A DNA stretch of 58,299 nt from IMG/VR virus record IMGVR_UViG_3300020060_000002, positions 1 through 58,299 of that record; one strand, written 5' to 3'. Origin of the DNA: a virus. Its lineage: Duplodnaviria; Caudoviricetes. This document shows positions 1 to 58,299 of the stretch, piece after piece. How positions within the stretch are numbered: the stretch's first letter is position 1; the number at the start of each line of letters is the position of its first letter. The translations under genes were made by a program, and so were the position numbers. Below the pieces are notes generated by a model. The model worked only from the letters and a program-made list of their open reading frames with translations. It was not told the DNA's origin and did no database searches.

Positions 1-127
1 ATCATCGACTTGGACGCGCGGCTCGGCGCCGTGGTGTCCGGGAGTCCGGTTAACACCAGGCTGACCACGCTCGAGACCCGCACGACCGACACGGTCACCA
101 CCGGCGGCATCGGCAACCAGCGTCTCG
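1..127. repeat. Terminal direct repeat (identical to 58173-58299); assembly overlap of a circular contig
   Basis: Exact 127-nt match between start and end; the reading frame of the 58095 gene continues across the join. Confidence 0.95.
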
Positions 128-660
128 CCGACCGCTTCGGGACCGGCGTGGGCACCGGCGCGAACGTCACCACCGGCTCGGCGACATCCCAACTCACCGA
201 CGTGCGCGCACGGATCGCCGTACTCGAGACCGCTCCCGCGCCCACATCCGGCCCCCTGGGGTGGAAGGGTGAAGTCAAGAGGGTGGCGACCGACGCTCTC
301 ACGGCAGAGACCGTGATGGAGACCCTCTCTCTCGCCCTGACCACGGGGCGCCGATACCGGGTTACCTGGGATTTCGCGTACGGGACGAGCACCAACGCAG
401 CACCGGGGGCGCAGTGTCGAATCCGGATCAGCGCTGCAGGGGGTGCCGTGTCCACCAGCAGCGCGGTGGTGGCATCAAAACCCCTGTCGTGGGCTGCCGC
501 CATCATCCCCGCCACGCTGATTCAGACCTTCACGGTGGCCTCGACGGCGACCTACCAGTTGGGGTGCTTCGGGAGCAGGGGCTCGGGCACGGTCAGTTTC
601 TACTACGACGTGTCGACGGCGCTCCGGGTCCTCGTCGTCGAGGACATGGGTCCGGTGTGA
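1..660 (+). CDS. Minor tail protein, C-terminal part (gene starts at 58095 and wraps the origin)
   Basis: Open frame continuous with MAIVSMLDAVFGEPASSAEYNKLIDNIIDLDARL at 58095; follows large minor tail gene. Confidence 0.75.
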   Translation: MIDLDARLGAVVSGSPVNTRLTTLETRTTDTVTTGGIGNQRLADRFGTGVGTGANVTTGSATSQLTDVRARIAVLETAPAPTSGPLGWKGEVKRVATDALTAETVMETLSLALTTGRRYRVTWDFAYGTSTNAAPGAQCRIRISAAGGAVSTSSAVVASKPLSWAAAIIPATLIQTFTVASTATYQLGCFGSRGSGTVSFYYDVSTALRVLVVEDMGPV

Positions 661-740
661 TGGTCTGAGCTATGCTGGCCGGGTCGACGTTTGCGTCGGT
701 TCGGTCACCTCAAGGGTCAGCGGCCCCCGTATCTTCCCCC

Positions 741-1118
741 TCAGGAACGCGGGGGCCGTGCCGCGTCCGGGAACGCCCGAGCGACCGGCGGCAGGGCGCG
801 CGGGTCAGGTACGGGGACCTTCTGCCCGTCGTGAGTCAGGTACACCCACCGCCGGTACACCAGCACCGGCGTGGCCAGTAGGTCGCCGTGGAAGTTCGAG
901 ACGCTCCAGCCGTAGTCCTTGGCCAGGATCGGCTGATCGGTCACCCACCCGTGGCAGCCGGTGGTGCCGCTCCCGCACAGGTCCAGTCCGTTCTCCGGGG
1001 TCCACAGCCGGCCGGCGGCGCGTCGGTGATGCCAGTTGGTCCCGCGCCGCGTCCCGCAGCGCTCGCACACTCGGTTGGACCGGGTGTAGACGAGGTCCCT
1101 GGCCTTCTTGATGTTCAT
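741..1118 (-). CDS. HNH endonuclease
   Basis: CERC...HHRR...N...LCGSGTTGCHGW motif typical of actinophage HNH proteins. Confidence 0.8.
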   Translation of the reverse strand: MNIKKARDLVYTRSNRVCERCGTRRGTNWHHRRAAGRLWTPENGLDLCGSGTTGCHGWVTDQPILAKDYGWSVSNFHGDLLATPVLVYRRWVYLTHDGQKVPVPDPRALPPVARAFPDAARPPRS

Positions 1119-1130
1119 GGTCACTCCCGG

Positions 1131-1159
1131 TTGTGTCCCCCTGCAATGGGGGGTAACAT
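1131..1159 (+). promoter_or_regulatory. Conserved palindromic operator-promoter, copy 1
   Basis: TTGTGT-17nt-TAACAT with CCCCC/GGGGGG dyad; ATG at 1167. Confidence 0.8.
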
Positions 1160-1166
1160 GCACATC

Positions 1167-1580
1167 ATGACACAACCAACGCCAGGGAACGACCCCGAGT
1201 CGTACCCCAACCCCGAGGAGGTGGACACACCCATGAGTGCTCAGCCGGTCGAGGTGGCCATCGCCACCGAGATCTACGTGTCGGCCAAGCAGCGTGCGCA
1301 CAGCCAGGGGCAGGCGCTCGCCGCGGTCGCGCGCACCATCCTGTTCCAGGAGGCCGCCAAGACGCCCGAGGCGCTCCCGGTCACGACCGAGGACCCGAAC
1401 GCCGGCTCCCGCGCCCGTCCGCCCCTGCGGCAGTACGGGCAGCAGCGGACCAAGCTCAAGTTCAACGCCCCCGCCGAGGCGTACCAGCAGGCCCAGCGGC
1501 GCATCCTCGCTGGCGGCCGGTCCGTCGCCGCCGCGATCGAGGACGGGCTCAAGGCGTTCGCCGCAAGCGGCAACCTGTAA
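1167..1580 (+). CDS. Putative DNA-binding protein with two ribbon-helix-helix-like units
   Basis: VEVAIATEIYVSAKQRAHSQGQALAAVARTIL and KLKFNAPAEAYQQAQRRILAGGRSVAAAIEDGL; alternative start 1233 with GAGGAGG. Confidence 0.55.
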   Translation: MTQPTPGNDPESYPNPEEVDTPMSAQPVEVAIATEIYVSAKQRAHSQGQALAAVARTILFQEAAKTPEALPVTTEDPNAGSRARPPLRQYGQQRTKLKFNAPAEAYQQAQRRILAGGRSVAAAIEDGLKAFAASGNL

Positions 1581-1594
1581 CCGGAGAGGACCCC

Positions 1595-2494
1595 ATGACC
1601 GACGTGACCCAGACCGAGAACCCGACCGAGGCGACACCACGCCAGCACGTGCTCGAGGCCATCCGCGCCGTGATGCACGACGTGCGGGGTGTCGCCAAGA
1701 CGGGTGAGATGCGGGCGTCCACCGCCGTGAACGCCAAGATCACGTATCGCTTTCAGAAGTACGACGACATGGCCGAGGCCATCGGCGCCGCGTTCCGTGA
1801 GCACGGCGTGATGACCCAGGGCCGCATCACCGAAGTCAGCTACCACAACTGGGACAAGCAGAACAGCAACGGCGGCACCACGATGTGGACCTCATGTCGC
1901 CTGCGCAAGGTTTTCAATTTCACCTCCCTGGTGGACGGCTCGCACCTGTCGATCGAGGCTGCCGGCGAGGGGTCGGACTCGAGCGACAAGGCCACCAACA
2001 AGGCCGAGACGGCCGCCTACAAGACCGCCATCAAGCAGGCATTCACGTTGTCCACCGGCGACGAGGACCCCGACGACACCCGGCCGCAGATCCAAGGCCA
2101 GAACGTCCAGGTCCGCAACGCCGAGGTGCGCCAGCAGGACCCGTGGCAGACGGTTGAGCAGGCGGCCGCGAGCGCACCGACCGCAGGTGACGCGCAGCGC
2201 GCGGGGCTGGCCACCAAGGCCGTCGAGGCGCTCACCCGGTGCCGCACTACGGGCGACGCGCTCAAGCTCACCGAGTGGGCGATGCAGGCGGGCGTGCTGA
2301 CGGTCAAGGTCGGCGACTCGTCGGTCGCCGCGCTCATCATTGCCGCACGCGGCACGCTCCCGCAGGGGCCACCCACGCCCACCGCCCACCAGACCGCGCC
2401 GCCGCAGGAGTACCGGCCGAGCGAGCGCGAGCTGGCTAGTACTGTGCGGGATCTCCCGAGCGGCATCAATCCGCCGGATGACGGGGGCTACTGA
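1595..2494 (+). CDS. ERF-family single-strand annealing protein
   Basis: YRFQKYDD...FTSLVDGS...GEGSDSSDKATNKAETAAYK...GDEDPD. Confidence 0.85.
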   Translation: MTDVTQTENPTEATPRQHVLEAIRAVMHDVRGVAKTGEMRASTAVNAKITYRFQKYDDMAEAIGAAFREHGVMTQGRITEVSYHNWDKQNSNGGTTMWTSCRLRKVFNFTSLVDGSHLSIEAAGEGSDSSDKATNKAETAAYKTAIKQAFTLSTGDEDPDDTRPQIQGQNVQVRNAEVRQQDPWQTVEQAAASAPTAGDAQRAGLATKAVEALTRCRTTGDALKLTEWAMQAGVLTVKVGDSSVAALIIAARGTLPQGPPTPTAHQTAPPQEYRPSERELASTVRDLPSGINPPDDGGY

Positions 2495-3525
2495 TGATCG
2501 AGGGAACCGCGCGCCAGCACATCACCCTGCTGTGGCCCGAGCACCTCGCCCACCTCGCGCCCGAACCCAGTCGCCTGGGCATCGGCGAGATCGACGAAGA
2601 GGATGGGGTGGTTTGCAACTGTGGGGAGATCCTGGGCTTCCCGAAGGTCCAGGACGAGTCCGAGTATCTCCAGCAGTCCAGTGAGCCGGGCGACGAGCTG
2701 ACCGCCGTGGAGGCCGGATGGAACGACATGGTGAGCGAGCCTGAGCACCAGTACGACCCGGACGGCACGGAGACCCTGGCGGACATGCAGAACCTGGCCG
2801 CCTCGGTGGCCGGGGTGGACTCGATGAACACGGGTGAGCGGGCCATCGTCCGCGCCGAGGACTCCATGCAGCAGGATTACGAGCAGGACATTGCGGCCAA
2901 GGCGCGCGAGTACGGCAACGCCGAGACGCATCCCGACGGCTCATGGCGCTGCCGGTTCGACGGGCAAATGGCCACCGAACACCCGATCGACTACCCCGGC
3001 CAGTTCCACTGCATTACGCCGATGCCCTACCCGATCCAGCCGGCCGACGAGGCGCAGACATTCGCATCGCCCGGTCCGCCGCCGGCTGCGCGCGCTCAGC
3101 TGCCCGAGCGCGACTCGGGTGTGGTGATGGCTGAGGACCCGATCGCCGCGCGCGTGGTGGTGATCGACCCGACGTTGCCGTACGGACCGCAGGATGTGGA
3201 GCACCAGCTGCTCGACATCAGCGGCCGCATCGAGCGCGGCGTGCACTACCAGCGGTACTGGGAGGAGCGCCAGTTCGAGGCCAAGGCGGCCTACACCCTG
3301 AGCATGGCCCGCGCTCGTACGGAGTCCGACGGCCGGTCGGTGCAGGCCCGTGAGGACGAGGCCGTGCTCCAGTGCGAGGAGCAGTACCGCGAGCTACTGC
3401 TGTGTGACGCGATGGTCCGCGCGGTGCGCGAGACCATGCACTCGTTGCGGTCCCTGCAATCGGGGTACCAGACGGTGTCCCGGAGCGTGAGCGAGTCGAT
3501 GAGAATGCCGAACACCCGACCCTGA
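2494..3525 (+). CDS. Hypothetical protein with C-terminal helical/coiled-coil region, in recombination module
   Basis: 343-aa ORF coupled (TGATG) to ERF, upstream of ssb. Confidence 0.6.
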   Translation: MIEGTARQHITLLWPEHLAHLAPEPSRLGIGEIDEEDGVVCNCGEILGFPKVQDESEYLQQSSEPGDELTAVEAGWNDMVSEPEHQYDPDGTETLADMQNLAASVAGVDSMNTGERAIVRAEDSMQQDYEQDIAAKAREYGNAETHPDGSWRCRFDGQMATEHPIDYPGQFHCITPMPYPIQPADEAQTFASPGPPPAARAQLPERDSGVVMAEDPIAARVVVIDPTLPYGPQDVEHQLLDISGRIERGVHYQRYWEERQFEAKAAYTLSMARARTESDGRSVQAREDEAVLQCEEQYRELLLCDAMVRAVRETMHSLRSLQSGYQTVSRSVSESMRMPNTRP

Positions 3526-3561
3526 TCTGTCCGAAGTAGACGCAACAGAAGGAGATCCCTC

Positions 3562-4134
3562 ATGCAGGGAGATGTGACCGTGACCGTGATCGGCAACGCG
3601 ACAGGCGATGCCGAACTGCGCTTCACCCCGTCGGGGGCGGCCGTGGCGAACTTCACCGTGGCCACCAACCCGCGCAGGCTCAACAAGCAGACGCAGCAGT
3701 GGGAGGACGGCGAGGCGACGTTCTACCGGATCAACGTCTGGCGCCAGCACGCCGAGAACGTGGCCGAGTCGGTGTTCAAGGGCAACCGCGTGGTCGTGGT
3801 GGGCACACTCCAGAACCGGCAGTACGAGGCGCAGGACGGCGGCAAGCGCTACTCGCTGGAGGTCACCGCGGACGCCGTGGCGCTGGACACCAAGTTTGCC
3901 CAGGTGGCCGCCCGTCGCGCCGAGCGCCAGCAGGGTGGCTTCGCGGGTGCCCCGCCGGCCGATGACCCGTGGGGTTCGCCCCCGCCGGCACAGCAGCGCC
4001 CGCCGCAGGGTCAGCAGGGCGGCCAGGCGCAACAGGGTCAGCGCCAGCAGGCACCGCCGCAGGACGACCTCTGGGGCAGCCCCCCGCGCCAGGGCAACCA
4101 GGGCGGCGGATTCAGCGAGGAGCCGCCTTTTTAA
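3562..4134 (+). CDS. ssb: Single-stranded DNA-binding protein
   Basis: TVIGNATGDAELRFTPSGAAVANFTVA OB-fold, G/Q-rich tail, EEPPF terminus. Confidence 0.95.
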   Translation: MQGDVTVTVIGNATGDAELRFTPSGAAVANFTVATNPRRLNKQTQQWEDGEATFYRINVWRQHAENVAESVFKGNRVVVVGTLQNRQYEAQDGGKRYSLEVTADAVALDTKFAQVAARRAERQQGGFAGAPPADDPWGSPPPAQQRPPQGQQGGQAQQGQRQQAPPQDDLWGSPPRQGNQGGGFSEEPPF

Positions 4135-4158
4135 CGGACAGTAACTAGATAGGCACAA

Positions 4159-4190
4159 GGAGCCCCGACCGGATGATTGGTCGGGGCTCC
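4159..4190 (+). terminator. Intrinsic terminator hairpin abutting promoter copy 2
   Basis: GGAGCCCCGACC-loop-GGTCGGGGCTCC. Confidence 0.75.
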
Positions 4191-4193
4191 TAC

Positions 4194-4222
4194 TTGTATC
4201 CCCCCGTCCTGGGGGGTAACAT
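4194..4222 (+). promoter_or_regulatory. Conserved palindromic operator-promoter, copy 2
   Basis: TTGTAT CCCCCC GTCCT GGGGGG TAACAT; ATG at 4230. Confidence 0.85.
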
Positions 4223-4229
4223 CCCAGAC

Positions 4230-4478
4230 ATGGCCACCACATACACGCTCAACGTCTCCATCGTCAGCACCGTGGACGAGCAGGGCGACCCCTGCACCCA
4301 CTGCCAGATGGAGGGGCACGACGTGGAGGCCCAGCTCTACATCACCGACGAGCGCGGCCGGCGCACCTTCGAGAGCACCTGTCTGGCCTGCATCATCCCC
4401 ATCATCGACGCCACGCCGTTCGTCGCCGACGCCGTGACCGTTGAGGTCGCGCGCGCCGCGACGCTCCGGCCGTTCTGA
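4230..4478 (+). CDS. Hypothetical protein (leaderless, CxxC motifs)
   Basis: ATG 7 nt after -10; GC3-rich frame. Confidence 0.65.
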   Translation: MATTYTLNVSIVSTVDEQGDPCTHCQMEGHDVEAQLYITDERGRRTFESTCLACIIPIIDATPFVADAVTVEVARAATLRPF

Positions 4479-4501
4479 AACCCACCACCCAGGAGGACTC
4501 C

Positions 4502-4771
4502 ATGACCCGACCCAGAGCGCAGCTCGCCGCGCCCGTCATCGACTGCGCGCGCGTCTACCCCCAGGACTACGCGCAGGGTGTGGACAGCGCGAACCGCACC
4601 ATCGACGCCGGCCCGCCGCTGTTCATCAACCACGCGCTCGAGCTGGGCGCCGAGCAGCTCGAGCACTGGCCGGTAATCCAGGGCAAGCACTCCCTAACCG
4701 AGGGGCAGTACGCCCGCACCCGCGGATTCGTCGAGACCCTGCGTGAGTACCGAGAGAGCCAGGCGTCATGA
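4502..4771 (+). CDS. Hypothetical protein
   Basis: AGGAGG RBS; operon context. Confidence 0.65.
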   Translation: MTRPRAQLAAPVIDCARVYPQDYAQGVDSANRTIDAGPPLFINHALELGAEQLEHWPVIQGKHSLTEGQYARTRGFVETLREYRESQAS

Positions 4772-4941
4772 GCCAGGCGCGCACCTACGAGTTGAAAACC
4801 GATGTCGATGTCGTGGTGGGCCGCGGGCTCGTCGTCGAGGTCGAGCCGGCTGGCTGGGCCGGTTGGCGCTGGGTGTACTTCGCGGATGGCACCCAGAGTG
4901 AGTCCGTCACCATCAACCACATCTGGGAGCTGGAGTCATGA
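4768..4941 (+). CDS. Hypothetical protein (57 aa)
   Basis: ATGA overlaps on both ends. Confidence 0.55.
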   Translation: MSQARTYELKTDVDVVVGRGLVVEVEPAGWAGWRWVYFADGTQSESVTINHIWELES

Positions 4942-5591
4942 GCGAGCCACGCGAGGAACAGCCGCTCAGCGGCAAGGAGCTGGAGCCGGCGTTCGGCCCG
5001 CAGATGCCGGCACCGCACACCCTGGTGGGCATCCTGCGCCAGCATCTCGAGGAGCTGGTGATCTTCCTGCGCGAGGAGCGCGGCGAGGTCCACGTGCGCG
5101 AGGACGTGTACGGGTCGGTCCTCCGACTCGGCGCGCTGGTCGAGGGGCTTCAGGACTACGCGGCCGCGTTCAAGAAGATCGCCACCGAGGCCAAGGGCTA
5201 CATCCAGGACGATCTCGAGTTGGCTGTGGGCGAGCAGGACGGCATCCCGCTGTCCGGCATGAAGGTCCCGGACCCCGACGGCACGGACATCAACGTCGCG
5301 CTCGACACGTCCGGCGAGTACACGTTCGACCTCGACGCGATCGTGAACGGTGTCGCTCACGCGGTGCAGGCCGCGCACGGGATCGTGGACGCGGCCATCC
5401 ACCAGCTGTTGGTGGAGTCGATGGAGCGACTCCAGGCCACCGGGCAGTACAAGCCGCAGGTGACCAAGGTCCGTGCGCTCGCTACGGAGATCGCACGCAC
5501 GGACCCGAAGGTCGCGAGCACCATCACCAGCACCATCAAGCGGACCACCGTGTTCAAGGGGATCAAGATCAAGCGGGAGCAGCCGAAATGA
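4938..5591 (+). CDS. Hypothetical protein
   Basis: 217-aa ORF, ATGA-coupled, good codon bias. Confidence 0.7.
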   Translation: MSEPREEQPLSGKELEPAFGPQMPAPHTLVGILRQHLEELVIFLREERGEVHVREDVYGSVLRLGALVEGLQDYAAAFKKIATEAKGYIQDDLELAVGEQDGIPLSGMKVPDPDGTDINVALDTSGEYTFDLDAIVNGVAHAVQAAHGIVDAAIHQLLVESMERLQATGQYKPQVTKVRALATEIARTDPKVASTITSTIKRTTVFKGIKIKREQPK

Positions 5592-5881
5592 GCCAGCCCA
5601 ACGACGGCACGATGTACGAGGTCGCCGGGGACGCCCCCGTGGGCAACGGGACCCGCATGGCCGAGGCGATGAACAAGGCGATGCTGCTCGGCAACCACCT
5701 GTGGATCATGACCGCCGTGTACACGGTCGACCCCGCGAAGATGACCCCGGGCGTCACCACGCTCATGGACCACGAGTCGCTGCTGTCGATCGCCGGCCCC
5801 GGCTGCCTGGTGTGCGAGCAGGAGTACAGCAAGCGGACCTCGTTGCGGCGCTGCCCCGGCCTGCCGAGGCGGCCTCGATGA
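5588..5881 (+). CDS. Hypothetical protein with C-terminal CxxC...C
   Basis: ATGA-coupled; MSQPNDG...GCLVCEQEY...RRCPG. Confidence 0.65.
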   Translation: MSQPNDGTMYEVAGDAPVGNGTRMAEAMNKAMLLGNHLWIMTAVYTVDPAKMTPGVTTLMDHESLLSIAGPGCLVCEQEYSKRTSLRRCPGLPRRPR

Positions 5882-6081
5882 TCATCCACTTCACTTACGC
5901 CCTGCATGACACGGACGACCAGGAGGGCCGCTGCGAGCAGATCCAGCGGACCGCAACGGAGCCACTCATCATCGACGACAAGCTGGCCGACAAGATCGGT
6001 CGGCCGTTCTACGAGGTGGTGCTCCACTGCGCGCTCGACACCATGACCGGCGCGGTGACGATCGAGAGGGCCACGACGTGA
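5878..6081 (+). CDS. Hypothetical protein
   Basis: ATGA-coupled. Confidence 0.6.
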   Translation: MIIHFTYALHDTDDQEGRCEQIQRTATEPLIIDDKLADKIGRPFYEVVLHCALDTMTGAVTIERATT

Positions 6082-6440
6082 CTGTCTACCGAGGCTCGGA
6101 CATCCCCGGGCTCATCTACCTGATCCACTTCGACACGCCGCTGGCGCACGCCAAGCACTACACCGGTTGGACCACCGACCTGACCGTGCGCATCGCCGAG
6201 CACGTCGCCGGCCGGGGCGCGCGGCTCATGCAGGTGATCGAAGAGCGCGGCATCACCTGGCAGCTGGCCAAGGTGGTGGAGGGCACGCGGCGCAACGAGC
6301 GGTCCCGCAAGGGCACGGGCGCCTCCCGGTGGTGCCCGCTGTGTCGCGGCGGTGCGCCCGAGTTCGCCGAGGGGGCCATGGTGCCGGACCTCGCGGAAAT
6401 CCTGGGCGTCACGAACGGAGCTGGTCATGTCCCTGCGTAG
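6078..6440 (+). CDS. GIY-YIG nuclease family protein
   Basis: GLIYLIHF...HYTGWTTDLTVRIAEH. Confidence 0.8.
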   Translation: MTVYRGSDIPGLIYLIHFDTPLAHAKHYTGWTTDLTVRIAEHVAGRGARLMQVIEERGITWQLAKVVEGTRRNERSRKGTGASRWCPLCRGGAPEFAEGAMVPDLAEILGVTNGAGHVPA

Positions 6441-6972
6441 CGCACTGGCGGCGGCCGCGCGGGCACGCACGCTGATCGCCGACCTCGAGCGGTCCGACCG
6501 GCTCGAGGACCGCCGGCAGGTGGCGGCCGGTGTGCGGCACGAACTGGACGCCATACTGCGCCTGCTCCACGTCGAGCTGACGGCGCTCGAGTCCGCGGCG
6601 ACGGTCGATCACCCCGGCAAGGTGCGCAACGATGCGCCAGCGACCAGCAGGGCCGCGGCGCAGGCCATCACGCTCAAGACAGGTTCGGTCCGCTGGAGCA
6701 TCCTCGAGATGCTGTGGATGACCGCGAACACCAGCGGCGGCTGCACCGACTACGAGATCCAGAAGCACCTGGCGCTCAACCCGTCGACAGAGCGGCCGAG
6801 GCGCGGCGAGTTGGCGGACGCCGGCCTGATCCAACCGCTTGAGACGCGAGAGCACATGGGCAGTGCGTGGACCATATGGGGGCTCACGCAGGCGGGTGCG
6901 GACGCCTACCGGCAGAGGGTTCCCGGGCCGCCGAGGACTATCACCCGCAAGGGTGAGCCGACGCTGTTCTGA
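6427..6972 (+). CDS. Winged-helix DNA-binding protein
   Basis: GCTDYEIQKHLALNPSTERPRRGELADAGLI...WGLT. Confidence 0.7.
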   Translation: MSLRSALAAAARARTLIADLERSDRLEDRRQVAAGVRHELDAILRLLHVELTALESAATVDHPGKVRNDAPATSRAAAQAITLKTGSVRWSILEMLWMTANTSGGCTDYEIQKHLALNPSTERPRRGELADAGLIQPLETREHMGSAWTIWGLTQAGADAYRQRVPGPPRTITRKGEPTLF

Positions 6973-7000
6973 TCATGGACGGCGTGGCTACGATCAGAGG

Positions 7001-7170
7001 TTCACGGAGTCTGCGGACTCCCCGGCAACTTGTCACGAGTCACCGGGGAGCAAAGCAGCCGCGACTCTCCCTGATCCGGGTTCGGGAGGCGCGGCCAGTG
7101 TCCAAGGCTACAGACGGCAAGACCCCCGGCGGGGAGTCCATCCGCCGGGGGCCTGCTGGTCTCTGTCGCT
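7001..7170 (+). ncRNA. Candidate structured leader/attenuator RNA upstream of replication operon
   Basis: TACGAT -10 at 6989; several stems and alternative pairing 7015-7024/7130-7139. Confidence 0.4.
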
Positions 7171-7266
7171 CGTACGACTGACCGCCGTCAGCTTGCCCCA
7201 TCCACCCACCACGGAAGAAAGGACTCAAGCCGTGACCATTCCCCCCATCACCAGGAGGACCGATCG

Positions 7267-7533
7267 ATGACAACGATAGCAGGGGTGGGCGAGAACGCCC
7301 CTCCGACGGGTCATGACACCCCCGTAAACAGGGCTGTGGATGCGCTCAAGCACGCTGGCCCGCCGCCGCTCCTCCTGCATGTTCCCGACGAGCTGGACCG
7401 GGACATGGCCGCTGGCGCCGTCGCGATGGCCATCCAGCGCGGGCTGCACTACCTGACGGTTCGCGAGCGCATGGTGCTGGCCGCCGCACTACTGCCCGAG
7501 TTCCAGCACTCCAGGGTCGGCGACTTGCCGTGA
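7267..7533 (+). CDS. Hypothetical protein
   Basis: AGGAGG RBS. Confidence 0.55.
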   Translation: MTTIAGVGENAPPTGHDTPVNRAVDALKHAGPPPLLLHVPDELDRDMAAGAVAMAIQRGLHYLTVRERMVLAAALLPEFQHSRVGDLP

Positions 7534-7621
7534 TCGGCAGGGTAGGGTCTGGACAGAGAAGTGCCCCGGCGGTCGCCACCCCGGGGCTTGAAGAATCCAC
7601 CTAGAACGGAGGTGGGCTCTT

Positions 7622-7915
7622 GTGAATGAGCCTATCGCATCATCTGCTCCCACGAACATCATGGGGCAACCCGCCACGCTCGGTTTCAGCCAGTTGGCCA
7701 ACTGGCTCGAGCACGTGGCCAACTCCTGGGAACTCTCCCCGTATGAGCGCGGCATCGCGTTGATGCTCGCCCTCCAGCTGGTCGGATACGGCACCCCCGC
7801 ACAGGGAGTGTTCTCAGGTGCTCCCGACGAGGCGGACCGGATTGCCGCCGTCGATCGCCTGTGCCAGCTCGGACTGGTTGACCCGCACGGATTCCCGCAG
7901 GCGATCGAATCATGA
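7622..7915 (+). CDS. Hypothetical protein
   Basis: GGAGG RBS; ATGA-coupled to rep. Confidence 0.55.
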   Translation: MNEPIASSAPTNIMGQPATLGFSQLANWLEHVANSWELSPYERGIALMLALQLVGYGTPAQGVFSGAPDEADRIAAVDRLCQLGLVDPHGFPQAIES

Positions 7916-8730
7916 GCGAGATCACGGTTCACCGCGCGCCCGCGCCCGCCAACCAGTTCATGATCGTGTCGAACGAATTCATGCGCGGGGAGTTGCCCGT
8001 GCCGCTCAAGGCGCTCCCGCGCGTGCTCTTGGGCTACTTCCTGTCCCTGCCGTCCGGCTGGCGCATCACCCGCGAGCGCATCGAGGCCAGTGTGGTGGAG
8101 GGGCGTGACGCCGTGGACGCTGCACTCCTCGCCCTCGAGAAGGCTGGCTATCTCAAGCGCAGTCGCCGCCGCGGCTCCGGCGGCCTGTGGGTGTGGACGT
8201 ACGCCATCACCGACGACCCGGAGACTCGACCACTCACTGAGTCACCATCCCCGGAAAAGCCGGTGATGGACGCGACCAGCGGAAACGCCACAAACCCGCA
8301 GGTCGGACCATCCCCTGAGAATCCGGGCACGGAGAACCAGGGCATAAGAACAGAAGTAAGAACTAAGAAGACTGAGGAGAAGTACATAGGCGCTGACGCG
8401 CCCGCTCTACCCCTCGATCTTCCAGAGCAAAAGACGCCTCGACCGACGCACCGGTCCAAGCCTCGTCATCTGCTCCCGGACAACTGGCGACCGAACGCGG
8501 CGCACATCGCCACGGCCAAGGAGCGTCGCTGGACCCCCGAGCAGTTCGCGCACGAAGTTGAGCAGTTTCGCAACCATTGGCAGGCGAAAGGCCAACCGAT
8601 GGCCGACTGGGATGCCTGCTTTCGCACCTGGACCACGAACGCTGAGAAGTGGGCCAAGGAACGCTCGGGACGATCAACCACCACAGGCCGTCCGGAAGTC
8701 CGGACCGGCCGCATGATCCTGGAGACCTGA
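7912..8730 (+). CDS. Replication initiator (N-terminal wHTH, C-terminal DnaT-like region)
   Basis: FMIVSN...YFLSLPSGW...EGRDAV...LEKAGY; LPDNWRP...FRNHW...DWDACFRTW; upstream of helicase. Confidence 0.75.
   Translation: MSEITVHRAPAPANQFMIVSNEFMRGELPVPLKALPRVLLGYFLSLPSGWRITRERIEASVVEGRDAVDAALLALEKAGYLKRSRRRGSGGLWVWTYAITDDPETRPLTESPSPEKPVMDATSGNATNPQVGPSPENPGTENQGIRTEVRTKKTEEKYIGADAPALPLDLPEQKTPRPTHRSKPRHLLPDNWRPNAAHIATAKERRWTPEQFAHEVEQFRNHWQAKGQPMADWDACFRTWTTNAEKWAKERSGRSTTTGRPEVRTGRMILET
8240..8390. other. Putative replication origin within rep
   Basis: Imperfect repeats ACCATCCCC..GA.AA.CCGG followed by A-rich, C-poor tract at 8344-8390. Confidence 0.45.
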
Positions 8731-10022
8731 TGGCCCAGCACGCGCACGACATCACCGCCGAGCAAGCCCTCCTGGGAAGCGCCATCCTCGCGCTGGACAC
8801 CTGCCTCGCGCCCTTCCTGGCCGTCCCTGAGGTGGCCTACTACCTGCCGAAGCATCAGGTGCTCGCCGGCGTGATCCGGGACATGGTGGCGCGTCGCCAG
8901 CATGTCGACGCGGTGACGGTCCTGGCGGCCGTCGAGGAGGCGGGCCTGTCGATGCGGGTCGGTGGCGGCCCGTACCTGCACACGATCATTAGCCGACTGT
9001 GGGTCGCGCACCACGCCGAGGCTTACGCGTCACGGATCCGGGAGCTGTACGGCCGGCGACGCCTGTGGGAGGTTGCCACACGCGAGGTGCAGCGGCTGGA
9101 CGCCGACTGGAACAGTGGCGAGGAGGGCCGACCGATCGACGCCAGCATCGGCACACTCCGCGCGGCCTGCGACGAGCTGATGGAGTACGCGACCGGCGCG
9201 GCCATCCAGGAGCCCAAGTCGCTCACCGACCTGCTGGGCGAGCGCGACACGTACGACTGGTTGGTCCCGGGCCTGATCGAGCGCGGCGACCGGATCGTCC
9301 TCACCGGCGAGGAGGGGTTCGGCAAGTCGGAGTTGGTGAGCCAGCTCGCCCTGTCCATCGCTGGGGGCGTGCACCCGTTCATGGGGGAGGTCCTGGAGGG
9401 CGTCGAGCCGCGCGTGCTGATCGTCGACTGCGAGAACTCGGTGGGGCAGTCGAGGCGTAGGTGGCGACGCATCGCCGGCGCGGTGGATTCCGTGCGCGCG
9501 GTGTACCAGGCGCCCGAGATCGACTGGAGCAAAAGGATCAAGGTCGAGTTTCGCACCGCCGGGCTTGACCTCCTCAAGGGCTCCGACGTGGCCTACCTCG
9601 AGGCGCTGGTGTCCGCGACGACCCCGGATCTCCTGGTGCTCGGGCCGCTCTACAAGCTGCACAACACGAACATCAACGACGGCGAGGCCGCCCGGAAGAT
9701 GCTCGACGTGTTGGACCACGTGCGTGAGCGCCACGGTTGCGCGCTGCTGACCGAGGCGCACCCGAACAAGGGCGAGAAGAACGACGGCTCCCGCCGGATG
9801 GCGCCCGAGGGCTCGTCGCTGTTCATGCGCTGGCCCGAGTTCGGGTTCGGCCTGCGCCGCAACAAGGACGACCCGATGAATCAGGCGGACGTGATCTCCT
9901 GGCGCGGGCAGCGCGAGGAGCGCGACTGGCCGTCCGGGTTCGTCCGGGGGTATGACGGCCTGCTCCCGTGGCGACCGACCCCGGACTACTACGACCGGCC
10001 CGATGTCGACTGGAAGGGCTGA
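8730..10022 (+). CDS. Replicative helicase (DnaB-like N-terminus, RecA/AAA_25-type ATPase)
   Basis: HDITAEQALLGSAIL; Walker A GEEGFGKS; IVDCEN; LVLGPLYK. Confidence 0.85.
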   Translation: MAQHAHDITAEQALLGSAILALDTCLAPFLAVPEVAYYLPKHQVLAGVIRDMVARRQHVDAVTVLAAVEEAGLSMRVGGGPYLHTIISRLWVAHHAEAYASRIRELYGRRRLWEVATREVQRLDADWNSGEEGRPIDASIGTLRAACDELMEYATGAAIQEPKSLTDLLGERDTYDWLVPGLIERGDRIVLTGEEGFGKSELVSQLALSIAGGVHPFMGEVLEGVEPRVLIVDCENSVGQSRRRWRRIAGAVDSVRAVYQAPEIDWSKRIKVEFRTAGLDLLKGSDVAYLEALVSATTPDLLVLGPLYKLHNTNINDGEAARKMLDVLDHVRERHGCALLTEAHPNKGEKNDGSRRMAPEGSSLFMRWPEFGFGLRRNKDDPMNQADVISWRGQREERDWPSGFVRGYDGLLPWRPTPDYYDRPDVDWKG

Positions 10023-10069
10023 CACGTGGATGCCGGGCACGGTGCGTGTGCGCCGCGTAAGTTGCGCTC

Positions 10070-10891
10070 ATGGCTGTGAGTCAGAACGGCTGGGAAGTCA
10101 ACCCGCCGAGGTCGCTACGCCTCGTGCCCGGAACAGTGGATGTGCGGATCACGGTCGCGGACGGTCCGGCCGGCGACGTGCTGATGTACGTGGCCACCCA
10201 GTTCGACGCCCGGGTGGAGGATCTCGACCTGGATTCCACCCGTGGCGAATTGGATGACTGGGGTTACGCGCCTCGCCCGATCCGAGGCGGGGCGACCACC
10301 AGTAACCACGCGAGCGCGACGGCCGAGGACTTCAATGCCACCCGCCATCCGCTCGGTGCGCGCGGGACGTTCTCCCGCCAGCAGGTCAACAACATCCACC
10401 AGATCCTCGCCGAGGTGGACAACGTGGTCCGCTGGGGCGGCGACTACTTCGGTCGCGCCGATGAGATGCACTTCGAGATCAACGCCTCGCCGGCCGCGGT
10501 GCAGCGTGTCGCCGACCGGCTTCGAGACCAAGGGAGCGGATTTCTCATGTCACTGTCCCCGCAGGAGCAGCGCACGCTGTTCAACCGAGCGATGGGCTTC
10601 CTCCAGCAGCGATGGTGGAAGGTGATCGACGGCAAGGCGGCCCAGGTCCCCGGCGGCTCGCCGGGCGCCATCCCGTGCGCGGCGCTGGACACGCTCGACG
10701 GGGCGTACATCGTTGGCACGATCGGCAAGCTCACCGAGCGCGTGATCAAGCTCGAGGCCCAGGTGGCGGTGGCGGCCGGCAAGGAGCTGACCGAGGAGGA
10801 TGTCCGTTCGGCGGTGGATGCCGAGCTGGCGGAATTCATGGACGAGTACGAGAAGCTCTCGATTCGTGACGACCAGGAGGTACAGGGATGA
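10070..10891 (+). CDS. Endolysin, M15-family peptidase
   Basis: SQNGW...SNHASATAED...WGGDY...DEMHFE. Confidence 0.9.
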   Translation: MAVSQNGWEVNPPRSLRLVPGTVDVRITVADGPAGDVLMYVATQFDARVEDLDLDSTRGELDDWGYAPRPIRGGATTSNHASATAEDFNATRHPLGARGTFSRQQVNNIHQILAEVDNVVRWGGDYFGRADEMHFEINASPAAVQRVADRLRDQGSGFLMSLSPQEQRTLFNRAMGFLQQRWWKVIDGKAAQVPGGSPGAIPCAALDTLDGAYIVGTIGKLTERVIKLEAQVAVAAGKELTEEDVRSAVDAELAEFMDEYEKLSIRDDQEVQG

Positions 10892-11163
10892 CCAGTCCGG
10901 TACGGCCACGCCCGCTCAAGGAGGCGGCCAACAAGGTGACCCAGACGCTCGGGATGCTCACCGCGCTGGTGGTCGCGGCCGCCGGCTACGGCATCGTCAC
11001 CGCCGTGCAGGGCGACGCGCTCGAGGGCCTGCTGGGCGCGATCCCCGGCGGGATCACGCTCATCGGGAACGTGATCCTGGCGTTCGGCATCGTGTCCAAG
11101 GCCGAGCCGCTGGTGACTCCGACGAGCGATCCACGTGACAACGATATGAACCCCCTGACATGA
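10888..11163 (+). CDS. Holin
   Basis: Two hydrophobic segments, VTP-x-x-DPR terminus, directly after endolysin. Confidence 0.75.
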   Translation: MTSPVRPRPLKEAANKVTQTLGMLTALVVAAAGYGIVTAVQGDALEGLLGAIPGGITLIGNVILAFGIVSKAEPLVTPTSDPRDNDMNPLT

Positions 11164-11199
11164 ACCGAGGGACTGTGACCCCCTGACATACTGGGTCGC

Positions 11200-11637
11200 A
11201 TGACCAGTCGCAAGCGTGAGACGAGCCCTGCCGGGAATCAGCCGGCAGGGCTCGTCCGCGAGTGGACTATTCCGCTGCCCTACGTCGGCCCGCCGATCAC
11301 CATGAACGAGATCTCCGGGAAGCACTGGAGCCGGTACCTGCTCGACCGACGCGACCTGATCAAGTCGGGGTTCTACCTCGCGCGCCACCACAAGATCCCG
11401 CTCCTGTCCTGCGTGACAGTCGAGCTGATCTACTGGCCAGGAGACAACCGCGTGCACGACGCCGACAACATGTGTCCCACGCTCAAGGCCCTTGTGGACG
11501 GCTTGCGGCGTGGTGGCGTGGTGCCCGATGACCGCGGCCGGCATGTCCGCTCAGCCACCTGCACGGTGATCGAACTCGACGACGACCCAACCGGAAATCG
11601 GACGGCGCGGATGGCGCTCGTCGTGCGCGAGGTGTGA
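11200..11637 (+). CDS. RusA-like Holliday junction resolvase
   Basis: DADNMCPTLKALVDGL...VVPDD. Confidence 0.8.
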   Translation: MTSRKRETSPAGNQPAGLVREWTIPLPYVGPPITMNEISGKHWSRYLLDRRDLIKSGFYLARHHKIPLLSCVTVELIYWPGDNRVHDADNMCPTLKALVDGLRRGGVVPDDRGRHVRSATCTVIELDDDPTGNRTARMALVVREV

Positions 11638-11671
11638 TCAAACCTCCGGTTACGGGGGGTAGCATCCGCTC

Positions 11672-11818
11672 ATGGCGGACGGTCACGATGTCGACGGGCT
11701 GGACGAGGCAACCCTCGTCGAGATCCTGACCGGGCCGAACCAGACGACCGTCGGGTACGCCCCCGAGGAACTCGAGGGCCTGCTCGATGTGCTGGACGGA
11801 AGCGATGCGCCGTGGTGA
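11672..11818 (+). CDS. Small acidic hypothetical protein (48 aa)
   Basis: Leaderless ATG after degenerate GGGGGG-TAGCAT promoter. Confidence 0.5.
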   Translation: MADGHDVDGLDEATLVEILTGPNQTTVGYAPEELEGLLDVLDGSDAPW

Positions 11819-11966
11819 CGGCATCCCGATGGAGGTTGCCCATGTGCCGGTTCGAGGTCGCACGAGAGTACGACTCCTGTCGCAAGATTCTCGACGAGAT
11901 CCCCGTCGGGGGGCTAGCACGTCGGGATGGACGATCCGTGGATCGCCGATGGACCGGGTGGTCGCG

Positions 11967-12449
11967 ATGACCCGACAGGTCGCCAACAACGGCAAGAGTC
12001 CAGCCACCGCCAGGGCTCGCGCGAGCGTCAACGGCCAGAAGATGCTCGAGCGCGTGGCGGCCGGCATGACCATCACCGAGGCCGCGAAGTCCGTCGGGGT
12101 CAGTCGCAGGCACGGTCAGGACCTGTATCAGCGCCAACTCCAGTTGGCCATGGAACAGAACAATGACCTGCGACAACACTTGATCGCACAGGATCTCGAG
12201 ACGTTGAGACTCCTCGCCCGTGCGCACATGGGCTTGGCGCTCAGCGGTGACACGCAGAGCGCCAAGGTTGTGCTTGCGTGCCTCGACCGCCGGGCGAAGC
12301 TGCTCGGGCTCGACGCCGCGGTCAAGGTCGAGATCAGCCAAGGGAAGATCAACGACACGGTCGATGAGATCGTCGGCCTACTCGATGACGCCAGCGACGA
12401 CGAACTGGCCACCGTGCTCATGATCGAGAGTGCGAGGAAAATCGGGTGA
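11967..12449 (+). CDS. Terminase small subunit (HTH)
   Basis: AGMTITEAAKSVGVS HTH; DRRAKLLGLDA; overlaps large terminase start. Confidence 0.75.
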   Translation: MTRQVANNGKSPATARARASVNGQKMLERVAAGMTITEAAKSVGVSRRHGQDLYQRQLQLAMEQNNDLRQHLIAQDLETLRLLARAHMGLALSGDTQSAKVVLACLDRRAKLLGLDAAVKVEISQGKINDTVDEIVGLLDDASDDELATVLMIESARKIG

Positions 12450-14224
12450 GCTTGGACGCCGACATCCGGGCTCGGCTGGACAAGCTGTCACCAGCCGAGA
12501 GGCGTCTCGCAGAGATCAGGCTCCGTCGCATCGCCCGTCGCAAGCGCGCGCTGCGCAGGTTCCCCACGCCGGGACACCTCGCGAAGTTCCTGCATCCCGA
12601 CACTGTGCAGACGGCGCTCATGGCCCGGCTTGACCAGGTGGCTCTCGAGTGCGACGCGGGCCTTCAGCGACGGTGGCTCATCTCCACACCACCGCAGGAG
12701 GGCAAGACCCAGCGGATGGCGCTGGCGACCCCGCTGTGGTTTCTGCTCAGGGATCCCTCGCGGCGCATCGCGCTCGCCAGCTACGAGCAGGGCCTGGCGG
12801 CGCGCTCCGGCCTGGCGGCGCGGCAGGCCATCGAGTCCTATGGCGGTGGCTACAAGGGCGACCGCCATGCTCGCGACGACAACGATGACGAGCTGGGCCT
12901 ACTGCTGGACCCGGACAACGCCAAGCAGTCCAGCTGGTCACTGGCCGACGTGCCCGGCCGGCGCAACGGCGGCATCATCTCGGTCGGGGTGGGCTCGGCG
13001 TTCACCGGCCGGTCGGTGGACGTGTTGATCGTCGACGACCCGGTGAAGAACGCGAAGGACGCCGACTCCGAGGAGCAGCGCAAGGCCAGTCACGACTGGT
13101 TCCAGGCGGTCGCCGAGACGCGCCTGTCGGGCAACGCCATCGTGATCGTTATCCAAACTCGCTGGCATGAAGACGACCTGATGGGGTGGTTGCTCACCAA
13201 GGACGACGCCGAGTCCACGAAGCGCTGGGCGCGGCTGTTCGTGCCGGCCATCGCCAGCAAGACCGACGACCCGGTCGGCCGCGAGGTGGGCGAGTACCTC
13301 GACAGCGCCCGCGCACGCACGCAGGAGGACTGGGACCAGATCCGCAAGAACGTGGGCGAGCGCTGGTGGGCCGCCCTCTACATGTGCGAGCCGGCGCCCC
13401 CTAAGGGCGGGGTGTTCCAACTCGAGTGGATTCAGAACAACCGAGTCAAGGAGGTACCCGAGCTTCTGCGGACCGAGGTCTACGTGGACCCCGCGGACAA
13501 CGAGGGCACCGGCGACGAGGCGGGGATCGTCGTGGCTGCCGAGGGTGTGGATCATCGGTACTACGTCTTGGCCGACCTGAGCGACCACATGACGGTGGGT
13601 CGCTGGTTCCGGGTGGCGTTCCTCGCGGCCCTGCGGTACGGCGCCACGGCGATCCGCTACGAGAAGTCCCTGTCGGGGCTGGCTCGACAGGCGCCGCAGT
13701 CGTGGCGGGATCTGCGGCGGGAGGCGGCCAAGCTCGACGAGCTACGGAAAGCGTGGGCGTTGCCGGGGCAGGGGCAGGCATGGCCGGTTCATCCGGACGG
13801 AACGGTGATCGAAAAGACGCGCGATGTGCTGGCGCGCGACGACGCCACGCCAGCCGAGAAGGTGACCCTCGAGGCCAACCTGATTGAGCTGTGGCCGCTC
13901 GTCCCCAAGGTGATGGCGTTGCCGGTTTCCGGAATCTCGGTGCGCTCGTTCCCCGCCGAGGGCACGAAGACGTTCCGCGCCAAGATGGTCGGCCCGGTGT
14001 ACGAGGGCGGCCACGTGTCGCACGTCGGCCACTTCCCGACGCTCGAGCACCAGCAGGTGTCATGGCAGGAGGGGCAGGACTCACCTGACCGCATGGACGC
14101 GCTGGTGCACGCGATCACCACCTTGGCGCGGAATTCGGGTGGCGTGGAGATGTCGGGCGCACGCGGGCAGATGAACACCCGGACGACCGCCATCGCGCGG
14201 GCCGGCGCCACCGGGCGACGCTGA
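12446..14224 (+). CDS. Terminase large subunit
   Basis: PPQEGKT, LIVDDPVK, IQTRWHEDD, VDPA, SPDRMDA. Confidence 0.95.
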   Translation: MSLDADIRARLDKLSPAERRLAEIRLRRIARRKRALRRFPTPGHLAKFLHPDTVQTALMARLDQVALECDAGLQRRWLISTPPQEGKTQRMALATPLWFLLRDPSRRIALASYEQGLAARSGLAARQAIESYGGGYKGDRHARDDNDDELGLLLDPDNAKQSSWSLADVPGRRNGGIISVGVGSAFTGRSVDVLIVDDPVKNAKDADSEEQRKASHDWFQAVAETRLSGNAIVIVIQTRWHEDDLMGWLLTKDDAESTKRWARLFVPAIASKTDDPVGREVGEYLDSARARTQEDWDQIRKNVGERWWAALYMCEPAPPKGGVFQLEWIQNNRVKEVPELLRTEVYVDPADNEGTGDEAGIVVAAEGVDHRYYVLADLSDHMTVGRWFRVAFLAALRYGATAIRYEKSLSGLARQAPQSWRDLRREAAKLDELRKAWALPGQGQAWPVHPDGTVIEKTRDVLARDDATPAEKVTLEANLIELWPLVPKVMALPVSGISVRSFPAEGTKTFRAKMVGPVYEGGHVSHVGHFPTLEHQQVSWQEGQDSPDRMDALVHAITTLARNSGGVEMSGARGQMNTRTTAIARAGATGRR

Positions 14225-14709
14225 TGGAGATCCGCCGGCAGGGCGAGACCCATGACCCTCAGCGAGTGCACCAGGTGCGCGGGCCGGCGACAACCCGGAA
14301 TCAGGTGCGCTCGATCGGCGTTCGGATCGACGCGCTGGCGAACGGAAAGTTGCGGATCTCGACGCCGTACGCCCGCGGGTGGGCGCGCACTGTTCGTACC
14401 CGTGACGAGTTGGCCAAGGCCATCGCCGAGGCGTTCGTCGAGGCGCAGGTGGCGAGCTACGCGCAGTGGCGCGGCGAGGCGTACGACCTGGACGCCCTCA
14501 CGCCGGTGGACAACGCGGACCCGATGACGGCCGCGGCGCCACGCGTGCACCAGAACCTGCGCCAGGACCGCAACGACGTGCACGACCCGCGCGACTGGAC
14601 GCCGCTTCCGGACGGACGCTGGCGGGCGCCGAGCGGCAAGGTGTACGGCGCGGGGACCGACGCGGTACAGCGGGTTCGCGCGAAGCGTCAACGGGCCGGA
14701 TTAGATTGA
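14224..14709 (+). CDS. Hypothetical protein
   Basis: Coupled (TGATG) to terminase. Confidence 0.65.
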   Translation: MEIRRQGETHDPQRVHQVRGPATTRNQVRSIGVRIDALANGKLRISTPYARGWARTVRTRDELAKAIAEAFVEAQVASYAQWRGEAYDLDALTPVDNADPMTAAAPRVHQNLRQDRNDVHDPRDWTPLPDGRWRAPSGKVYGAGTDAVQRVRAKRQRAGLD

Positions 14710-14712
14710 CAC

Positions 14713-14741
14713 TTGTATCCCCCCTTCTTAGGGGGTAACAT
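14713..14741 (+). promoter_or_regulatory. Conserved palindromic operator-promoter, copy 3
   Basis: TTGTAT-17nt-TAACAT; ATG at 14749. Confidence 0.85.
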
Positions 14742-14748
14742 CCCAGGT

Positions 14749-15045
14749 ATGGAAGACAGCACCGTGTGCCACGACTGCGGGAACCGCATCCACGCCGTGA
14801 CCCCCACGAGTCACGCTCACGACGACATCCAGCTGGACGCCCACCACACGGCGCGGCCGGAGGTTCCCGAGGAGCAGTGCCACCGCACCCGCGAGCACGT
14901 GCCCCACGGGAACTACGCCCCCGGCACCTCCACCCGCGTCTCCATGTGCCCCGGGGTCGGCGACCTCTACTCGCTCACGTCGTCCATCCATCACCCCATG
15001 GATGACGACCCGTTCGCTGGCCTCGACGAGGAGGTGGACTGGTGA
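14749..15045 (+). CDS. Cys/His-rich hypothetical protein (leaderless)
   Basis: ATG 7 nt after -10. Confidence 0.65.
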   Translation: MEDSTVCHDCGNRIHAVTPTSHAHDDIQLDAHHTARPEVPEEQCHRTREHVPHGNYAPGTSTRVSMCPGVGDLYSLTSSIHHPMDDDPFAGLDEEVDW

Positions 15046-15263
15046 TGTACGAGTTCGTCGAGAAGCACATGCCGGCAGGCACGATGTCCTTCCCGGCCAA
15101 GGAGAACTACCCGGACCCCGCTGACTGGTCGGCCGAACCGCACGCCAGCGTGTACGTCTGCATGGACCCCGAATGCCAGGAGGCCGCGGCCGAGTACATC
15201 GCCGAGCAGGTCGGCCAGCGCGGCACGTTCTCGCTGTTCGCGCACTACGAGGAAGGCGAGTGA
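15042..15263 (+). CDS. Hypothetical protein
   Basis: GGAGG RBS, coupled. Confidence 0.6.
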   Translation: MMYEFVEKHMPAGTMSFPAKENYPDPADWSAEPHASVYVCMDPECQEAAAEYIAEQVGQRGTFSLFAHYEEGE

Positions 15264-15266
15264 GTC

Positions 15267-15428
15267 GTGATCACCGGAGTGTGGCTGTCCCCCGACGGGG
15301 AGAAGCTGGCCGTACAGCTGGATTACGACGAGGTCTACCTGACCGACTTCGAGCGCACGGTGACCCCAGAGTCGATCAGCGGCGCCGAAGTCACCAACGC
15401 GTGGTCAACGCTGCACGAGAGGGACTGA
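15267..15428 (+). CDS. Hypothetical protein (53 aa)
   Basis: GTG start, fills operon gap, GC3-rich. Confidence 0.5.
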   Translation: MITGVWLSPDGEKLAVQLDYDEVYLTDFERTVTPESISGAEVTNAWSTLHERD

Positions 15429-15429
15429 C

Positions 15430-15837
15430 ATGGAGACCGTGACCCTCTGGAACGTGGCCGCCTACGGCTGGACCTGCGTGGGTGAGCAGGACTTCGGGGT
15501 GACCTCCGTGTCGACCTGGACCCGCGACGAGCAGGTGCTCGTGCTCGTCTGGCAGGGCAACGCCGAAGTCTCGGCCGCCGTGCTCGACGGCGAGTCGATC
15601 GTGCTGGACGAGCTGTCCGCGCTGGTGACCTCAAGCGAGTACCTGGACGATTCCCTCAACCTGCTGGTGCGCGCCGAACACCGCGCCACCCAGATGACCG
15701 GTCGACTGGGGACGGAACTCGCCGCCGTGCTGGAGGCCACCGCGCAGGCGGTCAGGCGGGACCTGCCCTCCCCGATCAACCTGCGCAACTCCGTTCGCAA
15801 CCTCGCGCTGGCCGTCTTGTCCAGCCCCACCAAGTAG
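15430..15837 (+). CDS. Hypothetical protein
   Basis: Operon context, codon bias. Confidence 0.65.
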   Translation: METVTLWNVAAYGWTCVGEQDFGVTSVSTWTRDEQVLVLVWQGNAEVSAAVLDGESIVLDELSALVTSSEYLDDSLNLLVRAEHRATQMTGRLGTELAAVLEATAQAVRRDLPSPINLRNSVRNLALAVLSSPTK

Positions 15838-15845
15838 GAGTCACC

Positions 15846-16055
15846 ATGTCGATCGAGTTCCTCGAGGCCAACCAGTGCGCGGTCTCGGTCGCGCCCTCCG
15901 GCCGCGCCCTTCGAGTCGGCCAGGACGACCTGTTCGCCCTCGAGATCGCCTACGGCTCCTCGACCAACATCGAGATCGAGGGCACGCTCGAGGAGCTGGA
16001 GGAGCTGAGCCGGGAGTTCGCCCAGCGCGTCGAGAAGATGCGGACGGGCGGGTGA
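15846..16055 (+). CDS. Hypothetical protein
   Basis: AGGAG RBS. Confidence 0.65.
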   Translation: MSIEFLEANQCAVSVAPSGRALRVGQDDLFALEIAYGSSTNIEIEGTLEELEELSREFAQRVEKMRTGG

Positions 16056-16279
16056 CCATCCGGCTCAAGATCACGCGGTCCCGGGATTCCCTGGGTAGGC
16101 GTGGCTGGCGCTGGGAGTGCGCCGCCCATCCGCGGCCCCGAAGTGGATTCCACCGAGACCACACCTGGATCGACTTCATGGCGGAACACCACGGCTTGAA
16201 GCCCCGCCAGTCGGCGCAGGCGCGCTGCATGGACGCGGCCCGCGCGCACCTGTCCCTGCGACACCCCGAGGAGGAGTAG
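16052..16279 (+). CDS. Hypothetical protein
   Basis: GTGA-coupled. Confidence 0.5.
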   Translation: MTIRLKITRSRDSLGRRGWRWECAAHPRPRSGFHRDHTWIDFMAEHHGLKPRQSAQARCMDAARAHLSLRHPEEE

Positions 16280-16693
16280 ATGCGACGACTCGACGCGTTT
16301 CTGATCTCCAAACGTCCGTACGCGGTAGACCTCGCGAGCCTGCGCACGCGAATCCAGCCTCACGCCGACGGCACGCATTTCTGGACGTGCAACGTCGATG
16401 CCGTGTGGTTCCGCAAGAAGAACCATCTACTCGCGGCCTGCATGGGTGTTCTCTGGGATCTCCAAGAGCCTGAGCCCTCGACCGTTGAGAAGTTCATGGA
16501 GCGACACACCGACGGTCGCTACGGCGGCACCACGATGGGTCGCTGGGACGGCAAGCGCTACTGGGGCAATGGCGTGACGCTCGAAACCCAGCGGGAGCAC
16601 CTCGAGATCCTGCGCCCCATGCTCGAGCACTACCCCGACGTGCCGGCCGGCTACGACGGCTGGTGGACCTTCGCACCCAGGAGTGACCGATGA
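16280..16693 (+). CDS. Hypothetical protein
   Basis: GAGGAG RBS. Confidence 0.6.
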   Translation: MRRLDAFLISKRPYAVDLASLRTRIQPHADGTHFWTCNVDAVWFRKKNHLLAACMGVLWDLQEPEPSTVEKFMERHTDGRYGGTTMGRWDGKRYWGNGVTLETQREHLEILRPMLEHYPDVPAGYDGWWTFAPRSDR

Positions 16694-17148
16694 GCTACGA
16701 CAACCGACACAACGACCCCCAGTACGTTCCGCCGCAACAGCTCACCCCCGGCGGCCCAATGCATGGCGGGTTCACGTTCACCGAGCACATCGACCCCACC
16801 ATGATCACCACCGCCGTGCTCCAGGAAGTCCTGAACGAGCGCCGCAACCAGGACGAGAAGTGGGGCGAGCAGAACCACCCCATCCACTGGCCGCTGGATG
16901 GCGACGAGGGCCGCGCGGCATACCAGGCCCACGCGGACACCTGGAAGCTCATCAACGCGGCGCGGGTGAAGTGGGCCAACGAGCGCGGCGCGGCCCCGGA
17001 TCGCAACTGTTCGTGGGACGGCATCGCGTTCGAGGAGCTGTATGAGGCGTTCGCCGAGAGCGACCCGGCCAAGATTCGCGCCGAGGCGATTCAGGCGGCG
17101 GCCGTGCTCGTCAACATGATCGAGTGCATCGATCGGGGCGCGCGATGA
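16690..17148 (+). CDS. MazG-like nucleotide pyrophosphohydrolase
   Basis: ERRNQDEKWGEQNH...EELYEAF...RAEAIQAAAVLVNMIECID. Confidence 0.7.
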   Translation: MSYDNRHNDPQYVPPQQLTPGGPMHGGFTFTEHIDPTMITTAVLQEVLNERRNQDEKWGEQNHPIHWPLDGDEGRAAYQAHADTWKLINAARVKWANERGAAPDRNCSWDGIAFEELYEAFAESDPAKIRAEAIQAAAVLVNMIECIDRGAR

Positions 17149-17333
17149 GCAGCAAGTACGGAACGGCGTTCGTCGAGAGCGAGGCCATGTTGGCGGCCAC
17201 CGCCGGCGACGCCGCCGAGATCCAGCGCATCTGCGCGGGCATGGAGCACGGCGAGTTGCTGGCCCTGGCCGATGCCGCGCGACTGGTCGCCACGACTGCC
17301 GAGTACGAGACGATGAGGAGTCGGAAGCCATGA
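17145..17333 (+). CDS. Small helical hypothetical protein
   Basis: ATGA-coupled; similar to next ORF. Confidence 0.55.
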   Translation: MSSKYGTAFVESEAMLAATAGDAAEIQRICAGMEHGELLALADAARLVATTAEYETMRSRKP

Positions 17334-17503
17334 GCAATGACTACACCGACTACCAAGAAGCCGTGGCGGCCGCGATGGTGGCTGACGAGCCCTCGATCCG
17401 CACGATGATCGAGGGCCGGAGCGACGCCGAGCTGGAGGCGCTCGAGGATGCCCTGCTGCTGGTCATCGAGGTGTCTCGCTCACTGCGGGGGGCAGTGCTG
17501 TGA
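17330..17503 (+). CDS. Small helical hypothetical protein
   Basis: Coupled on both ends. Confidence 0.55.
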   Translation: MSNDYTDYQEAVAAAMVADEPSIRTMIEGRSDAELEALEDALLLVIEVSRSLRGAVL

Positions 17504-18174
17504 TGGCCACGGGCCACGCGGCCACCGGGGCGTTGTTTTGTGGGCTCGCCGGCCCGCTGCTTCCCTCGCCGCTGGACCCGGTCACCGCGGTGTTCCTGTC
17601 GGCCGCGCTCGGTGCCCCGCTGGCGCTGGTGATGGATCTGGACACCAGGGGCAAGGCGTACTACGCGCTCCAGCCGTTGAGCTGGGTTCTCAAGCCGGTA
17701 CTGATCGGGATCGCCAAGATGATCTATCACTTGACCCGCGGCGAGGACGACGAGGAGCAGACCAACGGGCACAGGATGTTCACCCACCAGCCGGCGTTCG
17801 CCTTCCTCCTGGCCCTGGCTGCCCTGCTGCTGGTCTGGGGAACCGGGTGGGAGTGGTACGCGGCCGGCGTGACGCTGGTGGGCGTGTGGGCACACCGGGC
17901 CGGCGACGCGTGCACCAAGCGCGGCGTGCCCATCGGTCTGTGCCACGTCCTCGTCCGGAGCTTCCGCGACGAGGACAAGGTGTGGCTGTTCGTCGGCATC
18001 CCCCGCAAGCTCCGGTTCGTCACCGGCGGGAAGCGGATCAAGAAGTTCTGGAAGGCGGGCAAGCGCCGCCGATGCTGGGACGAGATCGGCGAGGGCTTCA
18101 CCACCGCCATGCTCACCGGCCTGACGGGGCTCCTCGCACTGGCCACCCTCGCCGGCTTCTACCCAGGGTGGTGA
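17500..18174 (+). CDS. Membrane-bound metal-dependent hydrolase (YdjM-like)
   Basis: GHAATG, DLD, HRMFTH, AHRAGDACTKRGVP plus TM segments. Confidence 0.75.
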   Translation: MMATGHAATGALFCGLAGPLLPSPLDPVTAVFLSAALGAPLALVMDLDTRGKAYYALQPLSWVLKPVLIGIAKMIYHLTRGEDDEEQTNGHRMFTHQPAFAFLLALAALLLVWGTGWEWYAAGVTLVGVWAHRAGDACTKRGVPIGLCHVLVRSFRDEDKVWLFVGIPRKLRFVTGGKRIKKFWKAGKRRRCWDEIGEGFTTAMLTGLTGLLALATLAGFYPGW

Positions 18175-18177
18175 CCA

Positions 18178-18372
18178 ATGACCATCCGACATGAGCCAGA
18201 CCTCTGGTGCGACCACCAATCGAAAGGTTGTATCGGCTGGTTCGAGCGGAGCCAGCCGTGGGTGAGCGCGCGGGTAACTAGGCGTGACGCGCGAAAGAGG
18301 GGCTGGTTGCGCACGCCACTCGGTGACTGTTGCCCCTCGTGTTGCCTTGCCGAGAGGAGGCGTCATGCCTGA
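18178..18372 (+). CDS. Small Cys-rich protein
   Basis: WCD...C...ARKRGW...DCCPSC. Confidence 0.55.
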   Translation: MTIRHEPDLWCDHQSKGCIGWFERSQPWVSARVTRRDARKRGWLRTPLGDCCPSCCLAERRRHA

Positions 18373-18613
18373 GCGCTGCGAGCTGACTGACCTCTACCCG
18401 GCCGAGTGCGCCTGTCGTCACCACCGTGGCGGCCGGACACCCCAGGAGGAGGTCGAGCTGATCCAGCGGAATGGTCAGGTGGTCGGACGCCGGCCGACGG
18501 GTCCCGACTGGCTCCCAGCCATGTACGCCGGCTTGTGCCCGGTGTGCAGCGAAGACATCCGCCCTGGACAGTTCATTCGCCCGACGCCCGATGGCTGGGC
18601 GTGCTGCGAGTAA
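18365..18613 (+). CDS. Small Cys-rich protein
   Basis: GAGGAGG RBS; AMYAGLCPVCSEDIRPG. Confidence 0.6.
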   Translation: MPERCELTDLYPAECACRHHRGGRTPQEEVELIQRNGQVVGRRPTGPDWLPAMYAGLCPVCSEDIRPGQFIRPTPDGWACCE

Positions 18614-18653
18614 AAAACCTCGCCGGCCTGAGATCAGGGTGCGATCGGGCGAG

Positions 18654-18705
18654 ATTGATAAGCGGGGCCGAGGGTCACATGAGACCTAAGGCCCCGCTTA
18701 TCAAT
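18654..18705. repeat. 16-bp perfect inverted repeat (bidirectional terminator or protein-binding site)
   Basis: ATTGATAAGCGGGGCC-20nt-GGCCCCGCTTATCAAT between convergent operons. Confidence 0.75.
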
Positions 18706-18893
18706 GCAGGTCAGGGCATGTGACCCCCAGTTGATCTCAAGTCTCAGCCGTCCTCACATCTGCGCGCGTTACGCGCGGACACGCGACTATGCGACTGGGC
18801 GGGCACGAGTGCGCACAGGTACGCATGTGACATGCGAGCGCCCGTGCGTCACGTGATGCGCGTGTGACGCACGGGCGTGTGTGCCGGCGCGAG

Positions 18894-20759
18894 CTACGAG
18901 GTGCGGACCGGCTCGATGCTGGCGCCATCGCCGTAGTGCCAGACACCATTGCGGCTGTGCGCCCGACGCACCTCCTTGTGGGTGCTGAGCTTGCGATAGA
19001 CGGTCGCCCGGCTCGGCATCCCTGGCAGCTTGGCCAGTTCGTCCGCGGTGTGCGGCCCCTCGTCCTTGAGCACCTGGAGGATGGCGTCGAGCGGCTCCTC
19101 CCGCTCGACCGGCATGTCGATGACCATCGCACCGCTGGTCTCAGTGAGCGCGGCCCATGCGACCGGCTCGAGTGCGGGACGGCCGAGTTCCACCGCGGTG
19201 GTGATGATCTGGCGGCGGTCCTTGGGCGCGACGAAGAAGCCCTTCGCGATGGCCGGCGTGGTGTGTTCGTTGTCGCGCAGCAGGAACTGGCCGTTGCGGA
19301 GTCCAGCTGAGTTCCACCCCTGGCGGACCAGCTCGCCCCACAGGACCTTGCTGGCGTGCGGGTCCAGGCCCAGGCCCACCACCGCGCGCAGCTGGGCCTG
19401 GAACTCCTTGGACCCCACATCCTCCTTGGACCCGTTCTGCGCGAGCGGGAGGATGCGGACTCCACACTTGCGAGCCCGCTTGCCGATCCGGCCGATGAGG
19501 CGGACCACCTCCTTGTCGCCGGCTGCCACGAGGTCCGGGTACTCGTCGATGACCAGGACCACCCAGGGGCGGTCCGGACTCGGCTGGAACTCGTCGCCGG
19601 CATCGTCGGACTCCTCCTTGTCCAGGCCCAGCTGGCGCTCGCGGACCTCGATGACTGCGAGGATCCGCTCGAGAGTCCACTTCGCGGAGTCCAGGTCCGC
19701 CGCGAGCGGGAGTGCCAGGACCCGGCGCCACATGCCGAGGGTGGCGCCGCCGGCCATGTCGATCCCGACGATGACCACGTCCCGGCAGGCGAGCAGCCAG
19801 ATCAGCAGCGACTCGAGCCAGACCGACTTGCCTGAGCCGGTCTGGCCCACGATCAGCGTGTGCTGGAGCGTGTATTTCAGCTCGGTGGCGTCGGCGAGCA
19901 TCCCCATGACGAACTTGAAATTGAGGGCGCGCAGGGTCGTTGATGCAGGTCGGGGCATCGGGTGGGCGATCTTGCCCTTCCACGGGTCCTTGGGCAGGAA
20001 CGAGAACCACACGTGCCGGCCGGACTCCTCGTCCGCGCTGGCGAACACCGCGCCAGGTCGCAGGCCGTAGTAGCTGGCCAGGGCGTCAGTCGCACGCGTG
20101 ACCGCCGCCGGTGTCACGCCCTCAGCGAGTTTGATGCGCATCTTGGCGATGGCGCCTGCCGAGACGAGCTTGACCGGGTCGGACCCGGCGAGGGGTCGTA
20201 GCTCGATGGCTGGGGTCTCGCCCCGCTTGATCTTGCCCCAGCGACGTGCGTACCGGTCCGCCCGGCCGGCGATGCGGACTCGTCGATGCCACCACCAGAT
20301 GCCGCCGAGGACCAGCACGCCGAGCTGCCACAGGGCACCGGACAGGACCGAGGGTCCGGACCCGATGCGGACCGCGAGGTAGGTCCCGGTCCAGGCGAGT
20401 AGGACCGCGAGGTAGGTCCGCTCGGTCGGCCGGTCGAGGACTCCATTGGTCCCGCGGTCCAGTCCCTCGGGGACCACCAGCATCACCAGAGTCCGGACCC
20501 GGTCCCCGAGTCGCGGACCCAGGACCGCCAGGACCGCACCGAGGACCGGGAGCAGAAGTGCGGTCCACCACCAGCCGGACCAGTGCCAGCGGACCAGGAC
20601 CGCGGTGAGCCAGACCCCGCCACCAACCCACAGTGGGGTGAGGACCCGGCGCCAGCGCCAGGCGAGTCGGCGGGATCCACGCATACCCGCCCGGATGGCC
20701 GCGAAGATCAGCACCCCGAGCGCGACCTTGAATGCCGAGGTGGACTTCTGCTTGCTCAT
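18894..20759 (-). CDS. traB: FtsK/SpoIIIE-family conjugative DNA translocase (actinomycete TraB-like)
   Basis: N-terminal TM helices; HTLIVGQTGSGKS Walker A; VLVIDE Walker B; RARKCGV..AQ; C-terminal wHTH (PSRATVYRKL). Confidence 0.85.
   Translation of the reverse strand: MSKQKSTSAFKVALGVLIFAAIRAGMRGSRRLAWRWRRVLTPLWVGGGVWLTAVLVRWHWSGWWWTALLLPVLGAVLAVLGPRLGDRVRTLVMLVVPEGLDRGTNGVLDRPTERTYLAVLLAWTGTYLAVRIGSGPSVLSGALWQLGVLVLGGIWWWHRRVRIAGRADRYARRWGKIKRGETPAIELRPLAGSDPVKLVSAGAIAKMRIKLAEGVTPAAVTRATDALASYYGLRPGAVFASADEESGRHVWFSFLPKDPWKGKIAHPMPRPASTTLRALNFKFVMGMLADATELKYTLQHTLIVGQTGSGKSVWLESLLIWLLACRDVVIVGIDMAGGATLGMWRRVLALPLAADLDSAKWTLERILAVIEVRERQLGLDKEESDDAGDEFQPSPDRPWVVLVIDEYPDLVAAGDKEVVRLIGRIGKRARKCGVRILPLAQNGSKEDVGSKEFQAQLRAVVGLGLDPHASKVLWGELVRQGWNSAGLRNGQFLLRDNEHTTPAIAKGFFVAPKDRRQIITTAVELGRPALEPVAWAALTETSGAMVIDMPVEREEPLDAILQVLKDEGPHTADELAKLPGMPSRATVYRKLSTHKEVRRAHSRNGVWHYGDGASIEPVRTS
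20300..20650. repeat. Dense GGACC/GGTCC repeat array within traB (clt-like)
   Basis: More than 20 copies counted by eye in about 350 nt, both orientations. Confidence 0.6.
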
Positions 20760-21499
20760 GCCGACTCCTCCGTCTCGTCCGCGGTCTCACCCTTGACGAC
20801 TCGCAGGATCTTGAGCGCCCGGTTGGACCCGATCCCCAGCTCCCGCATGACCAGCCGCTTGCCGATCTCGGCACCGGTCGTTTCGAGCAGTGCGCGAACG
20901 TCCTCGATCAGCTCGTCATCGGTGCGTCCGCCACGCGGCGCCCGGGTTGTAGGCGTCGCCGTGACGCTTCTCGGCGCGGCCGGCTCGGCTACCTCTCGCG
21001 GTACCGGCGTCAGCTTGGTAACGGTCGACACCGGCGTGTCGGTCCGGGTCGCCTGAACCTTCTTCGGAGCCCTGCGCGCGGCCCGCTTGTTCTCTCGCTC
21101 CAGCTGGGCGGCCGCACGCTCCTCGTTCCCGCGGGCGTTGCTGTGCGTCACGCCGAGGACCGCCGCGAGGGCGATCGGCGGGATGGCGCCGAGGCCCATC
21201 GCGAGCGGGTCGGCGGACCGGACCGCCCAGTCCAGGATGTTGCCGGCCAGGGACACGGTGATGGCCGCGAGGGCGAGAACCCGGCCCAGCTTCCACGCTG
21301 GCGCCCGGGTCATCCAGATGTCCATACCGAGCGCGGCGACCGCGTCGATGCAGAGCGGGAACATCCAGCTGAGCGGGCCGAACCCGACGTGCTCGGCGAG
21401 GTTGCTCAGGGCATCGAAGGACCACACCGCGGCCACGGCGATGACCAGGGTGGCGAGGAGCCGCCGGAACAGGAGCCGACTGTTGCCGCGGATCTTCAC
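20756..21499 (-). CDS. DUF2637/Spd-like membrane protein with C-terminal HTH
   Basis: WSFDALSNLAEHVGF...WMFPLCID...SLAGN...AIPP; terminal ELGIGSNRALKIL. Confidence 0.7.
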   Translation of the reverse strand: MKIRGNSRLLFRRLLATLVIAVAAVWSFDALSNLAEHVGFGPLSWMFPLCIDAVAALGMDIWMTRAPAWKLGRVLALAAITVSLAGNILDWAVRSADPLAMGLGAIPPIALAAVLGVTHSNARGNEERAAAQLERENKRAARRAPKKVQATRTDTPVSTVTKLTPVPREVAEPAAPRSVTATPTTRAPRGGRTDDELIEDVRALLETTGAEIGKRLVMRELGIGSNRALKILRVVKGETADETEESA

Positions 21500-21675
21500 G
21501 GCCGCTCCTCCCTGCTCCAGGCGCGGTGGCCGTCGCGACGCTCTCGTGCGTCCCGGAAGGGCAGCCACACCACGTAGCCGATGAACAGGAATGCGGCCGG
21601 CACGGCGTTCCCGGTGGCCAGGAGCGCCAGCAGGGCGACGGCCGCCGCAAGCGCGACGATCGATCGAAGGGTCAT
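21496..21675 (-). CDS. Small membrane protein, first gene of tra operon
   Basis: Leaderless ATG 7 nt after TAGACT (- strand); two hydrophobic segments; GTGA-coupled. Confidence 0.6.
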   Translation of the reverse strand: MTLRSIVALAAAVALLALLATGNAVPAAFLFIGYVVWLPFRDARERRDGHRAWSREERP

Positions 21676-21723
21676 GGGGGATAGTCTAGGTCGGGCGTGC
21701 CCGAGATGGAATGAGACTCCCCC

Positions 21724-21752
21724 TTGTCTCCCCCCGACTTGGTGGGTAACAT
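21724..21752 (+). promoter_or_regulatory. Conserved palindromic operator-promoter, copy 4 (divergent from tra operon)
   Basis: TTGTCT-17nt-TAACAT. Confidence 0.8.
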
Positions 21753-21792
21753 GCTTCTGGAAGTGACAAATAGACCCGAGGAGGGGAACCGC

Positions 21793-22008
21793 GTGGCTGG
21801 CAGCGAGGGTGACGGCGAGGGCACGGTGTTCCTGGCCCATGCGTGGGTGCCCGACGAGCACCGCCGGGCCACCGTCGGTCCCTGGCACTGGTGGAACGTC
21901 TACACGGCTTACGACGTGGCCGAGATGCAGGCCGTCCGGCGGGCGCGTGGATGGTCCGGCGGTCGCGGCAAGTACGAGGTGCGCACGATCGCGGGAGGCG
22001 CGGACTAG
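21793..22008 (+). CDS. Hypothetical protein
   Basis: GAGGAGG RBS, GTG start. Confidence 0.55.
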   Translation: MAGSEGDGEGTVFLAHAWVPDEHRRATVGPWHWWNVYTAYDVAEMQAVRRARGWSGGRGKYEVRTIAGGAD

Positions 22009-22448
22009 TGGCCACGAGGCGCAAGGGCAAGAAGGGCAAGAAGGGCAAGGGGCGCATCCGGAAGTGGGTCGGTCGCTGGGCGTGGCGCAAGGTGCACACC
22101 TGGGCGACACGAACGCGAGCCCGCGCGCGCAGGGCGTTCCAGCCGCGGACCATCCACGCCAGCGCCAAGCAGCGCGTGTGGGAGCGCCAGTTCCCCAACC
22201 CACGCAGGCAGCCGTCGCTCGCCGAGACCATGGAGAAGCTCGACGAGTGGATGGAGGGGTACGAGGCCGTGTTCGCCAACGGCTGGCACGTCCCGTTCGA
22301 GATCGACACCTACCGGGCGGCGACGCTCCGGGAGGCCGCCTACGACGCCGCCGAGCTGGCGCACGGCACCGTGGCGCGGTCATTGCAGATCATCGAAATC
22401 CGACCTGTGAACGAACTCGCCGAGCAGGCGCTACGGAGGTTCCAGTGA
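22008..22448 (+). CDS. Hypothetical protein with highly basic N-terminus
   Basis: GGAGG RBS; KGKKGKKGK repeat. Confidence 0.6.
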   Translation: MATRRKGKKGKKGKGRIRKWVGRWAWRKVHTWATRTRARARRAFQPRTIHASAKQRVWERQFPNPRRQPSLAETMEKLDEWMEGYEAVFANGWHVPFEIDTYRAATLREAAYDAAELAHGTVARSLQIIEIRPVNELAEQALRRFQ

Positions 22449-22633
22449 GCAAGATCGAGACTGTCGAGTTCGACACGCCTCCCACCGTCGATGAGCTGGC
22501 GATGGCGCTCGAGCTGCTGCGCAAGCGTGCCGGCGGGGACGCGGTGGTCCGGGTGTCAGGGGTCATCGAGTTCAACACCAGGTACGGCCCACGCATCAGG
22601 ACCATTCGAGCCGAACGCAACGAGGGGAACTGA
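22445..22633 (+). CDS. Hypothetical protein
   Basis: GTGA-coupled. Confidence 0.55.
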   Translation: MSKIETVEFDTPPTVDELAMALELLRKRAGGDAVVRVSGVIEFNTRYGPRIRTIRAERNEGN

Positions 22634-22635
22634 CC

Positions 22636-23014
22636 ATGAGCACCATCCCACGGTGGTACGTCCGCGAGGACACCATCGCCGGCCCGCTGTACTTCTACCC
22701 CGTTCCCGCGGTGACCGAGACCGACGGATTCAGTGAGCGTCTCCTGCAAGATTCCGTGGGATGTGCCGCGCGAGTGGGTAGAGGCCAAGGGGCGTGGCCG
22801 CCAGACGCGCCAGACGAACCGGGAGCGCCGGGACAAGGCGCTGTTCGGGATGTCCTGGCGTGCCTCGGTCACGGTCGACGACCGGATGGCCGGCGCAACC
22901 AAGGCCGAGGCGGTGCTCAACATGCTCGCCCAGGTGGAGCAACACGTGGACACGCTGGTCCCGCCGCACACCCAGGTCTGTGGCAACTGCTCGGGCCACG
23001 GCTACATCGCATGA
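22636..23014 (+). pseudogene. Hypothetical gene apparently split by a +1 frameshift near 22730
   Basis: Protein-like frame switches from the 22636 frame to the 22733 frame; ends CGNCSGHG. Confidence 0.35.
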
Positions 23015-23220
23015 CTCCCGTCCCGGGTCGTCCTGTCGAAATCGTGCGTAACCTGCACGCTTGCGCGAAGTGTCAGCACTTCGCTTGCGTGTGCGAGATT
23101 GTGCGCCAGCGCCAGTCCGAGTGCTCGTTCCGGGTGGCGGCGGCTGGGTCAGTCGGGATCGAGTGCGAGCACGGCCGGTCGGTGTGTCCACGGTGCGATC
23201 CCTGCACCTGCTCGCGTTGA
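23011..23220 (+). CDS. Cys-rich hypothetical protein
   Basis: ATGA-coupled; many Cys. Confidence 0.5.
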   Translation: MTPVPGRPVEIVRNLHACAKCQHFACVCEIVRQRQSECSFRVAAAGSVGIECEHGRSVCPRCDPCTCSR

Positions 23221-23245
23221 TCGGAAGATCGGTACCCCACTGGAC

Positions 23246-23275
23246 TTGTGCCCCCCCTGTCCGGTGGGGTACATT
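23246..23275 (+). promoter_or_regulatory. Conserved palindromic operator-promoter, copy 5
   Basis: TTGTGC-18nt-TACATT; ATG at 23282. Confidence 0.85.
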
Positions 23276-23281
23276 CTGTTC

Positions 23282-23365
23282 ATGACGAACAGCGTAGTCA
23301 CCGGTCCCCTCGCCTGCACCGACGACGAGGCGTGCAGCGACCCGTATTGCGCTGGCCGTCCCTGA
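23282..23365 (+). CDS. 27-aa Cys-containing peptide (leaderless)
   Basis: ATG 36 nt after promoter start; MTNSVVTGPLACTDDEACSDPYCAGRP. Confidence 0.5.
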   Translation: MTNSVVTGPLACTDDEACSDPYCAGRP

Positions 23366-23402
23366 CTTCCCGCCACCACTGTCCTGAAAGGACACCGCCA
23401 CT

Positions 23403-24413
23403 ATGGCTGACTACTTCGATACCGGGTTCGCCGTCCGCCAGCCGAGCTGGCACCAGAAGGAGACCCTTCTGGACACGGCCCCGCGCACCTGGAAGGACGC
23501 CCGGCCGCTCGCCGGTCTCGACTGGGAGTACGTCACCGAGCCCATGTTCGCTCGGGGCATCGCCGGCATGAACGACGACGGCACGCCGAGCTACACCTAC
23601 CGCGAGGTCGAGCACTTCCAGGTGGTCAAGCGCGACGACACGAACGAGGTGCTGGCTGCCGGTCGCGACACCTACGAGGTGATCACGAACACCGAGCTAG
23701 GCGAGATCCTGCACGCGCTCACCGACAAGACCGAGCTGGAGTTCGAGACTGCCGGCAGTGTTCGCGGCGGGCGGTCGGTGTGGGCGCTGATCCGGCTCGG
23801 CGAGGACGTGCAGATTGGCAAGGACCCGAGTCCCACCCGCCCGTACATGGGCGTTGTCAACCACTGCGACAAGATCGGCGCGTGCCGGGCGTACGCCACC
23901 GACATCCGGATCGTGTGCTGGAACACGCTGTCCGCGGCCGACGCAGAGGCCGACCGCGACAACACGGTGGCCACCTTCCGCCACACGTCGAACTGGCGGG
24001 ACCACATCCAGACCGCGCGCGACGCGATCGTGGGCGCCAAGAGCGAGTTCCAGGCATGGGTGGACATCGCCGAGCACCTCCAAGGGCTGTCGGTCACCGA
24101 GGTGCAGGCCGAGGAGTTCGTCCGCGAGTTCATGCCCTTCCCCGGCCGGGTGGAAGGTCCGGACGCGCTGGTGACCAAGCGGGTGCGCGAGAACATCGAG
24201 GCCGCGCGCACGGACCTGCGTTACGTACTGCACGAGTCCAAGACCAGCGAGGGCATCCGCGGCTCGGGCTACTGGCTGGTTCAGGGCGCGGCCGAGTTCT
24301 TGGACCACCTGCGTCCGAAGAAGTCGCAGCAGTCATACGTCCAGCGCACGGTGATCGACACGAACAAGGGCAAGGCCCTTGCGGTCAGCAAGGTGCTGGA
24401 GCTGACCAAGTAG
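23403..24413 (+). CDS. DUF932/DUF945 (phage/plasmid-like TIGR03299-type) protein
   Basis: RQPSWH...AGLDW...FETAGSVRGGRSVW...IRIVCWNTL...FRHT. Confidence 0.8.
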   Translation: MADYFDTGFAVRQPSWHQKETLLDTAPRTWKDARPLAGLDWEYVTEPMFARGIAGMNDDGTPSYTYREVEHFQVVKRDDTNEVLAAGRDTYEVITNTELGEILHALTDKTELEFETAGSVRGGRSVWALIRLGEDVQIGKDPSPTRPYMGVVNHCDKIGACRAYATDIRIVCWNTLSAADAEADRDNTVATFRHTSNWRDHIQTARDAIVGAKSEFQAWVDIAEHLQGLSVTEVQAEEFVREFMPFPGRVEGPDALVTKRVRENIEAARTDLRYVLHESKTSEGIRGSGYWLVQGAAEFLDHLRPKKSQQSYVQRTVIDTNKGKALAVSKVLELTK

Positions 24414-24428
24414 CTCGCCTCCCGCGAG

Positions 24429-24464
24429 GTCGACCCCGCCACCAAACCGAGTGGTGGGGTCGAC
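24429..24464 (+). terminator. Terminator hairpin fused to promoter copy 6
   Basis: GTCGACCCCGCCAC-loop-GTGGTGGGGTCGAC then TTGT. Confidence 0.75.
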
Positions 24465-24494
24465 TTGTGCCCCCCTATATCAGGGTGGTACATT
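24465..24494 (+). promoter_or_regulatory. Conserved palindromic operator-promoter, copy 6
   Basis: TTGTGC-18nt-TACATT. Confidence 0.85.
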
Positions 24495-24500
24495 GACGGA

Positions 24501-24600
24501 ACAACAACACAGCGCGACCCCCAAAGGGCCGGTCCAGGGTTTCGAACCCCTGGCAGTCGAGAGACTGGCGGCGGTGCTCACATCCACCACGTCAAGGAGG
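24501..24600 (+). ncRNA. Candidate structured 5' leader (multi-stem junction)
   Basis: Three hairpins including CAGTC-GAGA-GACTG closed by AGCGC/GTGCT. Confidence 0.4.
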
Positions 24601-24605
24601 CCACC

Positions 24606-24995
24606 ATGGCCGGCACCTACATCTCCGTGCACGACGAGCAGGGTTGCCACTACGTCCAGACCCCGACGGGCGCGCTGCTCACCGACGACATCGGCGTTGT
24701 GCCCTACTACACGCAGGCCGATGCCGCCGAGGTCGCTGCCGCTCTCACCGAGGGTCGCCCCGTCCGGCCGCTCTCCTGGAAGCCGGCACCCGTGGCGGAC
24801 CCGCTGACCGTGCCCGTCCCGGCCGGTACGCGGGTGCTGTACTCCGGCTCGCTGGAGCAATACCGCGGCGTGACGTTCACGGCCGTCGACTGCTGGTGCA
24901 GCGACGACTGTGGCGGCTACGAGTTGGACGAGCCGAGCGACGGTAGTCACGCGCTGCTCGAGCACGTGCGGCGCCAGTCCATCGCTCTCGCGTAG
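24606..24995 (+). CDS. Hypothetical protein
   Basis: AAGGAGG RBS. Confidence 0.7.
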   Translation: MAGTYISVHDEQGCHYVQTPTGALLTDDIGVVPYYTQADAAEVAAALTEGRPVRPLSWKPAPVADPLTVPVPAGTRVLYSGSLEQYRGVTFTAVDCWCSDDCGGYELDEPSDGSHALLEHVRRQSIALA

Positions 24996-25109
24996 CCCAC
25001 GGACCCTCCCCGGGGTGGCGTGGCCCGGTCGTCCCGATGGCGACCGGGCTTCTGTCATCTGCCCGGTACTCTCCGTGGGTGACAACTCCCTGCGATGAGA
25101 GGATTACCC

Positions 25110-25298
25110 GTGTCTGACCGAGAGTGGACGAGGCGCACCGTCCGTGTGGCAACCCTGGTGGCCACACTGGCGCTCGCCATGCCGGCTGTCGCCGTGGCCG
25201 ACAACCACTGGAGCCCGGGCGACGGCAACGAGTGGCGCGGATGCCGCGACAGCGTCACCATCGAGTCCAGCTGCATCCAGGACAACAAGGACTGGTGA
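25110..25298 (+). CDS. Small secreted peptide
   Basis: GAGGA RBS; basic n-region, hydrophobic h-region, AVA cleavage motif; flanked by terminators. Confidence 0.55.
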   Translation: MSDREWTRRTVRVATLVATLALAMPAVAVADNHWSPGDGNEWRGCRDSVTIESSCIQDNKDW

Positions 25299-25304
25299 CG
25301 TAAC

Positions 25305-25346
25305 GAGGGAGCCCTGCCACTACCCGTATGGTGGCAGGGCTCCCTC
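25305..25346 (+). terminator. Terminator hairpin fused to promoter copy 7
   Basis: GAGGGAGCCCTGCCAC-loop-GTGGCAGGGCTCCCTC then TTGT. Confidence 0.8.
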
Positions 25347-25376
25347 TTGTCACCCCCCATTCCGGTAGGGTACATT
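25347..25376 (+). promoter_or_regulatory. Conserved palindromic operator-promoter, copy 7
   Basis: TTGTCA-18nt-TACATT. Confidence 0.8.
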
Positions 25377-25415
25377 CTCCTTGTCACAAACAAACCCGCC
25401 ACGCAGGAGAACACC

Positions 25416-25628
25416 ATGACCGCCACGTTCCGAGACATCCGTCGGCACGCGGAGCTACTGCGCTCCGACAGTCCGCTCGTCGTCCGGCTCGCTGGACTGC
25501 ACGCGCCGGACGTGAAGTCGGGACGACAGCCGGTCTGCACCGGGTGCTGGCGCCAGGGCGACCGGCGGGACGCGGAATCGTGGCCGTGCCGCACCTGGAC
25601 CCTGCTCGACGAGGAGGTCGACCAGTGA
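25416..25628 (+). CDS. Hypothetical protein (CxxC...WPC)
   Basis: AGGAG RBS. Confidence 0.65.
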   Translation: MTATFRDIRRHAELLRSDSPLVVRLAGLHAPDVKSGRQPVCTGCWRQGDRRDAESWPCRTWTLLDEEVDQ

Positions 25629-25957
25629 CCGCCGGCAACGAGTACCTCATGCACGAGGCCGGGCTCAGCTGGCGGTTCGTCGATGGCGACCGGGATCTCA
25701 CCGGCACGCCCGACGCCGAGCGCGACGCCAGCCAGGCACTACTGCTCACCGAGGACGCCGCGGTCCTGCTCGAGTTGTACCGCCCGGCCGTCGAGCAGCT
25801 GTGGCAGCCGACCAGCTCCGAATGCCTCTCGCCCGAGGCGATGCACAACCTCCAGGCGGTGCTCCAGCTCGACGACTTGGACATCGGCGCGCTGCTGGAC
25901 ATGGAGGCCGAGTACACCGACTTGCCGGACGCGACCCGCTGGACGGCACCCGAGTAA
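25625..25957 (+). CDS. Hypothetical protein
   Basis: GTGA-coupled. Confidence 0.6.
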   Translation: MTAGNEYLMHEAGLSWRFVDGDRDLTGTPDAERDASQALLLTEDAAVLLELYRPAVEQLWQPTSSECLSPEAMHNLQAVLQLDDLDIGALLDMEAEYTDLPDATRWTAPE

Positions 25958-25982
25958 TCGCGAACAAGAAGGGGCAGTACCC

Positions 25983-26216
25983 ATGACCGACCTGACCAAG
26001 TTGACCGAGGCCATCGAGCTTGTTGTGGCCGACACCCGCACGGAGAACGGGGACCCGAACTTGTCCGAGCGGGAGGCCGTCATCTCGGCGCGCACGCTCG
26101 AGCGTGACGACGTGTCGGGCGCGGGGGCGGTCCTGATCGACGCCTACATGACGGTGCTCGACGCCAACTTCGCAGACATCGACGCCGCGCTGCTCCAGCG
26201 CGAGGCCGTGCAGTAG
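25983..26216 (+). CDS. Hypothetical protein
   Basis: Purine-rich RBS, codon bias. Confidence 0.6.
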   Translation: MTDLTKLTEAIELVVADTRTENGDPNLSEREAVISARTLERDDVSGAGAVLIDAYMTVLDANFADIDAALLQREAVQ

Positions 26217-26248
26217 GGCACATTTCCGGGACGGGGGGCGACAGCTAC

Positions 26249-26278
26249 TTGTCGCCCCCCGTCCTCATGGGGTACATT
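26249..26278 (+). promoter_or_regulatory. Conserved palindromic operator-promoter, copy 8
   Basis: TTGTCG-18nt-TACATT; overlaps inverted repeat 26229-26264. Confidence 0.8.
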
Positions 26279-26315
26279 CCATCCATCACGAACAAGACCA
26301 CCACCAGGAGCGCAA

Positions 26316-26435
26316 GTGATCGAGTGGATGTACTACACCGGGCTTGACGCGATCCAGCCAGTCCTCTTCATGTACCTGGCGCTCATCGTCTGCGCGCTCG
26401 TCGGCGACGAGCGCTACCGGAGGTCGCTGCGATGA
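26316..26435 (+). CDS. 39-aa membrane peptide
   Basis: AGGAG RBS; one TM segment. Confidence 0.5.
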   Translation: MIEWMYYTGLDAIQPVLFMYLALIVCALVGDERYRRSLR

Positions 26436-26593
26436 GGCTGTTCTGGACGCCGCTGATGCTCGCGGGCGGGACGGTGCTGTCGTTCCTGTACCAGCCGGGG
26501 GTGACCATGCTGGCGATCGTGGGTGGTGTGGTCACCTACGTGGCGACCCGCACGGTCATCACGTTGCGGCACGCGAAGGCGGGAACTCGATGA
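26432..26593 (+). CDS. 53-aa membrane peptide
   Basis: ATGA-coupled; hydrophobic. Confidence 0.5.
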   Translation: MRLFWTPLMLAGGTVLSFLYQPGVTMLAIVGGVVTYVATRTVITLRHAKAGTR

Positions 26594-26671
26594 GCGTCAC
26601 TGTCCAAGTTGGTCGCGTGGATCTCATGCGACCCCTTGCGCGAGTGGGCCACTCTCGTGATAGCGTGTGCA

Positions 26672-26812
26672 TGTTCCACTTCGCAGTGGCAGCAACGGTT
26701 TCGGCGGCTACCGCGCCTCGCGTAGGAACTGCTGGCGCCGAATGCTACACAGCAGGTGGAACACCGAACGCCCCGCTTGGTGTAGCGCACACCGAGGCGG
26801 GGCGTTCGTGTG
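26672..26812 (+). ncRNA. Candidate stand-alone small RNA with terminator
   Basis: TAGCGT -10 at 26661; closing stem 26672-81/26754-63; terminator 26765-26808. Confidence 0.5.
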
Positions 26813-26852
26813 TAACCCCCTCGCGCGGTGGGTCGGAGAGTAGGTTCGGGCG

Positions 26853-27185
26853 ATGATCCAGGTACTCAAATCTTGGTGGCCCGCAAGCGTCTTTCTGCCC
26901 GGTGGGCACTCTTGGCACCGCACGCTGGTGTTCGCCACCAACGACGACTTGCGCGTCTATGCGCGCCGCGGCGAGCCCTACGACTGGGCATCGCCGATCG
27001 ACTTCGAGACCACGGTGGAGCCGCGGCAGTTCCGCACCCATGTGGGCATCGACATCACCACTCTCGCCGGCCTGGTGGTGGTGACTCCGACGGGTGGCTG
27101 TGGTTGCGGCAACCCGCTGAAGACGTGGCGGCCCGACTGGGCGAGCAACGTCGCCGCATGGCCGGCGCCATCATCCAAGATGTGA
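26853..27185 (+). CDS. Hypothetical protein (GCGCG motif)
   Basis: Leaderless ATG after TAGGTT. Confidence 0.65.
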   Translation: MIQVLKSWWPASVFLPGGHSWHRTLVFATNDDLRVYARRGEPYDWASPIDFETTVEPRQFRTHVGIDITTLAGLVVVTPTGGCGCGNPLKTWRPDWASNVAAWPAPSSKM

Positions 27186-27207
27186 CCGATAGGAAGTTGA
27201 GGGGATC

Positions 27208-28254
27208 ATGAGCAACACCGAGCTGTTCGCGCAGATGCTGACCTGGGCACCGGCCGCGCTGTCCGTCGCCTGCACGGCCGTCACCGTCATCTCGGCGAGC
27301 CGAGCGGAGACCTGGGCCATCAACTCCCGACTGGCCGCCGTCCGCGCCAAGAAGGCCGCCAACCGCGCGCAGGCCGCCGCGCCCGCTCTCACGCCCGCCG
27401 CGCCTGGTGTCGAGTGGCACGCCGAGCCCGTGGGCGAGGCGACCGGCCGGCACGCGCTCACCGAGGAGGTCATGCGCACGGTCCCGCCGAGGCCGCACAT
27501 GTCGTGCCCGCTGGACGGCGAGCCGCTGCGCGAGATGCAGCTCGCGGAAATGCAGCCGGCCCTGTTCACCCACGTGGACGGCACCAGCCACCCTGACCTG
27601 TTGACCGAACTCACGGTTCGTGAGGAGCACCTCGAGCAGTCGGCCTTACAGGCGATGGACGCGCTCATTACCGAGGGCAGGGGCTCGACGTGGCAGCCGC
27701 CGATCAGCGCGCTTGAGCCCCTGCGTGGGGACTCCGCGGAGGTGGAGTTGCACGTGCAGCGGGGCGGCATCCAGTACCGCAGCCTCGTCGAGGCGTTCGA
27801 GTCCAGGGAGCGTGTCGAGCAGGACGGCGGCGCGACCATCCTCGACGAGCCCACCGAGGCGATTCCTCGGGTACCGCTGCTGTACGGGTCGGGCAAGGCG
27901 ACCTATCAGATCGTCGAGCAGTCGGATCTGGTTCCCGAGGACCTAGCCGGCCAGGTGGTCGAGCCGCTGCGCGCGGTGGACCTGCCGGGGCTCGGTTGTT
28001 GCGAGGTTGTCGCCGAGGCGACCGAGGACAGGCCCGCGCTGGTGCGTCAGGTCCAAGGACGAGTCGTGAGCGCGGTGGAGCGCCATGTACGCGGCGTGGG
28101 TGACGTGATCTACGAACCCGAGGTGTACGGCGAGTTCGTGCTGATCACCGATCACGACGAGCAGTCCGTCCGGATTCCGCCCGCCTGCCTGCTGCAGCTG
28201 ATCGACGCACTGAACGAGATGGCCAACGAGCTGCACCCGGGGCGTACACGATGA
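27208..28254 (+). CDS. Hypothetical protein with N-terminal TM segment
   Basis: 348-aa ORF, GAGG RBS. Confidence 0.65.
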   Translation: MSNTELFAQMLTWAPAALSVACTAVTVISASRAETWAINSRLAAVRAKKAANRAQAAAPALTPAAPGVEWHAEPVGEATGRHALTEEVMRTVPPRPHMSCPLDGEPLREMQLAEMQPALFTHVDGTSHPDLLTELTVREEHLEQSALQAMDALITEGRGSTWQPPISALEPLRGDSAEVELHVQRGGIQYRSLVEAFESRERVEQDGGATILDEPTEAIPRVPLLYGSGKATYQIVEQSDLVPEDLAGQVVEPLRAVDLPGLGCCEVVAEATEDRPALVRQVQGRVVSAVERHVRGVGDVIYEPEVYGEFVLITDHDEQSVRIPPACLLQLIDALNEMANELHPGRTR

Positions 28255-28655
28255 GCCGCTGCTGGGGCTTCCACGTGAGCGTGATCCCCGAGACCTCACA
28301 GAACATTATCGACGTGCAGGGGCGGGCGTGGAGCCGGGTCGGCCGTCGAGCGTGGCAGCTCGACGGCGAGGGGCCGCCGTTCCACGAGTCATGGTTGCTG
28401 CGCGAGCACGGCCCGGCCCGCTGCTCGACGATCGAGGACATGCTTGCCGAGCGGGACGAGAAGCTCCTCGCTCAGCTCGAGCGCGTGGAGCCTGGCTGGT
28501 TCGTGCGGATGCCGGAGACCGGCGATGAACTGATGATCGAGGACGCCGTGATGCTCATGCGGGCCGGCTGGTTGGCGTGGCCGCCCAAGCAGCGCAAGGA
28601 CGCGCTTGCCTCGCTGCGAGAGGCCGAGGAGCGCGAGCTGGCGGTGACCTCGTGA
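28251..28655 (+). CDS. Hypothetical protein
   Basis: Coupled ORF. Confidence 0.6.
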   Translation: MSRCWGFHVSVIPETSQNIIDVQGRAWSRVGRRAWQLDGEGPPFHESWLLREHGPARCSTIEDMLAERDEKLLAQLERVEPGWFVRMPETGDELMIEDAVMLMRAGWLAWPPKQRKDALASLREAEERELAVTS

Positions 28656-29089
28656 TGGACGAGTGGACCCAGGCGTTCCGCGACGAGGAGCCGCCAACGC
28701 CGACCGTGTCGCCCACCGAGCTGGCGATCCTGGAGAACGTGGAGCAGGGGCTCGTCGAGATCGTCGGGCAGAACGACGCTGGCGAGCGCATCTACCGACT
28801 CACCGACGCGGGGCGAGCCCGCGCCCGACAGCTCCTCGACCACCCTGAGGCCGAACCGAAAGGCACGACAGTGAGCAACGAGACCAGCATCCGCGAGGCG
28901 GCCGACCTACTGGACGACGCGCTCGGGCCGCTCAATCAGGCGTTGTCGGCGCTCACGATGATCGCCGACAACTACCGACGGGCATCCGAGCAGCCGCCCG
29001 CGGAGCTAGCCAAGGCGGTGGGGGACGCGCAGGCGATTCAGCTGGCAGTGGCCGCCCTGCGTGACGACATGGAAGGTGTCGACCTGTGA
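28655..29089 (+). CDS. Hypothetical protein (possible N-terminal wHTH)
   Basis: QGLVEIVG...RIYRLTDAG. Confidence 0.55.
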   Translation: MDEWTQAFRDEEPPTPTVSPTELAILENVEQGLVEIVGQNDAGERIYRLTDAGRARARQLLDHPEAEPKGTTVSNETSIREAADLLDDALGPLNQALSALTMIADNYRRASEQPPAELAKAVGDAQAIQLAVAALRDDMEGVDL

Positions 29090-29727
29090 TCATCGGACTC
29101 GACACGCTGAGCTGGTTGATCGTCCTGGGGAATGCCAGCAGTGCCCTGCTCACCGGGCCACTGCTGATCGTGCTTCTTGGCCAGGATCGGGCGCCGCGCT
29201 ACCAGCAGTTCGGGTGGGTCCTTCTCCTGGCGGCACAGGGGCTCCTGATCCTGCTTGGCGTCAAGGCCGCACTGGCAGGGTTCGCGTGGGGGCCGCCGGT
29301 CATGATCGCCGTGGCCGTGCTCAACTGGACCCTGTGGGTGCGCTACCGACGCCAGCGAAGGGCACCAGTCGATCCAGCTAGCGAACACGCCCTGTCGGAG
29401 ATCGAGCAGGAGTTCCAGGATGCTCTCGACCGCCAACTCGGTCAGCGCGCCGAGTCCCCGAGTCGATCCGACGCGCCGAGCTGGAAGGAGGCTCCGGCGA
29501 TCACCAACCTGCTGCGTCGGATCGCCCCGGACGTGATGAGGGATGGCCGGGTGGCCATGGTCCCGGCTGTGCCGGGCCTTCACTCGGTTGGCTCGGCGCA
29601 GATTGGCCGACTCGCCAACATGTCGGCCGCCGTGGAACTGGCCGAGGACGCCATCGCCGCACTGAACCACCACGACCGGCCGGCGGCCCAGGAGCTACGC
29701 GAGCGACTCGAGGCGGCCAAACGATGA
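29086..29727 (+). CDS. Membrane protein
   Basis: Three hydrophobic N-terminal segments. Confidence 0.6.
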   Translation: MIIGLDTLSWLIVLGNASSALLTGPLLIVLLGQDRAPRYQQFGWVLLLAAQGLLILLGVKAALAGFAWGPPVMIAVAVLNWTLWVRYRRQRRAPVDPASEHALSEIEQEFQDALDRQLGQRAESPSRSDAPSWKEAPAITNLLRRIAPDVMRDGRVAMVPAVPGLHSVGSAQIGRLANMSAAVELAEDAIAALNHHDRPAAQELRERLEAAKR

Positions 29728-30110
29728 GCACGATCGAGACATCCGACTCGCTTAAGTCGCTGCGCGAAGCACTCTGCCTTGCGCAGTCCGCGCTCAGTCT
29801 CTGGCGGCTGGATGGTGACCGACCTGTCGACCGGTCCGCCACGCTGGGCCGGCTCATCGCCGACATCGACAGGCAGCGTCCGCTCGGGCCAGACGGCAAG
29901 CACGGTGACCGACACACCGAGACGTGCGGCTGCGCGGTGCAGGTGTGTACCGCCTGCGCTGGATGCGGCCAGGTGGCCAACAGCGAGGACCGCGAGCCGT
30001 GGACGTTCTGGTTGGACCTGCCGCTGAAGTCGGCCGCCGCGGTGGCCCTGGGCCTGGTGCGTCCGGTCCCCTGTGACGGCTGTGGCGGGTCTGGCCAGGT
30101 GACGCGATGA
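29724..30110 (+). CDS. Hypothetical protein with CxxCxGxG zinc-finger motifs
   Basis: CTACAGCG and CDGCGGSG. Confidence 0.6.
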   Translation: MSTIETSDSLKSLREALCLAQSALSLWRLDGDRPVDRSATLGRLIADIDRQRPLGPDGKHGDRHTETCGCAVQVCTACAGCGQVANSEDREPWTFWLDLPLKSAAAVALGLVRPVPCDGCGGSGQVTR

Positions 30111-30535
30111 GGCGTCAGGCCATTCCGCACGCCACTTGGGCGCTGGTCAACGGCGGTCGGATTCGGGTGCGGCACAACGCCGGCCATGTGCTCGAGATCG
30201 AGGTGGACGGCAACGGCGGGTTCCTCACCGACGGGAGCCACGATGCCGACTGGCAGGTGCAGCCGTCCGTGCGGCGACCGGAGTGGATCGACCACTATCC
30301 GGACCCGAGGGTGCCCGTGGACGCGAGCCGGTGGCTGGACCATCTGGCGGCGTCGGCGGCCATGATGATGTTGACGGCCGCACTGGTGCTCGGCGCCGTG
30401 CTGCTGGTCGCCGGAGGGGATGTGGCGGGCGGCGCGTGGATGTTGGGCTCCGGTGGGGTCGCGGCCCTGTCGCTCAGCTACACCCTGCGCCGCAAGACCG
30501 AACCCAGTCGTGACGAACAGAAGGAGTCAACGTGA
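30107..30535 (+). CDS. Membrane protein
   Basis: Two C-terminal TM segments; coupled. Confidence 0.55.
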   Translation: MRRQAIPHATWALVNGGRIRVRHNAGHVLEIEVDGNGGFLTDGSHDADWQVQPSVRRPEWIDHYPDPRVPVDASRWLDHLAASAAMMMLTAALVLGAVLLVAGGDVAGGAWMLGSGGVAALSLSYTLRRKTEPSRDEQKEST

Positions 30536-31062
30536 ACGAGAAGGTCAACCCGGAGAGGGCACTCGGCGACGCGGGGGTAGCGCTGGGCCACGCGGTCAAG
30601 GCGGGACGCAAGCTGCCACAGTGGACAGAGGCCGACCTCGATCGTTGCTCACACGGCCGGCATTCGATCGACGACTGCGCCAGCTGTCCCCGCGGCTCGA
30701 GCGAGGGCAACCTGTTCCCCGAGCGGGGGATCGAGCGCACTCGGGAGGATGGCACCCGGGAGTGTTGCATCGGCACCACGGTCGCCGGCCGCACCATCTG
30801 GGTGGTCGTCCGTCGGCCGAATATCCAGCGGGACCTGCTCGACGACCTCCAGCGCGAGCCGGCGCTCAAGACGATCGCCGAGGCGCTGGACAAGGTGGCC
30901 GGCGTGCTGGCCCAGGCCGACGAGGCCCTGATGGCCATCCACCAGGACGCGACGATTCCCCAGCCGGCTGAGCTGTCCGGGTGGGCGCACGGCGTGCAGC
31001 AGGCGCGCTCGGCGATGCTGGTGGCCGTGTCCGAGATGACCGATGAGCTGAGGCGGCCGTGA
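30532..31062 (+). CDS. Hypothetical protein
   Basis: AAGGAG RBS. Confidence 0.6.
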   Translation: MNEKVNPERALGDAGVALGHAVKAGRKLPQWTEADLDRCSHGRHSIDDCASCPRGSSEGNLFPERGIERTREDGTRECCIGTTVAGRTIWVVVRRPNIQRDLLDDLQREPALKTIAEALDKVAGVLAQADEALMAIHQDATIPQPAELSGWAHGVQQARSAMLVAVSEMTDELRRP

Positions 31063-31078
31063 CGGGCGAAGGGCGATC

Positions 31079-31348
31079 ATGAGCGACTACGACACGAGGG
31101 ACCTGATCCGCGCTCGCTACCCGGCCACTTTCAGCGAGGCCGAGACCCGAATCAAGGACCGGCGATGCCGCTGTGGGAAGCACGCCGCCGAGCGACACAA
31201 GGACTGCCAGTGGCACGCGGCCACCAGCGCCGACTACGCCCGAGACCTCCAGGACATCCTCAAGACCGGACGCATGAGCTGGCGATCGTGGTGGCACGAC
31301 GGGGTCAGGCTGCTGCGACGGGAACTCGGCCGTCGGAGTGAGCGGTGA
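31079..31348 (+). CDS. Hypothetical protein
   Basis: Operon context. Confidence 0.55.
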   Translation: MSDYDTRDLIRARYPATFSEAETRIKDRRCRCGKHAAERHKDCQWHAATSADYARDLQDILKTGRMSWRSWWHDGVRLLRRELGRRSER

Positions 31349-31746
31349 GCAAGACGCCGGTACCACTGGGCGAGCTGGTGCTTGACGCGGTCGCCGTGTA
31401 CCGCGCCACCAAGCTGCTCCAGCAGGATGACATCCCGCCGCTGCCCCACATCCGCGAGGAACTGATGCAGCGCTACGGGGCGAGTCCGTGGTCCGCACTG
31501 CTCGACTGCCCCTACTGCCTCAGTGTGTGGCTCGCCGGCGGGGCGGTGATCTTCCGGCGAGTCGCGCCGCGAGTCTGGCGCGTGCTCGCGCGGGTCCTGG
31601 CATCATCCGCCGTAGCAGGGGTGATCTCCGAGGTGCTCGATAGCTACCAGCCGGACGAGATCATCAAGGTGTTGGACGACGCCACTGAGAGTGTCGAGTC
31701 GGTCACCGCCACGCTGCACGACCTCACCGAGAAGATCGGCGAGTAG
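31345..31746 (+). CDS. DUF1360-like membrane protein
   Basis: YRATKLLQQDDI...LLDCPYCLSVW; directly upstream of portal. Confidence 0.7.
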   Translation: MSKTPVPLGELVLDAVAVYRATKLLQQDDIPPLPHIREELMQRYGASPWSALLDCPYCLSVWLAGGAVIFRRVAPRVWRVLARVLASSAVAGVISEVLDSYQPDEIIKVLDDATESVESVTATLHDLTEKIGE

Positions 31747-31776
31747 GCAGGTCACACGGGAGGTAGCTCGTTAATC

Positions 31777-34700
31777 ATGGCAGCCACCACCCGCAAGTCA
31801 CCCCCCAAGAAGGCGGTCAAGCCGGCGCCCCCGATGCCCAGCTTGACCGCCTCCGGCGAACAGGTCGACCTCTCCGACAAGCAGCTCACCCAGAAGATCC
31901 ACCGCCAGCGCGCCCCCTGGCAGCAGCTCGCGTGGAACTACCGGGAGCTGATCGGCGAGCTGGGCTCCGGCATCGAGTACGAGGCGAACATCGTCTCCAA
32001 GGTGCACTACGTGGTGGGACAGGTGTCCGACGAGGACGAGCCCACCCTGCCGACGAGCGATGAGTACAAGCTTCCCGATCACGTACAGCGCGCCGCCCAG
32101 GAAGCCCTCGACGCCCTGCCGTTCCGCAACGGCTACGCCTTCACCGGGGTGCTGTCCACCTGCCTGCGCGTCACCGGCGAGGCGTGGCTGCACGGCCGCA
32201 CCGAGAAGCGCCGCGAGATCTGGAGCGTGCTGTCCTCCGACGAGGTGACCCCGGTCAACAACACGCTGGGGATCGTCGACATGCCCGGCACGCCGCCGCG
32301 GCCGGTCGACAAATCCAAGGAGGTGTTGCTACGCCTGTGGAAGCCGCATCCCCGGTGGAAGCGGCTCGCCGATTCCCCGCTGCGCAGGATGCTCGACACG
32401 TGCGAGGACATCGTCCTGATCGGCCGGGAGCTGCGTGCGGCCGCACGGTCCCGGGTGGCCGCCAACGGGATCTTGCTGGTGCCCAACGAGCTGTCGGTGG
32501 TGCGCAAGCCGGACGGCAGTAGCGACGACTTCCAGACCGAACTGGAAATGACCTTGCTCGCGCCGATCGCCAACGAGGGCGACGCGGGCGCGGTGGTGCC
32601 GGTGGTGCTCAAGGGACCGGCCGACCTGCTGGAGAAGGTCCGGCACATCACCCTCCAGCGCGAGGACGCACCCCAGCTGATCGAGAAGCTGGAGTCGGCC
32701 CTACGCCGCCTGCGCGAGGGCATGGACATGCCGCCCGACGCCGGGCAGTCGGTGGCCGACATGAACCACTGGTGCGTCGACACCGACACCGAGATTCTTA
32801 CCCGGCGTGGCTGGCTCACCGAGGGCCAGCTAGAGGTGGGGGACGTGGCGCTCACGCTCAACCACGACACCGGCCTGTCCGAGTGGGCACCCGTACTTGA
32901 CATCTACCGGGCCGACGTGCGCGCCGAGCCGATGACCGCGCTGCGCACCCGAAACCACGACAGCCTCACCACCGCAGGGCATCGGTGGCCCGTACTGCAC
33001 GGTGGCCGGCGGGACTGGACCACCACAGACCAGCTGACCAGCGGGCATGGCATCACGATGGCCGCACCATCTGCTGACCTGCCCGAGGTCGCGAAGTGGT
33101 CCGATGACCTGGTCGAGCTGGTCGCCTGGTTCTGGACCGAAGGCAGCTACCAGCCCACGCCGTGTATCGCCCAGTCGCATAGTCGCAACCCTGAGCGGGT
33201 GGCTCGCATCCGCGTGCTGCTGACCCGCATGTTCGGGCCGGCAAGTACGACGCTGCGCGGCACCGGATGGCCAGCCTGGCGCGAGAAGGTGCAGGCCAAT
33301 GCCGGTTCGTACGGCGGCCCGGTCACCGTGTTCTACCTCAACCAGTATGCGGCTGCCGAGCTGCGCGGGATTGCGCCGGACAAGCGCGTGGACCCGCACT
33401 GGGTGACTGAGCTGACCATGGCCCAGTTGGCGCTGTTCATCGACGTGTCCGGTCAGGGCGACGGCCAGCACTACCGGTCCGGCTCGGCCGACATGTGGCA
33501 GGCCCGTCCGGACGCGCTGGACGCCTACGAGCTGGCACTGATCCTCTCCGGCCGGACGGTTCGCCGGAGTGATGCCGGCCGCCGGGTTGGCGTGTGGCGC
33601 CAGTCCACCGCGCGTCCGGTTAAGGCCGCACTCCAGGCGGCCGGCGCTGGCGGGCGAGCCGAGATGCGTACTCGCTGGTACACGGGCACGGTGTGGTGCC
33701 CGGTGACCCGCAACGGGACGTGGTTTGCACGTCGTGGCGGCACCAGCTACTACACGGGCAACAGCGCCTGGTCGGTGAGCCAGGAGAACTGGAAGAACTA
33801 CCTCGAGCCGCACACCCGGCTGATCGTCGACTCCCTCACCGAGGCGTACCTGCGGCCCTCGCTGATGATGCCGGCCGGAAAGGGCGGGTGGGGCCTGAGC
33901 GAGGACGAGGCCGACCTCGTCCAGGTGTGGTACGACGCCGGCAACGTCACCGAGAACGCCAACCGCGCCATGGACGCCCGGGAGCTGTACGACCGCGGCG
34001 AGGTGGGGGGCGAGTACCTGCGGACCTCACACGGCGCCAGCAAGGGGGATGCGCCCACCGATGAGGAGATGCGGCGCATGATCACCTGGAAGGCGTCCCA
34101 GTCCATGTCGCCCGAGGTGGTGCAGGCCCTCATCGCCCAGGCCATCGGCGGGGATGGGGTGAGCGTCAACGGCCAGTCGACGCCGACACCGCGAGCGATC
34201 GAGGTCTCGCGACCCGAGTCGTCCGGCGAGACCACCAGCGGGGCGCCCACGTCCGGCACGTCGGGCACCCAGCCCACCCAGCCGGTCCCGAGCGGCGTGG
34301 TGGCTGCGGTAAATCCGCAGAGGGTACTCGATTCAGTGACGCTCCTGAGCGGTGATCGACTGGCCGAGATCGAGCGCGCCCTGCGCGACCGCCTGGTGGT
34401 GGCCGCCGACGACGCCCTGGTACGCGCCCTCGAGAAAGCCGGCTCTCGCGTCCGAGCATCGTTGCAACAGAAGGACAAGACCCTCGCCGCCGACGTGAAG
34501 GGCCTGGCCGCCGAGGACGTGTGCCCACTGGTGGGCCAGGCCCGGATCGCCGAACTCGGCATCCGGGAAGACACCCTGCTCGGGCGGGCGTTCGACTACC
34601 TGGCCAAGAAGTTCACCGCGTGGACCACGCAGGCGGTCCGGGATGTGGCGCGCACGGTCGCCGACCTCGCCGGCCTGACCCTGCCGCAGGTCGCCGCGCT

Positions 34701-35340
34701 GGTGAGCAAGCTCAGCGCGCGCATCCCAACGGCGTGGAAAACGCTGGAGGCCCGACTTCAAGCCCGTGCGCTGGATCGGCTGTACGGCCGCGGCGGGGAC
34801 GAGGAGCGCGGTGAGATCCCCGACACCATCGTCTCGCCCGGCGACATCCGGGCCGCCCTGTCGGAGATCGGTGGTGCGGCCGGCACCGATGGCGCGCAGG
34901 CCGGTGGGCTGGCGCTCGGCACGGACGTGACCGGGGTGATCGACGAGCAGGCCGATCGGGTCGGGTTCTCCTGGAAGTACGGGATCACCCCCCGCGAGCG
35001 CCAGTTCGAACCGCACCGCCAGCTCAACGGCCACCGGTTCGAGAGCTGGAGCGACGCGGGCCTGGCAACCAACGCGCAGACGGCCTGGGTGGGCACGCAC
35101 TACGCCCCCGGCGATCACGACGGTTGCCTCTGTGACTACGTGCCGACGTGGGCGATCCTGGAGACGTTCGGCACCATCGACCAGGAGATCGAGCCGGAGA
35201 ACGTTGGCTCGATCTCCGACCGGGTACTGGCCCAGCTGGACGACGCCGCCGGACGGCGTGGCACGCACGCCCAGCGCAACCGTGACGAGCGGGACCGGAT
35301 TTTGGCAGTCCAGCGCGAATGGATGGAGCTGACGACATGA
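31777..35340 (+). CDS. Portal protein fused to MuF-like minor head domain, intein-containing
   Basis: LWKPHPR...ADSP...RSRVAANGILLVP portal motifs; C-terminal APGDHDGCLC. Confidence 0.8.
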   Translation: MAATTRKSPPKKAVKPAPPMPSLTASGEQVDLSDKQLTQKIHRQRAPWQQLAWNYRELIGELGSGIEYEANIVSKVHYVVGQVSDEDEPTLPTSDEYKLPDHVQRAAQEALDALPFRNGYAFTGVLSTCLRVTGEAWLHGRTEKRREIWSVLSSDEVTPVNNTLGIVDMPGTPPRPVDKSKEVLLRLWKPHPRWKRLADSPLRRMLDTCEDIVLIGRELRAAARSRVAANGILLVPNELSVVRKPDGSSDDFQTELEMTLLAPIANEGDAGAVVPVVLKGPADLLEKVRHITLQREDAPQLIEKLESALRRLREGMDMPPDAGQSVADMNHWCVDTDTEILTRRGWLTEGQLEVGDVALTLNHDTGLSEWAPVLDIYRADVRAEPMTALRTRNHDSLTTAGHRWPVLHGGRRDWTTTDQLTSGHGITMAAPSADLPEVAKWSDDLVELVAWFWTEGSYQPTPCIAQSHSRNPERVARIRVLLTRMFGPASTTLRGTGWPAWREKVQANAGSYGGPVTVFYLNQYAAAELRGIAPDKRVDPHWVTELTMAQLALFIDVSGQGDGQHYRSGSADMWQARPDALDAYELALILSGRTVRRSDAGRRVGVWRQSTARPVKAALQAAGAGGRAEMRTRWYTGTVWCPVTRNGTWFARRGGTSYYTGNSAWSVSQENWKNYLEPHTRLIVDSLTEAYLRPSLMMPAGKGGWGLSEDEADLVQVWYDAGNVTENANRAMDARELYDRGEVGGEYLRTSHGASKGDAPTDEEMRRMITWKASQSMSPEVVQALIAQAIGGDGVSVNGQSTPTPRAIEVSRPESSGETTSGAPTSGTSGTQPTQPVPSGVVAAVNPQRVLDSVTLLSGDRLAEIERALRDRLVVAADDALVRALEKAGSRVRASLQQKDKTLAADVKGLAAEDVCPLVGQARIAELGIREDTLLGRAFDYLAKKFTAWTTQAVRDVARTVADLAGLTLPQVAALVSKLSARIPTAWKTLEARLQARALDRLYGRGGDEERGEIPDTIVSPGDIRAALSEIGGAAGTDGAQAGGLALGTDVTGVIDEQADRVGFSWKYGITPRERQFEPHRQLNGHRFESWSDAGLATNAQTAWVGTHYAPGDHDGCLCDYVPTWAILETFGTIDQEIEPENVGSISDRVLAQLDDAAGRRGTHAQRNRDERDRILAVQREWMELTT
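32773..33762 (+). mobile_element. Intein (330 aa) with LAGLIDADG-like endonuclease region
   Basis: N-terminal CVDTDTEILTRRGW, block B TAGHRWP, LVAWFWTEGS, C-terminal VWCP...YYTGN|S; extein NHW|SAW. Confidence 0.9.
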
Positions 35341-37784
35341 CCGACGATGTTGAGAACTCCGGCATGATCGCGCTAATCCCCGCGGACCCCGGCAGGCTGG
35401 GGATTCCCGGCGGCGAGCCGGTCGACGCGCTGCACTGCACGCTCGTGTTTCTCGGCGACAGGGTGACCGAGTGGTCCGATGATCGTGTCCAAGCCTTGCG
35501 CTCGATGACGCAGCAGGCTGCACAGGCGCGCGGTCCGATCGATGCCCGCGTGTTCAGTCACAGCGTGTGGAATGCCGACCGGGCACCCAATCCGCAAGGC
35601 GAGCCAACCAAGCCGTGCTTGGTGTACCAACTTCGCGACCTCGATGGTCAGCTCCAAAGCCTGCGTGAGGTGATCGTCGATGGCGCCAGGACCGTCATGG
35701 GCGCGGACCTGCCGAAGCAGTGGGATCCGCACTTGCCGCATGTGGCGGCCGCCTACGACGAGACCGACGCAGGGAAGCTGCGTACCTCACCGGGTCCGGT
35801 CGTGCTGGCCACGTTGCGCCTGGCGATCGGCACCGAGGTGCACGACTTCCCGCTGACCGAAAACGTCGAGCTAGCTCACGATGAAGGGAAGATGATGGCC
35901 AAGCCCGCACAGGCGGCGGCGCCCGAGGCGGGCGCGCCGGAAGTCACCGTTGACGAGGACACCGGCAAGCTCGAGCTGCACTGGCCCGTGCTGGTCATCG
36001 AGGGGATGCGCACTGGCGACGGCCGGTTCATCCCGCTGGGCTCGCTCGGGCACCGCGGCCTACCCCTGCCGGTGTCCGGCCAGATCAAGACCGACGAGGG
36101 CCACAAGGGCGCCGAGGTGTTCGGGTCCATCACCAAGCTGGAGCGCCACGAGGGGCCGACCGTCACGTCCAAGGAGACGGGCAAGCCGTTCCTCGAGGGC
36201 ACTGCGGTATGGGAGGCGTGGGGCGAGGGCAACGCCGAGAGCGAGCCGGGAAAGCTGGCGATGGACGGCTACCTGCGCGGTAACTCCGCGGACCTCGCCG
36301 ACACCACATCGGTGGAGGAGCTCGCCGACGAGGACGGCAAGACCACGGTGGAGTTGCGCGGCGGGAAGATAGCCGGTACCACCCTGGTTCCGGTCCCCGC
36401 GTTCGCCGACGGCTACGTGGAGGTCAACGGCGAGCGGGTCGAGTCCACCCCGGCCACCGAGGCGCTGGTCGCCGCTGTCTCGCCGGCCGACGCGTGGACG
36501 ATCGTCGATCTCCCGCCCGAGGAGGCCGTCACCGCATCCGGCGAGGAGCCGTTCAGGCCGTCGCTGTCGTTGTTCCAGCCGCGCCAGCTTCGGGGTATCA
36601 CTCCTCTGACGGTTGAGCAGCAGGCCGACGGCACCTATGCGGTGTACGGCCACGCCGCAGACTTCGCGCGCCCGCACATCTCGTTCACCGGCCGGCGAGT
36701 GCTGGCCCGGCCAAGCCCGTCGCGCTACGTCAAGGGGTTCAACACGGGCGCGCTGCGCGTGCTCGACGACGACGGCACGGAAAGGGTCGCGGCGGTGGGC
36801 CGGCTCACCTACGGGGATGGGCACGCCGACCTGTCGCTGGATCACGTGTCGGCCAAGAAGGTCTACGACGATCCCGATCGGGCGTGGGCGTGGGTGCAGG
36901 CGAGCGACGACGCGTACGGCATCCAGGTCAACGGCGTGATCATCCCCGGCACGCCGGACGAGCGGGTGACCAAGGCCCTCGCGCATCCGGTGTCTGGCGA
37001 CTGGCGGCCCATCGACGGGCAGCTGGAGCTGGTGGCCGCGTGCTGCGTCAACACCGCCGGCATCCCCGTCCCCCGTCAGCTGGTGGCCTCAGGTCAGGTC
37101 ATGGCGCTGGTCGCGGCCGGCGCGGTGGCGCCCGCGCAGGACAACCCTCTAGTGCTGGCGCAGTCCATCGCCGCGCGGGTGGTCGAGCAGATCAACGAGC
37201 AGATGAGTGGCGTACTCAACGCGTTGGGCGAGAAGCTCGGCACCAAGCTGGGGATCGTGCTCAACGAGGACGCGTTCAAGGAGCCCGACCCGCTCGAGGT
37301 CAAGCACGCCGCGCTGGCCACCCAGTTCACGCAGGCGTCGCTGATCGACGAGTTGATGGCTGAGCACCTTGTCCATGGCATGACCGGCTGGCAGCTCAAC
37401 CTCGTCGAGACCAGGGGTGCGCTTGGACTTGCCGACCGTGGCCTACTCAACGAGCTGACCGCGTGGCACCGAACCGACGTGGCAGCCGAGCAGGAGTTCT
37501 CCCACGATGTGACCTGGCTCGTCGATCTCGAAGAGCGCGGCGAGCTGGCCAACTGGGTGTCCAAGGCCGGTGGCCTCCCGTCCTACATCAAGCGCATCGA
37601 GAAGCACCTGATCGGCAAGGGCATGACCGAGTCCCAGGCCATCGCCACCGCGGTCAACGCGGCCAAGAAGATGTGCACATCCGGGGACCTGAACTTCCCG
37701 GGGTCCCAGCAGGTCAACCCGGGCAGCAAGGCTGAGGCGTGCGCCGCGGTCGCCCAGTGGAACGCCAAGAAGGCGCAGGCGTAA
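35337..37784 (+). CDS. 2H phosphoesterase / capsid maturation protease fusion
   Basis: HCTLVFLG and PHVAAAY (2H); EGMRTGDGR...TLVPVPAF and SGDWR (cluster-B-type head assembly region). Confidence 0.7.
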   Translation: MTDDVENSGMIALIPADPGRLGIPGGEPVDALHCTLVFLGDRVTEWSDDRVQALRSMTQQAAQARGPIDARVFSHSVWNADRAPNPQGEPTKPCLVYQLRDLDGQLQSLREVIVDGARTVMGADLPKQWDPHLPHVAAAYDETDAGKLRTSPGPVVLATLRLAIGTEVHDFPLTENVELAHDEGKMMAKPAQAAAPEAGAPEVTVDEDTGKLELHWPVLVIEGMRTGDGRFIPLGSLGHRGLPLPVSGQIKTDEGHKGAEVFGSITKLERHEGPTVTSKETGKPFLEGTAVWEAWGEGNAESEPGKLAMDGYLRGNSADLADTTSVEELADEDGKTTVELRGGKIAGTTLVPVPAFADGYVEVNGERVESTPATEALVAAVSPADAWTIVDLPPEEAVTASGEEPFRPSLSLFQPRQLRGITPLTVEQQADGTYAVYGHAADFARPHISFTGRRVLARPSPSRYVKGFNTGALRVLDDDGTERVAAVGRLTYGDGHADLSLDHVSAKKVYDDPDRAWAWVQASDDAYGIQVNGVIIPGTPDERVTKALAHPVSGDWRPIDGQLELVAACCVNTAGIPVPRQLVASGQVMALVAAGAVAPAQDNPLVLAQSIAARVVEQINEQMSGVLNALGEKLGTKLGIVLNEDAFKEPDPLEVKHAALATQFTQASLIDELMAEHLVHGMTGWQLNLVETRGALGLADRGLLNELTAWHRTDVAAEQEFSHDVTWLVDLEERGELANWVSKAGGLPSYIKRIEKHLIGKGMTESQAIATAVNAAKKMCTSGDLNFPGSQQVNPGSKAEACAAVAQWNAKKAQA

Positions 37785-37787
37785 CCA

Positions 37788-38201
37788 GTGACACCGGCGA
37801 GCCGACATCGGATCGCCATGTCCTGGGTGCTCCTGGCCGTGCAGGTCGTCGTGGCCGTACTGCACGGCTTCCCGAGCCTCGTGTATCGGCCCAACCCCCG
37901 GACGGCCCGGGTGGTCGAGTTCATCAACTCGCTGGGACCGTGGTGGATTGTCGCGTTCGGACTGTCCGCCACGGTCCTGCTGGTGTCGCTCTGGCGGCGC
38001 CGATACCGGCATCTCGGCCACCTCGCGTGCATGTTCGCGTGGGTCGTGTTCGCCGTTGCCTTGTGGTTCGGCGCGCTGGCATCGCGCCCCATCGGACCCA
38101 TCCTGTTCGCCTGCGTGGCGACCGGACTGGTGCTGATGCACCTGGTGATAGCGACCGCCTACGCCGACGATCCGCACGAGGGGAGCCACGGTGAACGCTG
38201 A
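37788..38201 (+). CDS. Membrane protein (about 4 TM)
   Basis: Four hydrophobic segments. Confidence 0.65.
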   Translation: MTPASRHRIAMSWVLLAVQVVVAVLHGFPSLVYRPNPRTARVVEFINSLGPWWIVAFGLSATVLLVSLWRRRYRHLGHLACMFAWVVFAVALWFGALASRPIGPILFACVATGLVLMHLVIATAYADDPHEGSHGER

Positions 38202-38547
38202 GGTAGCCCAGCAGGCGAGTGGCATCGGTGCGCTCGGCACGGTGGTGTCCGCGCTATCTGGCGTGGTGGCCGTGGTGCTGGTGGTGGTGACGTGGTACGT
38301 GAGGCGCCAGAGCAAGGAGGCCCGGGAGGCTCGTCAGCTCAAGGAGACCAACCTGTCCGCGCTGCGATGGCACTATCGGGTGTCGACCCTGGCGGCGCTG
38401 CGCGGGTGGGACACTGACCCGGCCTGGCCTGCGACGCCGCGTGAGCTGACCGTCGAGTACCTGCTGGGCCAGGCCGAGCAGGACCCGGCGAGCAACCTGG
38501 TGCAGCTGGCTGAGGCGGCGCAGGAGCTACGGAAGGGGACGGCGTGA
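38191..38547 (+). CDS. Membrane protein (1 TM)
   Basis: N-terminal TM then basic stretch. Confidence 0.6.
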   Translation: MNAEVAQQASGIGALGTVVSALSGVVAVVLVVVTWYVRRQSKEAREARQLKETNLSALRWHYRVSTLAALRGWDTDPAWPATPRELTVEYLLGQAEQDPASNLVQLAEAAQELRKGTA

Positions 38548-39344
38548 AGCGGAGAAGCTGGCGCCCGTCGGCATGGATGGCGCTTCCCGTGATCGCTGTG
38601 TTGATGCTGGCGATTGCGGTCGGGGCCGTGCTGATTACCAACGCCCTGCTCGACGAGACGGACAGCAAGAACGCGGTGGGCGCGGTCGCCGTCGAGCAGG
38701 CGGTCACCATCGATCAGCTGTGCCGGGCCGGCGGCGAGGTCGGCGCGGCACTGGAGGTTGCTGGGCAGTGCGATAAGGCGCAGGAGGTGCAGGAGGTGGT
38801 GGAGTCCGCGGGCGCCTCGCCGGCCACCACGGTGATCTCCGCACCCCCGGACCCTGAGGAGCTGATGCGGTTCGTCCGCACGGCAGTGGGCGAGTACTGC
38901 GCGGGGCGCAATGACTGCCGGCCGGACACCGCGCTGCTGATTCAGACGGTCGCCGAGTATCTGACCGCCAACCCTCCGGCGTCCGGTCGAGGCCCGACTT
39001 TCGAGGAGGTGGCGGCCGGCGCGCGGACGGTGCTCACGGCCGGCGCGGATCTATTCCGCGGCGAGCGCGGCGCGGACGGCGAGCGCGGGCCGGGGCCGAC
39101 CGACGATCAGGTGGCAGCTGCGGTGGTGGCGTTCTGCGGCGCGAACGGCGAGTGCCGTGGTGCGCAGGGGCCGCAGGGGATCGGCGTGCTGGAGTCGTAT
39201 TTCGAGCGCAACTCGGCGGGTGCCTGCGAGGCGGTGACGACCTACCACAACCCGGCGACGGGCGAGTCCCGCACGGAGCGCCGAGCCGCCGGTGATGCCG
39301 CCTGCGCCCCGCTTGAGGATGGTGGGATTCTCCCTGGCGGCTGA
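38544..39344 (+). CDS. Membrane-anchored Cys-paired protein with short collagen-like repeats
   Basis: N-terminal TM; GERGADGERGP, GAQGPQG; paired Cys. Confidence 0.65.
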   Translation: MKRRSWRPSAWMALPVIAVLMLAIAVGAVLITNALLDETDSKNAVGAVAVEQAVTIDQLCRAGGEVGAALEVAGQCDKAQEVQEVVESAGASPATTVISAPPDPEELMRFVRTAVGEYCAGRNDCRPDTALLIQTVAEYLTANPPASGRGPTFEEVAAGARTVLTAGADLFRGERGADGERGPGPTDDQVAAAVVAFCGANGECRGAQGPQGIGVLESYFERNSAGACEAVTTYHNPATGESRTERRAAGDAACAPLEDGGILPGG

Positions 39345-39347
39345 GGC

Positions 39348-39377
39348 TTGTGCCCCCCCATATTATGGTGGTACATT
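39348..39377 (+). promoter_or_regulatory. Conserved palindromic operator-promoter, copy 9
   Basis: TTGTGC-18nt-TACATT; ATG at 39384. Confidence 0.85.
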
Positions 39378-39383
39378 CTGCCT

Positions 39384-39719
39384 ATGGAACACACCACCAC
39401 GGGCCTTGCGATCGATAACCGCACGGGCGCCGAGCGCGCTTACGACATCGTCTCCGCCTGTGGCTTCATGCACGAGGACGAGCTGCTGCGCACCGCGCTC
39501 CCCGAGGGCAACGGTTACGACCGTGCCGGCATCCACGCCGACCTCCAGCGTGGCCCGGTCACCAGCGGGACGCTGATCATGGTGTGGACCACCTACGGTC
39601 ACCCCTTCTACCTCACCCCACTGCACGCACTTAAGATCGCCGACCGGCTCACGTGGGTCGAGGACAAGGGCGAGATGGTGCCCGTGGTCCACGGTGCGAC
39701 CGACCTGGTTATCGACTGA
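39384..39719 (+). CDS. Hypothetical protein (leaderless)
   Basis: ATG 36 nt after promoter start. Confidence 0.7.
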   Translation: MEHTTTGLAIDNRTGAERAYDIVSACGFMHEDELLRTALPEGNGYDRAGIHADLQRGPVTSGTLIMVWTTYGHPFYLTPLHALKIADRLTWVEDKGEMVPVVHGATDLVID

Positions 39720-39824
39720 TACACCAGGTGCCTCTTTGGTGCTTGGCGACGCATCACGCCCCCGGCCGGACTCCTCCCGACCGGGCACGTTTCCACGTGC
39801 TCTGAAACACTCCTCAATTGGGAC

Positions 39825-39854
39825 TTGTGCCCCCCTGTATTGGGGTGGTACATT
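39825..39854 (+). promoter_or_regulatory. Conserved palindromic operator-promoter, copy 10
   Basis: TTGTGC-18nt-TACATT; ATG at 39861. Confidence 0.85.
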
Positions 39855-39860
39855 CTACTC

Positions 39861-40070
39861 ATGACGAACAGCACGCAGGGCGCCAAGGTTGCCAACACCC
39901 GCAACGGCTGGGCCATCGCGCTCATCACCAGCACCTACCGCAATGGCACCGACTGCTACGAGGTCGCTCGGGTCTCCCCCGCGAACCAGACCGTGACGAT
40001 CCACCGCACCGGCGACTACCAGAAGGCTCGCCAGCTCGCCAACCGCGAGTACGCGGCCGACAGGGCCTGA
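39861..40070 (+). CDS. Hypothetical protein (leaderless)
   Basis: ATG 36 nt after promoter start; followed by hairpin. Confidence 0.7.
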   Translation: MTNSTQGAKVANTRNGWAIALITSTYRNGTDCYEVARVSPANQTVTIHRTGDYQKARQLANREYAADRA

Positions 40071-40175
40071 GGGGCAAGCGGAGGGCCGGCGCCACGTAGC
40101 CGAGCCCTCCACGGTGGCGGGCCGTTTTCAAGTACGCTCCCGGGGTGTTCCACTACTCCACCTGGAGGCGGCGCG

Positions 40176-40451
40176 ATGCCACAGAAGTACCGAAAGAAGC
40201 AAGTCGAGACCACGATCGAGGCTGTCCGCCGGACCGGCCGCAACCTCGGTGAGCTGTGGGACCGGTTCGGCACGGCCGGTATCTACGGCCCGACGGAGAA
40301 GAACTCGACTGCCCTCCTGCTGACCACGATCGATGGCGTGCAGGTGCCATGTCCGCTCGGACACTGGGTCATGCCCGAGCGGATCCTCGGTCGGTTCTAC
40401 CCGTGTGATCCCGGCGTGTTCGCCGAGCGCTACGAGGCGATCCCCGAATGA
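40176..40451 (+). CDS. Conserved phage protein (KYRKK...FYPCxP...YE, PGDYG-like family)
   Basis: KYRKK..IEAV...TTIDG...GHWV...GRFYPCDPGVFAERYE. Confidence 0.65.
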   Translation: MPQKYRKKQVETTIEAVRRTGRNLGELWDRFGTAGIYGPTEKNSTALLLTTIDGVQVPCPLGHWVMPERILGRFYPCDPGVFAERYEAIPE

Positions 40452-40873
40452 CCAGGCAGAGGATCGACGACCCGCACACGCCGGGGCTGTACGTGCGGGT
40501 CAACTGGCGCAAGCCGGACGAGATGCACGAGGACGACCTCCCGTATGTGCAGCTCAGCACGCACAACGAGCGCGCTGACGACCCCGGGAACACGTTGCTT
40601 CTCGAGGCGCACGGCCTCCTATCATTCATGGCGTCGGTGACTCGATCGGGCGAGGCGCTGTCCGTCGAGGACGAGGAGCGATTGGCCGGGTGGTTCGAGC
40701 GGCTCGGCAAGTTCCGTTCAGAGCTGACTGGAACTTACGTTCACCTCGAGCCGGCGACCATGCGCGACGTACTCAAGACGCTGCACAAGGCCAACCGGCA
40801 GACGTGGCCACCGGCCCTCGCCTCGATCCCCACTCAGGTGGCCTTGGAGCCCGACGACCTCGACCCGCACTGA
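40448..40873 (+). CDS. Hypothetical protein
   Basis: ATGA-coupled. Confidence 0.6.
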   Translation: MTRQRIDDPHTPGLYVRVNWRKPDEMHEDDLPYVQLSTHNERADDPGNTLLLEAHGLLSFMASVTRSGEALSVEDEERLAGWFERLGKFRSELTGTYVHLEPATMRDVLKTLHKANRQTWPPALASIPTQVALEPDDLDPH

Positions 40874-40914
40874 CCGCAGGGTAGGATCGACACGTTCCGA
40901 GGTCCTCCATCCAT

Positions 40915-40950
40915 GCGAAACCCCCGCGATGACCACCGCGGGGGTTTCGT
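40915..40950 (+). terminator. Intrinsic terminator
   Basis: GCGAAACCCCCGCG-loop-CGCGGGGGTTTCGT. Confidence 0.75.
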
Positions 40951-41009
40951 GTCTATCCGGACGGGGATCTTGGCTCCACTGAGCCACATTCGGATAGACA
41001 TGTGGACAG

Positions 41010-41327
41010 TCAGCGGTCCGGCATGGGCTCGATCTCGTCGGGGTCCAGGTCCGACTTGAGTGAGCCCTCCCGGTCGTCCCGTCCGAGGGTGGGCGCAGGG
41101 CTCTCCTCGTCCGGCGCGGGATGGACGCCGCTCAGTAACCGGCCGCCGGTGTGCGCCGCCAACTCCAGGTACTGCACCACCTGGAGGACGCCGAGGTCGT
41201 CATCCTGTGGTGACCTCGCGCCGATCTCGTGTGCCGCTCGTCGACAGGCGTCCAGCACCACGGCCGCCATGGTTCCGCGCGGCACGTCCACCGCATCGAA
41301 CCGGGCGTTAATGTCTGCCTCACCCAT
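41010..41327 (-). CDS. Hypothetical protein
   Basis: GAGGTG RBS on - strand; fills gap between terminator and promoter copy 11. Confidence 0.55.
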   Translation of the reverse strand: MGEADINARFDAVDVPRGTMAAVVLDACRRAAHEIGARSPQDDDLGVLQVVQYLELAAHTGGRLLSGVHPAPDEESPAPTLGRDDREGSLKSDLDPDEIEPMPDR

Positions 41328-41342
41328 GTTTGCTCACCTCTC

Positions 41343-41371
41343 TTGTATACCCCGGGACTGGGGGGTAACAT
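41343..41371 (+). promoter_or_regulatory. Conserved palindromic operator-promoter, copy 11
   Basis: TTGTAT-17nt-TAACAT. Confidence 0.8.
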
Positions 41372-41408
41372 CTGGGAAACTGTACCGGAAACCGGGAGGA
41401 CCCCGCTC

Positions 41409-41897
41409 ATGCTGCCCATCGTGATTATCGGCGCCGACGCTACCGTGGTCGACGCGTTCGCGGCCTGGCACGACACCGGCCGCCGCGTGCTGAACTTCCC
41501 GACCGCCGAGGCCGCACACTTCGCGCTCACCGACGACCTGGACCACGATGGGTTCAAGGGCCAGACCTTCGAGGGCACCGGGCCGGGTATCGAGCTGAGC
41601 AAGCAGGACGAGTGGCAGTGCACCGTGGTCTACGGCGTCGAGGCGTTCGGCCCGGCGGTCACCGGCAAGCCCGAGCTGCTCCCGCACACCGGCTGGACCA
41701 TCGCGGCCCACCATGACATCGACGGTGACCCGGGCGCGCCCCGCCGCATGGTGGACGGGACGCCGCAGGGGGTAGACCCGTCCACCATCGCCTGGCAGGC
41801 CGCCATCAAGCTCGGCGCGCACATGCTCATCGACGTGAGCCGGCCGGGCACAATGGAGACCATCGGCGCGCACCTCTCGTCTCGGACCTACCCGTGA
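41409..41897 (+). CDS. Hypothetical protein
   Basis: GGGAGGA RBS. Confidence 0.65.
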   Translation: MLPIVIIGADATVVDAFAAWHDTGRRVLNFPTAEAAHFALTDDLDHDGFKGQTFEGTGPGIELSKQDEWQCTVVYGVEAFGPAVTGKPELLPHTGWTIAAHHDIDGDPGAPRRMVDGTPQGVDPSTIAWQAAIKLGAHMLIDVSRPGTMETIGAHLSSRTYP

Positions 41898-42100
41898 GCG
41901 CCCCCGGTCCGATGCAGGCGAGCAGCAGGGGCAGCGAGTTCGTGCCGATGCTCGGCATTGAGCAGACGCTGGTGGACATCATGATGGACCACCTCGAGCC
42001 GGTCCATGACGGTGACGGCGGAGCGATGATCGTCGGCCAGGAGGAGTGTGCCAACCAGATTGTCCAGCGCCTGCGCGAGATGGGGATCGAGCTGCCGTGA
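41894..42100 (+). CDS. Hypothetical protein
   Basis: GTGA-coupled. Confidence 0.55.
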   Translation: MSAPGPMQASSRGSEFVPMLGIEQTLVDIMMDHLEPVHDGDGGAMIVGQEECANQIVQRLREMGIELP

Positions 42101-42279
42101 GTGGACGCAAAATCGAGCTGTGCATGGTCGAGTGGTTCCTGGACGACGGGCACTGGGAGGTGTCGGCGCGCACGGAGGGCGCCTACATGACTGGTGACCC
42201 CTGGTCCACGTTCGTCGGCAACGAGGGCGAGCTGGCCGACCTCCTGGCCCTCGCGCACGACGTGATGACGGGAGGCTGA
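42097..42279 (+). CDS. Hypothetical protein
   Basis: GTGA-coupled. Confidence 0.55.
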   Translation: MSGRKIELCMVEWFLDDGHWEVSARTEGAYMTGDPWSTFVGNEGELADLLALAHDVMTGG

Positions 42280-42280
42280 C

Positions 42281-42625
42281 ATGCCGCTCAAGGACTACTC
42301 GACCAAGATCGCCGCCAGCAAGACGGCGGCCGAAGTCCAAGCCGTGCTCGCCAAGGCGGGCGCCACCGATGTGGCCATGCGCTACCGCGACGGCGAGCCG
42401 ATCGCCATCGCCTTCATCGCGCCCACCCCGTTCGGCCCGCGCGAGTTCACCCTGCCGGCCGACCCCGAGGCGGTTCAGCGGGTGTTGCGCAAGCAGCGGG
42501 TGCAGGCCAGTTTCCAGACGCTCGAGCACTCGCGGCGGGTGGCGTGGCGGATCGTCAAGGACTGGATCGAGGCCCAGTACAGCGCCAACCAGCAGCTCTT
42601 GCTCGAGTCGGGAAAGGGGCAGTGA
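42281..42625 (+). CDS. Conserved phage hypothetical protein
   Basis: GGAGG RBS; RVAWRIVKDWIEAQ motif. Confidence 0.65.
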   Translation: MPLKDYSTKIAASKTAAEVQAVLAKAGATDVAMRYRDGEPIAIAFIAPTPFGPREFTLPADPEAVQRVLRKQRVQASFQTLEHSRRVAWRIVKDWIEAQYSANQQLLLESGKGQ

Positions 42626-42628
42626 GCG

Positions 42629-43030
42629 ATGGAGTTCCAGGCGGGTAGGCGGCCCGAGCCGAAACCGAAGTTCCGGCGCAGGAGCACACCAGACGATGGG
42701 ATCGCGCGGTGCTCGTTCTGCACGGAGAAGATCCTGTGGGCGTTCCCCGTGCCCAACCCGCGCGCGCGCACCGAGGCCGGGCGCAACCCGAAACCGATGC
42801 CGTTGGACTACGCGCCCGACAAACTCGGGCGCTACACGGTGTACCCCGAGGCGCCGAGCGCTGATCACCCGCAGGGCTGCGTGCGCGTGGGGGAACTGAC
42901 TCGCGGCCAGGCGCCCGGGTGGCTGGCCGCCGGCAAGCCCACGTATCAGCGGCACTTCCGGACCTGCGCCAAGAAGGAGGAGTGGGGGAAGCTGGGGAAG
43001 CCTTACGGCACGGCGACGATCAAGAAGTGA
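42629..43030 (+). CDS. Hypothetical Zn-binding protein
   Basis: CSFC...MPLD...HFRTC. Confidence 0.6.
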   Translation: MEFQAGRRPEPKPKFRRRSTPDDGIARCSFCTEKILWAFPVPNPRARTEAGRNPKPMPLDYAPDKLGRYTVYPEAPSADHPQGCVRVGELTRGQAPGWLAAGKPTYQRHFRTCAKKEEWGKLGKPYGTATIKK

Positions 43031-43117
43031 GCCCGCCCCCCGCCGACTGGTGGTCACGCACCCGGTCGGCGGGGGGCGATCCATGTCGTGACAACGATCG
43101 ACAACAGGAGGTAACGA

Positions 43118-43366
43118 ATGGCAACGACTCCCGAGCAACTGCTGGACATGCTGAACCAGCAGGGTCAGCCGGGCACGTCGGTCCTCATCGGCGAGCTGTA
43201 CGGGACATTCGGCTGGCGGATCTTCGAGAGCGCCGAGGTGGGCATGGTGCTCGAGGTCTCCTGGTTGCCCGACGGCGAGGGCGGTGTAACCGAGTCGTCC
43301 CGTTGGGTGGTACGCAAAATCGAGGAGCGCCCTGAGGTCCCCGACGCGCCCGAGGACGAGGCATGA
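43118..43366 (+). CDS. Hypothetical protein
   Basis: AGGAGGT RBS. Confidence 0.65.
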   Translation: MATTPEQLLDMLNQQGQPGTSVLIGELYGTFGWRIFESAEVGMVLEVSWLPDGEGGVTESSRWVVRKIEERPEVPDAPEDEA

Positions 43367-43569
43367 CCGAGGAGCCCTGTCTGGTCGGTGCGGCCGGGGT
43401 GGTGTGGCACCGCTGGACGCCGATCGCGTTCATGGGTATGCCGGGCGAGCACGTCGAACACCTGCCCGCCGTGACCGCGCGCGTGGTGGAGGTATGCCCG
43501 GCGTGCAAGCAGTGGCGTGTCCAGGAGTACTCCCGCCATCTGGCACCGTCCCCCGTGGACCCCGGGTAA
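43363..43569 (+). CDS. Hypothetical protein
   Basis: ATGA-coupled. Confidence 0.5.
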   Translation: MTEEPCLVGAAGVVWHRWTPIAFMGMPGEHVEHLPAVTARVVEVCPACKQWRVQEYSRHLAPSPVDPG

Positions 43570-43605
43570 CATCCGGCCCAAGAGGATCAACTTTGGAGGC
43601 ATCCC

Positions 43606-44187
43606 GTGTACGCAACCCCGGCCGACGACCGGCCACGAATGATCGAGTGGGAGGCCGGCACCGACATGGATAGCGTGCCGGTGTCGATCTCTTGGTGGCA
43701 GCCGGCGACCATCGCCTACGGCGGCCGGGACAACGCCACGGTCGTGATCGACTCCAAGGGTGAGATGTCGGTGTTCCACGGGCTCTCCCAGGTGGGCGCC
43801 GCTCCCGCCCCGTACCCGGCACAGGGACCGACGTGGCCCGAGTTCTGGCCGCTGGGCATGGTCGCCGACCCGGCCGCATGGTCGCACCGCATCCGCGACA
43901 CCGGCTGCATGATTGCCATGGTCGACAACCTGTACGGCCTGGCGATGACCGAGGAGTTCACCGAACACATCCGGTGGAAGCTGGCTAGTGCGTTCACGCT
44001 GCTCAAGTTCTATCCGCCGCTCGGGCTCGGGTTCGATGGCACCGAGGTCGAGTTCGAGGATGGCGTGCAGGTGCTCGAGGAACGCGCCGCCCGTCGGGTC
44101 AAGCGGGCACTGCTCGAGCGGCTGGCCGCCGAGCGTCGAGTGCTGCGTGGCGTCTCCGATCGGATCGAGGCCCACTGGGGTCGCTGA
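43606..44187 (+). CDS. Hypothetical protein
   Basis: GGAGG RBS, GTG start. Confidence 0.6.
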   Translation: MYATPADDRPRMIEWEAGTDMDSVPVSISWWQPATIAYGGRDNATVVIDSKGEMSVFHGLSQVGAAPAPYPAQGPTWPEFWPLGMVADPAAWSHRIRDTGCMIAMVDNLYGLAMTEEFTEHIRWKLASAFTLLKFYPPLGLGFDGTEVEFEDGVQVLEERAARRVKRALLERLAAERRVLRGVSDRIEAHWGR

Positions 44188-44345
44188 TCGATACGCGGAA
44201 CGCGATTCCCGCAAGTCCGATGCCCTGTCCCCGTTACCGTGCGGGCGCGGGGCATCGGTGCGTTAGCAGCCCTAGGCGCTACGCACCAGCCGACTCCAAG
44301 TCGCCACTCGCCGCCCTGTAACCGTGACGAGTCGAGAGGTGTCCC

Positions 44346-46091
44346 ATGGACCCGAAGCGAATCGCAGAGATCATCGCCGCTCTGGCAGGCGACGACGCGG
44401 CAAGCGTGTCCAGCGAGGACATCGCCGCCGCTCTCGCAGCCATCAAGGAGCAGGCGACTGAGTTCGCGACCTCCACCCCCAGCGCCGATACGGTGGCGTC
44501 CCTGACGACGCTGCTCGACCAGCGCAACGTCCTGCTGGCAGCCCAGACCGAGCGCACGGCCGCCGGTGACACCGCCCAGGCGCACGCCGCGGCCCTCGCC
44601 GAGCTGGACGGCACGCACGACCCGAAGCGAGACGACAACCAGCCGGATGACAAGGCCGCGCCCGTGCCGCCGACCGGTGATGAGCCAGAGGGCGGCAAGG
44701 CCAAGGAGGGCGAGGACGAGAAGCCCAAGCCCAAGCGTGCCGCGCGCACCCGCCAGCTCGGTGACCTCGACCGTGATGATGTACCGGCCGAGCCGTCCAC
44801 CGCCGGCACCGTCACCACCAGGACGCTCGTTCAGGGCGGCGTGCCGGGGCACAACCCGGGCGACGCGCTCCCGAGTGCGGCGGCGCTGGCCAAGGCGTTC
44901 GTGGACAAGGCCAAGGCGCTCTCGTCCCCATCCGCCGCTGGCCGCCACGATGTGGCGCGTATCGAGTACCAGTACCCGCCAGAGCGGATCCTGGGACACA
45001 AGGCGTCGGCCGAGGCCAACACCGAGAAGATCAACGCGGCCACCTCGCCGCAGGCCATCACCGCGGCCGGCGGGTTGTGTCTACCGCTGGAGGTCCGCTA
45101 CGACATCGAGACGATCGGTGTCACCGACCGTCCAGTCAAGGGCGCGCTGTCCGCATTCCAGGTGGAGCGCGGTGGCCTCCAGTTCCGCGCCCCATTCGAC
45201 GCGCTGGCCATGGCCACGGGCCTGGGTGTGTGGACCCAGGCCGACGACATCGCCGCGGACCCGGAGGACCCGGAGACGCTCAAGTCCTGCCTGGAGGTGA
45301 CCTGTCCCGGCGTGCTGGAGGCGTCGATCTACTCGACGTACATGTGCCTCGAGTTCGCCAACATGACCGCCCGGTTTGACACCGAGTGGGTGTCGGCCAC
45401 CAACGACTCGGCGCAGGTGGCGTGGGCACGGTTCGCCGAGAACCAGCTCCTGTCCCGTCTGGCGGCCGGCTCCAAGGCGATCAACGGCATCCACCAGCTG
45501 GGCGCGGTGCGCGACATCCTGCTGAACTTCGATCGGATCATCGCCTACTACCGCAACCGTCACCGCCTGAACGATGCGGTGCCGCTGCGGACCGTCATGC
45601 CGCGGTTCGTCATCGAGATGCTTCGAAGCGACCTGGCCATGCAGATGACCAACGCCTCGCCGGGAGAGCTGTTCGCCATCGCCCAGGCCACGCTCGAGGC
45701 GTGGTTCGGTACCCGCGGCGTCAACGTCACCTGGCACCTGGACGGCCTGGCCGGCGGCACGCAGAACGGTGTGGTGTTCCCGGCGCAGACCTATGCCGAC
45801 CTGGCGGCGGGCGCGACCGTGCCGGCCTACCCGACGGCGATCGACGCACTGCTCTTCCGCGAGGGCGACTGGCTGTTCCTGGACGGCGGCACGCTCGACC
45901 TGGGCCTGGTGCGCGACTCGAATCTCAACATGCGCAACCGGTACCAGACGTTCATCGAGACCTTCGAGGGCGTGGCATTCGTCGGCAAGGAGTCCTTGCG
46001 GATCAAGCTGCCGATCGTCCCGTCCGGGGCGTCCAGCGGCACGATCGACCCGCACGCGATCGACGCCACGCTCCCCGTCGTCACCCCGTGA
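44346..46091 (+). CDS. Major capsid protein (cluster-B-type, probable hexamer, N-terminal scaffold-like region)
   Basis: AITAAGGLCLP...KSCLEVTCP...LDLGLVRDS..N.RNRYQTFIETFEGVA. Confidence 0.85.
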   Translation: MDPKRIAEIIAALAGDDAASVSSEDIAAALAAIKEQATEFATSTPSADTVASLTTLLDQRNVLLAAQTERTAAGDTAQAHAAALAELDGTHDPKRDDNQPDDKAAPVPPTGDEPEGGKAKEGEDEKPKPKRAARTRQLGDLDRDDVPAEPSTAGTVTTRTLVQGGVPGHNPGDALPSAAALAKAFVDKAKALSSPSAAGRHDVARIEYQYPPERILGHKASAEANTEKINAATSPQAITAAGGLCLPLEVRYDIETIGVTDRPVKGALSAFQVERGGLQFRAPFDALAMATGLGVWTQADDIAADPEDPETLKSCLEVTCPGVLEASIYSTYMCLEFANMTARFDTEWVSATNDSAQVAWARFAENQLLSRLAAGSKAINGIHQLGAVRDILLNFDRIIAYYRNRHRLNDAVPLRTVMPRFVIEMLRSDLAMQMTNASPGELFAIAQATLEAWFGTRGVNVTWHLDGLAGGTQNGVVFPAQTYADLAAGATVPAYPTAIDALLFREGDWLFLDGGTLDLGLVRDSNLNMRNRYQTFIETFEGVAFVGKESLRIKLPIVPSGASSGTIDPHAIDATLPVVTP

Positions 46092-46154
46092 TCGACTGGC
46101 CCGCGCCCGCCACCCGACCCGGGCGCGGGCCAACTCGGCAGGAGGTGAGTCCGG

Positions 46155-47297
46155 GTGCTGTTCACTGAGGTGTCGCCGCCGGCCAATCCGGTACAGACGA
46201 TGGCGAACCTGCTGGCGTCCGCCGTGCGCGCAGGGGACGAGGCGAGCAACCAGTGGATGGACGGCATCGCCTGGCGCTCCGAGTCGTGCCCGACCTACCA
46301 GGGGTTCAACCCGTGCACCGAGCTGGAGGCGCCGCCCGAGGTGGGCGGTGGCGAGCTGCACTACTACGTGCCGGTCGCCTATCGAGTGCTCGACGAGTGC
46401 TCGGTCATGTCCGGCACGTTCGACACCGAGCGGGTTCGGCGGCTGACCGAGGCGGTCGCGTCGTTCGCGGTCGCCCGCGAGCTGTGGACCGGCGAACTGT
46501 CCAAGCTGGACCCGTACGGCACTCCCGCTGGCGCGGGTCAGGTCAACGGCTACCTGGCGTCGGAGAGTGCGACGGTGCTCGACGATGCCGCCGACGTGTG
46601 GTCGGCCATCGCCGCGCTGGAGGCCGCCGCCGGGGATGCGGTGCGCGGGCAGCGCGTGTTCATCCACGGGTCGGTCGCCCTGATCGGCCTGGTGTCGGAC
46701 AAGCTGGAGCGGGTGGGCAACGAGCTGCGTACCCGCACCGGCGCGGTGGTGGTGGCCGACGCCGGCTATCCGGGCACTGGCCCGGCGGTGCTCGGCACGC
46801 CCGAGGTGCAGACCGTCACCATCACCGGCGCGCCCACGGGCGGCGACTGGACGCTCACCTACGACGGCGAGACCACCGCCGTGATCGCCTGGAATGCCGT
46901 GGGCGCCACGGTGGCCGCCGCGCTGAACGCCTTGCCGAACCTGGCCGGGGTCACCGCGTCGGGTCCGGCCGGTGGACCGTACGTCGTGACCTTCCCGGCC
47001 GTGGACGGCGCCGTCGTGGAGATGACCGCCGACGGGTCGGGCCTCACCGGCGGTGTCGCCCCGGACGTGGGCGTCGCCACCACCACCCCCGGTGTCGACC
47101 CCGTTCCCGCGCAGGCTGGCGAGTGGCTGTACGCCACCGGGCCGATCGCAGTCTGGCTGGGTCCGGTGGCGACCGAAACCGAGCCCGCTTCCACAGTGGA
47201 CCGGCGCACCAACACGCGGTCAGTGTGGGGCTCGCGCATGTTCGCCGCCACGTTCGACCGCTGCGCCCACTTCGCCATTCAGGTGACCGGAGAGTAA
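46155..47297 (+). CDS. Second capsid protein (probable pentamer) with inserted EVQTVTITG beta-rich domain
   Basis: Follows MCP; VARELWTG, VADAGYPGTGP, WLYATGP..VW, VDRRTN. Confidence 0.6.
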   Translation: MLFTEVSPPANPVQTMANLLASAVRAGDEASNQWMDGIAWRSESCPTYQGFNPCTELEAPPEVGGGELHYYVPVAYRVLDECSVMSGTFDTERVRRLTEAVASFAVARELWTGELSKLDPYGTPAGAGQVNGYLASESATVLDDAADVWSAIAALEAAAGDAVRGQRVFIHGSVALIGLVSDKLERVGNELRTRTGAVVVADAGYPGTGPAVLGTPEVQTVTITGAPTGGDWTLTYDGETTAVIAWNAVGATVAAALNALPNLAGVTASGPAGGPYVVTFPAVDGAVVEMTADGSGLTGGVAPDVGVATTTPGVDPVPAQAGEWLYATGPIAVWLGPVATETEPASTVDRRTNTRSVWGSRMFAATFDRCAHFAIQVTGE

Positions 47298-47307
47298 GGA
47301 CTCGATC

Positions 47308-47982
47308 ATGACTGCACCTGCGCCCTACGACGGTGCCGGCTCCCTGTTCGCCCTCGCCGTGCGCGCCACCAAGCTGGCGGCCGACGGCAGTCCGCTCGTC
47401 GGTACCTCCTCGGGCTACATCACCGACGCGCTGGTCAAGACCGACATTGGCCTGACCTACAACGAGACCGAGGCGGTGACCCAGCTCAACGGGACTGGCG
47501 TGGCGTGCGTGATGTTCCAGGCGCCCGCGTCGGTGAGTCGCGGCTCGGTCGGCGGGCTACAGATCTGCCAGCCGGACCCGGTCCTCAAGCAGTTCTTCCT
47601 GGGCGGCGACATCATCCTGTCGGAGGGCGTCACCCCGGCGCCGATCGGCTACCGGGCGCCGCTGGCGAACGTCCAGCAAAACCCGAACGGGATCTCGATC
47701 GAGTTCTGGTCGCGCGCGGTCATCGGTTCGAGCTACGCCACGGTGCTTCCCTACATCCACTGGGTGCTCCCCAAGGTCTCGTTGATCCCGGCCGGCACCT
47801 GGAGCTTGGCGGCCGACGCCGCGATGGTGCCCGAGTTCGAGGGGTACAGCGAGCAGAACACCGGGTGGGGATCCGGTCCGGAGGACGACTGGGAGTACCC
47901 GAGCGACCGTGTCTGGCAGTACGCCCGCGTTCCCACCCTGCCCGACCTCACCCGTCGGTTCATCGAGATCGAGGCGCCATGA
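47308..47982 (+). CDS. Major tail protein
   Basis: VRATKLAADG...ISIEFWSRA...YIHWVLP...WGSGP; synteny. Confidence 0.75.
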   Translation: MTAPAPYDGAGSLFALAVRATKLAADGSPLVGTSSGYITDALVKTDIGLTYNETEAVTQLNGTGVACVMFQAPASVSRGSVGGLQICQPDPVLKQFFLGGDIILSEGVTPAPIGYRAPLANVQQNPNGISIEFWSRAVIGSSYATVLPYIHWVLPKVSLIPAGTWSLAADAAMVPEFEGYSEQNTGWGSGPEDDWEYPSDRVWQYARVPTLPDLTRRFIEIEAP

Positions 47983-48230
47983 GCGAGACGCACGGACCGA
48001 CCCCCACCAGTCAGGGTGTGCGCGGGTATCGCGACCTCACCGCGAGCGAGGTGGCGCTCATCAATCAGATCAAGGCCACCGAGGAGATCGTCGCCGAGTT
48101 GTGGCACGGGGTGGCGAACCTTGACGACTCGGACCCGCGCTGGCGGGCCGTGGCGCGTACCCACTTTCAGGAGGGGTTTTCCGCGCTGGTGCGCAGCATC
48201 GCGCAGCCGCACGACCCGTTCGCCAGCTGA
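47979..48230 (+). CDS. Acb2-like cyclic oligonucleotide sponge (anti-CBASS)
   Basis: VRGYRDLTASEVALINQIK...DPRWRAVARTHFQEGFSALVRSIAQP. Confidence 0.75.
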   Translation: MSETHGPTPTSQGVRGYRDLTASEVALINQIKATEEIVAELWHGVANLDDSDPRWRAVARTHFQEGFSALVRSIAQPHDPFAS

Positions 48231-48246
48231 TCGAGGAGGTGGACCG

Positions 48247-48990
48247 TTGAGCACTCCCGGCGTGCCGGCGTCGAGCCAGGTGTGTTCGGCGTGGGCCACG
48301 GTCGACGACCTACCCGACAACAAGCCCGACCTGCCCCCGGAGCGCTGGGCCGAGCTGCTGCTCGTCGCGACCGAGATCCTGTGGGCGCTGTCGGGCCGGC
48401 GCTGGAGCGGTGACGGGAGCTGCGAGGCGACCGCCACCCTGTACGTCGAGAATCAGCGCTGCTGTGGATGGTGGCCCGGGGGGAGCCCGGTGGCCGGTTA
48501 CTACGTCCCCGCGCTGATTCCGCGCGGGGCGAGCGTGAGCCAGCAGGCGGTCAAACTTCCGCACGACGAGGTCACCGAGATCCTGACCGTGACAATCGGG
48601 GGGTTGGCGTTCGCAGCTTGGCGCCACACCGGCTCCTGGCTGCGTCGCACCGACGGGCTCGGCTGGCAGGACTGCGGCGGGCGCGACGTGGTCGTCGAGT
48701 ACCTGTGGGGGCACGCTCCCCCGGCCGGCGGGAAGCGGGCGGTGGTGCTCCTGGCGATCGAGCTGGGCAAGGACGAGGTCGGCGATTCGTCGTGCAAGCT
48801 GCCCAAGCGGGTGGTCAGCGTGACCCGCCAGGGTGTGTCCATGATGCTGATCGACCCGCAGACGTTCCTCCAGCGCGGCAAGCTCGGTATGCCGGACATC
48901 GACCAGTGGCTGGCATCGGTCAACCCCCGAGGTCTGGCTGAGCGCGGCACCGTCTGGTCGCCGGACGTTCCGCGCGCGACTCTCGGCTAG
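48247..48990 (+). CDS. Head-to-tail adaptor
   Basis: ATEILWALSGR...CKLPKRVVSVTRQGVS...IDQWLASVNP. Confidence 0.75.
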   Translation: MSTPGVPASSQVCSAWATVDDLPDNKPDLPPERWAELLLVATEILWALSGRRWSGDGSCEATATLYVENQRCCGWWPGGSPVAGYYVPALIPRGASVSQQAVKLPHDEVTEILTVTIGGLAFAAWRHTGSWLRRTDGLGWQDCGGRDVVVEYLWGHAPPAGGKRAVVLLAIELGKDEVGDSSCKLPKRVVSVTRQGVSMMLIDPQTFLQRGKLGMPDIDQWLASVNPRGLAERGTVWSPDVPRATLG

Positions 48991-49033
48991 CGACCCCGCG
49001 ATTCAGGGGGTCGCAGGCGATACGCTCCGAGCC

Positions 49034-49219
49034 ATGCTCTCCAGGCCATATGACCCATACAGCCCCCACGTGCCGGCTGTGACGCCCGCCCCCACGCCGG
49101 AGGTCGTCCCGGTCCCCGATCCGTCGCCACAGCCGCAGGCGGCCAGGCAGGCACCCAGAACCCGCCGTCGTGCACCGGCTCGCAAGCGCAAGGTCACGCC
49201 ACCCAAGGCCATCAAGTGA
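49034..49219 (+). CDS. Small Pro/Arg-rich protein
   Basis: Leaderless ATG after TACGCT; GTGA-coupled. Confidence 0.5.
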   Translation: MLSRPYDPYSPHVPAVTPAPTPEVVPVPDPSPQPQAARQAPRTRRRAPARKRKVTPPKAIK

Positions 49220-49758
49220 GCGCGCCCACCGGCCCGGTACTGCTGCTCCCCCAAGCCGAGGGGCTCCTCGCCGAGCTGGAGGCGTTCTACGCGGCCAACG
49301 GCGTGGCCCTGCCGGACCGTCGAGTCGTCGCCCCGGGCGCCCCCGGCACGATCGCGTGGGACTGCGAGCAGGTGGTGGTGGCGCTCTCGCAACTCACCAC
49401 CGGCTCGGGCTCCGGTCAGGTCAACGTGCTGCCACAGTGGGGCAGCCCGGCCGGCGTGGGCCTCATTCGCTACGCCACCTGGAGCGTGCAGGTGATTCGC
49501 TGCACGCCGCAGATGGACGACGACGGCAACGCACCGACGGCCGAGGCCCTGCTGGCAGCCGGCGTGTCCGGGCTCGCCGACGCGGGCCTGATGAGTCAGT
49601 GTTTCGTGTCGATGGCCGCCACCGCCAACGCCATCCCGCGGGACTGGATGCCCATCGGTGGGGCGATCAACGCGGGACAGGTCACCTCGCTCGGACCCGA
49701 GGGTCCGTTCCACGGATACGAGGCCGCGGTGACCTTGACGGCGATGGAGGCATCATGA
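49216..49758 (+). CDS. Putative tail terminator/connector
   Basis: IAWDC...IRCTP...LGPEG; synteny. Confidence 0.6.
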   Translation: MSAPTGPVLLLPQAEGLLAELEAFYAANGVALPDRRVVAPGAPGTIAWDCEQVVVALSQLTTGSGSGQVNVLPQWGSPAGVGLIRYATWSVQVIRCTPQMDDDGNAPTAEALLAAGVSGLADAGLMSQCFVSMAATANAIPRDWMPIGGAINAGQVTSLGPEGPFHGYEAAVTLTAMEAS

Positions 49759-50168
49759 TCACCGTGCGGGCCGGCAACGTCAACGTCAGGGCCGGCGACA
49801 TCAGAGCGCTGGAGGAGCACGAGATCGAGCCGGACCTGGATCGCCGGGCGACCGCGCTCCAGGGGGCACTGATCCGCGAGGTACCCAAGCGCACCGCTCG
49901 GCTCGCCGGCACCATCCGTAAGAATCGTGGGCGCACCGTGCTCGGGCCGCACGTGGACGTGATCGTCGGTCGAGACGGGCTCACGGACTACCTGGGGTAC
50001 ATCCTGCATGGCACGCCGCCGCACCTCATCGCGGCCATTCAGAACCGGCCGAACGCCTCGCTGCGGTACATGGCCGGCGGCACGGTGGTGTTCCGCAAGG
50101 TCGTGCGCCACCCGGGGACGACGCCTCGAAACTTCATGATCAACGCTCTCCCGGTCGCGCTAAGATAA
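49755..50168 (+). CDS. HK97 gp10-like neck protein
   Basis: PKRTARL...HGTPPHLI...VRHPGT..RNFM. Confidence 0.7.
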   Translation: MITVRAGNVNVRAGDIRALEEHEIEPDLDRRATALQGALIREVPKRTARLAGTIRKNRGRTVLGPHVDVIVGRDGLTDYLGYILHGTPPHLIAAIQNRPNASLRYMAGGTVVFRKVVRHPGTTPRNFMINALPVALR

Positions 50169-50172
50169 GTTC

Positions 50173-50649
50173 ATGGAGTGGAGAACCGTGCCCGGATTCC
50201 CGAACTACAGGATCAGCAGCGCTGGCGAAGTCTGGTCGGCGGGCTATCGCGACCGCCGCGGATGGTGGCGTAAGCCCAAGCGCATCGGTGGCGGCCGTGA
50301 TGGCTCCGGCTATCGGCAAGTAGCGCTCGTGGGGCCGGATGGCCAACGGATGCGCAAGGTGCACCTGCTGCTGTGTGAGGCATGGCACGGGTCACGGCCG
50401 GCCGGTATGCAGGCCCGCCATCAGGACGGGGATCAGCTGAACAACACGCCTGGCAATGTGACCTGGGGGACGCCGAGCGAGAACATGCGCGACCAGGTGC
50501 GGCACGGCACGCATGTCAACACCCGGAAGACGCGTTGTCCACGCGGCCATCAGCTGGCACTGCCCGCCATGGGCAAGCGGCGGCGGTGCCGCCTCTGTGA
50601 GAACGATGGCGATCGTCGTCGTTACGCCGAGCGCAAGGCCCTGCGATGA
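50173..50649 (+). CDS. NUMOD4-HNH homing endonuclease
   Basis: EWRTVPGFPNYRISSAGEV; VHLLLCEAWHG; RHQDGDQLNN..GNVTWGT..EN. Confidence 0.85.
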   Translation: MEWRTVPGFPNYRISSAGEVWSAGYRDRRGWWRKPKRIGGGRDGSGYRQVALVGPDGQRMRKVHLLLCEAWHGSRPAGMQARHQDGDQLNNTPGNVTWGTPSENMRDQVRHGTHVNTRKTRCPRGHQLALPAMGKRRRCRLCENDGDRRRYAERKALR

Positions 50650-50837
50650 TGCGCCTCCCGTTCGGCCGCCGGCTCGACTGGAAGCCCTACCGCGGCACCC
50701 GCTACGCGCGCGGTTGGATCGAGTTTCGCTCCGGCGGACAGGCGGGTTCGTGGCCGTGGCGTGAGGTCTATATCCGCGGTCGGGGCTCTCTGATCCTGTC
50801 CCGCACCCGCGCACGCAGGCGGGTGACACTGCGATGA
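50646..50837 (+). CDS. Hypothetical protein
   Basis: ATGA-coupled. Confidence 0.45.
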   Translation: MMRLPFGRRLDWKPYRGTRYARGWIEFRSGGQAGSWPWREVYIRGRGSLILSRTRARRRVTLR

Positions 50838-51055
50838 ACGAGTGGATCGGCGAGACGGGCGATACGCGACGGCCGACATGGCGGGAGCGCAGGCGTCGGC
50901 GCAAGCAGTGCTTCCACCACGAGCACGGTGGCAACCCGGCGAACACCCGGCCGGCGGTGTCCTGGATCAGGCAGCAGATCATCGAGACCGGTAAGGCCAA
51001 GATCTTTTGGTGCGACGAGAGCATGGGTGGCTGCGGCAAGTCGTGGTTCACGTGA
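50834..51055 (+). CDS. Hypothetical protein
   Basis: ATGA-coupled. Confidence 0.5.
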   Translation: MNEWIGETGDTRRPTWRERRRRRKQCFHHEHGGNPANTRPAVSWIRQQIIETGKAKIFWCDESMGGCGKSWFT

Positions 51056-51177
51056 GCCCGAGAGAGATCGCATTCCTCACGGATTGGCGCGGGTGGTTCG
51101 AGGCGGCCAAGCTCACGCTCTACCTGGTAGCGATCTACATGGGACTGACATACCTGTTGCGACGTAAGGAGAGCACG

Positions 51178-51681
51178 ATGGCAGGCAAGCGGTACGGCGG
51201 CGGCGCCAAAGCGGCCCAGCGGCTCGACCAAGCGCACCAGTGGGAGCTGGAGGTGCTGCGGTTCGACGAGGAGGAGGTGCACGAGTTCACCACCGTGCGC
51301 AAGGTCGACACCCTGCTCGCCGCCCAGTTCATGAACATCGGCGAGGACGACGCCGGCCGGCTGCTGCGCGTCATCGGGAAGCTCATCGGGAAGACGCTCG
51401 ACAACGCCGACGGCGTGCCAGTGCAGTGGGCCGCGGTGGCGCTGCCGAAACCCAAGAACGCCAAGGCCGGCTACGAGCCCAAGTTCCGTGGTCCGGACGG
51501 CAAGCTGTACCCGATGGACCAGGCCGTCAAGTTCGAGGAGATCGGTCAGGGCTCGAGCCGGCGACGCTGGGAGGCGCTACTCGTGGACGAGGACGCCACC
51601 ACCGCGCTGGACTCCCTCGCCGAGATCACCAAGGACCTGATCGAGGTGTCCACCGGCGGCCGCCCTACGGTCGGGTCGTAG
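51178..51681 (+). CDS. Tail assembly chaperone
   Basis: AAGGAG RBS; upstream of tape measure; ends GRPTVGS. Confidence 0.7.
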   Translation: MAGKRYGGGAKAAQRLDQAHQWELEVLRFDEEEVHEFTTVRKVDTLLAAQFMNIGEDDAGRLLRVIGKLIGKTLDNADGVPVQWAAVALPKPKNAKAGYEPKFRGPDGKLYPMDQAVKFEEIGQGSSRRRWEALLVDEDATTALDSLAEITKDLIEVSTGGRPTVGS

Positions 51682-51965
51682 CCATCGTCTCTACGATCCG
51701 ACACCCCCTCTACGGGCCGTGGATTCGCGGCCAGATGGCGCTGCACGGCATCGATACGCGGATGCCGCTCGCCGACTGGGTGGACATCATCCATGCCACG
51801 CTCGCGAGCGCGCCACACGAGGTGTTGACCAAGCTCAACGAGCAGTTCGTCATCAATGCCGTCCTGGCCGACCCGGAGGGTGCGCGCGCGACGTGGGGCG
51901 CACTGCCTGAGCACCAGCTCAAGCAGTCGGCCGAAGCGAGGTTCGCGGACGCCGAGCAGGGGTGA
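51663..51965 (+). CDS. Tail assembly chaperone, -1 frameshift extension
   Basis: Open -1 frame from CGCCCTAC to just before the TMP RBS. Confidence 0.55.
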   Translation, partial: PYGRVVAIVSTIRHPLYGPWIRGQMALHGIDTRMPLADWVDIIHATLASAPHEVLTKLNEQFVINAVLADPEGARATWGALPEHQLKQSAEARFADAEQG

Positions 51966-51980
51966 CGAGGAGGGCGGCCA

Positions 51981-54719
51981 GTGCAGATCATCGGCAGTGC
52001 CGCCCTCCGCATCGGGGCCATCACCAAGGATCTCCAGAAGACCATCCAGCGCGATGTGAACAAGGCGCTCACCAGCATCAAGGCGCCGAGCGCGAACGCC
52101 CTCGCCGACCTCCAGCGCCAGCTGACCAAGGGCGAGTTGGATCTTGCCAAGGCGCACGACGGAGTCACCGAGGCGCAGAAGCGAGTCAAGGCCGCCGAGG
52201 ACGAGCTGAACAAGGTCCGCAAGGACAAGAAGGCGACCACCGAGCAGGTCACCAAGGCGGAGAAGGCGTTCGCGCGGGCCACGCTCGAGGCCAAGGTCGC
52301 TGTCGACAAGATCGCCGCCGCCGAGGCGAACCAGCTCAAGATCCGCGAGAAGATGAAGCCGGTGACCGTCGAGGTCACCAAGGAGAACGACAATCTCGCC
52401 AAGGGCAACGACAAGCTCGGCAGGTCGTTCAAGGGCCTCCTGGGCGCGATCGGCGGGCTGACCAAGGGATTCGCTTCATCCGTCGCCAGTGGGATGAAGC
52501 TCCTGTTGATCGGCGCCGTCGCGGGCGGTGCCATCGCCGGGGTCACCTCGCTCGCCCTCAGCGTTGGCGCCCTGGTCGGTGCGCTCATTCAGGCATCTGG
52601 TGTCGCCGGACTACTGCCGGCCGCGTTCGCCGGCTACCTCGCGGTGTCGGCCACCGTCAAGCTGGCCACCCAGGGGATCGGCGACGCTTTCTCGGCGATG
52701 GCCTCTGGTGACGCCGCCGCGCTCGCCGCCGCCATGGACAAACTCTCGCCCAGCGCGCGGGCGTTCGTAGGCCAGGTCAACAAGATCAAGCCCGCGTTCG
52801 ACGGTATGCGGCTCAACGTGCAGGAGCGCGCGTTCGCCGGCCTGTCCGAGTCGATCTCCGGACTGGCCGAGCGCTACCTGCCGGTGGCGAACGACCTGTT
52901 CGGCGGCCTGGCCGACAGCCTCAACGGCATGGCCCGCGAGGCGATCAACTTCGCGATGTCGGGCAGGGCGCTCGAGGGCACCAACACGATCGTCGGCAAC
53001 CTCAAGGCGTCGTTCGCCAACATGGTGCCGGCCATCCAGCCGATCATCGGCGCCATCCTCGACGTGACCAGCGTCGGCTCCACGTTCCTCCCCCAGCTCA
53101 CCTCGAGTCTCGGCGGATTCGCCCAGCAGTTCGGCGACAAGATCCGCGCGATGGCCGCCAGCGGCGAGCTGCAGGCGTTCTTCGAGCGCGCCATCGAGGC
53201 GGTGAAGACGCTCGGTCGCATCGCCGGCAACGTCTTCGAGGGGCTCGGCGGGGTCATGCGCGCGGCGAACGCCGCCGGTGGCGGGCTGCTGGCCAACATC
53301 GAATCACTGACGCAGCGGTTCGCCGACTGGACGAACAGCGTCAAGGGCCAGACCGCGCTCACGTCGTTCTTCGAGAGTATGCGGCGCATCATCGAGGCGC
53401 TGTTGCCGGTGGTGCTGTCGCTGGCCGAGGTGTTCGCCAACAGCCTGGCGCCGATCCTGGCCAAGATCGCCGAGGTCATCGCGCCGATCCTGGGACCGCT
53501 GCTCGAGGCCATCGGTCGCGCCCTGGACGCCATGGCCCCGCTGATCGAGGCCCTGTCCGGCGCGTTCGCCATCCTGCTCGAGGCCCTGATCCCGGTGTTC
53601 GACACGCTCGCCGAGGCCCTGACCGAGATCATGCCCGAGCTGACGCCGATCATCGAGCAGATTGCCGAGGCGTTCGCGGCGCTGATCGAGGCCATGGCGC
53701 CCCTCATTCCGGTATTCCTTGATTTGCTGGTGGCCATTCTACCGATCCTGCCACCCCTCATTCAAATGGTCGCGGATCTCATGCCGCAGATCATCGAGCT
53801 GATCGAGATTCTGATTCCGGTAATCGAAGCCTGGGTCCAGATGATGGTGCAGGCGATCCCCGTCTTCTCGGGATTCGTGCAATTCCTGCTCGCCATTCTG
53901 ATTCCCGCGATTCAGCTGGTGGCGTGGATCTTCGAAGGCGTCTACACGGTCATCGGTGCCATCTTCACTGGTATCGGCATCGCGTTCAGTTGGCTGGGCA
54001 CCAGCATCGGTCAGACCTGGGACATGATCACGGGTGTCGTGGGAGCCGCCGCCGATGCCATTTCGAGCATCGTCTCGGGCGCATTCGAGTGGATCAAGAA
54101 CGTTGTCGGCAATGCCATGAATTTCGTCCTAAATGGCGTAGGCGATGCCGTCGGCGGCGTGATCGACTTCTTTGTTAATTTGCCCAGCTCCATCATGGGT
54201 GTCCTGAGCAACGTCGGCTCGTGGCTTGTCGAGGCCGGCAAGAATGCCATCCGCGGATTCATTAACGGGCTCAAGGCTATGGCGGGCAAGGTCATTCAAT
54301 TCTTCAAGAATATGGTCTCCGACGCGATCGATAGCGTACTGGGCTTCCTGGGCATCGGCTCGCCCAGCAAGGTGTTCGCCAAGATCGGGATCGACGTGGG
54401 CCGCGGCCTGATCCTCGGACTGCGCAACGTCACCCCCCTGGTGTCGGCCGCCGCGGAGAAGATGGTCGCCACGGTGACCGCTGCCAGCTCGCCCACGGTG
54501 GGCGTCGGGCTCGACCCCTCCAAGGACAACGGCCTCTCAGCGGCATTCACAGGGGCGCTTCCCGAGCCGGCGGGCGGTGACGGCGCCAGCGCCCCGATGT
54601 CCCCGGAGGAGCTGACCGAGGCGGTCGCGGCCGGCATGGAGCAGGTGGCCGTGGTGATGTCCGATGTCGAGGTAACCAGCAGGGTCAACCGGGTCAACCG
54701 GTCAGACGCGAGGAGGTAG
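51981..54719 (+). CDS. Tape measure protein
   Basis: 912 aa helical; KLSPSARAFV, LGIGSPSKVF. Confidence 0.9.
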   Translation: MQIIGSAALRIGAITKDLQKTIQRDVNKALTSIKAPSANALADLQRQLTKGELDLAKAHDGVTEAQKRVKAAEDELNKVRKDKKATTEQVTKAEKAFARATLEAKVAVDKIAAAEANQLKIREKMKPVTVEVTKENDNLAKGNDKLGRSFKGLLGAIGGLTKGFASSVASGMKLLLIGAVAGGAIAGVTSLALSVGALVGALIQASGVAGLLPAAFAGYLAVSATVKLATQGIGDAFSAMASGDAAALAAAMDKLSPSARAFVGQVNKIKPAFDGMRLNVQERAFAGLSESISGLAERYLPVANDLFGGLADSLNGMAREAINFAMSGRALEGTNTIVGNLKASFANMVPAIQPIIGAILDVTSVGSTFLPQLTSSLGGFAQQFGDKIRAMAASGELQAFFERAIEAVKTLGRIAGNVFEGLGGVMRAANAAGGGLLANIESLTQRFADWTNSVKGQTALTSFFESMRRIIEALLPVVLSLAEVFANSLAPILAKIAEVIAPILGPLLEAIGRALDAMAPLIEALSGAFAILLEALIPVFDTLAEALTEIMPELTPIIEQIAEAFAALIEAMAPLIPVFLDLLVAILPILPPLIQMVADLMPQIIELIEILIPVIEAWVQMMVQAIPVFSGFVQFLLAILIPAIQLVAWIFEGVYTVIGAIFTGIGIAFSWLGTSIGQTWDMITGVVGAAADAISSIVSGAFEWIKNVVGNAMNFVLNGVGDAVGGVIDFFVNLPSSIMGVLSNVGSWLVEAGKNAIRGFINGLKAMAGKVIQFFKNMVSDAIDSVLGFLGIGSPSKVFAKIGIDVGRGLILGLRNVTPLVSAAAEKMVATVTAASSPTVGVGLDPSKDNGLSAAFTGALPEPAGGDGASAPMSPEELTEAVAAGMEQVAVVMSDVEVTSRVNRVNRSDARR

Positions 54720-54721
54720 CC

Positions 54722-55570
54722 GTGGGGCGATTTCGGTTCGGGCCGCTCGGCCGGCTCATGGTGGTCGACACCCCGGAGGACGGGTTCTCCAATGACCCTG
54801 TGGAAATCGGGGTGATCCGGCAGGCGATGGACGGCACGCGGACCAAGGACGTGACCGGCCACAAGCAGGAGTTCAAGATCTCCATGGAGGGACTGGACGC
54901 CCGCGCGCTGTCGTGGTTCGAGATGGCGTTCCGCGGTGCGCTCGGACCCGAGCTGTACATGCTGGACGAGGAGCGGGTCAACCGGATGAACGCCGCCGCC
55001 TCCAGTGCGCGCTCGGCGTGGGCCGCGACGGACCCGTTCGTCTCCACCTCCGGCGTCGAGACTCTCCAAGCCAGCACCGAGTTGCTACTCCCCGGCGTGA
55101 TGGATGGGGCGGCCGTCGAAACCCCGGGGCCGGCGGGCGCGTGGAAGTGGGTCACGGCCATCGGCGCCACCTGCCAGGTCGGCGACATCATCCCCGTCCA
55201 GCTGGGCGAGCATCTGGTGTTCTCCGCCTATGTGCTCGACGCCGGCACGCCGGGCCTGGAGTGGACACCGTTCGCAGCCGACCTCACCCAGCTTCCGCAG
55301 GCCGGCGCGACCACCGTCATCGCCGGCACGCCGCCGCGCCGCTACACGACCTACGTCGTTCCCGCCGGGGTCGCCGCCGTACGGCCGCTCCTGCGCCATC
55401 CGGGCGCGCAGACCTCCGTCATCACCGCGCTCCAGGTCGAGCAGGGCGACACGCCGAGTCCATGGGTGCTGGGGATCGGCACCCCGCGGGTCATGATCGA
55501 GAAGCTGCCACTCGAGCGACGCAAGCTCGGGCGGTACATGAACGCCACGATCGACCTGCTGGAGGTGTGA
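54722..55570 (+). CDS. Minor tail (distal tail-like) protein
   Basis: Follows TMP; LQVEQGDTPSPW. Confidence 0.7.
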   Translation: MGRFRFGPLGRLMVVDTPEDGFSNDPVEIGVIRQAMDGTRTKDVTGHKQEFKISMEGLDARALSWFEMAFRGALGPELYMLDEERVNRMNAAASSARSAWAATDPFVSTSGVETLQASTELLLPGVMDGAAVETPGPAGAWKWVTAIGATCQVGDIIPVQLGEHLVFSAYVLDAGTPGLEWTPFAADLTQLPQAGATTVIAGTPPRRYTTYVVPAGVAAVRPLLRHPGAQTSVITALQVEQGDTPSPWVLGIGTPRVMIEKLPLERRKLGRYMNATIDLLEV

Positions 55571-55572
55571 CA

Positions 55573-58095
55573 GTGCAGACCCACGGCGGCGCGCCCGCGG
55601 CGGCCGCGATCGAGCAGCGGGGCGGGAAGCGCTACCCGCTCTGGCAGGTGCTCGTCGACTGGGCTCGCGACGGCGAGTACGACCATCCGCTGTCGGACAT
55701 GAGCGCCTATGTGGATCAAGCGTTTGTCGACCGCTCGCTGGCCGGATCGTCACCCCAGGAGGTCATGCTGATCGAGGGGCACGCGGCCGCCGAGTTCGGC
55801 GCCACCTGCACCGGCCGGTATGACGGGTTGTCGCTGTCGGCCGTGTTCTCCCCGTACAACGGCTTCTCTCCGTTCTACGGGGACGAGCTGGTGGGGTGCG
55901 GGGTGATCTTCCGAATCGGCATCGAGACCGCCATCGGTGCCATCTGGTACGACCAGTTCTTCGGCGAGGTGCGCAACATCTCCCCCGGCCGGAGTAGCAA
56001 CGAGGTCGTGATCAAGGCCCTCGACCGGGTCGAGGCGTTGCGGGTGCCCGTGACGTTCCCGAAGTGGGCGATCAGCAGCTATCACGTGGATCGCGGCTGG
56101 AGCCTGGCGCAGGTCTGCGAGTCCCAGTGGGTGATCGATCACTGTCTCCGGCACGGCGACACCTCGCCGAGCCCGTATCGGTGGATGTATGACCGCGAGA
56201 AGGGGCTTTTCGACTGGGGCGAGAACCCCTCCGACATCGGCGCCCAGTTCTTCCTGACCGGCAACGGTGGCCACACGCCGGCCATCGGGCAGATGGACAA
56301 CTCCAAGTCGCAGGGCTACCCGAAGTCCGAAGGGGCCGGGAAGCCCATGTACTCGCTGAGCGGGGAGATCCACCCCGACGCGCCGCTGCCACACTCCCGG
56401 CCGGTCGCGTTCAACGGCGTGGAGAACGACGCCACCGGTGAGACCTCCGACGGCCCCTACTCGGCGAACGAGAATCGGTACTGGGCACGGAACCGCAAAG
56501 ATTTCATCACCGAGGGCTCCTACTTTTTCGGGCTCACCCTGGACTTTGTGGACGATCCCGACTCCGAGTCGAACCACAACTACGTCTACGGGGCGCCCGA
56601 GTTCGTCCCGCTGGAGATCTACCCGGGCTGGATGCACAGCCTCAAGATCGCCATCAACACGGGCAGCGTGCGCGCCGAGGTCCGACAGCGCCAGTCGGGG
56701 GCGGGAGCCGTCACCCCCTGGTACGCGATCCCCGTCGGGCCGGCGCATGTGCAAATAGACGTGGTGTGCGACTTCTACCCGACGGTCAAGTTCGGCGTGT
56801 TCATCAACGGCGTGCTCCAGTCCGTCGACTACGTCGACACCGGCTGGGACGCATGGGACCACTGGAGCGACCTGTCGCCCTTCCCCGGGGACTACGTCAA
56901 GGGCCTGGTCGTGGTGCGTCGCAAGGCGGCTATCAGCGATGCCTACTGGCACATGCGTTCGACGAGCGCCGCGGTGACGGATCCGTTCATCAAGGACCAG
57001 ATGCGCAAGGAGGCCCGGTACCCCGCGGTACTCGACCGGGGACTCAACCGGCTGACCAACATCCCGCAGGGCAAGTACGAGGACGCGTGGCAGGTCATCA
57101 CCGCGGTGGCCTCAGCCGAGCTGGGCTCCGCGTTCTGGGACGAGTACGGCACCTTCCGGTTCTGGAACCGCGAGACGATCACCGCGAAGCAAGAGGACGT
57201 GGTGCGCACGTTGACCCTGAGCGACATCGCCGGGGGGCTGGACATGACGAGTTCGCTCGACGGTCTGCGCAACATCGTCACCTCCGACGCTCGATGGACC
57301 CAGGCGGCGCTGGCGGTCGTCTACTCGACGCAGGCGATCGACGAGCTGTACGTGCCCGGGGTGAGCACCGTTGAGCTCACCATCTACCGCGACGACATCC
57401 AGCAGGTGACCGCGTTCAAGGTCCCCCGGTTTGCCACCGTGCCGGACGCAAACGTGCCAAACCTGTGGGTGGCGCAGGCCGACACCGACGGTTACGTGGT
57501 GCAGTGGCTGGTGGCCGGCGTGTGGGCCGAGCGCAACCACTTCACCAGCGGCGTCGATCTCACCTGCCGCCTGGACGCCAACGGCAACTTGGTCATCAGT
57601 GCTTTCAACGGCTACGCCGAGCCGGCCCGGTTCGCCACCGGCACCGGCGACAACAGCGCGGCGCTACGGGTGATGGGCACGCTGATCACCTCGAACCCGA
57701 ACGTCATCACGGCGGCGCTCGACCAGCCCAGTATCGAGAAGTACGGCGAGCGGAACATGGCGATCAGTGGTGACTGGGTGCAGTGGCAGCCGGCTGTCAC
57801 CTCCAGTCTGGTCTCCTACCTCCTGCCCCGGACTTTGCGGCCGGTCCCGACCACGGACCAGATCACGATCGCGGGTGATCCACGCCTCCAGATTGGCGAC
57901 ACTCTCGAGGCCCGGGACCCCGAGGGGCTGGGCGAGACGCTACGAATCCAGATCTTCGGGTACCGCCGCACGGTGGGCCGCACCGCGGGTCTCGTCGATC
58001 AGCTGTCCGTCGAACTGGTCCGGCCGACGTATATCGGACTGTGGGATTCCTTGCAGTACGGCCGGTGGGACGAGACCTTTGTTTGGAGTGCGTGA
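55573..58095 (+). CDS. Large minor tail / baseplate hub protein
   Basis: GGAGG RBS; WDEYGTFRF, SIEKYGER, GDPRLQIGD. Confidence 0.8.
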   Translation: MQTHGGAPAAAAIEQRGGKRYPLWQVLVDWARDGEYDHPLSDMSAYVDQAFVDRSLAGSSPQEVMLIEGHAAAEFGATCTGRYDGLSLSAVFSPYNGFSPFYGDELVGCGVIFRIGIETAIGAIWYDQFFGEVRNISPGRSSNEVVIKALDRVEALRVPVTFPKWAISSYHVDRGWSLAQVCESQWVIDHCLRHGDTSPSPYRWMYDREKGLFDWGENPSDIGAQFFLTGNGGHTPAIGQMDNSKSQGYPKSEGAGKPMYSLSGEIHPDAPLPHSRPVAFNGVENDATGETSDGPYSANENRYWARNRKDFITEGSYFFGLTLDFVDDPDSESNHNYVYGAPEFVPLEIYPGWMHSLKIAINTGSVRAEVRQRQSGAGAVTPWYAIPVGPAHVQIDVVCDFYPTVKFGVFINGVLQSVDYVDTGWDAWDHWSDLSPFPGDYVKGLVVVRRKAAISDAYWHMRSTSAAVTDPFIKDQMRKEARYPAVLDRGLNRLTNIPQGKYEDAWQVITAVASAELGSAFWDEYGTFRFWNRETITAKQEDVVRTLTLSDIAGGLDMTSSLDGLRNIVTSDARWTQAALAVVYSTQAIDELYVPGVSTVELTIYRDDIQQVTAFKVPRFATVPDANVPNLWVAQADTDGYVVQWLVAGVWAERNHFTSGVDLTCRLDANGNLVISAFNGYAEPARFATGTGDNSAALRVMGTLITSNPNVITAALDQPSIEKYGERNMAISGDWVQWQPAVTSSLVSYLLPRTLRPVPTTDQITIAGDPRLQIGDTLEARDPEGLGETLRIQIFGYRRTVGRTAGLVDQLSVELVRPTYIGLWDSLQYGRWDETFVWSA

Positions 58096-58299
58096 TGGCG
58101 ATCGTCTCGATGCTGGACGCGGTGTTCGGCGAGCCGGCGTCCAGCGCGGAATACAACAAGCTGATCGACAACATCATCGACTTGGACGCGCGGCTCGGCG
58201 CCGTGGTGTCCGGGAGTCCGGTTAACACCAGGCTGACCACGCTCGAGACCCGCACGACCGACACGGTCACCACCGGCGGCATCGGCAACCAGCGTCTCG
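58095..58299 (+). CDS. Minor tail protein, N-terminal part (continues at 128-660)
   Basis: TGATG coupling; frame runs into the terminal repeat. Confidence 0.75.
   Translation, partial: MAIVSMLDAVFGEPASSAEYNKLIDNIIDLDARLGAVVSGSPVNTRLTTLETRTTDTVTTGGIGNQRL

What the first reader, a model, noticed from the sequence alone, without database searches (positions are those of the whole stretch)
18894..21675. Complete tailed phage carrying an actinomycete TraB/Spd conjugation operon: candidate conjugative phage-plasmid
Seen: a three-gene reverse-strand operon with its own leaderless promoter, encoding a small TM protein, a DUF2637/Spd-like TM+HTH protein, and a 621-aa protein with TM-FtsK ATPase-wHTH architecture. 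The genome has a full virion gene set and a Rep/helicase pair, but no recognisable integrase, ParAB or GntR-type TraR/Kor repressor. Known: TM-FtsK-wHTH is the TraB architecture that alone moves dsDNA in Streptomyces plasmids and AICEs, and Spd proteins aid intramycelial spread. Inference: the phage may persist extrachromosomally and move between hyphae or compartments by conjugation, independent of virions and receptors.
Basis: partly seen in the sequence, partly recalled or inferred. Interest (0 to 1): 0.85.

Follow-up and report, generated by a model that had tools for sequence, protein, structure and literature searches.

The report
TraB-like DNA pump in soil phage
A family of uncultured soil phages of high-GC bacteria always carries a membrane-anchored DNA-pumping ATPase and a membrane partner that resemble the Streptomyces plasmid transfer and spread proteins, so these phages may move their DNA between host cells or hyphal compartments without virions, though nothing shows that they live as plasmids.

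Summary
Window 18894-21675 carries the genome's only minus-strand block: a 59-aa membrane ORF, a DUF2637 protein (4 helices plus C-terminal HTH) and a 621-aa protein (TM bundle, FtsK-type motor, wHTH). The three genes are translationally coupled. The record is a complete, circularly assembled 58.2-kb tailed-phage genome from soil. Six-frame HMM searches find no integrase, serine recombinase, ParA or GntR.

The ATPase lies apart from chromosomal FtsK. Its best curated family is plasmid TraB (47 bits, cut-off 800). [quoted passage not shown] DUF2637 genes sit beside FtsK/TraB-like genes on actinomycete plasmids.

The module is not a recent pick-up. It is syntenic across an uncultured ~60-kb phage clade; none of the ten complete genomes has ParA, an integrase or a serine recombinase. 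Plasmid persistence is therefore unsupported, and a chimeric join is excluded.

New here: a CGGWCC(G) motif cluster (12 copies in 350 bp) inside the pump gene's 5' third exceeds synonymous-codon expectation. Relatives show lineage-specific variants. It is a candidate clt-like site.

Precedents exist (pZL12; SpdB2 homologues on phiC31 and VWB), so this is a new variant of a known kind.

The parts
18894..20759 (-). 621-aa membrane-anchored FtsK/TraB-like dsDNA translocase. N-terminal helical TM bundle (about residues 9-178), alpha/beta motor (about 190-540; Walker A GQTGSGKS 305-312, Walker B VLVIDE 401-406), C-terminal wHTH (559-609).
   Evidence: (K311, S312 and E406 invariant in 32 homologues).
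20756..21568 (-). DUF2637 membrane protein: four long helices, a disordered variable linker and a small C-terminal HTH. The likely true start is the GTG at 21499. Its stop overlaps the translocase ATG (ATGA).
   Evidence: Homologues lie directly upstream of the translocase gene in 14 of 21 viral loci by tblastn. The DUF2637 HMM hits 8 of 10 complete genomes.
21496..21675 (-). 59-aa hydrophobic ORF (one or two TM helices), first gene of the block. Its TGA overlaps the GTG at 21497-21499.
   Evidence: tblastn finds relatives in only 3 of 21 viral loci (L009, L016, L018), so coding status is the least sure of the three.
20254..20602 (.). Cluster of 12 copies of GGACCG/CGGTCC (core CGGWCC(G), both orientations) inside the TM-coding 5' third of the translocase gene. 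Candidate cis-acting (clt-like) site.
18839..18877 (-). Perfect 14-bp-stem hairpin starting 17 nt after the translocase stop codon. Terminator-like, with no T tract.
   Evidence: I11; region 18620-18900 folds with z = -5.7.
18654..18705 (.). 26-nt-arm palindrome between the convergent plus-strand and minus-strand units. Likely a bidirectional terminator.
   Evidence: (I1).
21683..21688 (-). -10-like TAGACT, 7 nt upstream of the small ORF's ATG. Possible leaderless start; inferred only.
   Evidence: sequence. One search found no consensus promoter.

Best explanation
The block is a conserved phage-borne counterpart of the actinomycete TraB/Spd double-stranded-DNA transfer apparatus.

Shown by computation:
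- The 621-aa protein is an intact FtsK-fold motor with a membrane anchor and a C-terminal winged helix.
- Its partner is a four-helix membrane protein with a small HTH.
- The genes are translationally coupled, have their own terminators and run against the rest of the genome.
- The pair is kept in the same place throughout a clade of ~60-kb soil phages.

Inferred mechanism: the ATPase forms a hexameric pore in the cytoplasmic membrane. Through its wHTH it recognises a repeated short motif on the phage genome; the CGGWCC(G) cluster inside its own gene is the candidate. It then pumps double-stranded phage DNA across a membrane or septal cross-wall, with the DUF2637 protein and perhaps the 59-aa protein acting as the channel or spread partner. 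The pay-off would be spread of replicating phage genomes into neighbouring hyphal compartments or contacting cells without virions or receptors.

Whether the phage also persists as a plasmid is not shown and is not needed for this reading.
For: - Architecture and intact catalytic motifs.
- The top structural matches are FtsK motor domains bound to dsDNA (E 1e-18, TM-target 0.65). Next come the conjugation coupling protein TcpA and EccC.
- None of the chromosomal FtsK marker domains (FtsK_4TM, FtsK_alpha, FtsK_gamma) is hit at E<=0.1.
- The best NCBIfam family is plasmid_TraB: 47 bits over residues 206-470, against EccC 27 and FtsK 25. The proven Tra of pZL12 scores only 20 on that model, and pIJ101 Tra does not hit it.
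- Trees: the window clade plus the Amycolatopsis prophage copy is 100/99. With P0128/P0129 it is 100/98. It joins pZL12.71c, the S. anulatus pZL12-like plasmid Tra and pDSM40587 at 94/84. Chromosomal FtsK forms a separate 100/99 clade (same topology, SH-aLRT 86).
- The window's TerL is also 33% identical to the pZL12 TerL.
- DUF2637 proteins sit beside FtsK/TraB-like genes on Streptomyces plasmids, one of which (NZ_CP108594) also has a GntR gene nearby. One sits on the phage-like circular replicon pPaSha2, with the same 4-bp overlap.
- The partner matches the published description of SpdB2 (four TM helices, DNA binding; PMC4447253 passages).
- Translational coupling matches what is described for spd operons (same paper).
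- Motif cluster: 12 copies against 0.94 expected (P 4e-10). It is the densest 7-mer cluster in the genome. 0 of 1000 synonymous shuffles reach it. It has the largest hexamer excess of 41 coding segments (6.42 against a maximum of 4.86). It recurs in 8 of 13 viral homologues at <=7/1000. Other lineages show different enriched motifs at the same place.
- Conservation and synteny.
Against: - The TraB HMM score is far below its curated cut-off (47 against 800).
- Identity to any plasmid Tra is <=30% and limited to the motor.
- The join to the pZL12 group is not starred and involves long branches. pJV1 TraB and pIJ101 Tra fall elsewhere.
- There is no GntR-type TraR/Kor regulator.
- pIJ101 SpdB shows no similarity to the DUF2637 protein. 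pIJ101, pJV1 and pZL12 neighbours carry no DUF2637.
- The motif signal is moderate. About half of the enrichment comes from the amino-acid sequence itself (shuffle mean 5.6). The motif was chosen from this window. The replicating homologues fall into only about 3-4 independent lineages. 5 of 13 viral homologues and the Amycolatopsis copy lack it. Sites lie in both orientations and inside the 5' coding part, whereas the published clt loci are described as direct repeats (PMC4447253 and PMC3583192 passages).
- The host is unknown and may not be mycelial.
- No transfer, binding or expression data exist.
Confidence: 0.45

Rival explanations
1. One reading: a conjugative phage-plasmid. The genome persists as a circular extrachromosomal prophage and transfers by TraB-type conjugation between mycelia.
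For: - There is no integrase in the window or in 9 complete relatives.
- A Rep-initiator-like protein and a DnaB pair are present.
- The assembly is circular, with an exact 127-bp overlap.
- Precedent in pZL12 and the pZL12-like S. anulatus plasmid with GntR, TraB-like gene, KilB and terminase.
- pPaSha2, a complete phage genome deposited as a circular plasmid of a cultured Pseudonocardia, carries a DUF2637-FtsK pair.
Against: - ParA is absent from 0 of 10 complete genomes searched, and no repressor or GntR was found. pZL12, by contrast, has ParAB, an integrase and GntR.
- No clade member appears among one genome each of 185,579 species. All holders are soil metagenomes.
- A circular assembly fits terminal redundancy equally well.
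- Absence of integrase also fits a purely lytic phage.
Confidence: 0.12
2. An FtsK-like housekeeping role for the phage: a septum-located pump that clears or moves phage (or host) DNA at closing cross-walls or sporulation septa. This would trap phage genomes in compartments or spores, or help resolve replication products.
For: - The fold is that of FtsK translocating dsDNA.
- TM-motor-wHTH is also the FtsK/SpoIIIE architecture.
- Papers on Streptomyces phages treat phage FtsK-like genes as linked to host development or replication (passages in PMC13587820, PMC11536984 and bioRxiv 10.1101/2024.02.16.580700).
- A short motif recognised by the wHTH could work like KOPS (KOPS role recalled, not from a call).
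Against: - The protein groups away from chromosomal FtsK and lacks the FtsK_alpha, FtsK_gamma and 4TM Pfam domains.
- The motif is clustered at one place and unpolarised, rather than spread and skewed over the genome.
- The dedicated DUF2637 partner is a plasmid-transfer-locus neighbour.
Confidence: 0.2
3. A membrane exclusion or defence cassette: an independently transcribed module that blocks or expels incoming DNA of competing phages or plasmids.
For: - The block runs against the rest of the genome with its own terminators.
- In Amycolatopsis the pair sits at the very edge of an integrated prophage, between comEA and comEC, a typical place for lysogen-expressed genes.
- There are weak PADLOC P-loop hits (mad8 5e-7, SspH 6e-7).
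Against: - The PADLOC hits cover only the P-loop region and no system-specific partner is hit.
- The module is fixed in position across the clade, unlike typical variable defence islands.
- The phages show no lysogeny genes.
Confidence: 0.13
4. An assembly artefact: a plasmid or AICE fragment joined into a phage contig.
For: None beyond the opposite strand orientation.
Against: - The order TerL...YdjM, then the convergent translocase and DUF2637 genes, recurs in related viral contigs. Within the loci, the TerL, YdjM and DUF2637 neighbours were each found in 14 of 21.
- GC content is uniform.
- Identical small contigs from a second soil study tile the region, and a 7.7-kb contig of a ~95% variant from a third study spans it.
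Confidence: 0.01

Closest known systems
Tra (pZL12.71c) of Streptomyces plasmid-phage pZL12 / phage ZL12 (GQ919031) and pZL12-like plasmids such as S. anulatus NZ_CP108377
   Same: - A tailed-phage genome that carries an FtsK/SpoIIIE-type transfer ATPase.
- The nearest characterised neighbour of the window's ATPase in the tree (94/84).
- The large terminases are also homologous (33-36%, with a short segment at 50%), and the tra gene lies a few kb from TerL in both.
[quoted passage not shown]
   Different: - pZL12 is 90 kb and has ParAB, an integrase and a GntR regulator. The window has none of these.
- pZL12's tra neighbours carry no DUF2637.
- Identity is about 25%, in the motor only.
- The tra gene runs with TerL in pZL12 and is convergent here.
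- The original paper (Zhong 2010) was not held.
TraB of Streptomyces conjugative plasmids (pJV1, pSVH1; NCBIfam NF041214) with the SpdB2-type spread proteins
   Same: - Membrane association, FtsK-like motor and C-terminal wHTH.
- Best curated family hit.
- A partner with four TM helices and a DNA-binding module, in a translationally coupled operon, as described for SpdB2 and spd operons (PMC4447253 passages).
- A cluster of short repeats as the candidate recognition site.
   Different: - 47 bits against the 800-bit cut-off.
- No TraR.
- The repeats lie in the 5' coding part and in both orientations.
- pJV1 TraB does not group with the window clade.
- The pSVH1 proteins themselves could not be fetched, so whether SpdB2 is a DUF2637 protein was not tested.
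pPaSha2 of Pseudonocardia alni Shahu (CP052773), and the Amycolatopsis prophages between comEA and comEC
   Same: - Tailed-phage genomes in cultured mycelial actinomycetes.
- A DUF2637 gene is followed by a TM-FtsK-like gene on the strand opposite to the structural genes.
- 4-bp overlap in pPaSha2.
- The Amycolatopsis copy is a true homologue (40-41% identity, inside the window clade).
   Different: - The pPaSha2 ATPase is not detectably similar by BLASTP (E 0.22).
- Both elements are smaller phages (about 35-42 kb) of other structural types.
- The Amycolatopsis one is integrated.
- The Amycolatopsis copy lacks the CGGWCC cluster.
'FtsK-like DNA translocase' of cultured Streptomyces phages (for example Wofford and NootNoot, ~130 kb) and DUF2637 'membrane protein/excisionase' genes of cluster-A-type mycobacteriophages
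   Same: - FtsK/SpoIIIE motor in actinophages.
- DUF2637 in actinophages (PHROG 733).
   Different: - Only 21-25% identity.
- The Wofford protein falls in another starred clade and has no DUF2637 neighbour.
- The mycobacteriophage DUF2637 genes were not seen paired with an FtsK-like hit (0 Mycobacterium records among 78).
Chromosomal FtsK/SpoIIIE
   Same: Motor fold and overall TM-motor-wHTH plan.
   Different: - Separate clade at 100/99.
- No FtsK_4TM, FtsK_alpha or FtsK_gamma domains.
- Phage-borne, with a dedicated membrane partner.

Membership tests
Streptomyces plasmid TraB (NCBIfam NF041214, equivalog) | Scores above the curated family cut-off | tested here: not met
   47.2 bits against a cut-off of 800. 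pJV1 TraB scores 784.5, pZL12 Tra 20.2, and pIJ101 Tra has no hit.
Streptomyces plasmid TraB (functional class: FtsK-like conjugative dsDNA translocase) | Membrane anchor + FtsK-type ATPase with intact Walker motifs + C-terminal wHTH | tested here: met
Streptomyces plasmid TraB (functional class) | Groups with conjugative Tra proteins rather than chromosomal FtsK | tested here: inconclusive
   Separation from FtsK is strong (100/99). The join to the pZL12 Tra group is 94/84 and unstarred. pJV1 and pIJ101 Tra lie elsewhere on long branches.
Streptomyces plasmid TraB (functional class) | A clt locus of short repeats recognised by the wHTH | tested here: inconclusive
   The CGGWCC(G) cluster at 20254-20602 exceeds codon-shuffle and genome expectation. 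Binding is untested, and orientation and position differ from the described clt loci.
Streptomyces plasmid TraB (functional class) | GntR-type TraR/Kor repressor forming a kil-kor pair | tested here: not met
   There is no PF00392 match in six frames.
Streptomyces plasmid TraB (functional class) | Hexameric pore, peptidoglycan binding, requirement for transfer | not testable with these tools
   This needs biochemistry and genetics.
SpdB2-type spread protein | [quoted passage not shown] | tested here: met
   The description of SpdB2 comes from PMC4447253 passages.
SpdB2-type spread protein | Sequence homology to a characterised Spd protein | tested here: not met
   There is no similarity to pIJ101 SpdB (E 1.1). 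pSVH1 SpdB2 was not available. DUF2637 genes do neighbour FtsK/TraB-like genes on 4 plasmids.
Chromosomal FtsK/SpoIIIE | FtsK_4TM, FtsK_alpha and FtsK_gamma domains; placement in the FtsK clade | tested here: not met
   Only PF01580 is hit. The protein lies outside the 100/99 FtsK clade.
Phage-plasmid (P1 / N15 / pZL12 kind) | Partition system or other plasmid maintenance genes | tested here: not met
   PF01656 and PF13614 are absent in the window, and PF13614 is absent in 0 of 10 complete clade genomes.
Phage-plasmid (P1 / N15 / pZL12 kind) | Seen as an extrachromosomal replicon in a host isolate | tested here: not met
   The genome-contig scan gave only 30-41% relatives, three of them in large Amycolatopsis chromosomal contigs. 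The holders of the window DNA are soil metagenomes.
AICE (actinomycete integrative and conjugative element) | Integrase + Rep + Tra (criteria of Ghinet et al., PMC3218068 passages) | tested here: not met
   There is no tyrosine or serine recombinase. The element is a full tailed phage.

The most novel reading that the evidence does not exclude
A whole clade of apparently non-temperate soil phages uses a built-in TraB/Spd-like pump to push its replicating double-stranded genome through hyphal cross-walls or cell contacts. The pump would be guided by a clt-like CGGWCC(G) repeat cluster that lies inside the pump gene and co-evolves with its winged helix. Infection would then spread through a multicellular host without virions or receptors, a second, conjugation-like transmission route of a lytic virus.
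Probability: 0.3. Interest if true: 0.85.

Novelty: new variant of a known kind. Interest (0 to 1): 0.58.

Why it matters
How phages spread through compartmented, multicellular actinomycete mycelia is poorly understood. If this module moves phage DNA between compartments or cells, phage host range and spread would not depend only on virions and receptors. The line between conjugative elements and viruses would also be blurred in a second lineage besides pZL12.

The work gives concrete test material:
- a defined three-gene operon;
- a 350-bp candidate cis site;
- cultured proxies that carry the same kind of module: Amycolatopsis prophages and Pseudonocardia alni pPaSha2. The paper on P. alni Shahu reports working conjugation and knockout methods (PMC8928166, abstract and passages).

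If the function turns out to be exclusion or septal DNA clearance, that would still assign a role to the widespread but uncharacterised 'FtsK-like' genes of actinophages.

Tried and rejected
- Megablast of 18600-21750 against 50,697 phage records gave no match.
- Complex prediction of translocase residues 1-200 with DUF2637 residues 25-160 gave 'no answer' (score 0.00, controls not run). This says nothing for or against binding.
- The look-up of sequencing runs listed no RNA holder, so nothing can be said on expression.
- The consensus promoter scan found 0 sites.
- No tRNA genes were found.
- PADLOC gave only weak P-loop hits.
- The listing of cluster members gave no names or hosts.
- Zhong et al. 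2010 (PMC2897331) is not held. SCP2 accession NC_003904 is not in the plasmid collection. pSVH1, pSG5, SLP1, pSAM2 and pMEA300 Tra proteins were not fetched, so the tree has few characterised anchors.
- I looked for a match between the wHTH recognition helix and motif type. S-R/K-A-T/Q-V goes with CGGWCC lineages and A-R/K goes with others, but L018, L019 and L021 break the pattern. I rejected this as evidence.
- The 18614-18893 spacer was considered as the clt. It holds hairpins but no repeat family.
- The host could not be named. MCP relatives are <=42% identical and spread over Arthrobacter, Gordonia, Microbacterium and Streptomyces phages.
- Supplements of the cited papers were not opened.


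Full report
**What the window is.** The window is a whole IMG/VR virus record of 58,299 bases, rated 100% complete. Its first and last 127 bases are identical, so it assembled as a circle of 58,172 bp. GC content is an even 65-71%. A GC3-filtered ORF call puts nearly every gene on the plus strand.

Pfam and PHROG scans of 73 ORFs found:
- Erf, SSB, a Rep-initiator/DnaT-like protein and DnaB;
- an M15 endolysin and RusA;
- a small-terminase-like HTH protein and TerL;
- a YdjM-like membrane protein and a DUF932 protein;
- a 1187-aa portal and a MuF-like protein;
- the major capsid protein, tail proteins, a head-tail adaptor, an HNH endonuclease and a tape-measure protein.

It is a complete siphovirus-type genome of a high-GC Gram-positive host. 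The capsid protein's best cultured relatives are only <=42% identical and are spread over Arthrobacter, Gordonia, Microbacterium and Streptomyces phages. The host genus is therefore unknown. The DNA occurs in soil metagenomes of three studies.

**The observation.** The three ORFs exist at the stated coordinates.

- The 621-aa protein has hydrophobic helices in residues 6-156. It matches Pfam FtsK_SpoIIIE at 1.1e-10 and has a weak C-terminal HTH hit. Walker A (GQTGSGKS) and Walker B (VLVIDE) motifs are present (sequence). K311, S312 and E406 are invariant in 32 homologues.
- An AlphaFold model built on that alignment (mean pLDDT 83.5) shows a helical bundle (9-178), an alpha/beta motor and a winged helix (559-609). 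Foldseek's best PDB matches are FtsK motor domains on dsDNA (E 1e-18, TM-target up to 0.65). The conjugation coupling protein TcpA and EccC follow. A profile search of PDB sequences gives the same families.
- The 270-aa protein matches DUF2637 at 2e-10 and PHROG 733. Its model shows four long helices, a disordered linker and a confident three-helix HTH.
- The 59-aa ORF is hydrophobic.

Read from the sequence, the DUF2637 stop and the ATPase start overlap as ATGA. The small ORF's TGA overlaps an in-frame GTG at 21497-21499, which is probably the real DUF2637 start. All three genes are therefore translationally coupled. Downstream, a perfect 14-bp hairpin and a 26-nt-arm palindrome fill the convergent spacer, which folds far better than shuffles (z -5.7). 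Upstream there is only a -10-like TAGACT 7 nt before the ATG, and the consensus scan found no promoter.

Six-frame HMM searches of the record find no tyrosine integrase, resolvase-type recombinase, ParA (two models) or GntR.

**Not an artefact, not a recent capture.**
- A protein search returned 94 other proteins at 35-84% identity (P0002-P0095). With the window's own protein, 25 of the 95 come from contigs of 56-64 kb.
- A scan of IMG/VR gave 21 related loci. In these, tblastn finds TerL in 14 of 21, the YdjM-like gene convergent and downstream in 14 of 21, and a DUF2637 homologue directly upstream in 14 of 21. Several loci are cut at contig ends.
- The DUF2637 HMM hits 8 of 10 complete genomes. 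The other two have a tblastn homologue.
- Contigs from a second soil study tile the region without a single difference. A 7,753-bp contig of a ~95% variant from a third study spans YdjM, the translocase, DUF2637 and the next genes, with indels only in spacers.

So the block is an old, fixed part of an uncultured ~60-kb phage clade.

**Lifestyle.**
- Among 14 related records, only one carries a tyrosine integrase. That record is an 86%-complete 100-kb contig whose ATPase is 38% identical. None of the 9 records at >=99% completeness carries one.
- 0 of 14 records carry a resolvase-type recombinase.
- 0 of 10 complete genomes, window included, carry ParA.
- No repressor-like or GntR protein turned up.
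- A scan of one genome from each of 185,579 species found no clade member. It found only 30-41% relatives: three Amycolatopsis species, a MAG and a Kribbella.

In the Amycolatopsis genome examined, the pair sits at the edge of a ~35-kb prophage with portal, scaffold, capsid and Dit genes. The prophage is inserted between comEA and comEC, and no PF00589 hit lies nearby. Nothing therefore shows that the window's phage persists as a plasmid. It looks lytic, or it uses an unrecognised maintenance mode.

**What the ATPase is related to.**
- tblastn against cultured phages gives only 21-30% identity over the motor, mostly to the 'FtsK-like DNA translocase' of ~130-kb Streptomyces phages.
- tblastn against plasmids gives 23-30% identity, to Streptomyces and Kitasatospora plasmid proteins and two Bacillus plasmids.
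- In NCBIfam the best hit is plasmid_TraB at 47 bits over residues 206-470, against 27 for EccC and 25 for FtsK. The cut-off is 800. The proven Tra proteins of pZL12 (20 bits) and pIJ101 (no hit) fit that model worse.
- An exhaustive HMMER search of 1.84 billion representatives gave 2,057 hits at E<=0.001, 175 at E<=1e-10 and 32 at E<=1e-30.

I built trees on the motor columns. The rows were 13 clade members, the Amycolatopsis copy, six plasmid or phage-plasmid Tra proteins, a Wofford-type phage protein, seven chromosomal FtsK proteins and 41 full-length representatives picked from the 150 listed.

- Quick tree, 69 rows: the window clade with the Amycolatopsis copy is supported at 99, and with P0128/P0129 at 98. 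It joins pZL12.71c, the S. anulatus pZL12-like plasmid protein and pDSM40587 at SH-aLRT 86. Chromosomal FtsK is a separate clade at 99.
- Careful tree, 38 of those rows, reduced for run time: the same topology with 100/99, 100/98, 94/84 and 100/99.
- pJV1 TraB and pIJ101 Tra sit elsewhere on long branches. 'TraB-like' here therefore means the loose class of conjugative FtsK-like ATPases, not the pJV1/pSVH1 equivalog.
- The window's TerL is also 33% identical to the pZL12 TerL and 34-50% identical, in segments, to that of the S. anulatus plasmid. This hints at a deeper link between the two phage lineages.

**The partner.**
- pIJ101 SpdB is not similar to the DUF2637 protein.
- The spd and tra neighbours on pIJ101, pJV1, pZL12 and the S. 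anulatus plasmid carry no DUF2637.
- DUF2637 proteins do lie just upstream of the FtsK/TraB-like gene on two small Streptomyces plasmids. The same holds on a 62-kb Streptomyces linear plasmid that also has a GntR gene there.
- It also holds on pPaSha2 of Pseudonocardia alni. pPaSha2 is in fact a complete tailed-phage genome, with terminase, portal, protease, capsid, holin and Bet genes. Its DUF2637-FtsK pair lies on the opposite strand with a 4-bp overlap. Its ATPase is not detectably similar to the window's.
- Thoma et al. 2015 (passages) describe SpdB2 as an oligomeric four-TM, pore-forming, DNA-binding protein that interacts with TraB. They note that spd genes are translationally coupled. 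[quoted passage not shown]

**A new cis feature.**
- A k-mer scan of the whole genome showed that the densest local cluster of any 7-mer is GCGGTCC/GGACCGC, with 7 copies in 229 bp inside the 5' third of the translocase gene.
- The core GGACCG/CGGTCC occurs 12 times in 20254-20602, against 84 in the genome and 0.94 expected (P 4e-10).
- Five of the seven 7-mers encode Ala-Val-Leu or Ala-Val-Arg in frame, so part of the signal comes from the protein sequence. I therefore shuffled synonymous codons. The mean was 5.6, and 0 of 1000 shuffles reached 12, whether codons were shuffled inside the segment or across the gene.
- Among 41 coding segments of 651 nt from the window, this one has the largest hexamer excess: 6.42, against a maximum of 4.86 and a median of 3.22 for 38 segments of other genes.
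- In homologues, the same hexamer is enriched beyond local shuffles (<=7 of 1000) in 8 of 13 viral loci. It is not enriched in L010 (45/1000), L011, L015, L018, L019 or the Amycolatopsis copy.
- An unbiased all-hexamer test shows that other lineages carry different over-represented motifs at the same place: CGGTAC/GGTACC, GTGCCA/CTGGCA and CGAGCC/CGGCTC.

Caveats:
- The motif was picked from this window.
- The positive loci fall into only about 3-4 independent lineages.
- The excess is moderate.
- The sites lie in both orientations, within the coding sequence.

Published clt loci are short direct repeats bound by the cognate TraB (passages in PMC4447253 and PMC3583192; clt concept in PMC11571958 and PMC3429521). 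The pSVH1 repeat sequence I remember is recalled, not checked. I read the cluster as a candidate clt-like or operator site, not as a shown one. A link between the wHTH recognition helix and the motif type was looked for and is not clear.

**Most likely mechanism and rivals.**
- Best reading (0.45): a TraB/Spd-like apparatus. A membrane-anchored hexameric pump is loaded on phage dsDNA through its winged helix. With the DUF2637 protein as channel or spread partner, it moves phage genomes across septa or cell contacts. The shown steps are domain content, fold, intact motifs, coupling, conservation, phylogenetic separation from FtsK, and the motif cluster. The inferred steps are hexamer and pore formation, motif recognition, direction and purpose of pumping, and partner contact (the complex job gave no answer).
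- Rival (0.20): an FtsK-like septal clearing or spore-loading role.
- Rival (0.13): a membrane exclusion or defence cassette.
- Rival (0.01): an assembly artefact.

**Novelty.**
- FtsK-like genes in actinophages are routinely annotated and are discussed without a known function (passages).
- SpdB2 homologues on phages have been noted.
- pZL12 is an established Streptomyces plasmid-phage with a tra gene.
- My searches for 'DUF2637' (2 papers, neither on phages), 'phage-plasmid' + conjugative + Streptomyces and 'FtsK-like' + actinobacteriophage listed no paper whose title or abstract start describes this clade, the DUF2637-translocase pairing in phages, or a motif cluster in such a gene. Only listings and passages were read, and subscription papers are not covered.

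I therefore file it as a new variant of a known kind, of moderate to good interest, with cultured proxies that make the hypothesis testable.

Noticed in passing
window 1-127 and 58173-58299: The exact 127-bp terminal repeat looks like an assembler's circular overlap rather than a measured DTR. A second assembler's contig of the same DNA is 58,202 bp. The true end structure is unknown.
   Followed up: partly
L013:4844-5914 and L024:4887-5915: In two relatives, the disordered linker of the DUF2637 protein carries an inserted Cys/His-rich segment that looks like an HNH endonuclease. I judged this by eye from alignment A2; it was not scanned.
   Followed up: no
G001:C22 about 214,000-250,000 (L037, L038, L005): An Amycolatopsis prophage of about 35 kb is inserted between comEA and comEC. 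No tyrosine integrase lies within 100 kb on that contig. How it integrates is unexplained. L037:4300-9900 has few GC3-rich ORFs and was not annotated.
   Followed up: partly
CP052773 (L040, L041): pPaSha2, deposited as a circular plasmid of Pseudonocardia alni Shahu, is a complete tailed-phage genome with a short 'site-specific integrase' ORF (184 aa) and a DUF2637-FtsK pair. It may be a phage-plasmid or an excised prophage. The paper on the strain does not mention it.
   Followed up: partly
window 12446-14224 and 31777-35340: TerL and the portal gene are separated by about 17 kb of mostly unknown genes, including the minus-strand block and a conserved DUF932 gene at 23403-24413. The portal ORF is unusually long (1187 aa; the PHROG match covers only residues 9-333). 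The next ORF joins an RNA-ligase-like N-terminus to a MuF/portal-like part.
   Followed up: no
window 18164-18477, 18613-18644, 21982-22009: The ~95% variant from a third soil study differs mainly by replacements or insertions in spacers and small ORFs flanking the block (123, 489 and 238 extra letters). The block's borders are hot spots of change while the block itself is kept.
   Followed up: no
window 53392-53687: A second local k-mer cluster (GGCCTCGA/CGAGGCC, 4-5 copies in 300 bp) lies inside the tape-measure gene. It probably reflects protein repeats.
   Followed up: no
window 50173-50649: A free-standing HNH/NUMOD4 homing-endonuclease-like gene sits among the tail genes.
   Followed up: no
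L018 (IMGVR_UViG_3300041409_000610): A 155-kb record rated complete, with terminal repeats, also carries the translocase (46% identity) and a weak DUF2637 hit. The module therefore also occurs in a much larger phage.
   Followed up: no
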